A DNA stretch of 64,000 nucleotides from Setoptus koraiensis (lineage: Eukaryota; Animalia; Arthropoda). The stretch is taken from positions 1,364,001-1,428,000 of the forward strand of contig CM106585.1 in the NCBI GenBank assembly GCA_048013815.1, written 5' to 3'. Under the pieces are notes generated by a model. That model searched no databases, was not told the DNA's origin, and saw nothing but the letters and a program-made list of their open reading frames with translations. Each line of letters starts with the position of its first letter. Position 1 is the stretch's first letter. Of the stretch, positions 1 to 64,000 are shown piece after piece. Position numbers and translations under genes: made by a program.

Positions 1-994
1 CATGAGTCGGGTTGGGTAAGAAGATAGGTTGTGTTGAAATGTGCTCTTCTGTCGAATGCTCAATCACATAATTGTTATCGGGACCCAATATAGGTGACTG
101 TGGTTCCGTCTGATCTTTAATTTCCTCATTTTCTCCTTGATTATCTAAATCTTCTTCGATTTCTTCAGGGCTTGGGGTGGTGGTAGTGGTGGTGGTGGTT
201 GTTGTGGTTGTAGTTGTTGTGGTAGTTGTTGGTGTGGATGCCTGTACTTTGTTGTTATTGAAGGTGTTGTTGCTCTTTCTACTATTTACTAGGTTCGCAG
301 TTTTCTTGAGGCCAGCCAGGAAGTCGTCAGTAGTATAGTTAGGAGAAGTGGAAGCTGATAGTAACGGAGCTGGCCTCGTAGATGCTCTTAGGTGATACTG
401 TTGTCTGGTCAGCATACTTTGAAGATGTGGCGTTTGAGATGTTTGTTGATGAGGTTTTTGTTGTGTCTGTGGTTGTGATAGTGGTTGCTGCCTAGCGGAC
501 TTTGTTGTCTGACTTTGTTTTAAATTATTGATACTTTTATTGCCCCTCAATTTATGTGGGTCCAATTTGCCTGGAACCGCCGTCCTACTGTCTTGGCACT
601 CATTGCAACAATTATCATAGTTGTAGACTTTGGTGAAACGAGGCTCGCATCTTGTGGTCATGTTGTTAACACCAATGGATGATTTGATTACTAGTGTATT
701 TTCGGTGTACTCACAAAAATTAGATATTGGACTACATTTGACATAATTGTCTATGCAATAGCATTTGACGCATGGCACATCTGAGCCTTGAATGTTGGCC
801 AAATTTTGTATATCTATTTCTTTGGTGGGATCTTGTTTACATTTGACAGATTCGCCCTTTAATTGGGCCGAAACCATAAAAGAGTAAAAATTGCGTTGAG
901 TGAGCTGATTGTGTTGTAAATGTAATATGACTGATAATGTAATTAGTTTCAGTGTTATAATAAAAAGTTTGTTCATTTTGTTGAATGCATTCAT
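1..994 (-). CDS. 5' part of a secreted or membrane protein with an N-terminal VWC-like Cys domain followed by Gln/Thr-rich mucin-like sequence; runs off the window edge
   Basis: Manual translation gives an uninterrupted minus-strand frame from ATG 994 (or 976) to base 1; absent from the ORF track, probably because it has no stop in the window. MNKLFIITLKLITLSVIL is hydrophobic; PCVKCYCIDNYVKC...FC...RC...CCNEC matches the VWC CxxCxC...C...CCxxC pattern; then a Q-rich tract, a poly-Thr tract and an acidic tract. Confidence 0.8.
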   Translation of the reverse strand, partial: MNAFNKMNKLFIITLKLITLSVILHLQHNQLTQRNFYSFMVSAQLKGESVKCKQDPTKEIDIQNLANIQGSDVPCVKCYCIDNYVKCSPISNFCEYTENTLVIKSSIGVNNMTTRCEPRFTKVYNYDNCCNECQDSRTAVPGKLDPHKLRGNKSINNLKQSQTTKSARQQPLSQPQTQQKPHQQTSQTPHLQSMLTRQQYHLRASTRPAPLLSASTSPNYTTDDFLAGLKKTANLVNSRKSNNTFNNNKVQASTPTTTTTTTTTTTTTTTTTTPSPEEIEEDLDNQGENEEIKDQTEPQSPILGPDNNYVIEHSTEEHISTQPIFLPNPTH

Positions 995-1827
995 TCTGAT
1001 TTGATTGCTATGTCTACTTGATTAAGTTAATTAAAAGATTGTATAATTGTGATGGTGGTTGTAATAGTTGTTGGTGGCGGTTATGATGTTGAATAAATTC
1101 AAAAGAATTTAAATTCAAAAATTGATCATTACACAACTACAAATAATGTTGTGCGTGTGTAGGTGTTTTGTGTTGTCACAAATGGTTTCGTTTTTACATG
1201 ATGTCGTCGTCGTTGTCGTCTTGTGTGATGATGATGATAATAACAATGATTAGCTCGGTTGGTTTGTAGTTGGAGAGACGATTTATCTGATTGATCTGTA
1301 TAAACGTACAAGCGTCGGTATCTTGATGAAATGGTTACAGTTCAATCAAGAAATAAATGGAGTGAATCTTACACAAGTCGCAATAAGTGTATACGTTTTG
1401 TTTTGATATGTTGAAAGTGAATGCGATGTCTCTATCTGTATCTAGTTGATCGACACAAACTAAAACTAAAACTGACTGTAACTAAAACTAAAAGTGAGAG
1501 AATATCGACATTCAAGTGCAACAAGTGCTCATTTGTGATTTGACTAGACTTGCGCATGCGCAACTAAATATTATCATTATCAGCTATATGTGTGCCTATG
1601 TGCGCCATAACAGTACATAGCAGCGTTCAGTGGTTGTATATATAAACTTTGTGGTGGTGGTGGTTGTCGTTGTCGTCGTTGTCGTGGTGCCACGATAATC
1701 ACGACTGTCGCCGTTGCCAGGCAAAGTTATAAGTGAACACGCGCAAACTGTGGCTGTTGACCTCTTGTAAATTGCAAAAGTAGTTGAACTGTATGCAATC
1801 AACAACGACAACTTGTGGCTATGTGTC

Positions 1828-1926
1828 CACAACAAGACAACGAGAAATGGACACAACAAGACAACGAGAAACGGACACAACAAGACAAGAAACGGACACA
1901 ACAAGACAAGAAACGGACACAACAAG
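1828..1926. repeat. Minisatellite, 21-24 bp unit (CACAACAAGACAA[CGA]GAAA[C/T]GGA), ~4.5 copies
   Basis: Directly visible tandem units; they produce the LLCPFLV repeat in spurious ORF 1596-1925. Confidence 0.9.
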
Positions 1927-4900
1927 AGACAGAGAGATAGTTTAACAAGATTAACTTGTGCTTGTTTGCTCAGTCGGTCGCGTTGTTGTTAATACCTAAT
2001 TATCATTATTGTTATTTATGTTCATTATGTTTATTGTGTTGATCATGTTTGTCGTCGTTGTGGTATTGTTTGTTGCTGCTTAATGTGTGTGGCTGTTCGT
2101 GTCGTTGGCTTGCTGACAGCAACACGTGGTGCGTCTTAGTGGCGCTGGCGACTTGGTTCGTGTCTCTGTTTGTTTATCTGGCTAATCTTGGCTGCAGCCT
2201 TCGGGCAGCTTTGGGGCAGCTTTGGAGCAGCTTGTTAGCACCGTTGTCGGTGTCGTTGGCTGGCATCGGCAAGCAACACAAGCCACAACAAGGAACAAGT
2301 TTTCCTTTGTTGTGTTGGCAAATAATGTTTATAATAATAGTAATGAGGATACTGTTACAACTTGCAAGTTACAACAACATCCTCAGTAAATGAAACTGGA
2401 CCAACTATTAGATACTGCTGCATTGTCATACCAGTACTACTATGCAAACAAACAAAAAACAAAGTTGCCGCTCTTCATGTTGGCTGCTCCATTCATTATT
2501 ATCGTACACACTGACCACTCAAATGACCATTGTGTGTGTCATCGCTATAGTGTGTGTATAATGCAAAATGTCAAATTTATTTATTTTATAAATAAATGAA
2601 TGAGGAGGCCAAAAAATGGTTAAGAGAGGTAAACAACAATCATCAAGTGGTCAAGAGGGTAGTGATTAGTATAAGTGAGGCTTGTGCGTGCTTCTCTTTC
2701 ATGTTGATGCGCCCATCATCAACATAAAAGAACGGACACAATCACACAACAGATGATAGATAGTGATGGCAAACTTGAGAACTGGCAAACTAAACTCAAC
2801 TAAACTCAACTCAACCTTTAAAACCATGATACCACTAACTAGAGTTAGAGACACATCTGACAGATAAATAAATGACAGGATGAAATGAAATAAGTAATTG
2901 TAGTTAGTTGATAGCGGACAGAGAGCGTGAACATTCCACGATTAAGCGAATTATTTCTAAACCGACACAATCAATCCGCTTCTTTCTGATTTTTTCTAAC
3001 CCACCGCCACCCATATCCACGCACACACATATCCGAGCATATATAAACATATCACCGTGTTTATATAGGGACGGTGTGCTCGACATAGTTGTTTGTTGGT
3101 GCACAGTGTAATGGAGTATAATGGCAAATGTGCGGCTAAAAGCAGCAAATGTGGCAGTAAAAGAAGGGAATCGAGAATTCATAGGACACATTCTTAAGCT
3201 GATGTCTACCTTGATTAGCATCTCGTCAAATCTCGTCGCTCAAAACTAATGTTGTTGCTGATTAGCATCACACACACACTGAGATCAATGGAACCCTAGA
3301 AACAGATTGATTCTAGTTTGTTCTCATTGAATGTCCCTCTTGTTGCCGTTTAAGCTCTTACCGGTTCGTATAAATCAATTGATCGAATTGAATCAAATCA
3401 ACTGATACATTCTACGACATGTGTGCTTGTGTGGGGCGCTTTTGGCCTGTCCCTTCCTTTGGGCCATTCCGGCCTGTTTACGCCGGCCTCGCCTGTGCCC
3501 AGTTACCTGTGGCCCGTTTGATTGTGGCCACCATCTCATTCTGTCAGTCTAAACGCATGTCTCTCTCTGTTGTTCGTAATTCGTTAAATGAAATCAATAA
3601 TTAATTGATTCTACTTTCTCATCATATTAGCTTATTATCATATCATCGCATCATAATCATCATCGTCTGCACACTGAAAGCCATTGATTTTCATCAGCAA
3701 CATAATGGCGATATCAACTATTAGCCCATTAGCACTAGTGGTCAACAGAAAGGAAAAAGAGAGAGAGAAAAATTCTATCCACGTCGGGCAAATCAGCATA
3801 CTATCGAATTAGCTCATTATATCAGAACAGAGCATATTACCTTAGTACAAGCATGGTGGTTGTTGTTTGTTTGTTGTGTGCACAGTTTAGCAACCAATAG
3901 GGCTAAACCTAAAAGAATTAGAAATAAAATAGACAAAAACAACAGCAAATAATCACCACACAATCACAGCTTTCACGCTTGTTTCCAGCATGAGAGAGCC
4001 ACAGCAACCACTGCTGCTGCTGCTTTGAAGAGACTCCGAAGAGACTCCGAAGAGGGGCCATAAAAATAGTTTCTCCTAAAGCGATACAACAAAGCATTTC
4101 GTCTTTGCCATCTAAATCAATCACTCCAATCAATTTCAATCAAAAAGTTGAGCTCATCATTACAAACTACTGTGGCCAGTCACTTTGCAAGTGAGCAGTA
4201 TGTGTGGCACATTGACCAAATTGTGGCCACCAATCAACAAAAGGCCGCTCATAGATGCTGCTAGAAGCCACAATATCACCACTGTGATAAACAAAAGCGA
4301 TACACAAAAGCAACGAATCACAACATTGCTATTTATTTAATTATTATATCAGTTGTCCGATAGCGCTACCTTTGCTCTACCATTTGTTGGTATCAACAAT
4401 TTGATACTACCTGGCGGTTGAATGAAAAGCGCTCTGCTTTCAATGTATCGGCCATTATCGAGCCGAGCCAATGGGCTGGCGTGCTGTTTGTTGGCACAAA
4501 ACAATTGTTGCATACAGACATTTGAAACATTGGTCGAACAACATGATCTCATTTGGCATGCAAAATCAGTGAAGAAATTGAAAAAACTCGAGCCATGCTT
4601 TGATGAAAAATCAATTAGATGCAAGACGATAGAGCGAAAGTGGGTGATCTTATTGGCTCGTGGCTAAGGTAAACAAACACAAACAAATAAAGATATACTT
4701 AGTTTTGGCTCTGTTTGCGGTCGTTGGCGGTGAGCGGTGCAAATCATGACATGATGATATTGTTGCTTGTGTGTGATGACAGGTGAACTGAGCTCAAGGT
4801 CAAGCTCATTAGCATCAATATTCATGTGCGAATGCCAGCCGGCCAGCCATAATAATAACCTGGTAGTAGTAGTAATAATAGTAATAATAATGATGTCTGA

Positions 4901-6938
4901 GGTAAAACGACCAACACATTATCGAGCAAACAAATGTTGCCTGTGTGAAGGCTGCTGCTGCAGCAACAAGGTAAACTTATCCTGTTCCATTTCATTCTAT
5001 TCTATTCTAATCTATTCTATCAGTTCCGCACTTCAACACCGAGGGAGGTCCTTGTTTCGGTCATCCATATTATCATTTTCAGATCACTTTCCTTTGGTCT
5101 ATTCATCTAAAGCAAGTAGCTCTATGCAACTGTTATCCGCCGAAACCATCTTACTCTGTCCGATAATCTCACCTGAATAAGCTTGCAGGCACAGGTAAAC
5201 AAGTAGGTGAACTTCGGGACTTAATTATTAGTTGGCCTAATGGTCAAGTATGTAAATAAGTGGCTCTCTCTCTCTCTAGTTTTAGTTCGAACAAAAATAT
5301 CTTCATTATTATGATATGTGTGGAGCTGATTATAATAATGATGTTGCACCGATGGAGAAGCTCGTCAAGAGCTGTTTACATAAAAGATGATTTGCACAAA
5401 AGTATCCATATATACTCATGGTGAAAAAGTTGATCGACATGAGGTTCGGTTGACAGTAAACAGCGCCCGTTAACGGTCGTTGCTGTAAAAGACAAAACAA
5501 CAAAAAATAGCAATCACCATCCGATTGCATAAATACATCAGGCTGCACAACAATAAAAATAGATCCAAAATCTTCCTTATGCCATCTTGTGCCATTTGTC
5601 GGATTGGCTATAGGATTGAGTGGCCATTGATGTTGCTGTCAGGGACACATTATCGCATGTATTTTGAGGAGCAATTAGCATTATAAACATGTAATCATTC
5701 TATCATATACCACGGACTCACTTGGTCTATAACAGTCAAATATATCATCAAATGTAATGGCCATTGAGCAAAAATAAGCTATATCTTCATTGCATAAAAT
5801 GAACATTATTTGATGTTGGAGCTTTCAAATAATTGATATGATTGGACCACCATGACTCAATAATTACTCAATGAATGCGCGTTTAAACAAACAGCACTAA
5901 CTGGAGATGGTGCATTCAAGATGATGGCCAAAAACAAGACAGAGTAATCATTGAGAGATCAATATGAGCAAACAGATAATTATGACATCAAATACACGCA
6001 CGAAAACACTGAACGAAAGTGATATTAGAAGCCTTCTTATGGCGCGACACACGCCAAAAGAATCTTATTTCAAACTTCAATTTCGACTCAACAAGTCAAT
6101 TGGAGAGAGAAATCAAAAGTCATTTGATGCACGCTTGTTAGTTGGCATAGTGCTGGTTACAGTTAAGTAAACAGTGCCTATATAACAAACAAACAAAGAT
6201 CCCGAGTTGCTTGTGAAGTGAAAAGAATTGGCTTCTTTTCTTCGTTCCTATAACCACTACTACTACTACTACTACTAAAACTACTATAATGGTGGTACTA
6301 ATGTATGCAAACAAGAATATTCAGTATATAATGAAGGACGCTAAACCGAGAATGCATTGAATCGATTATTGTTGTTATCGCTGGCAGTGGCCACCTCCAT
6401 GACGGTCATGATGATGACTCACTCCTCCTCATCGCCCATCTAGTTGGTACTCTCAACGAGTGCAATTTGAATTTCTATCATCGGCTCTCGTGCTCACTGA
6501 TCGAGCGACCACCCCCCATCTTGTTAGATATAAACAACACTAAACAAACAATACAAACAAACTGTGATGTTGTTGATGGCTAATCACGACTTTTGTGGTT
6601 TGTAACAGTTGGTTGTTTGGCGATGAGGGCGATTTAGCGCCAGCGCTGAGTGCTGAGTACTGAGGGCCAAGGGCTGAGGGATAAGGATCGCGGATGGTGG
6701 AAAGTCAACACGAAAGATGCACAGTCGAGACCTCCTGCGAGAACCAGTCACACAAGACACAACACGGCAGAGAAAGGAGGAGAAATTCGAGAAAGAATGA
6801 AATCCGCTCCTCGTGTTCTATTGCCAGTAGTAGGCATTATGGAACTAGATTAAGATATAATTATAGGTGATCGCCAGACTCGGTTGCTGCTATATATCAT
6901 CTTTCATTATTCATGCTGCTGACCACCTAGCAGCATAC

Positions 6939-7013
6939 TGACCGGCAACCCGGCCTCGCAGTGACCGGCAACCCAGCGTCGCAGTGACCGGCAACCCAGC
7001 GTCGCAGCAACCC
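6939..7013. repeat. 23-bp tandem repeat (TGACCGGCAACCCAGCGTCGCAG), ~3.2 copies
   Basis: Adjacent units with no spacers. Confidence 0.9.
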
Positions 7014-7688
7014 AAAGAGAGAACTAGCATGGAGGGCCTGTCGGCAAAGGAATCCGATAGGCGGAACTGAGCAAACAAAATTCAAATTCTCATTCTCATC
7101 CTCATCATCACCTGAACAAGAAGCACAAAACTCTCATAACAATAATTAACAATCTTCTTTGTTCTGTGCGTTCTTTTTGAGAACACCGTCCACTGGTCAA
7201 CGTTTTAGCCAGCACAACACCAATTGGTGCCGGTGGTCACTTTTTTCAATGGAACTTGTTCGTTTTTTTTTCTCGTTGTTTTCACTAAACGCCAGCACAC
7301 CAGCTAGCGGATAAAAAGCGAGAGACAAAGGACAGCAATCATCATTTACCTGTTGATTTGTTGTGCCTGTGGCCCGAAATAAAGGAACACACACAAGCGG
7401 TAATATTTGTTTATTCTTTGGTTTGTTCCTGTGGCCAGTAATGACGATACATATCATGATGGTGGAATAGTTTTGCTCGTTGTCCACAACAGTCCTTTGT
7501 GATGCTAATCACGTCAGATCGCTGCTGTCTCAGGCCGTTCGTCTGTTTGTGGCCAATTCCACGCTACCGCTTGCTTACATTTGCTTGTATTTGCGCGCTC
7601 ATTTGACTCGAGGCTCCACGAACGGGATAAATGCGCGATGGGCATTGGCCGATTAAAATTAAATTGGACTGACCACAAGCGACTGTAC

Positions 7689-7729
7689 CTGTATCGCTGT
7701 ATCGCTGTATCGCTGTATCGCTGTATCGC
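7689..7729. repeat. 8-bp tandem repeat (CTGTATCG)x5
   Basis: Directly visible. Confidence 0.9.
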
Positions 7730-10700
7730 GATATGGCGCACACACAAAAGCCCTGTATATGCCGTATTGGGCGCACAAATGGCGTATTGGCCGTTGCTTA
7801 TCGCGCGCAAATCAGTGTCAATGCAAAGGCAGCGCGCAAATTGATTGGTCATCAATAAAATAAAGGGGTGATCGCGTCGATGTGATGAGACCTGTTCGGC
7901 CTTCATGAGACGCGTATGAACAAACGTGTACAAACAACGACAACAACAACGACAGCAACAACGACAAGCATTTGACAGGTAAACTAGACATTTAGCGTGC
8001 CTCTCGCTCCGCTTCAATACGCTCGAGCGACGAGGAACGTTCTAGCAACGAGGAACGTTCTGGCGGAGTATTGAAACTAGATTCGTGCCTTCTACCTGTT
8101 GAAACTGGGGCCTGGCACGCACATTGGCCATCATAATATTGGCAACACTTTATTTCGACAGGTATTGTGGTGCGTGCGTGTGCGTGTGTGTGTGTGCGCG
8201 GCACAGTAGACCACCAACAAACACGAGTGGTCGTCATAAGTGAGCCATGAGAAAAATAATGAGTCGCCAATGTTTGGCGAGCGGCCGAAAATGCCAAACG
8301 GCAACACTGGACACTAGTTAGGCCAGCTAACTTTAGGTACGGCACACGGACAAACAGGCACAGATACAAGTTGAGAGCAGCTAGATAATGACCAATTGAT
8401 CGCTATCTGCGTTTGCAACACACGACACTATTAGCTGTAAATGTTGGCCCTTCATCTTTTGATAGTTGCCACTATAATGGTTGCCACTCTCTCGCCGACT
8501 CTCGCTGACCCTCCACCGGTAACATCGGCGCATCGTCCGATTCGAAACACGCGGATGCTGCAATAAGCGATCGAGCGCTCAATTCATGATTATATTTTAT
8601 AAATAGCGACCGGTCAGTTGTGGTCAGTCAGCTGACTAATGAAGGGAAGCTGCGATTAGGCGAGAGTCTCTCGAGATGATGATTCTATTAGTTGTGCCGT
8701 TGGTTGCGCTGTTAGTGGCGCTGTTAGTTGGCCGACATCAGCGACAAACAAGCAAGGTGAGAGCGTGCTCTATGCCAGCTCACATTTTGCATTGGCCCGC
8801 TATCTGTTGGCGTCATCTTGTTGGCCACTGGAGCCCATTCCATTAGCATTTGTCTGCTCAGTGCAGCTCAATGAAGCCATAGCGACCATCATCATCATTA
8901 TTACATAAGCCCAGGATTGCAGCTTGAGGCTTGAGGCGCTTTCTTGTCAATTTTGCAACACTACACAATACAAAATCATCAGCAGTGCGCCAAAACTAAT
9001 TCGCTTGTGTTGTAATAAAGCTGCAGTAGAGTCAAAACGCTGAAAATTGCCCAATTTCACTTGTTGTTGGCCATTATTAGTGCGCGTTTATCAAGTGCCA
9101 GCTTGAGCCTGATGAGCTCAAAAGTGGTGATCGGCCGCAACTAATTGCAGCCACTTGTTTACACTGTTTTAACTGTTGTCTAAATGCGCCAACAATCGTA
9201 AGACGCACTCCGTGTTGGTGGTCGGCATGCTCGCTTCTCATGATTCATGAGTCATGAGTACAACATGGCCGTTGTATTGAAATTAAGATTAAAATTAAAA
9301 TTAAAACTAAAATTTAAATTGAATAACTAAATTACAACTACACTCAACTGTATAATTGTACAATTTATACAGTTCGAGGAATGCCCGTGTCTGAATATGT
9401 CCAACAGTCATCAAAGTGATGCCAGCGATAACGACAGAATTCGCAGCATCTCTAATGGGACATAATGGAATTCTGCCACTCGAAGGGGCCACAAATGAAC
9501 TAAATAGCAAGAGATGCCTGCGACAGATATCAGAGTATCAAACAACAATATTCTCATATTTGCTCTTGAGTGTTCAGATTGTGATATGATCGCCTTGTTG
9601 TCCTATAACACATCTCATATTTATGCTTTTGGTTGTCATCTCATCAAAGGAAGCGCCATTATCTGTCTGTTACAGACACACACACACACGGGGCATATTT
9701 GATATTGCCAGGCGTATATCGTTGGTCGGTTGTGTTGTGTCGCCGAATCAAGTGCAGCATTCGAAATTCGAATGTCGATTCGAAGCTGGAAGCCACCAAA
9801 ACTCAAATGAAGTATTCAATTACATATCTATACGATCATCTGTTTGATTTAGTGACGGATTATCAATCATTCATGTGTTAAAGGTAAAGTAATTTGAATA
9901 CACACAGACGCACATTAACAACAAATATAGATGGAATAGTTGGCTTGTCAATTGGCGGATCTTTGTGTCTGTGTGTTTATAGTTTGTCTATGTGAGCACC
10001 GGCGATCGCCGAGTGCCGATGCTGAGGGCACTCAGGTAGACGTGAAGTATTAGTGCGGTTAGTGGCGGCCAGTGCGGTTGTGTGCGACAGTGTCATTAGA
10101 GATACCTGACATTTGCTGGCCGCTTATTGCTGGCAACAGCGACGTGCCAGCAAAATTCACTCAAATGGTCAACATCAATATGATAATGACTAACGAGCGC
10201 GACCACGATATCGTTTGGTTGTTGAGCGCGCAGCAAAGGTACAACACAACATTGACAACATTGTGAGCCAGCTCGATAAGCACCTCGTCTCGTGGAGAAT
10301 TGACTCTCGACTCGAGAGTGTCGAGCCCATTTTACTCTGGAGCTCGCTATGGCGCATCCACTACGGCAAGAGAGAGCGTGCTCCAACAAGGCGAGACAGA
10401 GACAAACACGAACAGAGAAACGGAGAAACGAGGAAACGGAGAAATAGAGAAGAGCCAAGAGAAGAAAGAATGAAATTGGAATCTACTTACTTATCTCGAA
10501 GGCATGATTCTTTTATTGCCGTGCCATGACAATCGGCATGGACGTGCGCGTTGTTGTGCGATTGCCTCCAATGATTAAATCAAACCCAAAGTCTGTCCGG
10601 CAAGCAAACCGATACAAACCACAACTCAAACTCAAATCTGCTGTGTGTGTGTGTGTGCTGCCCGAGAACGAGCAATGATATATAAATGAGAGCCAAAATA

Positions 10701-12942
10701 AGAGATTGCATGGACCCGAAACGAATTGGCTTTTGCATTGCGAGCAACGATTATCATTCTTTTGCAAGCCAATCAATATTGCCAGTGCCCTGGTTGCTTA
10801 GAACCAGTAACCACTTTGCTGACAAGTGTTGCACGACATGCCAACTATAATTGTATCGCGCGAGTTGCAGTGGCCCGCCAAATAGCAGTCCATTGTAGGC
10901 TGCATTGTGCACTGTGGCCCAAGAATAACACTGTGAATCGTTGGCGCAGATTCAAATTCGAATCGCGAATCGCGAATGGCGAATGGCGATTGAAAATTTG
11001 AAAAATCGAAAATATGGAAAAAACCGAAAAAATCGAGTGTCAGGTGAGAGGTGAAAATGGATGCGCGTCGGATGTGAATGTGTTGCGGAGATATAACGTG
11101 ACCGGAGCGTTGCAATTGTGCACTGTCCGAATTCTCTCAATTGATCCGTGTTAGCTAATCTGAGCTGTGTATAATCTCTGCGCAACACTCCATTATAAAT
11201 AGATATCAGAGTGAGCAGAGTATTATCGTGAGGAGTGTTTATTCGGTTTGTTATGTAAACAGAGGAGAAAGTTGGAGCTGCACTTGTCATTGCAACATGT
11301 TGCCAACAGTTGTTTATAATGCAGTGTGAGTGTAGTATCATTTGGATCTGGCATATACACAGATTCACAGATACGGGGCTCGTGGGATGGACATTGGGCA
11401 GCGAGAAATGGAAAAATGGAAAAATAAAACTGCAATGAGATTAGGCGAGAGCGAAGAGGCAATCATGCATGCGATCGAGCTGCCCCATACAAAGGAAGTT
11501 GCAAGGGAACAAGCCGAAGCAACCTGTAAAGAGACTCGCGTTCGCGCGTTGCTCACTTTCGGCACACAGAACAGGTAGCGAACGAAGCGAACGAAGCTTC
11601 TTTGGCGCTTCCAGAAAAAAGAAAGAAAACGCAGCGATGCAACGAGAGATGCGATCGAGGAATAGAACGGAACGGGACCGAATCAGATGGAATTGTGGCG
11701 AGTCATAGGCGATCGGTGAAAGGATCGCGCGCGATATAATTGCACGCATATCCACTTGCATTGTGTGCGTATGGCCAATAATGGATAATCTATTGTTGGA
11801 TCTATGGATATTGTTGTTGTATTGGAATTGGGTGAGTCCGTCCGTCCAATTGTTGCCATCATAACACGACCAGAGCCGACATGATCGACAGCCAATGTAC
11901 AGCAGCGGTCACAATATGGTCTCGGTCAATGTTGTCAGTGTTGTGACCGTTTGTGCAACGTTTCTCTCCACAACAACAGTGCGTTGTTGCGAAAAGTTGT
12001 AAAAGTGCTGCCACTTGTTGCTAATGATGCAATGAATGAAACACACTCACACTAGCAAAATAATAATGCCAGGCCAATGATGGACAGCGGTCATTTGGAA
12101 AGGAACGCAGCCACTTGCTTGGGTGTTATTCAATTCAAATGTGTCTTGTATTGCAGTGAACAGGTTTATTTACTTTTGAGAGTGCCGCTAACTGTGGGCC
12201 GATTCTCGCCGCCGATTCTCGTGAACTTCTTTTCGGACACACACAGCCAATTATTATTGTTGTTGTTGTATCTATTCATAAGGAACACATTCGAGAAGAG
12301 CACTTGTTGCTGCCACTCAGCTGCTGCTGCAACTTGCAGTTGACTGATCCAAGAAGCCGAAACAGACGAAGCTTCTGTCTATATCTTAATATCTATTCTG
12401 TATGACCAGCAATAGATAGATTATCGCTGCCGCAATTGAACGAATGCAACACTCGATATATGCAACAGTGCAGCTTGTGCACAATCAATGGGAACCAACG
12501 TAGAGGGCGCTTCGGGTCCGACAATAATTGGCCAATATCTCACTCTATGCCTTAGAGTCTGCGGATTATCGCAACAGTCGCTCCACTTTGTCTGATATGT
12601 AGAGCAATACGTTGAGTAACGTGTGGAGTAGTGTGAGAAAAGCATGCTGGCACATGCAATATATCAATAAACGATTGACATGAATCTTTTGTTTATACTC
12701 TTACTCGATGATCAATAATAATCTTTAATTTTAACAGATATTTGTGTGTGTGTGTGTGTGTGTATGTTGAGCGGCCTCTCTCGGCCCGACGCATCGGACA
12801 ATTTTAAACAACAATAACAGACCAGCGAAAACAAACACAGCAAACGATAGTTAGCATAATAAGTAATAATGATGCAATAATTTAAGTTAAGTTGAAGTTT
12901 AACAAATATGATACACGTATTGACTCACGCCTCACTGATGGT

Positions 12943-14126
12943 CTAATCGTCGTCGTTGTCGTTGTCGTCGTAACTGTCCGTATCTCTTTGTCTGTGATTG
13001 TTTCTCTGATTTCTGCCCTGATTGTAGGCGTCAGCTTCCGCCTGGCCGTAAGCCATTCCGTAGTTGGGAGCCGAGGCAGACTTGGCTCGTTTGCCGCCCG
13101 ACTGATCGTCGTCGTTGCCGTAGCCCGCCTGACCGTACCCATTGTAACCTAAATCGGTGACGCCCGACAAATCAAAACCGAGACCCGCGTTGGCGTCAGC
13201 AAAACCTCCGTACCCGTTGCCCACCATTGGAGCGGCTCCCGCTCCGTAGTGGTTGGGTCCTCGTTGATGTGACGCCGCCTGATTCAGGCCTCCGTTAGCC
13301 GGGCCCTGGCCTGGCTCGTCGTCGTTCTCGTCGGCACTGTCTTCGTCGTTGTTGTTATAATTATTATTGCGAACACCAGCATTGTTATTTGCCGATTGAT
13401 GTAATCCAACGCCATAATTGTTGTTGTTGTTGTTGGCCTGGTCAAACAAATTTGCACCATTGCCTGGCCCGTACGAGCCTTCGTCGTCGTCGCGATCATC
13501 GTTGTCTCTGTTGGCATTTGAGCGCGGACGCGAGCCCATCATGGGTGCCTGAGCGCCGCTATTGGCACCACCATAATAATTGGCATTCATTTGATTGTAG
13601 AGGCCATTTTGTGGTTGCTGGCGATAATCGTTGCCCGGGTTGCCCCCATAATAGCCCTGCTGATGAGTTGGCGATCGTTGCAATGGTTGCTGTTGATTGT
13701 AATAAGACGACGAATCTTGACTGGTGCCAGCACCAGCTCCGGCACCGGCGTTGCCAGCGCCACCCATAGGTGCATCACTAGATGGTACATCGTCGCTTTG
13801 ATAGGAGCTATGCAATGGAGAGGCTCCACTGGTGAACGAAGACAATGGCGACCTATAGAGATTTGCGGCTAATCTACTCAGAGGCGACTGATACGGACTA
13901 AGACTCGAGATACCTGGTGACAGTAGTTGATGTGGAAGATGATTTGTGATTGATTAGATTGATTCATAAACGAAACGAATTGTGACCTCATTGTCGCAAA
14001 CGCACCCGCACGCTAACCAATCTTACCATCTGTATCTATCTCACTGGATGTTGGAAAAAATTGACCGGACACTAATAGAGCGCTGGCCATCAATGTTGTT
14101 GTTGTGAACAGTAAAAACTTCATCAT
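12943..14126 (-). CDS. Secreted Gly/Asn/Gln/Tyr/Asp-rich low-complexity protein (~355 aa), two exons: 14126-14027 and 13913-12943
   Basis: Exon 1 encodes the signal peptide MMKFLLFTTTTLMASALLVSG-QFFPTSSEIDTD and ends G|GTAAG. A 113-nt intron ends TCACCAG|. The spliced frame GISSLSPYQSPLSRLAANLYRSP is open and in frame with ORF 12943-13845 (GYYGG, NYYGG, GYGG motifs, poly-N, acidic tracts). Confidence 0.8.
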
Positions 14127-15149
14127 TGTTATGCTTGCTTGTTGTTTGCACTAATTTTAATTTTAATTTTAAAATTTGAATTTCTTTTTTTGTGTCGTTT
14201 GTGTTTGTTTTTGTTGTTTCTTCTCTTTGTCAAAGAAAACCGAATATAAGCGATGTTGTTTGTTTCTTTGTTCACAGTGAAATGATGATGCTCACATTCA
14301 AATCATAATGATTCTCACCGGCGTTACAACAATCCAACTACACACATACACACCCCATTACACAACAGGTATATTACCCTACAATAGTGACGACGACATT
14401 AATAAATATCTGGTGGCCGATAATTTGCGGTTACGACTTTCGACTTCGCACCAACCAAAAGATATCTCACCTTTGGCGCCAACACCTTTCGCTGGCATGC
14501 AAGCCAAAACATTCGGCACTATTCAGCGCTGAAAACTAAACATTTTGAGAGCTAATGTCGCTGATATCAATGCTGACCCGCCCCAATTGACATTGATATT
14601 ATCGAAAGAAAATTGTCGACGAGCATCCGACGACCATTGAACTTGATCATCATGCCAATTGTGTGTGTGTGTGTGTGTGTCGGCTTGTGACGATTCGAAG
14701 GGTGTGTGATAGCTTCTAGCATTGTATAAAAGATAGATAGAATAAAAAATTCTTCCTTCCATCGAATTAAAACTTTCACCGCCGGCTCTTCACAATACAT
14801 TTCTTCACATTGGCATATCTACCAATTCTGTACTCATTTCATTTTATCTGATTCTCTGATCTGGTTCGTAAATTGTCAAGTGTATTACAATTGTTCCTAT
14901 CAGTTGATAGTGACGGTAAGTTGACAATCGCCTGTCAACTAAATGTTTAGTAACCAGTCAGTTACAGCAACAGTTACAGTAACATCAAGACGAATTGTTG
15001 TTCAATCACATCTCGCTTGTACAATTACAGGTTACATCATTATGGCCAACAAAGTAACTATTCGCATTTTTACTAGTGATGACGAAATTGCAACGGCAAC
15101 CTCTCTATTGTCACATGCCAAAGTGCGTTAGAATTGACTTTTTACAGTT

Positions 15150-16031
15150 GTGACAAGTTTTCACATTTGTTCTTTCGAGCTAAACCAGATAGATAAGTTA
15201 TCACTGATTTGTTTGCGCCATCGTCAGTCTGTTCAGTATCAATCGAGATTGAGGGTTGGTCGTAACACAAGCACACTATCTAGATTACACTTTCGCTTGA
15301 TACAAAAGATCTATGGTCTCTCTATGGTTGAAGTAGCCGCATGGAAACAACAGCCATTCTGTTATTTGTTTGAGGCTACATTTGTTTGCTGTACCCATGT
15401 GTCCGAATGAGGAGCTTTGTGCCCAGCTGTTTTTCGCCAGATTTCCAGGCTGTCAGAGGCTATGCCGGACAAAGTTACCTCTGGGAACAATTCTTAGAGT
15501 TGATCTCGGATTCCGAAGAGACCTATTTCGGTGAGTTTATTAACACTAGTTGAAAATTGGGATCGGAAAAAGATTGGCCAAGATGGTCAATCGAAGAAAA
15601 ACTTTTCTCTTGTTATTATGATAGATGATCTCAGTTGTTTAGAACATCTTGGATTGTGCCATTCAGAGATACTAGAAATGGTTGAAGAGATGAGTGCGTT
15701 GCTCATAGGCCTCTGTAACGAAAAAAAGGATTTCTCAAGCCTCGTAGTCATACAATCTCACTATAATCAAGAAGCGTATGAATTATACGATAATATGGAC
15801 TTGAATACTCTGATAAGATTATTGGCGCACTCATCCGATCTATTCCTAGAAATATCTCCCCTGCCAACAGGCTACTCTCGTCAAACAGACGGTTTCATCA
15901 AGATAAACGATTATCGAACAAAATGTAGCAAAGACGAGAAGCAAGACTATGACATCATTTCGCCATTAGCAGCAAAAGTGTTCCACTTCAAGTTAAGCGA
16001 TAGACGCACCAAGTTAGAACTGTACCGGTAA
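15150..16031 (+). CDS. ELP6: Elongator complex subunit 6-like; 5' exon structure unresolved
   Basis: ORF 15531-16031 has VIMIDDLSCL..LG, LVVIQSH, SDLFLEISPLPTGYSRQTDGFIKI and FHFKLSD, resembling ELP6 (LLVDDLS, LATGFCRDVHGQL, YQYKIQD). HFRLIQKIYGLSM in ORF 15150-15410 resembles HYSIVGQKLGVSL. Confidence 0.65.
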
Positions 16032-16328
16032 CGTTGATTTGTAAACATGCATGATTTGTAGCCAATGAAGAATCTCTTGCGATTTGGAAAATAAATGTTT
16101 TAAGAATTTTTTTAGAAACAAAAAAAAATCTTGTCAGTTTGAATCTCCCGCGCGTAATCAGTATTGTTGTTATTGTTGCTATTTATCACAATTGTTCCAA
16201 ATACAATTTTATCATAAGCAATTATCCTTATCAGTGTATGTGTATTTGTTTTATTTATTATTTAATCCAAAACAGTCCAATGAGTAGCCATTTTTTTTTT
16301 CGTTTGTTGAAGAGCAACTAACAAATTC

Positions 16329-17000
16329 ATGATGGCATCGCGTATCTTGGTTAATCGTAGACAATCATCAAATGAAGTGTTGAAGAAATTGACGCGCGTC
16401 AGTTACGAATACGCCGATATTGAACCGGATTTCGTTGTTGGAAGGACGGCCTGTGTCTTATATCTAAGCTTAAGATATCATGCATTGCATCCAAATTACA
16501 TATTTGATAGGATAAACAAACTAGGGCAAAACTATGATCTCCGAATATTATTAATAGTGGTGGATCATATTGAACATCAGGCCTACCTAAAGGAATTGAG
16601 TAAAGTTTGTATTAGATGCAATTTTACATTGATGTTGTGCTGGTCAATAGAGGATGCCGCCACCTATTTGGAAAAATATAAATTGTTTGAAGACAAACCG
16701 GCCGATATAATAATGGAACGACCAACTAATTACGACAATCAGAATGCATTAGATCAATATTTGATTGATGCATTGGCCGAGAGTCGCTCAGTCAATCGTA
16801 CCGATGCCACCTCTATTGTGGGCATCTTCGATAACTTTGAAAGGATCTGTATGGCCACTCAGGATGAGCTGGCATTGTGCCCAGGAGTAGGCATGCAAAA
16901 GGCACAACGATTGCACGAACTTTTACATAAGAGAGTCAAACGAGACACTGGACCCGTCGACAACAGTCAACCAGGCCAATCTTTAACGGCAACAACATAA
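16329..17000 (+). CDS. ERCC1: DNA excision repair protein ERCC1 (central domain plus HhH2), intronless
   Basis: ILVNRRQ..N.VLK, PDFVVGRTACVLYLSLRYHALHPNYI, LRILLIVVD, LMLCWS.EDAATYLEKYK and ELALCPGVGMQKAQRL match ERCC1 motifs. Confidence 0.95.
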   Translation: MMASRILVNRRQSSNEVLKKLTRVSYEYADIEPDFVVGRTACVLYLSLRYHALHPNYIFDRINKLGQNYDLRILLIVVDHIEHQAYLKELSKVCIRCNFTLMLCWSIEDAATYLEKYKLFEDKPADIIMERPTNYDNQNALDQYLIDALAESRSVNRTDATSIVGIFDNFERICMATQDELALCPGVGMQKAQRLHELLHKRVKRDTGPVDNSQPGQSLTATT

Positions 17001-17272
17001 CCTGTGATCGCTGAATCTGAATAATACTGGTATTAAGAGTACCCACAAAAGCTTAACTGCTAGGAGATTTACATTCTAGTAAAGAATTCTCACCGATGTG
17101 ATATTTTAATATTCAATAACACTCTAAAGCTGTGAATAATAACTTTCCAAAAATTACTTCCGGTCCATTGTTATCGCTTATGCTGTTTCCATTCTACCGG
17201 GCTTCTTCAATCCATACTGAATCAATCCATCTGTTCGAGCATGGAACAAATTTATTCAGCTACTGATCTAAT

Positions 17273-17656
17273 CTAATCATCGTAATCAGTTTCAACTCGA
17301 CGGGTTACCACACGAGTTGGTCGTCTCACTACTCGACGCTCCACAACTCTTGTTTCGACAGGACGAGTTACCACACGGCGACGTACAACTCTCACTGGAC
17401 GTTCGACTCGTTCTCGAACCACTACGGGACGTCGGTGATGGCCATCGTCGCTATCGTCGCTGTCGGATCTTTTTGACCTGGATAAAGGTGTGCTTCTCTT
17501 AACTCTGGCTGTATTACCAACGTTTGCTCGTGATGATGTCAATTGATCTGTTGTTGTAGGGATAGTTGCAACGGCTACAACACTTCTTTTTTGTTTGGCA
17601 TCAACCAAGAGACATGCCAGTGTCAAGAAAACGAAAATTTTCACTATGGCCCTCAT
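17273..17656 (-). CDS. Small secreted precursor A1: signal peptide, three basic cleavage sites (KQKR, RVKR, RSKR), Arg/Val-rich mature peptide
   Basis: MRAIVKIFVFLTLACLLVDA leader; close paralogy to 19475-19798 supports it being a real gene. Confidence 0.85.
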   Translation of the reverse strand: MRAIVKIFVFLTLACLLVDAKQKRSVVAVATIPTTTDQLTSSRANVGNTARVKRSTPLSRSKRSDSDDSDDGHHRRPVVVRERVERPVRVVRRRVVTRPVETRVVERRVVRRPTRVVTRRVETDYDD

Positions 17657-19474
17657 TTGCGATGATCAAAGCGCTGTTTTGTTTTCATTGTTTTGTTGGA
17701 ATTGAATAGGAATAATGATAATTATGATGATAGTTAGTAATAGTGAATTAGAATAAGCAATTCCCGAAGAACTGTTAAGAGAAGTGTAATGTGTCTAAGG
17801 AGAAGTTTGTGCGACGCTCCCTTACATGTTGTTACTATAAAACTTGATTGGTCTATTTCAGCTAGAAAAACCAGATAGGATTTTCTCGAGATGCAATCCG
17901 CTTCAAAAGTCTATCAAAACCGTCGAGCTGCACAATTGTTTTCTTTTTATTGCTTGATACTATCTGTATGTGTTTATCAGTGATGATGTGCCATATATAT
18001 AGTCTGACAAGGTCATGAACATGAAACAAGAAGTTCGGATGAGCAACGCAATTCTGTGAACTTGGTATCATAATAAATGTTAGTGTTAGTTGAACACTAT
18101 TTGCATAAATTTGCTTCCATCTGCTTACACAAATGAATGTCAGAGATATTGTTTGTTTAATTTGTTTCTCAGTTCAGCATTAGCCATATTGTCGTATGAA
18201 CATAGGGTGTACATTCCAACGCTCATTTTTCTTTTTGAATTCCTGACGCAATCTTTGTTGAAATGTCACTCCGTCGAAGCAACTTGTTACATAATTCATT
18301 CAACCAGAGGTGCTACATTTCTAAATTTTTCTATCTCTCTTACACTAACTAACATCACTTGTCCCCGCCGTGATCGCATGGTGGACTTTGGATAATATGC
18401 TTTCATACGACTGATATTCTTTTTCTGGAAGATCGTGCATCAACTAGTGGTACCGGGTCGCGCGAAAAAAAATGAGTCGTACTTGTTTGTTTAGATAGCT
18501 CGCACCACGCTTTGGGAATATTGTTCGAGTATATATATGATAATGATACATGTTTTCTGATTATCGGAAAAAATACTTATAGCTATAAATCACATACTCT
18601 CCTTGAACGTTTCGGGGGCTAGAATAATCTAATAGTTTATAAATAACTATATTTACTGATTGCTTTTCCACAGGATCTGCGCGCAAGATTTATTTGCATA
18701 ATGCTGACATCCAATTTGATGATTGAACCAATCTCATTTGCCATGAGCATATCTTTTGGTGTTTTTGAACTCATCGCAACGGCATTAAAATCAAATGGAC
18801 ATTCCGAGTCGAATGTGTGATAATAAACTTACATGCGGAAGTTGTCAATCTGGTGGTTATCTAATTGAACTTGAAAGTCATTCTTCCAGATTTTAGATGA
18901 TCTGGATACTGAATTTTACAATTATTGAGTGCAACAATCTAGAAATTGAACGATTCAACCTCAATGGTACAACCTCAAATAGACTATCGAAACAGTCTAG
19001 TAATGATGTTGATATAGCAACATTTGTAGCGTTAAAAGATCACGTCTATAGATCGGGCCATTGAGATAATTTAATCAAAATCATTTTAAAATGAGCTCGA
19101 TTCCTATTATGATTTGCGACGGTAAAATTCGACCATCACTTATATCTTTGTCGACTTCACAAATCGAATTTCGTTCGCGCATTGAAACGATGACTATCGT
19201 GAGATCAAAATCTGCATTAATCTAATTTGGCAGAGTAAAATAAAAATGTTAAAAATAAGTTATTTGAGACATCATCTTAGCGATATGTTCATTTAATTAG
19301 CATATCAATACAGTGCAATAATGAGAAGAGTTGTACAAGCAATCTCCCGTCTTTTTTACCAACTGTTGACTCATGTATCGGCAATGCTATGATCAGAACC
19401 ATGCCATATCTGATTCGCCGACTTGGTGATGCTAATTAATTATCTAACTATTTCATGACTAATATCCTAAATAA

Positions 19475-19798
19475 CTAGTATCCATATCCACCTCTCATTC
19501 CTCTGTAACGCCCCATACGGGGACGGATATAGACTGGACGCTCACGGATAACTTCCTCGCGAATCACTTCACGTCGGCGAGGACGGTGGTCACTGTCACT
19601 ATCACTGTCTGATCTCTTTGATCTTGATAGACCTGCGCTTCTTTTAACTTTAGGTGTTGTGTTCACGGATGCTGAAACTTCATTGGTGGTGGATGAGATA
19701 GATGTGTCAACATCTGCGATGACGCTTCTTTTCTGCTTAGCATCAACCAATAGACATGCCAAAGTCACTAAAACAAAAATTGGTAGAATGACCTTCAT
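19475..19798 (-). CDS. Small secreted precursor A2, paralog of A1, with an Arg-rich mature peptide ending RGMRGGYGY
   Basis: Likely start MKVILPIFVLVTLACLLVDA (ATG 19798); shares LACLLVDAKQKRSV, VKRS..LSRSKRSDSD with A1. Confidence 0.85.
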   Translation of the reverse strand: MKVILPIFVLVTLACLLVDAKQKRSVIADVDTSISSTTNEVSASVNTTPKVKRSAGLSRSKRSDSDSDSDHRPRRREVIREEVIRERPVYIRPRMGRYRGMRGGYGY

Positions 19799-21388
19799 TT
19801 TGAGATGATATCTTTCCTTCCTCTGTGAGAATAATGTGTTCAGAATGGATTGTTTCAATGAAGCTAATTAGTTAATTTGATAGGTGTTTCTAATAATGAT
19901 AACGAGGCTAGATTATCTAGCAATAAATACAATTTTCATATATTATAGTATGATATAGGTATATTGCATTGTATACATAATATTATAATATATTATATAA
20001 TATTATTATATTTATTATATATTAATAGATAGTACTTACTGCTCAATTGGGCCGAAACAACTGACTGCAAATGATGAGATGCTTGAGGATGAAACTAATT
20101 ATTACAACTGATACTCATGACAGCCTAGCCACCGTTATATACAGAAAAAAAAATCAACAGTATTCTAATTAGGTACAATTATTGGCATTTGGGGTTACCC
20201 AGCTGCACTAATTGACTATTTACATTACACGTGTATTTTAAGGCTGAACTTTGGCAAGACTAACCAAACCGCTATAGACAATCGCCGTTTGGCAAGTATA
20301 CTACCGGATCATGCTGATGCTAACTGGACTCGCTGCTTGTCATTTACATCCTTCAGATGATTCATCTTGTACAGTCCCACGTCAAGATATTGTTTGTATC
20401 TTTATTTGTATACTGTACATGTTGCTGTTAGACAGGCTAGACAGACACATGCGTTCTATGTCGACCCCCTTATCTATTACCAAATGATATTAGAAACTTT
20501 GGGTGGAATTGATTTTTTTCCCTGGTGTTTTCTGCAGAATGTTGCTAGCCCATTGATCGCAAACATTGACCCATGCGGTTGGGTCAATCTCAAACTGTCT
20601 AAGAAAAAACATGCCCGCGTACTACTGATGATAAAATTTGTTATGTCGGCTCATCGGGAATAAAAAATTTGAGCCCATCTTAAAATAATCCACTACCCTA
20701 CGTATCATATTTTTTTTTAGAGAATGCAAAAGTTCGTCAGTAACAGCATGCAGACGAACATGCGGTACAATGAATATGGAAAAGGAACAGAGTATATCAA
20801 AGTCTGGAATTATTACGCTCACGGAGGAAGAAAATACTGCTCAATTCCTTCTCAACACTAACTCATTAGCTACGCGTTGGCTTCTGACCGAGAGCTTATA
20901 CGATCGAATTCTATCATGACAACAGCAAATGTGAGTCAGTAGTCATTTTCCTGATTACATAATAGATACGATGTCAATATTCAGCTATTTTTCTAAAGAA
21001 TGCTCATGATTTGTCTCTACGAAAGAGAGTTGACTCATTTGAGCTTATTTCTGTTGACTTATGAGACTTGCTGATCCAATAGTGATGAGCGAAAACTTCC
21101 GAACTTACTCTTCTCAGTGATGTGCTAGATGCAAAGTCTGAGAGGATACAAATCATCAAACAACTGACAATTATTTATATTTAACCGGAAATGTTGTGGC
21201 ATTTTTGGACAGTCGCTCCCCAGCGCTACGGAGCTCGTAGCAGCAATGACGATACTGATCTAATGAAAATTGGCTTGACAAAAGGTGAAGTATTTGTTTG
21301 GCATTCTTCTGAATGTAAATAGCAACTAATTAACATATTGTTTTTTATTTACTATCGAGTGTTATTCAATGCATGTGTTCATTGTTGG

Positions 21389-21396
21389 TATAAATA
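21389..21396 (+). promoter_or_regulatory. Candidate TATA box (TATAAATA) for gene B1
   Basis: TATAAATAGT ~320 bp upstream of ATG 21710; the same 10-mer precedes the gene at 23410. Confidence 0.4.
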
Positions 21397-21709
21397 GTGT
21401 TTACAGAAGGACAGAATTCAATCCTTCGATAAACATTTCCATCCAGAAAGGCTCTAAGTAGTTCGATCAAGAATAGAAAAATATAGTAATTAAGTTATCA
21501 GGTAATTTAACTCAGAATATGATTCTAATAGTAACCAAATCTGGTTTGCTGATGAAATTAAGATTGTAACCACAATTGAATGAATTTCAAATTGAATTTC
21601 AAGTGTGGCACACAAAAATCAAACTAATTAATCAGTTTTTTTTTCTCACCACACTACTTTTGAACACTTCCAAATTGAAGAGGAAATCTACACAAAAAAA
21701 GTTGCCAAA

Positions 21710-22045
21710 ATGAAGATGCTAATGCCCATAATTTTGCTCGTGTGTCTGATCGCCTTGTTCGAGGTTAACGCAAAAGCAACACCTCACGAGGAGGAATTGG
21801 CTCAACAAAAAGCTGACCATATTGTGCATAAGACAAAGCACGCCATACACCAAGCTGAAAAAGCCGTCCAGGATGAGGAGACCCATTTGAAATCTGATCT
21901 AAAGAAGGAGCAGCGAAAAGTGCATGATACCGAGAGCAAAATCAAAGTTGACGCTCTTACAGCCAAAGATCTAGGCAAAATGGCCGAGGGACATGTAAAG
22001 AAGGATGTCAAGAAACACCTCCAAAACGCCGCAAACAATCTGTAG
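21710..22045 (+). CDS. Small secreted hydrophilic helical protein B1 (Lys/Glu/His/Ala-rich)
   Basis: Signal peptide MKMLMPIILLVCLIALFEVNA; paralog at 25108-25437 (AK.P.E..LA.QKA, KVD.LTAKDLG.M, K.DVK..L...AN.L). Confidence 0.85.
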   Translation: MKMLMPIILLVCLIALFEVNAKATPHEEELAQQKADHIVHKTKHAIHQAEKAVQDEETHLKSDLKKEQRKVHDTESKIKVDALTAKDLGKMAEGHVKKDVKKHLQNAANNL

Positions 22046-23324
22046 ATTCTTCTCTAGATATTGATTGAACTTAATCCATGTTAGAGCACTTTCTGTTTGT
22101 TATGGTTATCATATTAATCTATTAATCTATTCAGCTGTTTTCACTGTTGGAAGCACATTGCTTCTATCCAGTGATCACTGCTGTAAGATAAAAAAATCAT
22201 TGCTGTGCTCAAAAAGTTTCTCGTGTTATTCTTCACTTTATATCTGATTGATCAATTTGATGTTTGAACAATCTTTCATTTGAACCAACCATCACAGTTG
22301 CAACTCCCAGAAGATATGCATAGACTTTAACCAGACTGCAATGAATTTCATATTGGGCCATTCTCATGAGATAAACCCTGTTCTTTGACCTGTTCATTTT
22401 CAGTATTTTAGTAGGCTAGATCATGATTGAATTACTGATTTTTTATCGCCTGACAGAAACCACCTCAAGTCTAGATGAACGAACGCCATTTGGTTGAGAG
22501 TGAACAGACTTAGCCCCACTGGGTGGGATTCAGGTGCTATGGGATGCGAAAGATAAGTAATACTATCAATAGTATTGATATGCTCAAGCGAGTGGGGTCA
22601 ATATCTGATAATTCAATGTAATGACTAATTTATTATTGTTACTCAAGACTGGTGCGAGTACCTGCATTCAGGCGGATACAGATAGATCTCAGGTTTCGAA
22701 GATTCAGTCGCAAGAGGAAACCAAGCTACTTATCTGCTTTATCCCTATTCATGAATTTACGTCTGTTAAATAATCTTTTGAGTTAATTAATAGCTATGTA
22801 ACATAACTCACTATCGCTAGCGTCATCAATCGAAGAATGTCGACTGAAAGAGCGACTCGGTCGAAAGGTCATTACGACTGTTTGTAATAGTTTTGACATT
22901 TGTGTTTCCTTCATGTCTTATTACATCATTCAATTCGAGCTCTTTGCAACATTCATAAAAGAAAATATTCGTTCATTTTTTCGGTCATGAAAAAATGGAT
23001 GGTATTTCATGTTTACGGATCTATTTAAGTTAATTATGGATAGATTCTGAAGGTAAATATTGACCTCACAGTCGTTTCGTTTGCGACAAACAAAACAACA
23101 ATTGATTATCGCATCAGTATAATTACATTGTATGCAAAGAAAAATATTTATGATGTCAGACACATATTTGGTTCGAAACTCTGGGTGCCATTGCCTTGTC
23201 TGGGTAAACATAAGTTCAAGAGCGAGCTGCTAATTGTCTGGCAATTAAACATGATTATAATATTAGCATTTAAATGCTAGCGAAAGACCGATCTATAGAG
23301 CCTTATTATTTACGTTAAATTCAT

Positions 23325-23332
23325 TATAAATA
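23325..23332 (+). promoter_or_regulatory. Candidate TATA box (TATAAATA) for gene C
   Basis: TATAAATAGT ~80 bp upstream of ATG 23410. Confidence 0.55.
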
Positions 23333-23409
23333 GTCAGTATTCTCTTATAATTTTCTGTGAATTACATAGATTATTGCATTATCATTGTTTCCGCCTCATT
23401 TGATACAAG

Positions 23410-23742
23410 ATGAAATTCTTATTGTTGAGATTTCTGGTGCTAGCCTACCTAATGGTTATGGTAGCTGCTCAATGGGGTGGGCGAGGTCATTGGGGCCACC
23501 ACGATGACGACGACGACGACGACCATCACAACGACGACCACCACGACGATGATCACCATGACGATGACGACCACCACGACAATCATCGTCGTCGTGACGA
23601 CAATCACCGTCGTCGTGACGACAACCATCGCAATCATCGAAATCATCGCAACCATCGTAGAAACGAGCACCGTCGTAGAGACAATGATCATCACGATGAT
23701 GACCACCACGGAGATGGAGGCGATGGTGGCGGTGATGATTAA
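23410..23742 (+). CDS. Small secreted His/Asp/Arg-rich protein C
   Basis: Signal peptide MKFLLLRFLVLAYLMVMVAA, then QWGGRGHWGHH, D/H blocks and NHRRRDD/NHR repeats; upstream TATA box. Confidence 0.8.
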   Translation: MKFLLLRFLVLAYLMVMVAAQWGGRGHWGHHDDDDDDDHHNDDHHDDDHHDDDDHHDNHRRRDDNHRRRDDNHRNHRNHRNHRRNEHRRRDNDHHDDDHHGDGGDGGGDD

Positions 23743-25107
23743 ACAAGAAACAAAAATCAATAAACTCTTTCCGGTAACAACTTCGTGAACTTATACTGCA
23801 CCCAAATAAACCATATAATTGAGCAATTGAATAGTCAGAGCTTCATTGTCAGTTTTCATGTTGCTCAGCCCACAAAAAATCGGGTAATACGGCGTAACTG
23901 GACTGGCTTTACTAAACACGATAAATAGTAGTATTGTAAAAGAGCAAATCTTTTGTAGGCGGTATATGCAACTATCATCTTGATGGGCGCCGTTGAAGAA
24001 AATCAATGCGTGTAAAAGATTTTTCGTCAATGTATGTTAGAATCAGATGATGTTGTGACAACCAATAAAGTAGAACCCTTATCTAATTAATAATTAGCAA
24101 TTACCCTGCAAATAAAAGCGAGATTTATAAATCTAGTGTCGTGGGCAGAGTTTTTTTTTCTGCATTGGTGGCCCATTTCCTCGGCAAACTCAATTGATAC
24201 GCATATCTCGTGCGTCCTCAAAGAAGGTGATACATTTCAATCTGGCCACTCTTGTTCTTGAGCGGTTCAAAAGAATGGTCAGAATGAAATAGGAAACATG
24301 AGAATTTTTATCGAATTGATCATGCGAGTACCTTTCTGACATCAGCGAAAGCGGTCAACTACCAATAGAAATGTATACAATGCTATCACGGCGAGTGAAG
24401 AAGCCGACCAATTACCTTTGACTCTCCCTATCAAAAAACTCTGAGCGCTCCTACCGTGGCGATGGGGTGCTGTTTCAGAAAAAAAAATGGCATTTTGTTG
24501 TGAGACACAAGCAACAGGTGACCAACTCGCTCGGTCGCACAAGTTTGACAGCAATCAACTCTCCATCACCAATGAGGACATCACAGTTGTTGATGATTCG
24601 AGCGAATATTCGCAATTTGACAAAGAGATCGATAGAAGATGTCGCTAGGCCACTCAGGCTCAAGAAAATACTCGTAGGCGGTAAGACTTAGAAAACCATG
24701 CTTCGTCTTTATTTCAGAAGCACAATGGGCGAAAAATCCACAGAAGAAAGGGCTTTCTCTACAGTAACAACTCAAACGAATGTCCTCAACAATTCTGCAA
24801 AACCAGTGGTTTTGTAGCTTATTCTTTGGTACCATGCATGGTTCGAAAAACCTCAATATCTCTAGTGATAAATTAAATTGGCTGAAAATTTAAAACCTAA
24901 CCCATCCTGTAGTTGAAAAAGGAAAACAAAGATCAGCATCGTTCAGACAGTGTATGATGAATTGTCAAGGCTTTATCTATTCATTGAATACAATCGTATG
25001 AGGTACGATCATCGCGATAATAACACAAATGCGTTGATGAAATTAGAGTGAGTCTCTAATTACAGATTGGGCTATTTGCAACAATCAACTTGAACACCAT
25101 TGCATGA

Positions 25108-25437
25108 TTATAATTTGTTTGCGACCTTGTTTAATCCACTTTTGACGTCTTGTTTAGCGTTTTCTTTGATCATGTGTCCCAGATCTTTAGCTGTGAGCTC
25201 ATCGACCTTCAATCTTGTCTCGAAGTCGCTCAAGCGTTGCTTCTCTTTGGCAATTTCGCCTTTCAATTTTTGCTCTTCCTGTTTGTATTGGTTTGCAATT
25301 TTTTGTTCCTCGTTCTTAACTCCCTGGGCTATGTTTTGAGCTTTTTGGGCGGCAAGTTGCTGTTCCTGAGGTGAGGCTTTGGCATCGATCATGACAATTA
25401 TGCTCACAAGCAAAACGATTGACAGTATAACCTTCAT
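25108..25437 (-). CDS. Small secreted hydrophilic helical protein B2 (Lys/Gln/Glu-rich), inverted paralog of B1
   Basis: Likely start MKVILSIVLLVSIIVMIDA at 25437; collinear with B1 along its whole length. Confidence 0.85.
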   Translation of the reverse strand: MKVILSIVLLVSIIVMIDAKASPQEQQLAAQKAQNIAQGVKNEEQKIANQYKQEEQKLKGEIAKEKQRLSDFETRLKVDELTAKDLGHMIKENAKQDVKSGLNKVANKL

Positions 25438-27243
25438 TTTGATTTTTTGGAGTTTTGTTTTGTTTTTTCTAGATAAAGAAATATAAGTGACAGGTTGGGA
25501 TATCAAGAATAGGATTCGGTTAGATTGATAAGTGTGATAGTATGATGAAAATCTTGGATACTTCGACAGGCTGTTAAGAGCTACTCTTGCTCTATCTGAT
25601 TGCTTTCATCACTTACCTGTTGAGATATTTCTATTAAACTAATGAAAGTTTGCTGTCGATTGTTGATTCGTTGATTGCTGTTCCCTCGATTTCGATGAGT
25701 TTATATATTGGTCCTCTCAGAAATGGTGGCGAAGAAATGCATGAGTCAACTATTTACATTGGGTAGAGATAACAACTCTTAGTTTCGTTAACATTTATCT
25801 GTTCCATACCCTTGACAAAGGGGGAAAATATGAGTTATTTGTCTTTGTTATTTACTGAGAGAAGATCCTGCGAAAAAAATAGAAACTAACAACAATAAGT
25901 TTATTATCACACATAATCAATACTACTAGTACGACTATTTGTTTCTACCACTGACACAGACACATTGAAGCATTACAAGTTTTGAGATCTGATCAATATT
26001 TAATGCCATAGATAACTACGATTCACTCGAAAACTATAGATCATAATTTTCAGATAAATGTCAACCGCACGCGATGGATATTGAGCTAAGCGAACCGAGG
26101 CCTTTTTATTTTACTATGTCATCGGTATGAGGAAAGGAAATTGTACTGGAAACGCCGCGTTAGCTGTGGCGAAGTATGGAGAAGCAAGCCTCGCACAGTA
26201 ACGAAGATCAAGAACGCGGTAGCGCACAGGATATTCTTCAGATTTTATCACCTTGAAGCAGATGCCCCTGAGAGTCTAGTGAATTCGTTTAGCTCAATTT
26301 TTTGGTTTCCTTCAATAGGAGACGCAACATGTTTTTAGGATAAAGTGAATGATCCTCGTACTTTCATTTCGAATCTTTTCACTGAAATTTCTGACCCTTT
26401 TTGTGATCGATTTTAATCGAAAGAATGCTTTCTCGGTGATCGTTTTTTGTCTATAAAATCGATAGATTGGCTTCATTGTAGTAACAATTGAAATATAACA
26501 TTTTTCCAAACCATTTTTGTGACTGCTTTTCGGGTTTTTTCATATGGATGTCAGCGTTATGATTTTGCAAGGACCATTCTTTTTTATTTCCCACCAACAG
26601 AAACCTCAAATTTTGATCATTTAACAACACTCTATCGTTTCGGTGGTATCTTGCCAGGCAGAGGTGAAGATACAGTCACCAGGTTATTCTCTATCAATAG
26701 TATTTTCGACTTGCCATGCTGTTGAGATTTTTTAAGGGAGAATCTGTTATGTCAACTACTGCGCGTCAATTATGAAAATCGAGAAGAATATCATTCGAGA
26801 TTCTGGTGTCACAAACTGACAAAAGACAAGTTAATTATAGTAGGTAATTATATATTGAAAGTAACCGATCTAGAATTGGGATCTGTAAAAGTGACGTTCT
26901 ACAGGGACATAGATGGAGTTTAGGCTAAAAATTTAATTGATTGTGACACTATTTATTGGTCAATTTAATTGTGCAATATTCGACAGTTCCTTCTGTAATT
27001 TTATAGTCCTTTTTCACTTTGACTATCAATCATAATCAACAACTAAATAGCATCTACATTTGTTTCTCTAGCTGATGAGAGCAGGACTGAACAGCCCTGG
27101 TTAGATGACGGACCATTGGCATACGATAACTAGCGATGGTAAGCACTCGATGTCAACTACAAAAGTTGCCACCACGATAGCGATTTTGGGCCATCAATTT
27201 GTGTCTGCCAATTAAATTTTTTGTTTATCTGCCCAATGTGTGT

Positions 27244-27564
27244 TTAGTATAGATATGGGTTGCGTCCATAGCGCATAGCGAGCAATTCCTCTCGCTCAAG
27301 CTCCTCTTCTTCCAGTTCAGCTTCTTCTTCAGCTGCTAATTCTTCTTCAGCTAGACCTAGAGCTTGACGTTTAGCTAGTTGATGGGGCTTCTTTCGTTCA
27401 ATTGTGTGCTCATTATGAACGTGTTCGACATGTGCTCTTTTAACCTGGTGTTCATCGTGGTCATGAGTCACTTCGCTCTTCGATGGCTTAGAGCTTTTTG
27501 GTTTGGCTGCATCCACGACAACCATTAAACATACCAATATTACTAATGATGCTGCGACCTTCAT
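27244..27564 (-). CDS. Small secreted precursor D: His-rich pro-segments, VKR/AKR sites, poly-Glu mature peptide ending RYGRNPYLY
   Basis: Signal peptide MKVAASLVILVCLMVVVDA, of the same type as A1/A2/B2. Confidence 0.8.
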   Translation of the reverse strand: MKVAASLVILVCLMVVVDAAKPKSSKPSKSEVTHDHDEHQVKRAHVEHVHNEHTIERKKPHQLAKRQALGLAEEELAAEEEAELEEEELEREELLAMRYGRNPYLY

Positions 27565-28049
27565 TGTGACTAGTTTTTTGATAGAAAAAAAAAATGCAGT
27601 TTGGTTAATCGTTGTACCTAAAATTTAAATTCTGAAGCTTTGCAGCGTTTGCTCAATATGCAAGTCGAATGCAGCATATTAACAGCTATACAAGATAATC
27701 ACGTTGGTAATATATAGCATTCAACAATTTATTGATGCACTTAGAGCGGAATTCTTGCCATCGGTACAATCATTTCGATAGAAGTACAACAATTGAGCTT
27801 ATTTCTACTTTTAAAGTCTACTTACCTGATTACTCCTACTACTTTCTGTAATAAATTAAAGATTACTGTCAAAAATAAACCTACTAAGTTACTATCTTGC
27901 TTTCGAACATCGGTATTCCCAATATATATCAGTTTGGATGTGATAGATTAATTCACTTGTCCTCTTGATGTCCCCAGGAGAAAACAACGGTGTTTGTTTA
28001 ATCAACTTTATTTACACTGTAACTTCCACCTTGAACTTTTCAATATTAC

Positions 28050-28900
28050 TAGATGAATATTATAGAAAATTCTTTGGTTGTTAACCTTTATCATTGCAAA
28101 TGTTACTAATCGACATCTATTTTTTGTTGATCTATTCGGAAATGTCGCTAACAACCAACCAAGTCATGAATAGAGTAGATTCGAAAGGCAAGACAGCACA
28201 AATGAACATTGATTATACTTTAGTTTTTTCAATTTATTCATCTTTGTTTGTACTATCAGTCAATAGTAGGTAGTCGATATTAATGAGTGGCAGTCAGCTC
28301 GACCGAAGGTAAGATGGTTCTTCGAACATGACCGATACTTTACGTTTATGGGACAGTGTTTCCTGGTAAATCCCAAGTCGGGTCAATTTCGATCCAGGAT
28401 TGTAATCACAATTCAGGTTCGTATGAAAATCAATTACTTCCACTAGACCGGAACCTCTCGGATTTCATATTCAAGAGAGTTTCGACTCGATTTATTGCTT
28501 AGGACTCATTAGATATCGTCAAAATCAACAAACTTAGAAGGTCTTGAGGGTACCGAAAATCTAATCATCTAATAATCGACTTGTGCATCAAACGATATCC
28601 AAATCGTTCTGCTGAACGATGAGTTTCTTCGCAATGGGAGCACAGGTGATTTCTAGTGGACTAATAAGCGCTCCATTCCATATCATGGAGAATCGGGAAT
28701 CTCTAAGCATATGGAATAGACTGAAAAAATTCAGTTGATCAGTTGACCTTCGATTAATCTGAGAAGGGCCTGGAAAAATAGTGGCAGCTCGAACCTCTCA
28801 AAGGTGAACTAAACTAGAGCACCGATTCCTTTTCGAAACTTACATATTCTGTTAGTTCCAATTATCATAGTGATTATAAGCTCTAATAGAATAGCATATA
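28050..28900 (+). pseudogene. Possible decayed leucine-rich-repeat gene
   Basis: Fragments across stops and frameshifts read ILWLLTFIIANV (leader-like), LEGLEGTENLI.SNNRL and DSFSKLTYL...IISSNRI, resembling LxxLxLxxNxL. Confidence 0.3.
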
Positions 28901-29237
28901 GTAGCTGTAAGACGAATAGATCGTCGTTACAACGAAAGGTTCATTTTTCGCGGAATTTTTCGAATTGGCCTCTTTCGGACAAACTTTGTTTTCTAGGTTA
29001 ACCCATTGAATAACGAGACAATTTTTTTTTATTTGTTTGGCCCTTGGTTGTCACACGGCAGACTGCGAATAAGCAATCAAGTGGACATCAACAATAGCCA
29101 TTCTCTATTTATTAGTGCATCGGCATGTTTTAACAAGCAATTAATACTCTTCTTATTATATGAATTGGGATTAGATTTCTGGACGAAATGCCGCAAGAAT
29201 ATTATTATTATTAATCAATCATATTCTATAGCATCAA

Positions 29238-29723
29238 TCAACAGTCTTCTTCGCCACCACCGTGACCTCCCTCACAATCATCTGGACAGTCGTCATTGCA
29301 ATCTTCTCCTTTTCCCTTTACATGTCCGTGCGACTCGTCTTCGCATTCCTCTTCGGCGGGCTCCTCACAATCCTCCTCGGCTTCATGAACTGTGACTGTA
29401 TGTTTTTTTACGGGCTCCTCTTCTTCGCATTCCTCTTCGACGGGCTCCTCACAATCCTCCTCGGCTTCATGAACTGTGACTGTGTGTTTTTTTACGGGCT
29501 CCTCTTCTTCGCATTCCTCTTCGACGGGCTCGGCGACTTCTTCTTCACATGCTTCTTCACAATCGTCACCATCGCATCTTCTCACTCTGACAAGTGGCTC
29601 ATTGTCTTTGTTCGAATCTGAAGTTGTCTCTTGCTGTGCCAGTTCATCTCTACTAGCAATGGGGCCGGCACTGATTATGCAGGCCAAACTAAGCAGTGAC
29701 AGTATTGTTAGAATGAGCTTCAT
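29238..29723 (-). CDS. Small secreted precursor E: RVRR site, Glu/Asp/Cys-rich mature peptide (12 Cys) with an internal 28-aa tandem duplication
   Basis: Signal peptide MKLILTILSLLSLACIISA; the unit EPVEEECEEEEPVKKHTVTVHEAEEDCE occurs twice plus a partial third copy. Confidence 0.85.
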   Translation of the reverse strand: MKLILTILSLLSLACIISAGPIASRDELAQQETTSDSNKDNEPLVRVRRCDGDDCEEACEEEVAEPVEEECEEEEPVKKHTVTVHEAEEDCEEPVEEECEEEEPVKKHTVTVHEAEEDCEEPAEEECEDESHGHVKGKGEDCNDDCPDDCEGGHGGGEEDC

Positions 29724-30649
29724 CTTAACGGTATGATTGTGGCTTGTTTTTCAATTATTGTTTGTACGACTGTCACTAGGGGTAAGTAAATGAATTAGGT
29801 CAATTAGTTTTTCGTTACAATCAACATTAACAAAGTCAAGACGGTAAGCTAAGTTTTCTCCTGTAAGACTCACCTGTTGACTGCCCTTGATCAATTACTG
29901 TCACTATTTAGGTAAGACACTAGTGATATGCAATTCTATCTTATATATAGTGTGTGTGTATGCACTACATACACACCTGTATCAGTTTGTATTCCCAGAA
30001 TGCAGCAGAACTGAAGTATTCTCAAATTCGCGATTATTGCCATCACTCGATAGATTCTAACCTTTGTTTATTGAATATATTAAACAAATTTACTATTATG
30101 CAATATTGCTATTATGTAATAATTGAACTACGCTATTATTGGGTAGTAAATAGCGAATAAATAAAGTGGTATCTTCATACCAATTATTGACATTGGAACA
30201 TTAGTTGGCAATGTCGATTGGAGCAAGTGGCACAACTCTGGCGACTCTGGCAGTTATTTGAATTTATCCCTCTAACACGCCTACACTTTCAACTTGCACC
30301 CATTCCTTGCTCATCTAGTCGAGTGCTACTTTGGCTGGCCAATCTAGCTAATTAGTTGTCTATTTACACGTGAATCATCGTCGGTATCCCTCTGCGGTCC
30401 TGCGGAAAGGTTTCAACCGAAGATACCGTTTCGAGCGCCTCACTCTTTGCTGCCGGTTTTTCATCCATAAAGGGTACGAGGGTACAATGAAGGGTATTTA
30501 AGCCTTTACTACAGAAAATAATTGTATAGAATTAGAACCTCTGCCATTGTGATTCTAGGTAAGCTCGTGTTCAGCTGGACGTTGTTTGTCTTTGATAGGT
30601 GAGTGTATGACATATGAACTCTCATTGCCAGACTATTGCATCAGATGTT

Positions 30650-31265
30650 TGCAAAAAGTGTCTCGCGATTGTGTGAGGGTTGATGTTGATTACTTCATTA
30701 GAGGCTTGAACAAGGCAATCGTCAAACAAAGTGCTTATTGACAATTGAAAAGGTAGACAACGGGGGGTCGTTGTGTAAGAGAACGAGTGTATCTGTTGAC
30801 CAGTAGATCACATAAACGTCACTCTCTCGGATACATTGTACATACAGAGTATATATAGTGAGCATTGTTAAAAATTAGAACGATGTTGCTGTTGTCGTAA
30901 TCAAAAGTCAACGTTTGAATAGAAACAGCGATTTATTTTGTTATTTGTATCAACATTCGCAAAAAGCGAGTTCACTGGAACGTCTCGTATCGTTGACATA
31001 TCGACGCTTGAGAGAGTTAGAAAAAGAATCAAGCAGCCTCTCGATACTCGTACCGATTAGCTGTTGACGACTTTGTGTGAGAGGAGGGAGCATTTGAGCC
31101 GACAGTTAAATGCACTTGGCCGAAATCAACTGGTCAGTTGCTAACCTGCTTTGGATTTAAGGAGTGGGGTGAGGTAGTCGGTATGAGTATCGGCTAGTTT
31201 ACTTTTTGCATCGTGCAGTTTTGCACTGTCGGACACATCAGTATGTCACTAACGTCAACTCTCAC
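30650..31265 (+). repeat. Dispersed ~600-bp direct repeat, copy 1 (copy 2 at 43710-44305)
   Basis: Collinear blocks such as ACTTCATTAGAGGCTTGAACAA, AAAAGGTAGACAA.GGGGGGTC and GTTGACCAGTAGATCAC; a 90-nt core (30998-31087) matches 44035-44124 at 89/90. Confidence 0.9.
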
Positions 31266-32319
31266 ACCGACTTACTACAAATTTTTTGCCAATTCTGACG
31301 ACTGAAGTCGCACTGTCATGCAGTCGTTCATTTTATTCAAACTTCGTCCCAATGAATTATCATCCTTTATCTTATGGGAAATGGATATGGGATTTGCCAA
31401 TCCCATTTCCCATTTTAGAAAATCGGCTCCGAGGTTGCTCACCCATTTTTTTTTCATGAATTTGATTTTTCGGTATAAAAGAATAATTTCCCCGAAAAAT
31501 AAGCATTTTCAGGGAAATTAAATCATGTTTCGTGTTCCTCATAAACAGGTGAATTCGACAAGACCAGAGTTAAGTCGAAATCGGTGTCACGCAGAAAGGG
31601 TTTACCTTGTGCGATATCATCCTATTCAGTAAGTCTATTACAGATACTCACGAGAAATGGTGAGCAGTTGTATCACTATCTCATTGACATTGAAGCATTA
31701 GTCGATATCGCGACATTATCAGTAACTTTCAACTGTTAATTAGTTATCCACACACTTATCTCATAGTTAATGGCACCCATTGCGTGCCCAGAAAGTTGAC
31801 ATCATCAATGTTGTTCAGTCAAACAAACTCATCTTGGCAATGAAACCATTCGAGGTCGTTCGACGAAGCGAAGGAAAGTCATATTGATGTAATTATTATG
31901 ATAGAAATGCACGATATAGTGTTCGGCAGCTTTCAGATTGGCGATCCATTTATTTATGTAATTATCTCGTCTACCAGTTACGTTATGATACTTGAATTAA
32001 GTACAGTGTATATGCAAATAGTGATAATACGCGCGCCTATTTATTGATTGTCGATCGGCATGATCAAGTGATTAGCGACAACAATTGTCACATAATGACG
32101 TTAATTGACTCTCAATGACATCACTTGTTGATTGCGTTTGTACGATTACACAATGAGCGCATTATTATTAATTAGGTAAACACAATCATGTGATCGCCAT
32201 CTCGCTCTCTCTCTCTCTCTCTCTCTGCCCCTGTCCATCTGTGCAATCTTGCAACTTGTCAACTTGCCTATCGACTTATTACGTAATGTCCGTAACGTAA
32301 TTGGCCGTTGTTGTTCTCT

Positions 32320-34781
32320 TCATTGACTTAATCGTCGTGGCAATTGGTCTTCGTCGTTGTTGTCGTTGCCGACATGAATATTATCATTATTGTCGTCATC
32401 ATCACCATCGTCATCATCATCATCATCATCATCATCTGTCATTAGAACTACCTCAACTGTTTTATTATCGTCCAACTCACTGATTGTTTGTTGCGTTATT
32501 CTGGCATGTGCGACACTGTTGTTAGAATTATTTGACGTCAATTGTTTGCTAGATGCTTTACTGGTTGGCCCGTTGCTAAAACCACCGGCTACCACCATTC
32601 TTCTGACAATTTTTTTGTGCTTCATGCGTCGATTCTGGAACCTGTTAGTTGAGGCGAAACGAGCACAATGAACGATTGTAGTTACCTCAAAATCTGGCGA
32701 CATGAAAATGGAGATGCAATGGAAAAATTAAACTCACCAAGTCTTCACTTGTGTTTCACTCAGATCCAACTCAGCGGCCAGCTCGAATCGTTCCGGCGTA
32801 GACAGATAGCGCTGCAACTCGAACCTATGTGTCCGTGTAAAGAGAGTGGCAACCGAGGTGGCAAGACGATTTGCAGTGTGAATGAGAGTTACATTTTCTA
32901 GATTGAATCAGATTGACTTGAAAGCGGATCATCAACTCACCTGTGCTCCAGTCCGAGTAACTGTTGATCAGAGAAGACTGTGCGCGCCTTTCGACGACGC
33001 TGACCGGCCGCCAGACGATTGTTGCCCGAGAAACGGGACCGCTGGCAGAGCTGCTGTTGTTGTTGTGAATCATTTGTCAAGGAGACAAAATTATGATTAT
33101 TGTGCGACTGATGGCCGCCACTTGCTGCATTGTCCGCTGCGTATTGACGAGCTGCTATGTCCTCCTGGCCACCACCATTGCCTGTCGTCTGCTTAGCTAT
33201 AGTTGCCTTGTCCGATCTACTGGCAAATACGAGCGACGAAGCCGAGTTGCCGGATACAGGTGAGGAGCTGGGGCTCGATGTGGATGGCGAAGGTGACGAC
33301 TGTATGCGATTGATGCTCGCCTCATTGTCAGATATTGTATGTCTCTTGGCAAACGGCGACTCTTCGCCACTGTGCTTGTTATTCACCAATATAGATCTGC
33401 CTTGTAGCTGTTGTTGTTGTTGCTGTTGTTGTTGTTGTTGCTGCTGCTGCTGTTGTTGTTGCTGCTGCTGATGGTGTTGTTGTTGTTTGCAAGCGTAACC
33501 GGTAACTGATCTAGCCGTGATTGTGCCATTGTGAGGGCAAACATTGCGCGAACTTTGTTGATTGTGCAAATGTACAGTATCATTGCAACAGATTTGTTGT
33601 TGTTGTTGCCTCGGTGAACTCACCTGTTGTTGTTTGCCTGTTTGTTTGAGCTGCAATTGCTGCAACAAATGAATCTTGTCGCTTGGATCACCCAACTGCG
33701 GCGCTGTGACATTAGATTGCATTGTGGCGGTTGCTGTTGTGGGCGACGATGTTGTGGCTAGTGTTGTCATTGGTGACGATTTATTGCCAATCGCTGACAC
33801 ATCAACAGCGGCTGCCGTTAATATGGCCATCATATGACGAATGTTAGTGTTTTGGCTCAAGTCATAAACGTGCGCATAATCAGGATTGAGAATGGATGTA
33901 ATGAGCGCCGATGACAGACGCTGCTTTGAATTTGATGCGGACATCGGTGATGCAACATTATCATTTGTTGTTGCACTGTTTGTATTATCTAAAGTGTTGG
34001 TTGCAGTGCACAATCTAGATACGACGGCGTTTGTATTGCCGGCAATTGTTGACTGTTGTTGCTGTTTTGTGGCCAAAAACAGATTGCTGTTGTTGTCGAG
34101 ATAACTAACTATGTCACTGTTGTGCTGAGACTGGCAATCATCAGCTTTCAATTGATTATTTGAATATAACGACAATTGTTGTTGTTGTTGTTTACAGTCA
34201 ATTAGGTGCTGTGGCTCAAATTTAGCACACTCATGATGGTGATCTGATAATTGAGATAGATGACTATTGCGTAACTTGTTGTTAGTAACACTGTTATTGT
34301 TTTGGATGTTTTCGGTTGCTGAAGCGACGTTTTGAGCCTCCAAACATAGATTGTACGCGTTTTTGATGGCTGACGCGGACGCTTTGGTGCCTCCATTGGC
34401 ACATCTCAACAGCACCGCTGCCAAACAACTCGTGAGAGTTGTTTGTTGGTTGTGCTGACCGGCAGAATAATGTATACCAATGTCACTGTCCAATAAATCG
34501 TCGTGCATCAATATGTCACCGTGAGCGAAACCGTTAGTTGGTTTCATCAATGGCGCTCTCATAGTGTTTGTATGTTCTGTATCTGGCTGATGACGATGAT
34601 GATGACGATGAGGCTGCTGCTGCTGATGATGATGATAGCCGGTGGTCGCAATTATTGACGCGTCCGGTTGATTGATTGAGCATCTGTTCGACTGTTTGCC
34701 ACTATTGTTGCTGTGGCTCAGTATATCTTTCACATAGAAAGACGATGGCGACGACGACGACGAAGACGACGACGATGACAT
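32320..34781 (-). CDS. bsh: Brain-specific homeobox protein (Bsh/BSX), exons 34781-32941, 32824-32738, 32641-32320 (~749 aa)
   Basis: The spliced homeodomain [59 protein letters not shown] is Bsh/BSX type. Both introns are GT-AG with consistent phase 2. N-terminal eh1-like SFYVKDIL; poly-Gln tract. Confidence 0.93.
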
Positions 34782-35321
34782 TTTCGAGCTTCGCTTCTCC
34801 TGCAAACTATCGACTAATTAGCTAATTACTGTTGACTAGTCAGCTAGTTACTATTGGCTAGTCAGCTGGCAAGCTTGCAAATTATTGATAATTGATAATA
34901 ATAGGCAGCTTGTTCCTAGCCAATTGTGCAACTTGTGTTCGTATTGATCTTACGTAACGTGTGCGTTAGATAAAATGACAGAGGAAACTGGCAGCACCAT
35001 CTATGAAACGATCTGTGCCAACCAACTTGTGCACACGTATGCGCATGAGATCACTATGCAACTGTGACTATATGCAAATTTGATGACTATCTTTGAGCTT
35101 GTTAATGTCGTCATTATATCACCTGACTTGATATAGGTATAGGTAAGCTGACAGTTGTGTCAGACACTTTTACTAGTTAGTTTAGTATGTGTGTCAGCTT
35201 ATTATGTGATATCAAACAAACCAAATACATAATATATAGACTCAAGTGTTGGCACACATTTTGCGCGCGCTAAAATCATGCGCATTAGCGACCTATCGCC
35301 ACTAGGTACCATTCACTTCAG

Positions 35322-35373
35322 CAATTGTCATTTGGGGCTCATGTGGCCCCCATGTGGCCCCAAATGACGATTG
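35322..35373. other. Inverted repeat / stem-loop upstream of bsh
   Basis: CAATTGTCATTTGGGG ... CCCCAAATGACGATTG (15/16 complementary), extendable inward through GC/CATG pairs. Confidence 0.6.
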
Positions 35374-35558
35374 TCAATAATGATACCTATGCTAGTCAGC
35401 TGATCAGCTAACAACCGAGCCTTGTGACAGTAGCGATAGGACACAACAATGACTGGATGATCCCGTTCATTTATGGCGCACATCAACAACAGTCAAGTGA
35501 ATAACAGCAATGATAATAATAATCAATTGATTTGTTGCTGATTACTGTTGTTGTTGCT

Positions 35559-35632
35559 GCTGTTGTTGTCGTTGCTGTTGTCGTTGCTGTTGTCGTTGCT
35601 GTTGTCGTTGCTGTTGTCGTCGCTGTTGTCGT
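35559..35632. repeat. 12-bp tandem repeat (GTTGCTGTTGTC)x~6
   Basis: Directly visible. Confidence 0.9.
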
Positions 35633-36694
35633 GGACCAATGAAAGTGTCACCATCACCTGTCATCCGTCAATTGGTATTACGAGACACACTCATGAAAGC
35701 TCATTTAATTCACTCACTTTCAGCATATATGTTTATCCAATGTGTTGGTGTGTTCATTGGTTAATAATGAGAACTGGTCGCTTCACACAAATTAGACACT
35801 AACAGCCATGTGACAACAGAAACATACTTTCGATTGTTGTCATTCAATTATAATGATGCATGACAAATAAGCAACAATAATAATTGCATCATCTGATGCC
35901 ACTTGTCTGCACTTGCAACGATCTGCAGTCTACTGACACTAACTAATAATGACTATTAATATTAATAGACTATAATAGAAGATAAGTAGCATTACAACGA
36001 CCGCCACCACGACCACGACAAATAGCTCTCAAGTTTGCAACAGCAACAACAACAACAAGCAGCTCATTAGCGATGGTCGTTGTGGCCTGGCTGTTGTCGT
36101 TTCTGCTGTGGCCGTTGGTGGTGCTGTTGTGGCTGTTGTTGTTGTGGTGCTGTTGTGGCTGTTGTTGTGGTGGTGGTGGTGGCCAAATGGCGGTAATCAT
36201 GCCTATCATCATCATTGCTCATTGATTGTTGTTGTTGGTGGTTGTTGTGAGCCGTTGTTGTGCACGCTTGTTGTTATGTAGGTTACCAACAGCCTTTATC
36301 CTGGCACGAGGCACGCATTTTGATCACTAATGATCGCCTGTTTTGATCTGACAATGTTGCAAATCCACTCATATGGTTGCAATAGACACAAATAGTGTGT
36401 CAACCACAACCATTGTGTCAACTCGCTATATCCGCTTCTACTGCTAAATGTGATGTAACAGTAACTGTATTTATTGTCAGCTGTTACCAACACTAATCAG
36501 GTTGTGTAAGTTGTTCAATTTAATAATAGAGCGCAGCAATCTAATCTGATTGTTGACGACCATCACATGTCACAGTGGAGCCAAAGTGTGCAAAAAGTGT
36601 CAATCGCAATTAGTTTAACACTAATGATACACCCTATATAATGTGTTGATAAGCACCATTCACAGCAAGCTTTGTTTGGCTGGTTTGTGGGTCG

Positions 36695-36738
36695 GTCGGT
36701 TGGTCAGTCGGTTGGTCAGTCGGTTGGTCAGTCGGTTG
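36695..36738. repeat. 12-bp tandem repeat (GTCGGTTGGTCA)x~3.7
   Basis: Directly visible. Confidence 0.9.
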
Positions 36739-38255
36739 ATTGTCGGTTGTCGGTTGGTCATCAACTGTGTCTTATTGCCGTTGATCGGGCGCGAGGAACA
36801 GTGAATAATCACCAACTGAGTGATTGTCGATGCCCGCTGCACGACCAGCGATCGCAAACACATTATGCCCGCATCTGTCCCAATTATTCATTCAATTCTC
36901 TCGCTCCGCCAGCTAGCGAACAGTTCAATTTAAATGCCCGAATTATCCCCAATTGGCGCTGCTCGAAAACCACAAACAACAACAACAACAACAGATTAAA
37001 CGCCTGCTTTTGGGGTACCCAATCTAACTAATATTAGCTGCTATTGGATGGCCCAAAAGCAGCTGTTGACCAGCAGTGGCACTTATAATAATCGACTTAT
37101 CCGTTGTGTGTGCTCGTCACTGACATGGACAAAATAGAAATTGCCTGAGCGGAAGTGAGCGGAGTCTCACACACAGTTTGGCTCACTGTGTTTTTTTATC
37201 CCGGACAAAGCGTATTGCGTCATTAACTGTTAGTGTGCCAGACACGAGTTAGGCACGAGTTAGACACGAGCCAGACATGAGGAAGACAAACAAACAGACA
37301 AACAGATGAGAGAGGAAGAGATGATTCCATAGTGTGCGCTATTTTTTAACGCTCACTCGCTTACGTAATAACAAGCAGCGTATTATACCGACAACCACAC
37401 AATAATTGGTTCCTTGGCATCGCTTAATAGGCTTACACATTGCAGTACATGATACAGTGCACAGTAGTTAGTGAGAGCTGGTAGTAAGTATTTGGTCAGT
37501 GTTATTAATTACCGTCAACATGAGGCCATGTGCGTCATATTATATAATCAGCTCACTTGTGTGCATCGTTATCCCGAAATGCGATCACAAGTGCCGTTAT
37601 AATTACATCGTTATTATATTGTGATAATCTGTCTGTTACAATGTATCGCAGCTAAAGCATATAATGTACATGTAAGAGTATGCGTGTAAGGGGCTAACGT
37701 GTGGCCGTAATTTGTATATTTAGTGTAAACATTGTTACATAATAAGTTTTCAGTTTAGTTAGCTGACCAGTAGTTAGTTAGTTTGCTAGCCCGAGGCGGC
37801 CGGTTTGGGTGTCGTTGGTGTCGGTGTTGGCTGGCCCACTGTCTTGGTCACTGTAAATTGGATGTTTTTGTTGAATGGGCTCACTTGAAACATGGCCAAT
37901 GGATTCTTCCATACAGAATAAGGTTTTGATGTGTAGCTTGTTGCGTTTGTGCTTGTGAGAGTCTTATTTTTGCTAAAATTCAAATTGAACGGATACTGCA
38001 ATCGAACGCTCCTCTTGCGTCGGCCCAATATTGTTGGTTCGGCCCCGGTTTGCTGTTTGGTTTTGTCGCAGTTTCAATTTATTATTATCGCGCGCGTGAC
38101 ATTGAGACATTGTATATCATTGTGAATATTATTATGAAAAACATTAGCATAGATGAGAGAAATGTGACAGTTAGCCACGGGGTGTATACCGGGGTATAAG
38201 AGACAGAAGAGATGGTTATTCTGCGACTGATTTTGTGCAATCAATGCTGGAAACT

Positions 38256-38990
38256 GTATCAAGTATGTCCAGTCTCAGTCGTGTCACCTAACAACTCTAG
38301 GAATCTAGCAATTGTAAGATAACTTTGGGATGGGGGTAATTTTATTCTCTCGTTTGTACTGGAGATATCGTTTTTAGTGTTTTGTACCTGTAAGCACGCG
38401 GAAGCAATGCAAAACGCCTGAGCTTGTGTGATGTTGCTGGCTAGAGTAGCTTGGCCTGTGCAAGATATTATCTAATAGACAGTTTGACAGACAGTTAGAC
38501 AATTGTCGCGTGTGAGGGTGACAAGCAATGTGAAAGAAACAAATTACTTACGGTGCTGGCATACGAGCGAGAATCACACCAGACACACTCTGATTTAAAT
38601 GAGCCTGCCATGGAATTGAAGCAAACACGGGTCATCTATGCATGGCGACGTATAAAAACAATCAAGCGGACATTTAAGCGAGATAATTGACACAACAGTA
38701 TTATTGACTGATAGAAATCACACAAATCAAAGGTAAAACACACAAACAGATATAATTTATCTGTGACACAGGTGAACGCCGATCGCATAGTAAGCAATCA
38801 ATAGCAACGATGAAATAATATATATACTCACAGGCGTCAGAAATGTCGACTCAACCATTAGAGTCCCATCTTGATGTTGCAGTAGTTGAATTATTGTCAA
38901 TAGACTGACCAACAGAAGCACTCCAATAACACCTGACGACACAGTGTTTTCCAATCTAACACTGTTGTGTTTGCCGTGTAACAGTCGCAT
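38256..38990 (-). CDS. Candidate unannotated three-exon gene (38990-38832, 38635-38552, 38471-38256) encoding a ~150-aa protein with an N-terminal hydrophobic segment and a six-Cys region
   Basis: TATAAA near 39230; exon 1 encodes VIGVLLLVSLLTIIQLL and ends CCT|GTGAGT; exon 2 ends ACC|GTAAGT; all junctions are phase 0; exon 3 is open for ~72 codons. No family recognised, and alternative splice assemblies are possible. Confidence 0.35.
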
Positions 38991-40088
38991 TCTGATTGTT
39001 ATCTTGTCGTCAATATTATGGATTGTATGTCACGTGCTTGTGTTCGAATATTCGGATACTTGGATACTCGGATAAAATGACAACAGTTTTACTGCAGCGA
39101 TTTTCACTGTCTTGTGTGAGTAACGAGACTGAATTTTGCGTCAATTTCGCGTCAAGATTCTACGATGAATTAATTCAATCAAATTAACACTGTGGGACTA
39201 GACAAAAAATTTCTTCTGTTTGACCATTTATAGCCGCTTGGCATCGCATAATTAGAAGTGCTTTTAGTCAGTGACCATGACTAGGCCACAACTTTGACAC
39301 CAACTTTCACACGAAATGTAGGCCTTTAAACAAAAATGATACACAGAACAATACCCTTCGAGAGGCATCAACTTGACCGTCACAGTTGACATGATCACCG
39401 TAACTTGAACTGTCCAACCAACTAATATAAGAGTGAACAAAACCATAACAATATTTTGTTTGTTAGCTGAACAGCAAACCTGAAACGGATGTACAGTTAC
39501 ATCACCTACATGGTGGTTGACAGCAAGCGACCTGACAGGTCGAGTTAGTTGAACAGCTTGCAAAGCGATCGTGTCCAAGCAAAGGTATAGTGCCAAACAT
39601 ATTCGCATTGTTGGCTATTGATGTGAAAGAGTTGACTTTATAGCCTACTGTTGTTAGCCTATTTATATTTAGTTTTTCATACAATGAATACCGTTCATGC
39701 GAATGTAAACCGTTTATGCGAATGTAAACCGTTGATGAAGTGAAGTTGCATCACAACTATCATTATTGCATAAACAGTGTAGACGTAATTAATTGTGATT
39801 GTTAATTAGGCAATGTTTGTGGAATATACAAAACTAATGATAAATCACAGCAGCGGCAATCACACGACGAGAACAAGATGTGTGACAGGTGAGCAAATGA
39901 TGTTAATTGTTGTTGCGCAACAATAGTTGCATTACGATGATTACCGTCTGTGAGCAGTGTTGGTTAGATCATCAGACGAATGAATGACTAACATATTTGT
40001 ATGTTGAACATGGCTACTTTGTTTGCGAACCAGTTATCATTGATTTCAATAAGAATACTCGTTTCGTATACAAGTAAGCATAATGTTT

Positions 40089-42362
40089 TTATATCTTGGA
40101 TAATGTTGACTGAGCGGAAGTATTGAATTTCTGTTGTTGAGCTTTGCTGACTTGATTTGATGGGCCCGACAGTTGACTTTGTTGTGATTGTGGTTGTAGT
40201 TGTCGTTGTGGTTTCTGCTGTTGCTGTTGCGATGATTGCAATGGTTCGTCCGATGACAACGATGACGATGTTGACAAACTGTCATTGGTGTCACGTTCAT
40301 CTTGATCGTTATTGTTGTTACTGCCATTTAAATTGCTGTTCTTATATATCCAATCCAGATATTGACTCACATCCACATAGACACCCGGTACGCCTTGTAG
40401 GCCACACGAAACACCCCATGACACCAGGCCGGCTAATTCGTAGCGTCCAAAATTGTCCAAATCATCGTCGTTGTTTTGCTTCACAAATGAGGGTTTGTTA
40501 CAAACGAGCGGACCGCCACCATCGCCCGTACAAGTGTCACTAGCTGGCTCACCTCCGCCACAAACAAACGTTTTGTGCAATTTAAATCTGATTCCTAAGC
40601 GTGTCTTACGTAACGCTTGTTCGCATTCCTCTCTCGACACTATTCTTAACTGCACCTCTTTTAGTATATTTGAATGTTGCCCGCTTCTGTAGGCATCCTT
40701 TCCCCAGCCAGTGGCCATACAATTGCTTTCTTCATCACTAGAGGGCGATGATTTTTGGGGTGCCGCGTTTTGTTTAGGCAAACAAATTGTATCAATGCCA
40801 GGACGAAACACCACAGGTCTGTCCAATTTCAACAGAGCGATATCATTCCAAAGATTGCGACTCTGAAACTCTGGATGAATTATTATTTCGGCCACGTTGA
40901 AATCTTCGTGGGGCAGAAATTCGTCTGTTCGTTGAGTGTCCCATTCGGATAGACGAACTTTTAACATTTTTCGTTTCTTATCAATTTCCAAATTTGCCAA
41001 ATTTTGTCTGCTCGACGAAAATTCAGCCTCGTTTTCATTACTACTGTTTGTTTGTTGTTTCCTAGTGTACGATTCAACACAATGGGCAACAGTGAGTATG
41101 TATTGATCGCTTATTAATGAGCCACCACAAACAAATTTATTAACATTGTCCTCGTGTCGGATGATGGCTGCCATCCAAGGATATTCACCAAAGTCACTTT
41201 CTTGATTTCCCGTCGGTGCCAGTATTCGTCTGTTTATTCCAACTTGATTACGAACACCACAACGGGGCTTGTATTTTTGCTTGGGTTTTGCATCCGGGTC
41301 ACGACAACAAACATGATAACGGCCACAGTCTCCATTGTCCGCAGTGTCGGTGTTGTCCGAATCGGCCGATCTCCGCGATAAAGCTGCCCAAGATTGATTG
41401 GTCGCCTGATCCGAGGACACAGTTATATTCAGGGGCACCAGACTACGCGGATCCAATATGCCAGCTCCGTCTGTAATTATTTGATCGTTTTCGTCACATT
41501 GATAATACGGAACACAAATACAATCTTTATCCTCGACTTGTCTGCCAGTTAGAAATGAGGAACTTTTTTGATTCGAAGGAGGCGCAACATTATTGATAGC
41601 CCTTGTTGTCGAAACTGGTCCTGGTGCACCATTATCTAGATTACTATTTTTTTCACTATTAAATTGGTTTCTTCCATCCGAGATACTCGATGAGACTGCT
41701 TCAGTTGTACTTGAACTTGTTGAGCCATCTTCAGCTAATTTCTTATTATCCTGGACTTTTTGTTGTTGTTTGTGGCGAGAAGAAGGCTTTTGCTGCTGCT
41801 GCTGCTGCTGTTCACTGACTTGCCCACCATCGTGATTAACAAAATTCGGTACACTAGTGAGAGAATCAATTTTTAAAGATGGACCCTTTTCTTGACTAAC
41901 AATCGCGCTAAGATTCTTCAAGATGGAAACAAGCGGCTGGTGATAGCCCTTTTGATCTAAATCAGAATTTGATAATGTCAGTGTGACAATAATTTTATCC
42001 TCATTATTTGTGTTATTACTGGTTGCCAGAATGGATCCGTCATTATTGTCCAAGCTGCTCATCTTATTTACACTCTTATTGTGATTCTTTGCATTGTTGT
42101 GATTGGGATTTACTGTCGAGCTGAGAAGCTCGTATCCTTCCAACTGTGAAGGTTTTTTGGTGACAATCGATTGATTTCTATCATGATTCACTAGATGAAT
42201 CGTAGGTTTCTTATGCACGGTCGAGTGTAGATTTGAGTCGGTGGGTGAACAATTTGTTAATAGATAATTGGAAAAAATAATATAAAACAAAGAGGCTAAT
42301 ATCAGAATATTGATATTTCTTTCTAATCCAAACAATAAGAATTTTATCTTTGTATCCATCAT
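40089..42362 (-). CDS. Clip-domain serine protease homolog (PPAF2/masquerade-like), catalytically inactive, intronless
   Basis: Hydrophobic leader; clip-like CICVPYYQC..ITDGAGILDPR...CGRYHVCC; trypsin domain FGEYPWMAAI, CGGSLI, LTVAHC (His), NDIALL (Asp), and TCTGDGGGPL with the catalytic Ser replaced by Gly. Confidence 0.92.
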   Translation of the reverse strand: MMDTKIKFLLFGLERNINILILASLFYIIFSNYLLTNCSPTDSNLHSTVHKKPTIHLVNHDRNQSIVTKKPSQLEGYELLSSTVNPNHNNAKNHNKSVNKMSSLDNNDGSILATSNNTNNEDKIIVTLTLSNSDLDQKGYHQPLVSILKNLSAIVSQEKGPSLKIDSLTSVPNFVNHDGGQVSEQQQQQQQKPSSRHKQQQKVQDNKKLAEDGSTSSSTTEAVSSSISDGRNQFNSEKNSNLDNGAPGPVSTTRAINNVAPPSNQKSSSFLTGRQVEDKDCICVPYYQCDENDQIITDGAGILDPRSLVPLNITVSSDQATNQSWAALSRRSADSDNTDTADNGDCGRYHVCCRDPDAKPKQKYKPRCGVRNQVGINRRILAPTGNQESDFGEYPWMAAIIRHEDNVNKFVCGGSLISDQYILTVAHCVESYTRKQQTNSSNENEAEFSSSRQNLANLEIDKKRKMLKVRLSEWDTQRTDEFLPHEDFNVAEIIIHPEFQSRNLWNDIALLKLDRPVVFRPGIDTICLPKQNAAPQKSSPSSDEESNCMATGWGKDAYRSGQHSNILKEVQLRIVSREECEQALRKTRLGIRFKLHKTFVCGGGEPASDTCTGDGGGPLVCNKPSFVKQNNDDDLDNFGRYELAGLVSWGVSCGLQGVPGVYVDVSQYLDWIYKNSNLNGSNNNNDQDERDTNDSLSTSSSLSSDEPLQSSQQQQQKPQRQLQPQSQQSQLSGPSNQVSKAQQQKFNTSAQSTLSKI

Positions 42363-43079
42363 TTTTGTTAATTCAAGCCATGCACATTGATTGTCGAGCT
42401 TTTTCTTCCTAATTCACCTGCTCAACAATTCAATTGATGGTGGGTTATTCTCGCTACGAATAATGTAAACAGTAACGTTGGCATAATAATCACAAAATAT
42501 ATATTGACTCCCTAGAAAGAGATAAGTAGAGATCAACGAATGTTTCTCATTTTATATCGTGGTTGACTGACATCTTTTCCGACTAAACGGCTTAGACCTT
42601 TATGATGATGTAAGAATATCGCTGAAGAAGTCGACAAGCAAAGTACAAGTTCTACTGTATGATTAAATATTTATAAAAACAACACGCTTAATAGAAACAA
42701 ATTACCTGCGATGTTATCACCAAGTGATGAAAATAACCACTTAGAAGATTCTTTAGCAAAAATAAAAGTGATGTAACCAGTTTGGCTATAACTTGATTTA
42801 AACTAGTGGCATCATCAGTCTATGTATGACTTTTTGTTGTTTTCACTACACGATGAGAGATGCGTAAGCGATAGTGAAAGCTAGTAAAAGGAATTATAAG
42901 GTTTTCAATGAAGTCATTGGAGGTTGCTCAATGATCAATTCGAAACGTTTTCTTTGGTGCAACTACAAGTGACTTGTATTCAAGTCCTGTGACGTTGATA
43001 GCGAGAGCCTTCGTCTAGCTCAAGTATAAACAAAATATACAAAAACAAAATTTCGACGAGAATTGACGGAATATAATTA

Positions 43080-43390
43080 GAATTACGTGCGTGTTTACAT
43101 GGAGTTAGCTCTACAAGTCGCTTCCGATTGGGTCTCAGATTATAAGAAAACTGGTCAAGAGAAGAAAGAACTTGGCACATTTCGAACCGCATCCCAATAA
43201 CTGTAAATTATGTGGCACAAAATGTTGATCACAGAATATCATCAAGTTTGGTTCGAACTAAATCATGTACAAAAAGACTACTGATGCAAATGTAGTAGCT
43301 AGTCTTGATGTAATTGATCTGCAACATCTTGATTGAGACTAAGTACAACTAGGCAATTTGAATCAGTTCGACTCTTGGAACGTGTCACAA
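43080..43390 (+). repeat. ~300-bp direct repeat, copy 1 (copy 2 at 44398-44690); resembles decayed coding sequence
   Basis: Shared TTTACATGGAGTT, ATAAGAAAACTGGTCAAGAGAAGA, GAACCGCATCC, GTGGCACAAAATGTTGATCACAGAATATCATCAA and GTAGCTAGTCT. Confidence 0.88.
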
Positions 43391-43709
43391 TCCCTTGGTA
43401 CTAACGGTGCCCTTCCTGGCAAAACTGACCCCTCCGGCACCTGCAGCCAATCTCATCTTCCTTGTCGAAATATGTTTCTTTGTCTGTCAGCAGTTTCCAC
43501 TGGTTAATTTTTCTATATGAACCCATAGTTCTATAGAGATGGCATGGTGGGAGTCAGGTAGGAGCTGAAAAAGCACGCAGATAGCACCAATGAGCAACAA
43601 ACAAACATTAACTTGCAAGTCAATACAACTGAACAGATGAAGAGCAACTCATTAGTCAGACTGACCGACCAACTAGCGTCTCATTGTCACAGTATTGCAA
43701 TAAATATAA

Positions 43710-44305
43710 GCAAAAAGTATCTCGTGATTGTGCAAGGGTTGATGTTCGTCACTTCATTAGAGGCTTGAACAATGCAATCGTCAAGAAAAGCGCTCAGCAA
43801 CAATTAAAAAGGTAGACAATGGGGGGTCATTGTGTAAGAGTGTGAGAGTACTCGTTGACCAGTAGATCACACAATCGTCATCCAATGTCTAAATCTCTCG
43901 GATTTACATCGAGAGAATGCTACTGTTATCACATTCAGAAGTTGGTGATTGAATAAAAAAAAAAAAACAATTCGTTATGTCATTTAACAAAGTTTGCAAA
44001 AAGCGACTGCACTGCGACGATCGGTAGGGTTGATATATCGACGCTTGAGAGAGTTAGAAAAAGAATCAAGCAACCTCTCGATACTCGTACCGATTAGCTG
44101 TTGACGACTTTGTGTGAGAGGAGGAGGCATCTGAGCTGACAGTTGAATGCACTTGGCCGAAATCAACTGGTCAGTTGCTGCCGTGCAATTTTTATCACAG
44201 AGACTCTCACAACTGGTCGGTATGAGTATCTGCCAAATATATGTTTTTGCATCGTGCAGTTTTGCATTGTCCGACACATCAATCTGTCACTAATGTCAAT
44301 TCTCG
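43710..44305 (+). repeat. Dispersed ~600-bp direct repeat, copy 2
   Basis: See copy 1 at 30650-31265. Confidence 0.9.
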
Positions 44306-44397
44306 TACTCCCTCACTTTCAACTTTTTGCTTTTGCTACTACATTCATTTACTAACAACTGTAAATCATCAACTACTGATACAAATTCTATCATTAA

Positions 44398-44690
44398 TTA
44401 TTCCGTGCATATTTACATGGAGTTGGCTCGACAATTCCGTTCTGATTGAGCATCAAATCATAAGAAAACTGGTCAAGAGAAGAGAGAACTAAGCACATTT
44501 TGAACCGCATCCTGATAACCGTGGCACAAAATGTTGATCACAGAATATCATCAAATTTGTATCTAAATCATATATATAAAGACTGCTGATGCAAGTGGGC
44601 AAGTAGCTAGTCTGCACCTTCTTGATTGTGACTACGCACCAGTTACAACTAGACGATTCTAATCAGTTTGACTTTTGGCTCTAGGCAACA
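44398..44690 (+). repeat. ~300-bp direct repeat, copy 2
   Basis: See copy 1 at 43080-43390. Confidence 0.88.
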
Positions 44691-45025
44691 ATGAAAGTTT
44701 CGACGACCGCAGCGAATCTTCTCTTCGCCAAAAATCCTTTCTTGGGGTAACCCAATGAAAGAGGCCCAACTCAGTAGCTCAATCTGCATCAGCAAACGGG
44801 ATATGACTACGTTTCGGGTCAAGTACACTAAATCTGCCAGCTACATCTCTACCTCTATTGAGTTGGTAACTCGAATTTTGTTAGAAATGGTTGCATGTGC
44901 ATTTTGAGGGTTTTTTTATTTAAAAATTGGCGCCATCTGTTCGAATCACCTGTTTCCTTAGAATAGAAAACCTGTCAGTATTCCGCTCTTTGACTCATTC
45001 ATATCAGGTAGATTTTATTTTTGTT

Positions 45026-45659
45026 ATGATGGCCGGAATAGACGACAATACAAAAAAGACCCTTAAATCCATACCGTTACTCAGGACGAGAGCCGGACCG
45101 AGGGATCCATCATGGCCCACTAGATTTAAAGAGGAATATCAATCCTTGATAAAATATGTCCAGCAAAGCAAAGATAACGACGCCGACTGGTTCAGGCTCG
45201 AATCCAATAAGGAAGGGACTAGATGGTTCGGTAAATGTTGGCACATGCAAAATTTTCTGAAATATGAATTTGACATAGAATTCGATGTGAGTGTCTCCTA
45301 AAATCTTGACGAGTCTTAATTGCCGGTGTAACTGCATGTCGACTCTTTATTGATTATTCTTTATTCCATAATGAACTATCCAGATACCAGTAACATATCC
45401 AGAGACAGCACCTGAAATAACAATACCTGAACTTGATGGAAAGACACCTAAGATGTATAGAGGTGGCAAGATTTGTACTTCGGATCATTTTAAACCTCTG
45501 TGGGCTCGCAATGTTCCCAAGTTCGGTATCGCCCATGCCATGGCTCTCGGTTTGGCGCCCTGGTTAGCCGTTGAAGTGCCAGATTTAATAGAAAAGGGAT
45601 TAGTGGTTTATAAAGACAAGCGAACCAGCGATCAACCCCAGACAGCTCAAAGCTCTTGA
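45026..45659 (+). CDS. UFC1: UFM1-conjugating enzyme 1, exons 45026-45286 and 45384-45659
   Basis: [38 protein letters not shown]|[48 protein letters not shown]; 97-nt GT-AG intron; catalytic Cys present. Confidence 0.97.
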
Positions 45660-45901
45660 CCTCCATTCGGCTGTTAGCGCATCGATTGGGCTCACAACAC
45701 TCGCCCGTTCACTTCAATACCTCATTATGACTTGATCTAAACGTGTGTGAGAGATTGTGGAGAGAATTTCGTCCAAGTTGATTAAAGGATTCGCTCATTC
45801 TTTGATTTGCTATTAAAGAGAAAAGAGAAAGGGTTTTTTACTCACTTGCAACGGAACTAGCCTATCCCATTCTGAGCTCAATAGAGACACAGAACGAAAC
45901 T

Positions 45902-46534
45902 TCAAGGAGGATATTTGATGATTACATCGCCTAACTTATGAATTTTCTTATAATGTGATCTTAGCGATGACTCAATCATGAACCTTTGCCGGCATATTTG
46001 ACACGGCATATATGGTGAATGGTTAGCAAGAACCAATCTGTATACATTTGACCACTGATTGCAATCGTGATCTCTAGTTTCTGATTTTCTCAACACGGCT
46101 CCGCATTGGTCTGTGGTGAAATTGAAACGACAATTATTCCGTAGATGATTTTCACAATCTTCAAGCGCACAAGTCTCTCTGCAACCATCACTTGGGCACT
46201 TTACTGTTTCTTGATTTATCAATTGTTTTACTAAAAGATTTGGTATAAATGATTTGGTTTTTCTAGCTCTGGCTAAAAAAGCGGCCTCTGTCTTGATGCC
46301 AGCTCGTGCTCCACCGACGCCTAAACCCAGCGTTTCCCCACAAACGGGACAGAAGGTTTGTCTACCATGGAAGGGATCTCGTGGAGTGAAGAATCGTCTA
46401 CAATATTCGTACCAGCACGTCTTACAGCAAGTGTGACCACAATTGGCTAGTAAGGGATCCTCGAGGGCTCCTTGACATAGTTCGCAAATGAGTGCGGGAT
46501 CTAGAGAAACAAATCGTTCAATGTCATAGCCCAT
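45902..46534 (-). CDS. C3HC4 RING + TRAF-type zinc finger + C-terminal C2H2 finger protein (RNF41/RNF151-like N-terminus), intronless
   Basis: MGYDIERF...LICELCQGALEDP...CGHTCCKTC...CPVC resembles RNF41 MGYDVTRF...LICPICSGVLEEP; KCPSDGC...HL..C; CQIC..F.....L..HYKKIH. Confidence 0.85.
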   Translation of the reverse strand: MGYDIERFVSLDPALICELCQGALEDPLLANCGHTCCKTCWYEYCRRFFTPRDPFHGRQTFCPVCGETLGLGVGGARAGIKTEAAFLARARKTKSFIPNLLVKQLINQETVKCPSDGCRETCALEDCENHLRNNCRFNFTTDQCGAVLRKSETRDHDCNQWSNVYRLVLANHSPYMPCQICRQRFMIESSLRSHYKKIHKLGDVIIKYPP

Positions 46535-47240
46535 TTATGATGCAATACCTAAAGAAGATGACCAAAGATGTTGCAAACCGATTGTTACCAGACATAAATA
46601 AAGTTGTAGACATTCAGTGCAGACAGCATTCGATTGTGAAATGTTCAACATTTTATACTAGTGCTGGAACGTGACAAAAAAGAGAAGTGAGTATTGAAGT
46701 ACGAGTATTTAGTCACGCGAAACATCAACAATTAACAGTAATATTGTAAATATCTATGCTTGGCTCGCGCATTTCAAAATTGATAGTTTGGTGTGGTAGT
46801 TTGAGTCACAATGCACGAATATACGGTATTTATGGTTGATCTGTTGGAATTTGTTGTTTATGCTAGTACAATTGTTGGACAATTACGTAATGCAACACTC
46901 AGCAACGTACCATTTTTATCGTGGTCACATTCATTTGTCTCATGCTGCTATTAACGCACAAGCAGATGATTATACAATGATAATTAACAACCTCGAGGAA
47001 TTTTGATTAGTGTATTTGTATTGCGCTGTCCAGCAAGCATTGTCAGAGCGACTCAATTTGTCCATATTTGTTTAAGCATTAGATAAAGTGGCCAGTCACG
47101 AGCTCTGATGTGTCGCGTGTCACCGCACCAAACAACTGGGCAAATCGAGTTGCTTGCGCCATTCTTTTTGGGCAACATAATACAAATACACATAGCATTG
47201 AATAAGTGCACTTGTGCACTTATTCACTGCAATTTGTGAT

Positions 47241-47242
<2 letters not shown>

Positions 47243-47278
<36 letters not shown>
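47243..47278. repeat. (AG)18 microsatellite
   Basis: Directly visible. Confidence 0.95.
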
Positions 47279-47283
<5 letters not shown>

Positions 47284-49167
47284 ACGGCAATTTTATTACG
47301 ACGACTCCGCTCATTACGTAACACACATTGTTGTTATTTTGGTTATTGTTTGGTCGAATGGCCGTGTGTGTGTCGGCTCATATTGGCCACTGGCACGATG
47401 ATTTGTTTGATTTGGCACTGAGTAAATATGGTCGCTGATCCATTATAGATTGGTGGTTGTTGTCGTTGCTGTTGATGTTGCGGCGCCAAGTCGATTTGTC
47501 ATCGTCAACAGAGGCAGCGCGACTCGGCGAAGAGTTAACATTATTACGCGCCTCTCCCCTGGATATTGCTCAAATATTGCTAAATATAAATATTACTCTC
47601 TCGCTCTCCCTTCATGCTCCCATCGTCTGTTTGTTATATGACGTCAATTGCCCTCGAATCTGTCTGCACAAACACACACACTATTTACACAATAAATATG
47701 GAGCACAATCACGCCGAGCAGAGAGTCAAAAGCAGAGAGGCAATCGGTTGCCACTTTTCCTAAAAGTGTTTTCGTGCCAACAAGACCAGCCACTACTCAC
47801 GCTCAACCGCTGCGTTAATGGATGAATTCAAACTGGGGGGATAAGTCACTGAACTATGCTACTTGAAATAGCACCAAGAGCAGTGCGACAATAAATGCAA
47901 TAATGGTGAGAATGGGCCCTTTTCCACACAACCGTTTTATACAAAACTTTTATCTCTATTGCATGCGGCCGACTGCACACACTGTGCCAACATTACCATG
48001 TATTGGAATATTATATACCGTATATAGGGTGCAATCGGCCCCAGATGATGCCCTCTATAGAGCAAACTGGTCGGCACGCAAGCAAACAATCTTGTTATAT
48101 GTGCCCACCTATATGGTTGCGTCGTGATTTAATTAAAGTGACACTGGTCGCGCTGCTGTGCCCTCGACCATTAACGGCCAACGACAACACTCTTCAATCA
48201 CATCGACGATGCCCTCATTGTCGATGTGTTTGATTTCAATCGGTCAACAAGTGACATTGCGATTGTCCGTTGCGGACAGCATCGGTGCGGCGTCGAGACA
48301 AGTGGACATGAGCGCATGTATGCGGATATATCTAGATATCGCGAGACGTGCCAACGGAATAAATGACCTTTTGTGAAATGCGATGGTTGCTGGAGCGAAG
48401 GAATGGAATATGAATGTCAAACAGAGTGACAATGGCTCCGAATTGAGCATTGTCGGCCCATAGTTGATGATTTAATTTATGTCATCGCCATGCGATTGTC
48501 TAATTGTTGGCTAATCTTTGTTTTGTGGGCCTCGTGTTGCTACCGACACAACATGCTTTGCTCGTTGGCCAATTGGCCAGAATGGCCGGCAGAGGAGGCA
48601 TTTTGTGAGGAGCAGTTTGCATGGCACAAAAGGGCTATTATACAATAATAACAATAGCAATTGAGCACATACAGTTGGCCGGTTGGCGTCATTTTAAAGT
48701 CAGACCACTACTAACACCAGCACTAATGACGACGAAGCCACTAGCGCCATTAAAATCATCACCACCGAACTGAATTGAACCAGCACTCAACTGAGCCAGC
48801 CAGTCATCACATCACAACACAGCAAAGCACAACTCAACAAAACTAAACTAAATCAATCTGATATTGCAACAATTACGTAACTGGCGCAATGTTTACTTTT
48901 CTGTCTCTCTTGCTCTCCATACATGATGCGCATTGGCAGGCTGCACTTCACTTTTATCATCGCATAATAATAATAATAATCGTGATGGCAGCATGACTAA
49001 ACGGCGAGCAAATCAATCATGCATTCTCTCACTCTTTCCAGAGAGATGCAACTAGCAGCGATGGTCCATTTGTTTGTTTTTGTCGGAGCACACAAACATA
49101 GAGCACACACTTGAGAGAGAGAGAGAGCACTCTATGGTATGGCTATATTGCCACCATTGGCCACCAT

Positions 49168-49262
49168 GTCCAAACTATATCCAAACTGCGTCCAATCTAC
49201 GTCCAATCTACGTCCAATCTACGTCCAAACTACGTCCAAACTGTGTCCAAACTATATCAAAC
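49168..49262. repeat. 11-bp tandem repeat (GTCCAA[A/T]CTAC), ~8.5 copies
   Basis: Directly visible; central units are homogeneous and flanking units degenerate. Confidence 0.9.
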
Positions 49263-50796
49263 GCCCATCAAGCAACTAACCAAATAGCCAACTGGCCAAC
49301 TAACCAAACATTGTTGGCCGCTGAACTAATGGAGAGGCTAATAGTTATTAGCTCTCATGCATAGTTATAGTTTGCGAGAGCGGGGCGCATTCAGCCATGC
49401 GAGCAGAAGCAACAGAGCTCATTCGGAGAGGAAGGGTCACCTTTTTTCTGTCCATTGTCAGCAGCATCCGGATTAACATGGTGATAATAATTATAATTGA
49501 GTCTATGTTTTTATTTTTAGCCTCATCATTGCTCTGTTTTGATTACTCTTTGATGACTACACTACGACACTACGAGCCAATTACAAATGTGCCAGCTACC
49601 AAATTGCATGAGAAGCGTCAACAACAAGAGCCAACAATCTCCATCTACTGGCTGGCATCATTGCGCTTATTATTGGCGTTTTAGCTTAGGTGAAAACTCA
49701 TTTGCCTCTCAGCAACCACTGAAACCCAAGTCAAACTTGAATCCCGTTATATTTTTCACTGCTCTCACTGATAATCTCATTGCTGTTGCATTTGTTCAGT
49801 GCTTGCAAATTCACGCTACCTCGTTCAACGCTCACCTCACCGTCGCTGGTTATGTGCTACTGACCTATATAATATATGCATTACGTAACCAGAGCAAGTA
49901 ACAGCCAATGCACAGCTCACTTGCCACTGCTAACACATCATCGGTCTTGATGATGAACAAACTTTTAAATCAACTGCACTTGCCAACCTCAACAGTGAGA
50001 GTGAAATGAACATTGTATTGCGGTCAATTGTAATGCCAATGTGATAATATAAAATAAAATAAAATCCAAGCCAATAGTGTTTTCACGTGCCACCCTTTGC
50101 ACAAATCTGTGCACAACAATTTGTCAGTGCACAGATTGTGCCCGGTATAAGCTCGACTCAACAAATCAAAAGCAACATACGCAAGCTACAATCGCGCATC
50201 TCTCGCACTTCGTGTGCCCCCGCGCAGCACAGATTGGGCCTATTTGTCAAATAGTATTTGAGGCACAACTATTCGTTGGCTGTAAGTGCAACAAATAACG
50301 CATACGACACAAATGTTGTATAGTCACATATACTGAATAGTCACATGTATTATATAATCACATATATTATGTAGTCCCGCGAACCCTTTGGGGTGCTCGC
50401 CAGAGGGCGCACAATGCTGCTGCTGATGTTGGCTGGTGGTGCAGCGGTGCGATAGCAAAAAGTCAAGAAGAAAGCCCAGCGATAGTAATAAAACTAATGA
50501 GCACTCTATCTCTCTCTCTCTCTCTGACCAGCATCTAACGGCTGACTAAGACCGTGGCCAACAATAAATATATATATTTGTTTCTGTGTGTTTGTATGTA
50601 AGTTGCAGCGACTATATTGAGCTAGCTGGCTGAATGTCTGACAAACAGTTGCGAGTAGCTGGCCAGCAAACGCGATGGCTGCTCGCTCGATGTTGTCTGC
50701 AGCGTTGGTGTGTGTGTGTGTGTGTTTATTTGTGCGCATTAGTTCATATAAGACAGATCATGTTACATCATCGAGTAAACGTTTCTTTCCTTTGCT

Positions 50797-50798
<2 letters not shown>

Positions 50799-50850
<52 letters not shown>
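50799..50850. repeat. (TG)26 microsatellite
   Basis: Directly visible; one of many CA/TG tracts in 47-56 kb. Confidence 0.95.
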
Positions 50851-50851
<1 letters not shown>

Positions 50852-51384
50852 CTCGCAGTGTTTTTGTGCGCTCGTATATATGCGCTATCTCAGTTGAGTT
50901 GGATATTTATTTATCCCCGACACACACAGCCACAGCCTGTGACACAGGGCCTAAGTAACATGGAGCAATGGCAAAATGCACTCAAACAGCGCCACACAAC
51001 ACAACTGGTACAACTGGCGTCCAGACTCATTCGGACGAGCGTGCATAACAATGATGCTGGCACTGACATTAGCTGATTTGTCCCAAGCAACAAACAAACA
51101 AACAAACTTGTTTGCTGTTACAACCGGCAGCGCCAGCACCAGCAGCAGTGTGCTTGGCAGTATTTATAACTGATTGATTGCGTTTGCCATTTTGTGTCAT
51201 GTACGCTGGCGATAAATAGATAAATGGAGCTGCAAGCCATCAAGATCAAAAGGCACCGATTGACGCTGGCACTTGTCGATAGTTTGTTTTCGATTGCGAT
51301 GAATCTCGGTCAGCGCATAATAATGGCAGCATAATACCAGCAGCAATTTAGTTTGTCTCAATTTAGTCTCGATCCACTTGACAC

Positions 51385-51474
51385 ACGCGATTCGACGCGA
51401 TTCGACGCGATTCGACGCGATTCGACGCGATTCGACGCGATTCGACGCGATTCGACGCGATTCGACGCGATTCG
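51385..51474. repeat. Perfect 10-bp tandem repeat (ACGCGATTCG)x9
   Basis: Nine identical units with three CpG per unit. Confidence 0.95.
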
Positions 51475-53343
51475 CCATTGCGCCACCGGAAGGCGGCGGC
51501 TTCTCTTTGCGGCCATTCGTTTCGATGCGCTCCAATTTGTTGCTGTTGCGTTCTGTCTGTTGCGCGATGCTGGTTGCTTGTTGCCGTTATTCGGTGCGCT
51601 GCGGCCGATTGCGGTCAGTTGTTAGTTATTGGGGTCAGTTAGTGGTCATTGTGTGACAGTTGTTAGTTAGTGTGACGCTCGCTCGCTGCCGGCCAAACGT
51701 CACACTGATAAAACTAATAAAACTAATAAAATGTGTGTGTGTGTGTGGTCAATGGCGACGAGTCATTGACACACAATTACTATGCTGACCTGTTGTCGTG
51801 CCATCCAATAAGTGCAATAAGTGCAATAAGTGCAATAAGTAGATTTGTGGTGGCCCTATAAAGTTTTGCGCGCACCAATAGTCGTTATAGGCTAGCAATC
51901 GGGATGAGCGCGTGGATCGAATGCTGCGGCCCAATGGAAACGGCAAACGTCGCCAACCAATTGAACAGTCGATTGTGTGCACTGACAAGCTAGATAATGG
52001 CGGCGCCACTCGATCATTGCGTAATGATCCAATCGAGGCCTGATTGACTGATGATTTATGGGCACACAAAAATGTCTATTGTTGCCATAAATCAATGCCA
52101 CGCTATGCTAAATGACAATCATGATTTGAGGCGCGCACCATGGCTGGCATAATAATGGCAGCAAACCATTATTATTATTAGCGTGATTGCTTTGCAAAGT
52201 GGCCACGCTAATAATAATAATGTCCCGGCCAGCACAATAAAAAATAATAATAATAATGATGATGATGGCGCTGTCATCGTCAACTTAATGACGATGACTG
52301 TTGCCGGCGCTGCATTGCCGTTCTCTAGTGTGCGGCGCAAATATGCGCCAATGGCCAGCCAAGTTGTCGTCGATGGGTTGTGCCGGCCGGGCCCACACTG
52401 ACACAATCTAGCCGCGTTGGCCGATCGATATCTCGCATTATGCGCGTATGCGCAAGTATTATCCACAAGCAGCATTAGTAGTGTGCACCATTATTAGCAG
52501 TATCCACGAGAATTAGCATTATCCGAGCGCCGTGGCGCATATTTATACATTTATAACACCCACAACAATGCCGAAGCAAACGAGCATTGACAACAATTGT
52601 TGTGGCCGCAAACGACTTGTTGTAACAATGCGATACTTGCGCCAAGAGACTCTCAAGCTGAGAGTGCCCATTGATCGAGTCATTCATACATCATCGCATG
52701 ATATAATGACAATCGACAGCGGATCGTAAACAGCGTAGGCACGTGCAAACTAGAAGCCGGTGCCGCAACAGCTCAATTGCGAGCGACCACAAAGTTCGAG
52801 CTACAAAATATTGTTGCTTTGTTGGCTTACGATAGTCTCAAATTGGTGTGGCTGCATTAGCCGCAAACTATGCAAATTGTAATCGCAATGAACGATCACT
52901 AATTGTTTTTGTGATTAATAACCGCGCGCCAGTGATCCAAATCCATACGCAGCATCAAGCGCCAGTGACTTAATCAGAGCCGACAAACAATCACAGCTTT
53001 CAACCACCATGCGGCCGGCTACTGGTGCCACAACAGCACAACAACACACCAACAACCGGCTGCCACTTCCTCTGTCACAAGCTGTCAAGTTGTCTCTGTT
53101 GAATCTGCCAGTAAATGGTTCATTTGACTTTTGTTTGGCGAGCGGGCTAAAAAGAGAGCCGGCACAGAGCGAGAGAGAATTGGCAACCTCAATTGTGTGC
53201 TGGCTGCACAACGAACGTTTGAGGCTCATGTGATTAATTGATTATGTAATTGTTGTTATTTTTCACAAAATAATCAAATGATTAGCGCTGAGGCGGAAAA
53301 TCAACTGCTTGGCTAGTTGTATGATTGCCAGCCGGCCAAGTAT

Positions 53344-53377
<34 letters not shown>

Positions 53378-55754
53378 GCACTGTTTATTACTGCGCTGTT
53401 GTCAGTGGCTTGATAATTGTTGTTGTTTTTGATTTTGTTTGTTTGTATCCAGCTGACAGCCAGACTGAACAGACACACTAGCCAAGACGCTAGTGAGTCT
53501 GACAAACGTGGGACGCCCCAAGAAACACAAACACACACACACACACACAGCTTGATACGTTTGCATTGCGCTCAATTACATAACTTTTGCGAGCCATATT
53601 TCATTAGGCATGACCCCTAAGTGGCGACGAACGGAACGGGCGCACACAAACGCTGCTCGCAATCACTGCGGGAACTCAACTTGGCGCTAGACACTTCGTG
53701 CTGCTTGGTTGTAGTAATACTTTGTTGTAAATGCCCCAATATTCAGCAAATGTTGCCGACAATGAGTCTACCTTGCTGTTGTTGTTGTCGTCGTCGTCTG
53801 TATTTTAACATTTATTTCAATGCACAAAGACAGATATCGCTATAGATAGTGAGTATAAGTGCGTGAGTTGTGAGAGTCTGTGTCCATTGTTGTTTGTTTG
53901 TATTGTCATGGTCAGTGATGAATATGAAAAGATGCTCACCGACACACAAGCACGCGTTGTGTTGTGTTTTGCGGAGAGAGGGAAAAGGAAAAAACTAACA
54001 ATTCCATATGAACAACAGCAACAGCAACAGCTACTATTACAAAAACAGCTTTAAAAGAACAATAACAACAATTGATAATAGACTCTCTGCAACGAACAGG
54101 CAGGCAGGCAGGCAGGCAGAATATGATAATGTCCTCGTCTGATGTGTCCTCTCTTGTTCGCCGAACAATGCGACAACATGCGTTACAACAATAACTATGC
54201 TTGTCACATGAGGGGCCATCCATTCTGGCCGGCGGACGCGCCGACGACGATGACAAATTTAACTACCGCAAATTGATTCATGATTAGTGATTGGTATTTG
54301 ATATTTGCAGTTCCTTTTGATGATCTGCTGGCTGCTTGCTGTGATTGTCGCTCATTATTGTCGCAAGTCGCCAACCCATCCCATTTGAACAACCGATCGC
54401 AGGCAGTTTGCAAGCGACGCAGTGCGCAAACTGCAGGACTAGCTCGGGGTGCCGCAAACAAACAAGTTGTCCTATATGCGTACAGTACATGTGTGCGTGT
54501 GAGTGCGCACAGTAAACTGTGTGGCTGTTTGCTGGTAATAGTAGTACCGTGGCCCGCCGCTAGGATCAATTATTAGTTGTGCGTCTGGCTCATTAGACTG
54601 ATGGCTGCTGGGTCGCCCTTTACTATGCGTGTCGCATGTAGTGCGTTAGTAAGTGGCGCAACTAGCGCCACTACAACCTAATGTGTGCACTGAGACCAGC
54701 AGCAGTGTCTGGCAGTGTTTGTGCCCGTTTTGTGTGCCATCAATGATTTGTTTGTGTGTGTCTACCATTCGCTATATCTAGTCCGACTCGCTCACTATAC
54801 GACGACATCCTCGGCAACAGCAACAGCAACGTCGACGACAACAACAACAGCGACCACCACCACAAGTATGAGAGTGCATGGAACAGTTGAAATTTGAGTC
54901 GAAAATTGAGAGTTATTATTTCTCTCTCTCTCTCTCTCGCTCTCTCTGTCGCTCAATAGGAAGAATGGGCACGCCGTCGTTGGCCGATCCACGCAGTTTA
55001 GATAGTTCTATATATATTTATATATATTTATATATGGTCTCTCGATTGAGCGTGGTACTGGCGCCATTTATCTGCCACTGCCACCGCCGCCGCCGCCGCC
55101 GCCGCTGCCACCGCCATCAACAGCAAACACCTAATAACGTCAGCCAGTGAATCCAGTGCGGATTGAGTCAGCGGCACAACCACCGCGGCGATCATTCCAA
55201 AGTCGTCTACTGGGCACAGACAGCCAGCCAGCCAGTCAATCTAGACAGCTTAGCTTGCTTTTTGCATTTCGCTCGCCCTTTCATGAGCTTAAATTGGATT
55301 GACAACGCACCCTAGCACACACACACTTTCTCGCAGCAGCAGCAGCCGCAGCAAACAACAAAAAGACGACAACCAATTATAGTACTCGACTGAGTATCTC
55401 ATCAATGAGCTCGCCATTGACGACATGATTCACACACCACTGGCGCTGTTAGTGGAGGGTGGCAGCAGCAGCAGCAAGGCACCATTTGAAACTTTAGTTT
55501 AGCCATTTATTTGCCAATGCGCATGCGCCAGATGCGCAATAACACCAAGAAGTGAGCAATTACATAGCGCAAATTCGACTCTTAATCTGTAAAGTTCTCT
55601 CCAAGTGCGTGCGTGTGTGTGTGTGTGTGCGTGTGTGTGTGTGTGTGTATGTGTATGTGTTATCAAACCAATCCAATTGGAAGCGACCAATTTTGTTCAA
55701 TTCAATTCGATTAGAACAACAACAACAACATCAACAATCAAGCAAGCTAATAAC

Positions 55755-55764
55755 TCACACACAC

Positions 55765-55810
<46 letters not shown>

Positions 55811-55878
55811 CCACGCGATGATAAATCGTCGCTTGTGTGCGTGCTGGTGTGTCTAATTGAGCGAGCGAGCAAGCGAAT

Positions 55879-55914
<36 letters not shown>

Positions 55915-55925
55915 CACACGCACAC
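55755..55925. repeat. Compound (CA)n microsatellites just upstream of eya
   Basis: Two long CA tracts (~55755-55806 and ~55879-55927), preceded by a TG tract at ~55608-55650. Confidence 0.9.
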
Positions 55926-56097
55926 ACATACAGAATAATGTGCACTGGGACATGTTTACCCACAACACACTGCATAATAATTCTATTCTAATAAGATAGA
56001 ATTCGCCATTCAATTATAGAATATTGTCATCATTATTATTACAATTGTAGTATCGATTTAACGACAACTAATAGCACACATAATAGCGGTAACAAAT

Positions 56098-59000
56098 ATG
56101 TCGGATCATCAGGTCGCGGGTGGCAACAACAACAATTCATTGTTTAGTAACAACGGCGAGCAACAACAGGCAATTATCAATAATCAGGCAACACCAACAA
56201 TGCCGGCAACCACCGATACGACAACAGAAACACTGGCAACGGAAACAAGCACGGACGCCAATAATTCAGAAAATGATCATCAACCAACAGATAATAATAA
56301 CATGAACACAATTAACAATAATGCCTACCATTCGGATCATCATTTATTGCAACATTCAGATTATGATACGCACACCAGTAGCATGCTGTTGGGATGCTCA
56401 TCGACGGCCCCCTCTCACAATGGCCTGATGGGCGCAAACTATCACAATCATAATATTTTCTCTTATTTAAACCTCGACAATTCACCATCTTCCTACGGCC
56501 AACATCAACACCATCATCATCACAACCACCACAGTCACCACAACCACCAACAACAACAACAGCAACAACAGCACCAACAACAGCACCAGCAACAGCATCA
56601 GTCGACATTTTTAAACAATCATCATCATCACATGCAAACAGCATCACAGTCAGGTGTAGCCGGCAACACCAACCAGGCAACACCAACGGCCGACGATCAA
56701 ACTACAGCAACAGATCAGCTACTGTCTTATCATCAGCTCAATCAGCAGCAGCAGCATCAGCACCACCTTCATCACCACCAACAGCAACAACAGCAATCTC
56801 ATTATCATCAGCCCATCGGTTATCTTCATCCACATTCGCATACCCATCCTCATCATCCCCATCATCTTATTAGTAGCAATAGTGTCGATCACCATCATAT
56901 GCTTGCTACACCTCAACAACATCATCATCTATTCATTTCGCATTCGGAAGATTCCTCTGTTACTGCTGCCGGTATACCGTCTGTTTTAACTAATTCACAA
57001 CAATTATTAACCAATGACCATCTTGGCTCATCAGCGTCCCCACAATCTTTACAACAATTACATGGAGCTTCATGTATGATCAATCCCCCCTTGATTACGC
57101 CATTGGAAAGTATTGATTTAGTCAATAATGTCAACAATGCAATGTTACACAATCACGGATTGCTCGCCCAACAACAGCACCACCATCATCATCAAAATCA
57201 TGACCTACAACATTATCAGCAACAGCAGCACCAGACATCTACATATCCGCAGCATCAACAGATTAGCTTGAATGATAATCATCACAGTCTTATACATCAT
57301 CATGCGCAACAACAACAATATGTTCACCATCATCATCAACAACACCACCATCAGCATCACAGCAACCAGTTCTTGAATCAGAATTCAGATCATGCTACCA
57401 CGATAGCATCAACTATTAGTGAACAACAACATCCAAGTCAGCTAGAGCATCATCATATTGATAATCATCACCACCACCACCATCACCAAGAACCACATAT
57501 CCATGAGCAGCAGCAACAGTTTCGCCTCACAGCTCATCATCAACAAATGAATGGTGAGGATTCGCATCAAGATCATCATTTTCACCAACTAAACCAAGAT
57601 CAGCATCAGTTAGACACCCACCATCAAACTATCATGAGTGCTAGTCTCGGTTTGAATAGTGGTCCCACAGTTGATTTACCAGTATCGCCGTTGCTCACTA
57701 GTCCACCAAATCATCAATCCAGTCCAGTAGACAATCATAGTAGTAATAATAATAATGCATTAGCTACTCATACAACTGGTAGCACTTCTTCTACAACAAT
57801 AGCAATAGACAACAATATGAATGCTCCAGATCTTATTGATAGAAAGGATATCATTAATACTTCGAGTTTAAATGATTCTGTTACGAATCATAATCATACT
57901 TCATCGCACAAGCGAAAATCAGCAGATTCAGGAAATGAATCCGCACCACCAACTAAAACGTCCAACATCAATGGCAGCAAGACAACAAACAATCATAAAA
58001 ACACATCCAATGTTGGTACCGGACTGAACGCAAATGGAGATAATGGGAGTAGCATCACATCTAAGCTGGGTGTTGGAGAAAAACGAAAACGAGGTCGACG
58101 TCGTCAGCATGCAGTTGCAGATCAAACTAATGGGTTAGAACGAGTTTTCATCTGGGATTTAGACGGAACGCTTATTGTTTATCAACATCTATTATCATCT
58201 TATTATGCTTCAGTGCACTCATTGGTAAGTCGATGAAGATAATTATAAATTGGTTGAGATTTATCAATAGAAAACTCAATAATATTGATATGTATATTCG
58301 GGGAGATAGAAACGCTGCTGTGCATTCCCAAGAATCATCATTTCCAGTCTACAAAACGAAGTGTTTGAAGTGTATCCCCTCTAACTGTGAAATCTTTAAT
58401 TTGTTAACACCTACTCAAATACTCAAACCTACATCTTCATCTTGAGATAACAATCAACATCTTAATAATAAATTTATTTCGTCTTATCTTCTCAACAATC
58501 AACATGATTGTCTTCGGATAGGATGCTAGATGTGCGGAAAAGCTACAATCATTAGGTACTCGTATTCAGGAGATGGTATGCAATTTTTGTGATGAAAGGT
58601 TATTTTATCAAGATCTCAAATTAACTGTATGTATTGATAGACAGCAGAGATGAAAATCCAACTGATCCAGAGAATTCTACTTTTCGACCACACGTCTTTA
58701 CTAATTCCAAGTGTCTATAATAATACTAAATATGCGACTAACTACTAACTTACTAGGGCATCGACTATATGCACATTGATGACCAAAATTGTGAGGAAGC
58801 TAAATCCATGGATCTTAGGTAAGAACTGAAGCGATCTCAACAAAAAGCAATATACACCAATCGACAAATTTAATTATTCACTATCTGATCTGATATTTTG
58901 TCTATAGCAAATATGATTTTATAAGCGATGGTTTCACAGAAAACAAGAAAAACGGATCTAATCATTCAATGATGAAATACGTTCCTTCCGTCAACAGTCA

Positions 59001-60640
59001 TTTATTGGTTTCTTCTCTCACCGGAGCCACACATAATAACACTGATTCGGATTTTGATGGTCGAACCAATAAAATGCCAGTGCACAATCATTACTCCTCT
59101 TACCAACAACAGAATCCTGGTTTTGATTCGATGAATGATGATAATGATCAGATCAGGCATGACAATCACATGCATTCAGAAAACACTTTCATATTTGCAG
59201 GAGAGAATTATAACAACTTGACTTTTGACCTTGCACCGAGGTGCCAACATGATAATGCTGAAGCGAGTAATTGCAATTCAAATGTCAACAACAACCTACA
59301 GGTGATATATTTAGATAAGACAAAATCTGAACCGGCCTTAGTAGCAGACCAACAAATTGAGCATGAAAATGACGGACTATTGGATATTGTCAATAATAAT
59401 ATAGATGAAAAATGCAATCCAATCAAAGGAAATCCATCGTTAGACACGAGTATAACTACTGACGATGCAGGGGACACTGTGATCAATGTTAGTCAACCAT
59501 ACCACAATAATAATAATCATAGTAATAGCAGTAGCAACAATCTTCCTAGTTCTATTCTCTCAGCTAGCCAACATCTTAGACCTCATCAAGATCATAGTCA
59601 CACACATGATGATCATCATAATGATGTGTCGAGATTGACAAACACTTCTTCGAACACAACTACTTCTACTAGTATCAATGCAACTAATTCTCCCAGCTTT
59701 ATGTCTAATCTAAATACCGGGGTAAATATTGGCTCTCATAATCACCAATATTTAGCTAATCAACATCACAACCAACACCACAACCATCAACACTTCCAAC
59801 AACAGTACCAACATTTCAATAACCACCATAATCATCAGCATCCTCCACCTCTTACAAATAATAATTTTATTCATCATATCAATACAAATCATCACTCATC
59901 TTCTTATACTCATCAGTGTAAATCGGCAAATATAGACTGGTCTAGAAAATTGTCGTTCAGATACCAGCGAATAAAAGAAATATACGAGCAATTCCGAGGT
60001 TCCGTTGCAAGTGAGTAAACAACTCCTTTTTCTCTTAATAGCAAATTAAAAGATAAACAAATCCTCTGATCAACTTCAACGAAATTATTCCCACAATCTT
60101 CCACAAACTTGAAGATCAAGATATAATGAGGTATCGAGGTGAATGGGCGAGTGTTGTAAGCCCAATCGATACGCTAACAGCCGAATGGAGGTTAAGAGCT
60201 ATGGACTGCTTGAGGTTGATCGCTGATTCGTAAGTATAGTTTGTCTTACCAGATAATGATTGTTATGGCACGAAGACTCGATATTAATAGTTCGAAAATT
60301 GATTTCTTCAAATTATTCCAGACCAAATTGTACGAATGTCATAGTGACCAAATCTCCTTTGGTTTTCGCATTTGGTCAGATTCTATGCTACGGGTTGGGA
60401 GAATACTTCCCCGTAGATCAGATCTACAGCTCACACAAGGTGCCCAAAGAGGCTTGCATCAGGAGAATAATAAAGAAATTTGGAGCACCTAACAGGTGCA
60501 GCTATATTGTTATTGGCAGTGATCAAGAAGTTGAGCTTGCAAAGAAAGTTGATTTACCTTTTTGGCGTATAACCTGCAATGACGGGCATCAGCAATTATC
60601 TCAGTTATACAGAGCACTTAAAGATGGATTTTTATTATAG
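56098..60640 (+). CDS. eya: Eyes absent homolog (divergent), exons 56098-58224, 58522-58626, 58757-58818, 58908-60010, ~60115/60121-60229, 60322-60640
   Basis: GRRR...LERVFIWDLDGT, QEMVCNFCDERLFYQDL, YMHIDD, DLSKYDFISDGF, NIDWSRKLSFRYQRIKEIY, TLTAEWRLRAMDCLRLI, NCTNVIVT, YGLGEYFPVDQIYSSHKVPKEAC and LPFWRI align in order with the Eya domain; GT-AG introns keep the frame. Confidence 0.92.
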
Positions 60641-61246
60641 AACAATGATTTATAAAATCAGCATACGCCCATAGATAAATTGATTGATGAAAACAGTATA
60701 AAGTTTATGATATTCTATGGACAATTATATGTGCATATCGATGTATGAAACTGTACTTCTCATAAAGTTATCCATGAAGATATTTATAGTTATTTATACA
60801 TACTTTAGAAACAGCCGCTTTAGGTTTGTCGTTTTAATGAACCAATTCAAAGATTTTTCGTTTGGGTTCCTTGAGTTGTTCTCTTTCATATTCAAATCAC
60901 ATGACAACTAACTGGTACGATCTTCCATAATCGGGACAGTTGACCTAAGCATCGATCGTTTCGAAATTTTTCATGAGAACAAAGAATTGCTAGGGAAGCA
61001 ATGGAGAGCACCCAGCATCAACATGAATCGAGAATTGGAGATCTCAAGCTTTACCCTACGATACTTATGTACTGTAGGGTGCAGTGAATCCGCTAGGCTC
61101 TTTGCTCCCAGTAGACAACGATTCTACCTAAAGACAAATTATACTAAACTACATGGATGTGTCACTAAAAGGATTGAAAGTAATCTGTAAAAAAAAACGA
61201 ATGTGCTGTAATTTGTAATAGACATTTGTAGGTCAATGACATTGTT

Positions 61247-62087
61247 TTATTGTGTTGTACCCTGACCTCCCTCGCCCTCTGCGCCTCCGTTCTCTCGCCT
61301 GGCTTGCTCCTCCATTCTCATTCGTTGCTCCTCCACAGAGATTCTGAGAGCCAAAACTAATTCAGGGTCCTCGCTCGGGTCGACTCCGAACTCAAATCTT
61401 CCATCCGCGTTAGATCCAAACTCTCCTTGTATGAGTGCCGAACTGACAAGGGCATCGTGTAAGTTTGTTCCGGGCGGAATGCTAAATATGTGACTGGTAC
61501 CATCGCGGCCATTGATGGTTTCAACGAAGTTGGCCAGCTTTTTGGAATTTTCGTCCTGACCAAAATTAATTATGTCTACACTGACCTTTTCTTTACGTAA
61601 TCGTTTCGCCAGTTTAATCAGTTGATCCTCATCTACATCGTCGAGAGGACTACCGACGAAGGCCACGATTCTCATTTTATGATTCTTGCCTTGACGATTT
61701 TTAAGTGCCAAGTGAGCTATCTTAATGCCGGTTAAAAAGTCCACGAAACCTTTAGGCTGGACTTGATGTAGCTTGCTCATAATACGTTGGGCGTCCGATG
61801 TCAGAGAAGCCAATACTTCAGGGTGTTTAGATAATGTTATAAGGCCGACATTGTTTTCGGCATTGGCTCCGGTCTTAGAATGACAAACGAGATCAACGGC
61901 ATTTTCTTGGGCTTGTAGTCTGGTAGGTACGAAATCGCCATTTCTCATATATTCACTGTTGTCAACACTGATATTTATGATATGACGAGAGAAATTTAAT
62001 AACAAATATTAGAAATATGGGGTGCGCGAACGAGATGAATAAATCACCGAAGACTACTTACCAGACAATTGTACTTTCGAGAACCAT
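61247..62087 (-). CDS. PSMD4: 26S proteasome ubiquitin receptor Rpn10, exons 62087-62062 and 61967-61247
   Basis: Spliced N-terminus MVLESTIVC|[20 protein letters not shown]; vWA motifs [23 protein letters not shown] and LKKEK-like [10 protein letters not shown]; [25 protein letters not shown]. Confidence 0.96.
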
Positions 62088-62511
62088 CCTGTATATATTG
62101 TCTGAGATGTTTAGAAATAGTAGTAATATTTAGACAAGATTATTGTAATCACTATTACACACGACGTTTTCTTCTTGAAGTCTGTTTTTTGTTCTCAAAA
62201 CATCTGTTCCAATTTTATTTTTATCAAGTACATTTTTGATTACATTAGGAACGCTTTAAATGCGACAATGGAGCGCGAAACTCGAAAAATCGTGAATATC
62301 CAGCTCAAGTAAATATTCATGAATATTTACATCATTGCACTTGAAATTAAATAATATATACAAATGAAGATTATTGAATACAGTACAGTATAAGATTTAT
62401 GATGTTATACAAGCGAATATTTATCAGTGTACCGATATAGGCATATGATAGCTACTCTTTTAAAGTTGCTCATAAAGATATTTATGCAACATATGTTGTT
62501 GGTACTTTATA

Positions 62512-63927
62512 TTAAATCTTGTTCAATGTAGTAGAAGAGAAGAATGGTCTCAGGCTAGGCTTTGGTGTAGATGAGACACTCATTTCGTCCCATTCTGGCT
62601 CTGATTCAGATGAAGACGATCTAGATCTGTCAACATCCAGATCGTCCTCCTCCAGGAGTTCTTCGATTGCCAGAGATCCTTGGCCAGATGCTGCTGCTTG
62701 CATCAGTTCCTGTTCCAAAGCTGCTTCATACTGTTCATTATCAAATCCATCCGAATCTGTTCGAAACTTCTTGACCAAAGCAATAATCTTTTGCTTAAAG
62801 TTCTTTTGATGTGAGGCTCCTCCAGCAGTGCCACTAGCGCTAGCTTGTCCTACAACATGTTCCGATCTCTCACGATCGTTTATAGCTGCTCGAGCTTCTA
62901 AAGAACTCCTCCCAGCCTTTGCTGCCTGTCTACCAATAGGCATCTCACTATCACTTCCTTCCTCATTTGAGCTGAAATCATCGGTATCAACGTCTCCGCC
63001 AACTGATCTATCCCCCACGAAGCGCATATTTCTACTAATACTGTCTTGATCAATAGGTTGACATTTCAACGATGACATAATTATTCGTGCCACAACTTCG
63101 TTTTTATTGTGTGAACCTTTCATTTCACAAACTAGATCTAACTCTTTATCCATTTTTTGTCTCCGTTGCATCACCTCTGCCATATTTATCACACCAACTG
63201 CCAAAGTCTTGAAGCCAAGTATTTTTCTGCTTTTATACCTTTTTCTTCTCTGTAACATTATTTGTAGAAAGTTAACATTCTTCTTTAAAAAATGCGGATA
63301 TTGCAAGGAAAAAGTTAGATCTATCTCAATAGCCAAAACTGGAGTTGGTGCATTCGATGTTGGATTTATTTGATGCGTAACCAAGGATGATTGATAAATA
63401 GGTGTAGCGGCTACTGTCGAGGTGGATATGTGACTCGATGATGTGGTCGAAGATGCTGTTAAGGAATTTGAGCCAGCATTGGATGAGATCGCTAGTGATT
63501 GTTGATTAGCGGGTACATTTGATCTTGCCTCTGTTTTCCCTGAAGATGTTAAAGCACCTCCTGTATTACCACTACTCGCACCAGAGCTCGTTCCACCAGC
63601 TACTGAACTCAGGTTACTCGCCTGGTTTTGTTGTTGCTTGGACGACAAACATGCCTGTTGGTGATGTCCAATTATTATAAATTCATTGGATCTTATTGTT
63701 CTTTTTGATCCTTGAATCTTCAAAGCAATCATGGCAGTCTTTAAATCTGAGCCCAACGATTTGAATAGCAGTATCCGATTGATAGTTATAGTACATAGTC
63801 TAGGAATACAGTTCGATGGTGTTTTGTCTATGCCCCAAGCTGCAAATAATTTCATCGGCATAGGTCTTGATGTGCCCGACATCACTTGGTTTGAAGTGCT
63901 CGGGTCTTGAGTCGAGGATAGATTCAT
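62512..63927 (-). CDS. PACS: Phosphofurin acidic cluster sorting protein (N-terminal half only), intronless
   Basis: PMKLFAAWGID..PSNCIPRLC, IALKIQGSKRTIRSNE, DLTFSLQYPHFLK...LQIMLQRRKRYK.RKILGFKTLAVGVINMAEVMQ, NFKQKIIALVKKF and SVSSTPKPSLRPFF match PACS1/2. Confidence 0.92.
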   Translation of the reverse strand: MNLSSTQDPSTSNQVMSGTSRPMPMKLFAAWGIDKTPSNCIPRLCTITINRILLFKSLGSDLKTAMIALKIQGSKRTIRSNEFIIIGHHQQACLSSKQQQNQASNLSSVAGGTSSGASSGNTGGALTSSGKTEARSNVPANQQSLAISSNAGSNSLTASSTTSSSHISTSTVAATPIYQSSLVTHQINPTSNAPTPVLAIEIDLTFSLQYPHFLKKNVNFLQIMLQRRKRYKSRKILGFKTLAVGVINMAEVMQRRQKMDKELDLVCEMKGSHNKNEVVARIIMSSLKCQPIDQDSISRNMRFVGDRSVGGDVDTDDFSSNEEGSDSEMPIGRQAAKAGRSSLEARAAINDRERSEHVVGQASASGTAGGASHQKNFKQKIIALVKKFRTDSDGFDNEQYEAALEQELMQAAASGQGSLAIEELLEEDDLDVDRSRSSSSESEPEWDEMSVSSTPKPSLRPFFSSTTLNKI

Positions 63928-64000
63928 AGTTGTCGGATGCGTTGATTATACCGTGATTACGATAATAATATTGATCTTGATTGTATCAAATACGGTCATT

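Follow-up and report, generated by a model that had tools for sequence, protein, structure and literature searches.

What do seven small secreted proteins of extreme and opposing charge do together, and why do their genes lie side by side? A first-pass annotation of a 64-kb window of Setoptus koraiensis DNA (the whole stretch analyzed here) had described a co-regulated secretory module of orphan, intronless genes with oppositely charged products that might assemble by complex coacervation. All seven open reading frames (ORFs) are present in the ORF listing of the window where that annotation had placed them, and the N-terminus of each is a hydrophobic segment typical of a signal peptide:

17273..17656, minus strand, A1 coding sequence, 127 aa
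19475..19798, minus strand, A2 coding sequence, 107 aa from the ATG at 19798
21710..22045, plus strand, B1 coding sequence, 111 aa
23410..23742, plus strand, C coding sequence, 110 aa (gene C entry spans 23325..23742)
25108..25437, minus strand, B2 coding sequence, 109 aa
27244..27564, minus strand, D coding sequence, 106 aa
29238..29723, minus strand, E coding sequence, 161 aa

The true start of A2 is this ATG, which lies within a longer ORF that begins with TTG. Gaps of 1.37-1.91 kb separate the coding sequences. A simple six-frame scan of the whole 64 kb gave no further plausible signal-peptide ORF of at least 60 aa, no additional decayed paralogs were found in the window (matches to C were low-complexity noise), and an Rfam scan of 15-33 kb returned no match.

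To ask whether these ORFs are genes, we turned to a sister species represented by Logan run SRR33593474, in which all matching contigs (L011, L006, and L012) are genomic. It carries orthologs of all seven in the same order, bounded by ERCC1 and the same right-hand neighbor. Six of the copies are complete and intact, and C is interrupted by a contig end:

L011 5467-5916, A1 ortholog, dN/dS 0.11
L011 3530-3853, A2 ortholog (P0107), dN/dS 0.24
L011 966-1301, minus strand, B1 ortholog, dN/dS 0.21
L006 1100-1429, B2 ortholog (P0106), 83% identical, dN/dS 0.10
Terminus of L006, C ortholog, 3' part only, in frame, alignment unreliable
L012 3573-3875, D ortholog (P0108), dN/dS 0.30
L012 1519-1998, E ortholog, dN/dS 0.13, 12 of 12 mature-part Cys kept

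Values of dN/dS range from 0.10 to 0.30 across the cluster, compared to 0.03 for the adjacent ERCC1, and purifying selection extends over the long charged domains themselves. In B1 and B2 the constraint is frame-specific, with the differences in B2 falling at codon positions 1, 2, and 3 in the proportion 13/8/32. Because the sister species keeps the same genes under selection, we take all seven ORFs to be real genes. A dN/dS of 0.1-0.3 is unlike the arms-race signature that is frequent in effectors, a point against the gland-secretion reading favored below.

The label of orphan genes held up in our searches. Word searches with the A and B families turned up no relatives outside the sister species, and neither did HMMER when D and E, combined into a two-sequence profile with lower sensitivity to remote relatives, were run in full against 1.84 billion representatives. 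The E ortholog was missing from that listing and was identified through synteny. An exact-sequence look-up of the window's own proteins gave no copy in the collection searched. In four contigs from remoter relatives with an ERCC1 64-74% identical to that of the window (L001, L004, L007, and L010), no cluster member lies beside ERCC1 and the neighbors differ. In L001, ERCC1 does have a secreted, Arg-rich protein of 239 aa nearby, but an hhalign probability of 0.6% led us to discard it as a remote homolog of A. When all seven proteins were scanned against Pfam, the only match above noise was a sub-threshold one to New_glue for A1 and A2, and no antimicrobial or neuropeptide family was matched. 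A PDB sequence search with the B profile found nothing below E = 0.18, and B is predicted as a single long helix, for which a fold search would be uninformative.

Among themselves, the genes are less independent than they had seemed. A1/A2 and B1/B2 are paralog pairs, as proposed, at 54% and 42% identity, but the three supposed singletons are not fully unrelated to the rest. B2 and D align over 95 aa at 25% identity (E = 0.002 against the window), and the A, B, D, and E signal peptides are more alike than their composition explains, sharing 3.53 positions across families compared to 2.37 in shuffled sequences (1 in 5000 shuffles reaches the observed value). At the DNA level, the similarity of paralogs at their 5' ends is confined to ~40-70 nt around the start of the signal peptide, beyond which their promoters share only short motifs. 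The absence of extended promoter similarity rules out the idea of a frozen promoter. Hessian fly SSGP families combine a conserved 5' end and signal peptide with a diversified mature protein. The cluster resembles them in its tandem small secreted-protein genes and in signal-peptide regions that are more alike than the mature parts. Unlike those of the SSGPs, its mature parts are not hypervariable but under purifying selection (dN/dS 0.1-0.3), and its cross-family similarity covers only that short stretch.

What the genes share most clearly lies upstream. A TGYAAATAR element precedes six of the seven, in five cases 50-105 nt upstream of a TATA box, and a conserved GTRAGT splice donor follows the TATA box in five genes:

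17657..18110, minus strand, A1 upstream region: ATGCAAATAG element at 18097-18106, TATA-like box ~345 nt upstream of the ATG
19799..20230, minus strand, A2 promoter and 5'-UTR: ATGTAAATAG at 20216-20225, TATA near 20141
Minus strand, A2 candidate intron: GTAAGT donor near 20039, candidate acceptor near 19823
21313..21709, plus strand, B1 promoter and 5'-UTR: ATGTAAATAG plus TAATTA block at 21313-21340, TATAAATA near 21389
Near 21501, plus strand, B1 donor-like GTAATT
Plus strand, C upstream: TATAAATAG ~85 nt upstream of the ATG
25438..25760, minus strand, B2 promoter, predicted non-coding exon 1, and 5'-UTR intron: ATGTAAATAG at 25750-25759, TATATAA near 25707
Minus strand, B2 TCATT initiator-like block, GGTAAGTG donor near 25616, YAG acceptor with exon 2 from near 25468
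27565..28020, minus strand, D promoter and 5'-UTR: TGTAAATAA at about 28008-28016, TATA near 27928
Near 27825, minus strand, D donor CAG/GTAAGT
29724..30369, minus strand, E promoter and 5'-UTR: TATATAA near 29949, ACAG/GTGAGT donor near 29873
Minus strand, E acceptor: predicted exon 2 starts near 29769
Minus strand, E conserved ATAAACAAAGG block, ~100 nt upstream of the TATA box
30349-30369, minus strand, E distal GTGTAAATAG plus TAATTA, absent from the ortholog (not conserved)

This composite layout is kept in the sister-species orthologs. Element, TATA box, and donor recur in A2 at similar spacing and in D at matching distances; a 27-nt block and the TATA block of B1 are identical; every promoter and intron block of B2 is conserved, as are the donor, acceptor, and TATA box of E. 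No strict splice donor was found in the A1 upstream region, and C has neither the element nor an intron. With a pattern defined post hoc in one 64-kb window, RTGYAAATAG occurs seven times in the window compared to 0.9 expected, five of them sense-upstream of cluster genes, and the composite of TGYAAATAR, TATA box, and splice donor occurs four times compared to 0.04 expected, every one of them sense-upstream of a cluster gene.

The conserved donor in five genes implies a non-coding first exon and a 5'-UTR intron, and A2, B1, B2, D, and E thus probably have a two-exon layout. The genes are therefore intronless in their coding regions, as first described, but not in the predicted 5'-UTR of these five. 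The promoter design would run from the TGYAAATAR element through the TATA box and a short non-coding exon to a 5'-UTR intron, with the whole coding sequence in exon 2. Together with the related signal peptides of A, B, D, and E, the two-exon layout suggests that the cluster arose at least partly by local duplication. The shared design also implies that a single secretory cell type probably activates all these genes jointly, and on this sequence evidence the seven very probably form one regulatory module. The element itself fits a Fox RYAAAYA or a POU-octamer type site; in Drosophila, the salivary glue genes all depend on the Fox factor Fork head (PMC2064058). In plant-parasitic nematodes, gland-effector genes share short "effector-associated promoter motifs", taken as a sign of expression in a common gland (PMC10946958). 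The cluster is similar in that barely related secreted-protein genes carry one motif fixed relative to the core promoter, but it belongs to another phylum and has another motif, one known from a single window, and its gland is proposed only by inference.

The proteins encoded downstream of these promoters have the following layouts:

A1 protein: signal peptide, Ser/Thr-rich spacer, three KR sites, Ser/Asp acidic patch, Arg/Val-rich repeats
B1 protein: signal peptide, then a predicted single long amphipathic His-rich helix
D protein: His-rich N-terminal part, two conserved dibasic sites, Glu-rich C-terminal part
E protein: signal peptide, propeptide ending in RVRR, then Cys/Glu-rich 28-aa repeats

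Their compositions are as extreme as had been claimed. A1 has a net charge of +14 (pI 11.7) and A2 of +10; D stands at -7, with -11 in its C-terminal piece, and E reaches -46 in 142 residues (pI 4.05, 12 Cys). The mature part of C is low-complexity His/Asp/Arg/Asn sequence, with 22 His, 30 Asp, and 15 Arg in 90 residues bearing out its description as a polyampholyte. B1 and B2 are predicted to form a single long helix (pLDDT about 85-89 across residues 30-110), and its hydrophobic moment exceeds that of 99% of shuffles, in keeping with the amphipathic character assigned to them. The AF2 model of E is low confidence or disordered (pLDDT 45). The proposed convertase-type sites (KR, RR, and RVRR) in A, D, and E are invariant between species, and all three KR sites are invariant in the four A-family sequences (A1, A2, and their orthologs). 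Cleavage of these three kinds of protein at their conserved dibasic or furin-type motifs is therefore probable. The signature of opposite charges survives in part: it is conserved in A (+8 to +14), D (-7/-8), and E (-42/-46), but not in B1 (+2 compared to -5 in the ortholog) or in C, where -16 compares to about 0 in the ortholog over the part seen, in an unreliable alignment. What is conserved, then, is a set of syntenic, taxonomically restricted genes with their promoter module and cleavage motifs. New here are the TGYAAATAR-TATA-donor layout, the predicted 5'-UTR introns, the kinship of the signal peptides, the conserved cleavage sites, and the partial conservation of charge.

We favor, with roughly even confidence, the view that this is a lineage-restricted, locally duplicated tandem cluster encoding a co-regulated gland secretion module, possibly salivary. 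All seven products would enter the secretory pathway, A, D, and E would probably be cleaved on the way, and an exocrine gland would release a mixture of disordered or single-helix, highly charged proteins rich in His, Asp, Glu, and Cys. The salivary glands appear the most likely source, in which case the proteins would do their work where animal and plant meet; divalent metal ions, or polyanions and polycations of the host, are plausible binding targets. The salivary proteins of eriophyoid-type mites are uncharacterized, and how these animals manipulate plants is unknown (PMC7738191). The predicted secretome of the eriophyoid Aculops lycopersici comprises 612 proteins, of which 351 are small and have no place in the orthogroups of non-herbivorous arthropods; only 15 of the 351 fall in multi-member orthogroups (PMC7738191). 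The cluster resembles eriophyoid and spider-mite candidate salivary effectors, which are likewise small, have a signal peptide, and lack homologs outside close relatives, but it differs from the Aculops secretome in placing seven genes in one syntenic cluster with a shared promoter module. It thus supplies concrete candidates for expression and saliva studies, and the promoter module is a short sequence signature with which other genes of the same gland could be sought across the genome.

The alternative that survives best, although we consider it unlikely, is that the genes are neighbors by descent only, with duplicated 5' ends and unrelated roles in different tissues. Some of them (A, D) would then be prohormone-like precursors, the short conserved peptides between their KR sites acting as signaling molecules. 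In its favor, the four A sequences carry between KR sites an almost unchanged heptapeptide, S-x-(P/G)-L-S-R-S, and D keeps both dibasic sites in its ortholog; the paralog promoters, moreover, are alike only in short motifs. The amidation signal is not conserved, however: a reading of the D C-terminus as an RYamide or other amidated peptide was discarded because its Gly-Arg is Gly-Pro in the ortholog. Neither the lack of a neuropeptide family match nor the purifying selection on long charged domains fits this alternative, and the common upstream module argues for shared regulation.

Of the first-pass annotation's proposals, the co-regulated secretory module is supported here by the shared, conserved promoter layout, and the coacervation part finds no support. 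In that picture, complex coacervation would bring cationic A together with the anionic proteins D, E, and C in an extracellular adhesive or structural material (egg glue, spermatophore, or feeding cement), with possibly phosphorylated Ser/Asp patches and Ca2+/Zn2+ bridges through His, Asp, Glu, and Cys. We think this quite improbable, and coacervation of these proteins is speculation. The kept charges of A, D, and E, the Ser/Asp runs and His patches of the A family, and the joint secretion implied by the common promoter module speak for it; the unstable charges of C and B1 speak against it, as does the A fragment past the last KR site, a polyampholyte of only +4/+5, in a cluster where anionic charge far outweighs cationic. 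Sandcastle-worm cement is a polyelectrolyte bioadhesive of co-secreted, oppositely charged proteins, and known cement proteins are of Gly/Tyr/DOPA type or carry long phosphoserine blocks. The cluster shares the opposite charges and the potentially phosphorylated Ser-acidic patches, with co-secretion only an inference, but it lacks such blocks and its charge balance is strongly anionic.

The A family brings a second adhesive to mind. The Drosophila new glue (ng) genes are defined by fewer than 180 aa, a signal peptide, an Ala-rich internal region with at least three consecutive Thr, and an Arg/Lys-rich C-terminus (PMC10835880). A1 (TTT) and its ortholog (TTTT) show all four points of this descriptive definition, and A2 and its ortholog have only TT. 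The A family further resembles ng in its uninterrupted coding sequence and its position beside other secreted-protein genes, and differs in its three conserved KR sites and Ser/Asp patch. Assignment to Pfam PF21827 New_glue failed, with A1 at 20.4 bits and A2 at 23.8 bits below the gathering threshold of 31; all four A-family proteins match weakly, the best at a still sub-threshold E = 4.1e-6. Because D. virilis and D. hydei lack them, the ng genes must have arisen within Drosophila (PMC10835880), and the window's ERCC1 has named relatives of at most about 51% identity with no fly among the named matches listed. The likeness is therefore convergent, and common descent is excluded. This convergence lends the adhesive reading some weight, but an adhesion role is only putative even for ng genes (PMC10835880).

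Similarly doubtful are humoral or epithelial defense peptides made in gut, epidermis, or fat-body-like cells, with cationic A released from acidic-pro-piece precursors and His-rich anionic C, D, and E sequestering metal: small size, clustering, and a narrow taxonomic range would suit such peptides, as would the abundant His of B1, C, D, and E (the last also Cys-rich) and the A layout of signal, spacer, KR, acidic patch, and cationic domain, but there is no Pfam antimicrobial match, no conserved dibasic site separates patch from domain (the A1 ortholog has QRQ), and many Glu residues interrupt the Arg/Val region.

A bolder form of our favored account, a purpose-built polyelectrolyte and metal-binding secretion of one gland under a dedicated Fox/POU-type enhancer, we regard as highly unlikely. 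If true, the secretion would be a Ca2+/Zn2+-chelating saliva at the feeding puncture, or a coacervate cement, in one of the smallest arthropods, and the enhancer could reveal the rest of the gland's secretome genome-wide. In any case, these compact, conserved, extremely charged disordered proteins are easy targets for metal-binding and phase-separation assays. The E gene also contains an 84-nt repeat unit, present in 2.4 copies that are 97% identical.

The first-pass annotation had claimed seven open reading frames (ORFs), and the ORF listing returns every one at exactly the coordinates claimed:

17273-17656, (-) strand, A1
19475-19798, (-) strand, A2
21710-22045, (+) strand, B1
23410-23742, (+) strand, C
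25108-25437, (-) strand, B2
27244-27564, (-) strand, D
29238-29723, (-) strand, E

The A2 start codon is the ATG at 19798, within a longer ORF that opens with TTG. All seven ORFs have a typical signal peptide at the N-terminus, and a crude six-frame scan of the 64 kb found no further credible signal-peptide ORFs. Chance does not explain seven such ORFs packed into 12.5 kb when the remaining 51 kb has none. The proposed paralog pairs are borne out by identities of 54% (A1/A2) and 42% (B1/B2), as are the claims about composition, with net charges of +14 for A1, +10 for A2, -16 for C, -7 for D and -46 for E; C contains 22 histidines and E 12 cysteines. For B1 and B2, described earlier as amphipathic and helical, one long helix is predicted; its amphipathic moment is significant, and its hydrophobic residues recur at heptad spacing.

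Searches with the A family, the B family and D plus E gave one match each, all from Logan run SRR33593474. Put together, three contigs from this run yield the complete cluster of a sister species, with gene order and orientation as in the window:

L011: ERCC1 (93% identical), A1, A2 and B1
L006: C (3' part) and B2
L012: a homolog of the window ORF at 32320-32703, E and D

Comparing the two species by the Nei-Gojobori method, at a dS of about 0.7-1.3 and thus near saturation, gave dN/dS ratios of 0.11 for A1, 0.24 for A2, 0.21 for B1, 0.10 for B2, 0.30 for D and 0.13 for E, compared with 0.03 for the housekeeping neighbour ERCC1. In gap-free ortholog pairs the ratio was lowest in the annotated frame, and third codon positions changed most (13/8/32 changes at positions 1/2/3 in B2, 29/17/52 in B1). 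The C ortholog keeps its frame and is too repetitive for a reliable dN/dS, and ortholog indels are located in the His/Asp patches and Arg/Val repeats. We conclude from these sequence comparisons that all seven genes are real, code for protein and evolve under purifying selection, at an estimated rate several times that of their housekeeping neighbour. Copies of an 84-nt tandem repeat in E (29334-29531) are 97% identical, whereas the matching 28-aa repeats of the sister species have diverged from one another, which suggests that the repeat was recently duplicated or homogenised in the lineage of the window. C and E are also overlapped by several long ORFs, in the other frames or on the opposite strand (23449-23788 and 29262-29736), which are Thr/Ile/Val-rich and Phe/Leu-rich. 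Such ORFs occur in the sister species too, and we reject them as genes, regarding them as by-products of low-complexity coding sequence.

This analysis adds a conserved promoter module and a probable 5'-UTR intron. The 10-mer RTGYAAATAG has seven copies in the window, where 0.9 would be expected, and five of them lie in sense orientation 320-650 nt upstream of A1, A2, B1, B2 and E; D carries TGTAAATAA at the equivalent position. The other two copies are outside the cluster, at 32012-32021 (+) and 47681-47690 (-), and inspection downstream of them showed no signal-peptide ORF. A TATA box lies 50-105 nt downstream of the element in A1, A2, B1, B2 and D. A consensus splice donor (CAG/GTAAGT or GTGAGT) stands 75-110 nt past the TATA box in A2, B1, B2, D and E, followed by a pyrimidine-AG close before the ATG. 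The full composite of element, TATA box and donor occurs four times across the two strands of the 64 kb against 0.04 expected, and a two-part version six times against 0.49, every occurrence (4/4 and 6/6) lying upstream of cluster genes. In ortholog alignments the promoter blocks are conserved islands amid otherwise diverged flanks: B1 shares a 27-nt identical block comprising the element and a TAATTA site, as well as the TATA block; B2 keeps the element, TATA box, an initiator-like TCATT block, donor GGTAAGTG and acceptor; and E keeps the TATA box, donor ACAGGTGAGT and acceptor. C differs, with a TATA box 85 nt upstream of the ATG and neither element nor intron. We infer that five genes begin with a non-coding exon and carry an intron in the 5' UTR, so that "intronless", the earlier description, holds for the coding regions only. 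The element matches the Fox consensus RYAAAYA, and some copies also the POU octamer. Fork head, a Fox factor, is required by all salivary glue genes of flies (PMC2064058), a parallel that is an analogy only.

No extended promoter similarity was found between paralogs. Cross-family alignment is limited to about 40-70 nt at the start codon and signal peptide, where A and B agree at 74-77% and the B1 ortholog and D at 63%. Signal peptides of different families have 3.53 common positions against 2.37 by composition, the observed 3.53 being reached in 1 of 5000 shuffles, with C as the outlier; B2 and D are also weakly similar over their full length. Taken together, the likeness of 5' ends and signal peptides, the B2/D similarity and the common two-exon layout support an origin of at least A, B, D and E by local duplication, after which the mature parts diverged.

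The claim that these are orphans stands, as no relatives were found outside the sister species, including in a full HMMER pass for D and E over 1.84 billion representatives. No named relative of the window ERCC1 exceeds about 51% identity; close relatives, 64-74% identical, come from sequencing-run and metagenome contigs. In the contigs of more distant relatives than the sister species (L001, L004, L007 and L010), none of the cluster proteins was found beside ERCC1 and other genes stand instead. In L007, L010 and L004 (ERCC1 about 73% identical) the flanking genes are a Forkhead gene, a small PPSY-motif protein, a 42-56-aa membrane peptide, a WD40 gene and RPS23, all missing from the window, which shows that the surroundings of ERCC1 have been rearranged between lineages. 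Another such contig, L001, encodes near ERCC1 a 239-aa secreted protein (8500-9219, (-) strand) with an acidic patch and then an (ARR)n-type Arg-rich block; its layout is like that of A, but homology is undetectable (hhalign probability 0.6%) and we rejected it as an A homolog. All four A-family proteins weakly match Pfam New_glue, below threshold. Published ng genes encode fewer than 180 aa with a signal peptide, a Thr run and a basic C-terminus (PMC10835880), a definition that A1 fits. Because ng genes originated within Drosophila (PMC10835880) and the match is sub-threshold, membership is ruled out in favour of convergent architecture.

Putative cleavage sites are also conserved. Three KR sites, invariant in all four A-family sequences, flank a near-invariant heptapeptide; both dibasic sites of D are kept in its ortholog, and E keeps RVRR immediately before its first Cys. 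The signal peptides, the promoter module and these sites uphold the secretory, co-regulated and processed parts of the earlier interpretation. The cluster would be a taxon-restricted gland secretion gene cluster, a kind already known. Extreme charge is kept between species in A, D and E, and the proteins are rich in His, Asp, Glu and Cys, with predicted disorder or a single helix; together with probable joint regulation, this fits a secretion cocktail that one exocrine gland would produce. Among gland sources we rank a salivary origin first, given the reported plant-mite context and an eriophyoid's large secretome, described as lineage-specific and uncharacterised (PMC7738191). A coacervate adhesive formed by the oppositely charged proteins, as first proposed, is possible but weakened: the charge of C and B1 is not conserved, the net charge of the processed A fragment is modest, and anionic residues far outnumber cationic ones. 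Defence-peptide and prohormone-like roles are minor alternatives; a putative amidation signal in D is not kept in the ortholog.

To the left, the cluster is flanked by ELP6 and ERCC1, and to the right by a poly-Asp ORF and a homeobox-like gene, then by a CLIP-domain serine protease, a RING-finger gene and PACS:

32320-32703, (-) strand, ORF of 127 aa with a long poly-Asp run
32937-34805, (-) strand, poly-Gln ORF of 622 aa, adjoining the poly-Asp ORF
40089-42362, (-) strand, CLIP-domain trypsin-like protease, 757 aa, single ORF
62512-63927, (-) strand, N-terminal exon of PACS (phosphofurin acidic cluster sorting)

In the sister species the poly-Asp ORF is conserved at L012 54-353, immediately upstream of the E ortholog, and the terminal residues of the poly-Gln ORF resemble the beginning of a homeodomain (RRRKARTVF...). 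A homeobox gene with several exons probably lies here and marks the right border of the cluster. The CLIP-domain protease, together with a Spaetzle gene in a relative, points to an arthropod genome; this protease and PACS are ordinary arthropod genes, and their nearness to the cluster is probably coincidental.
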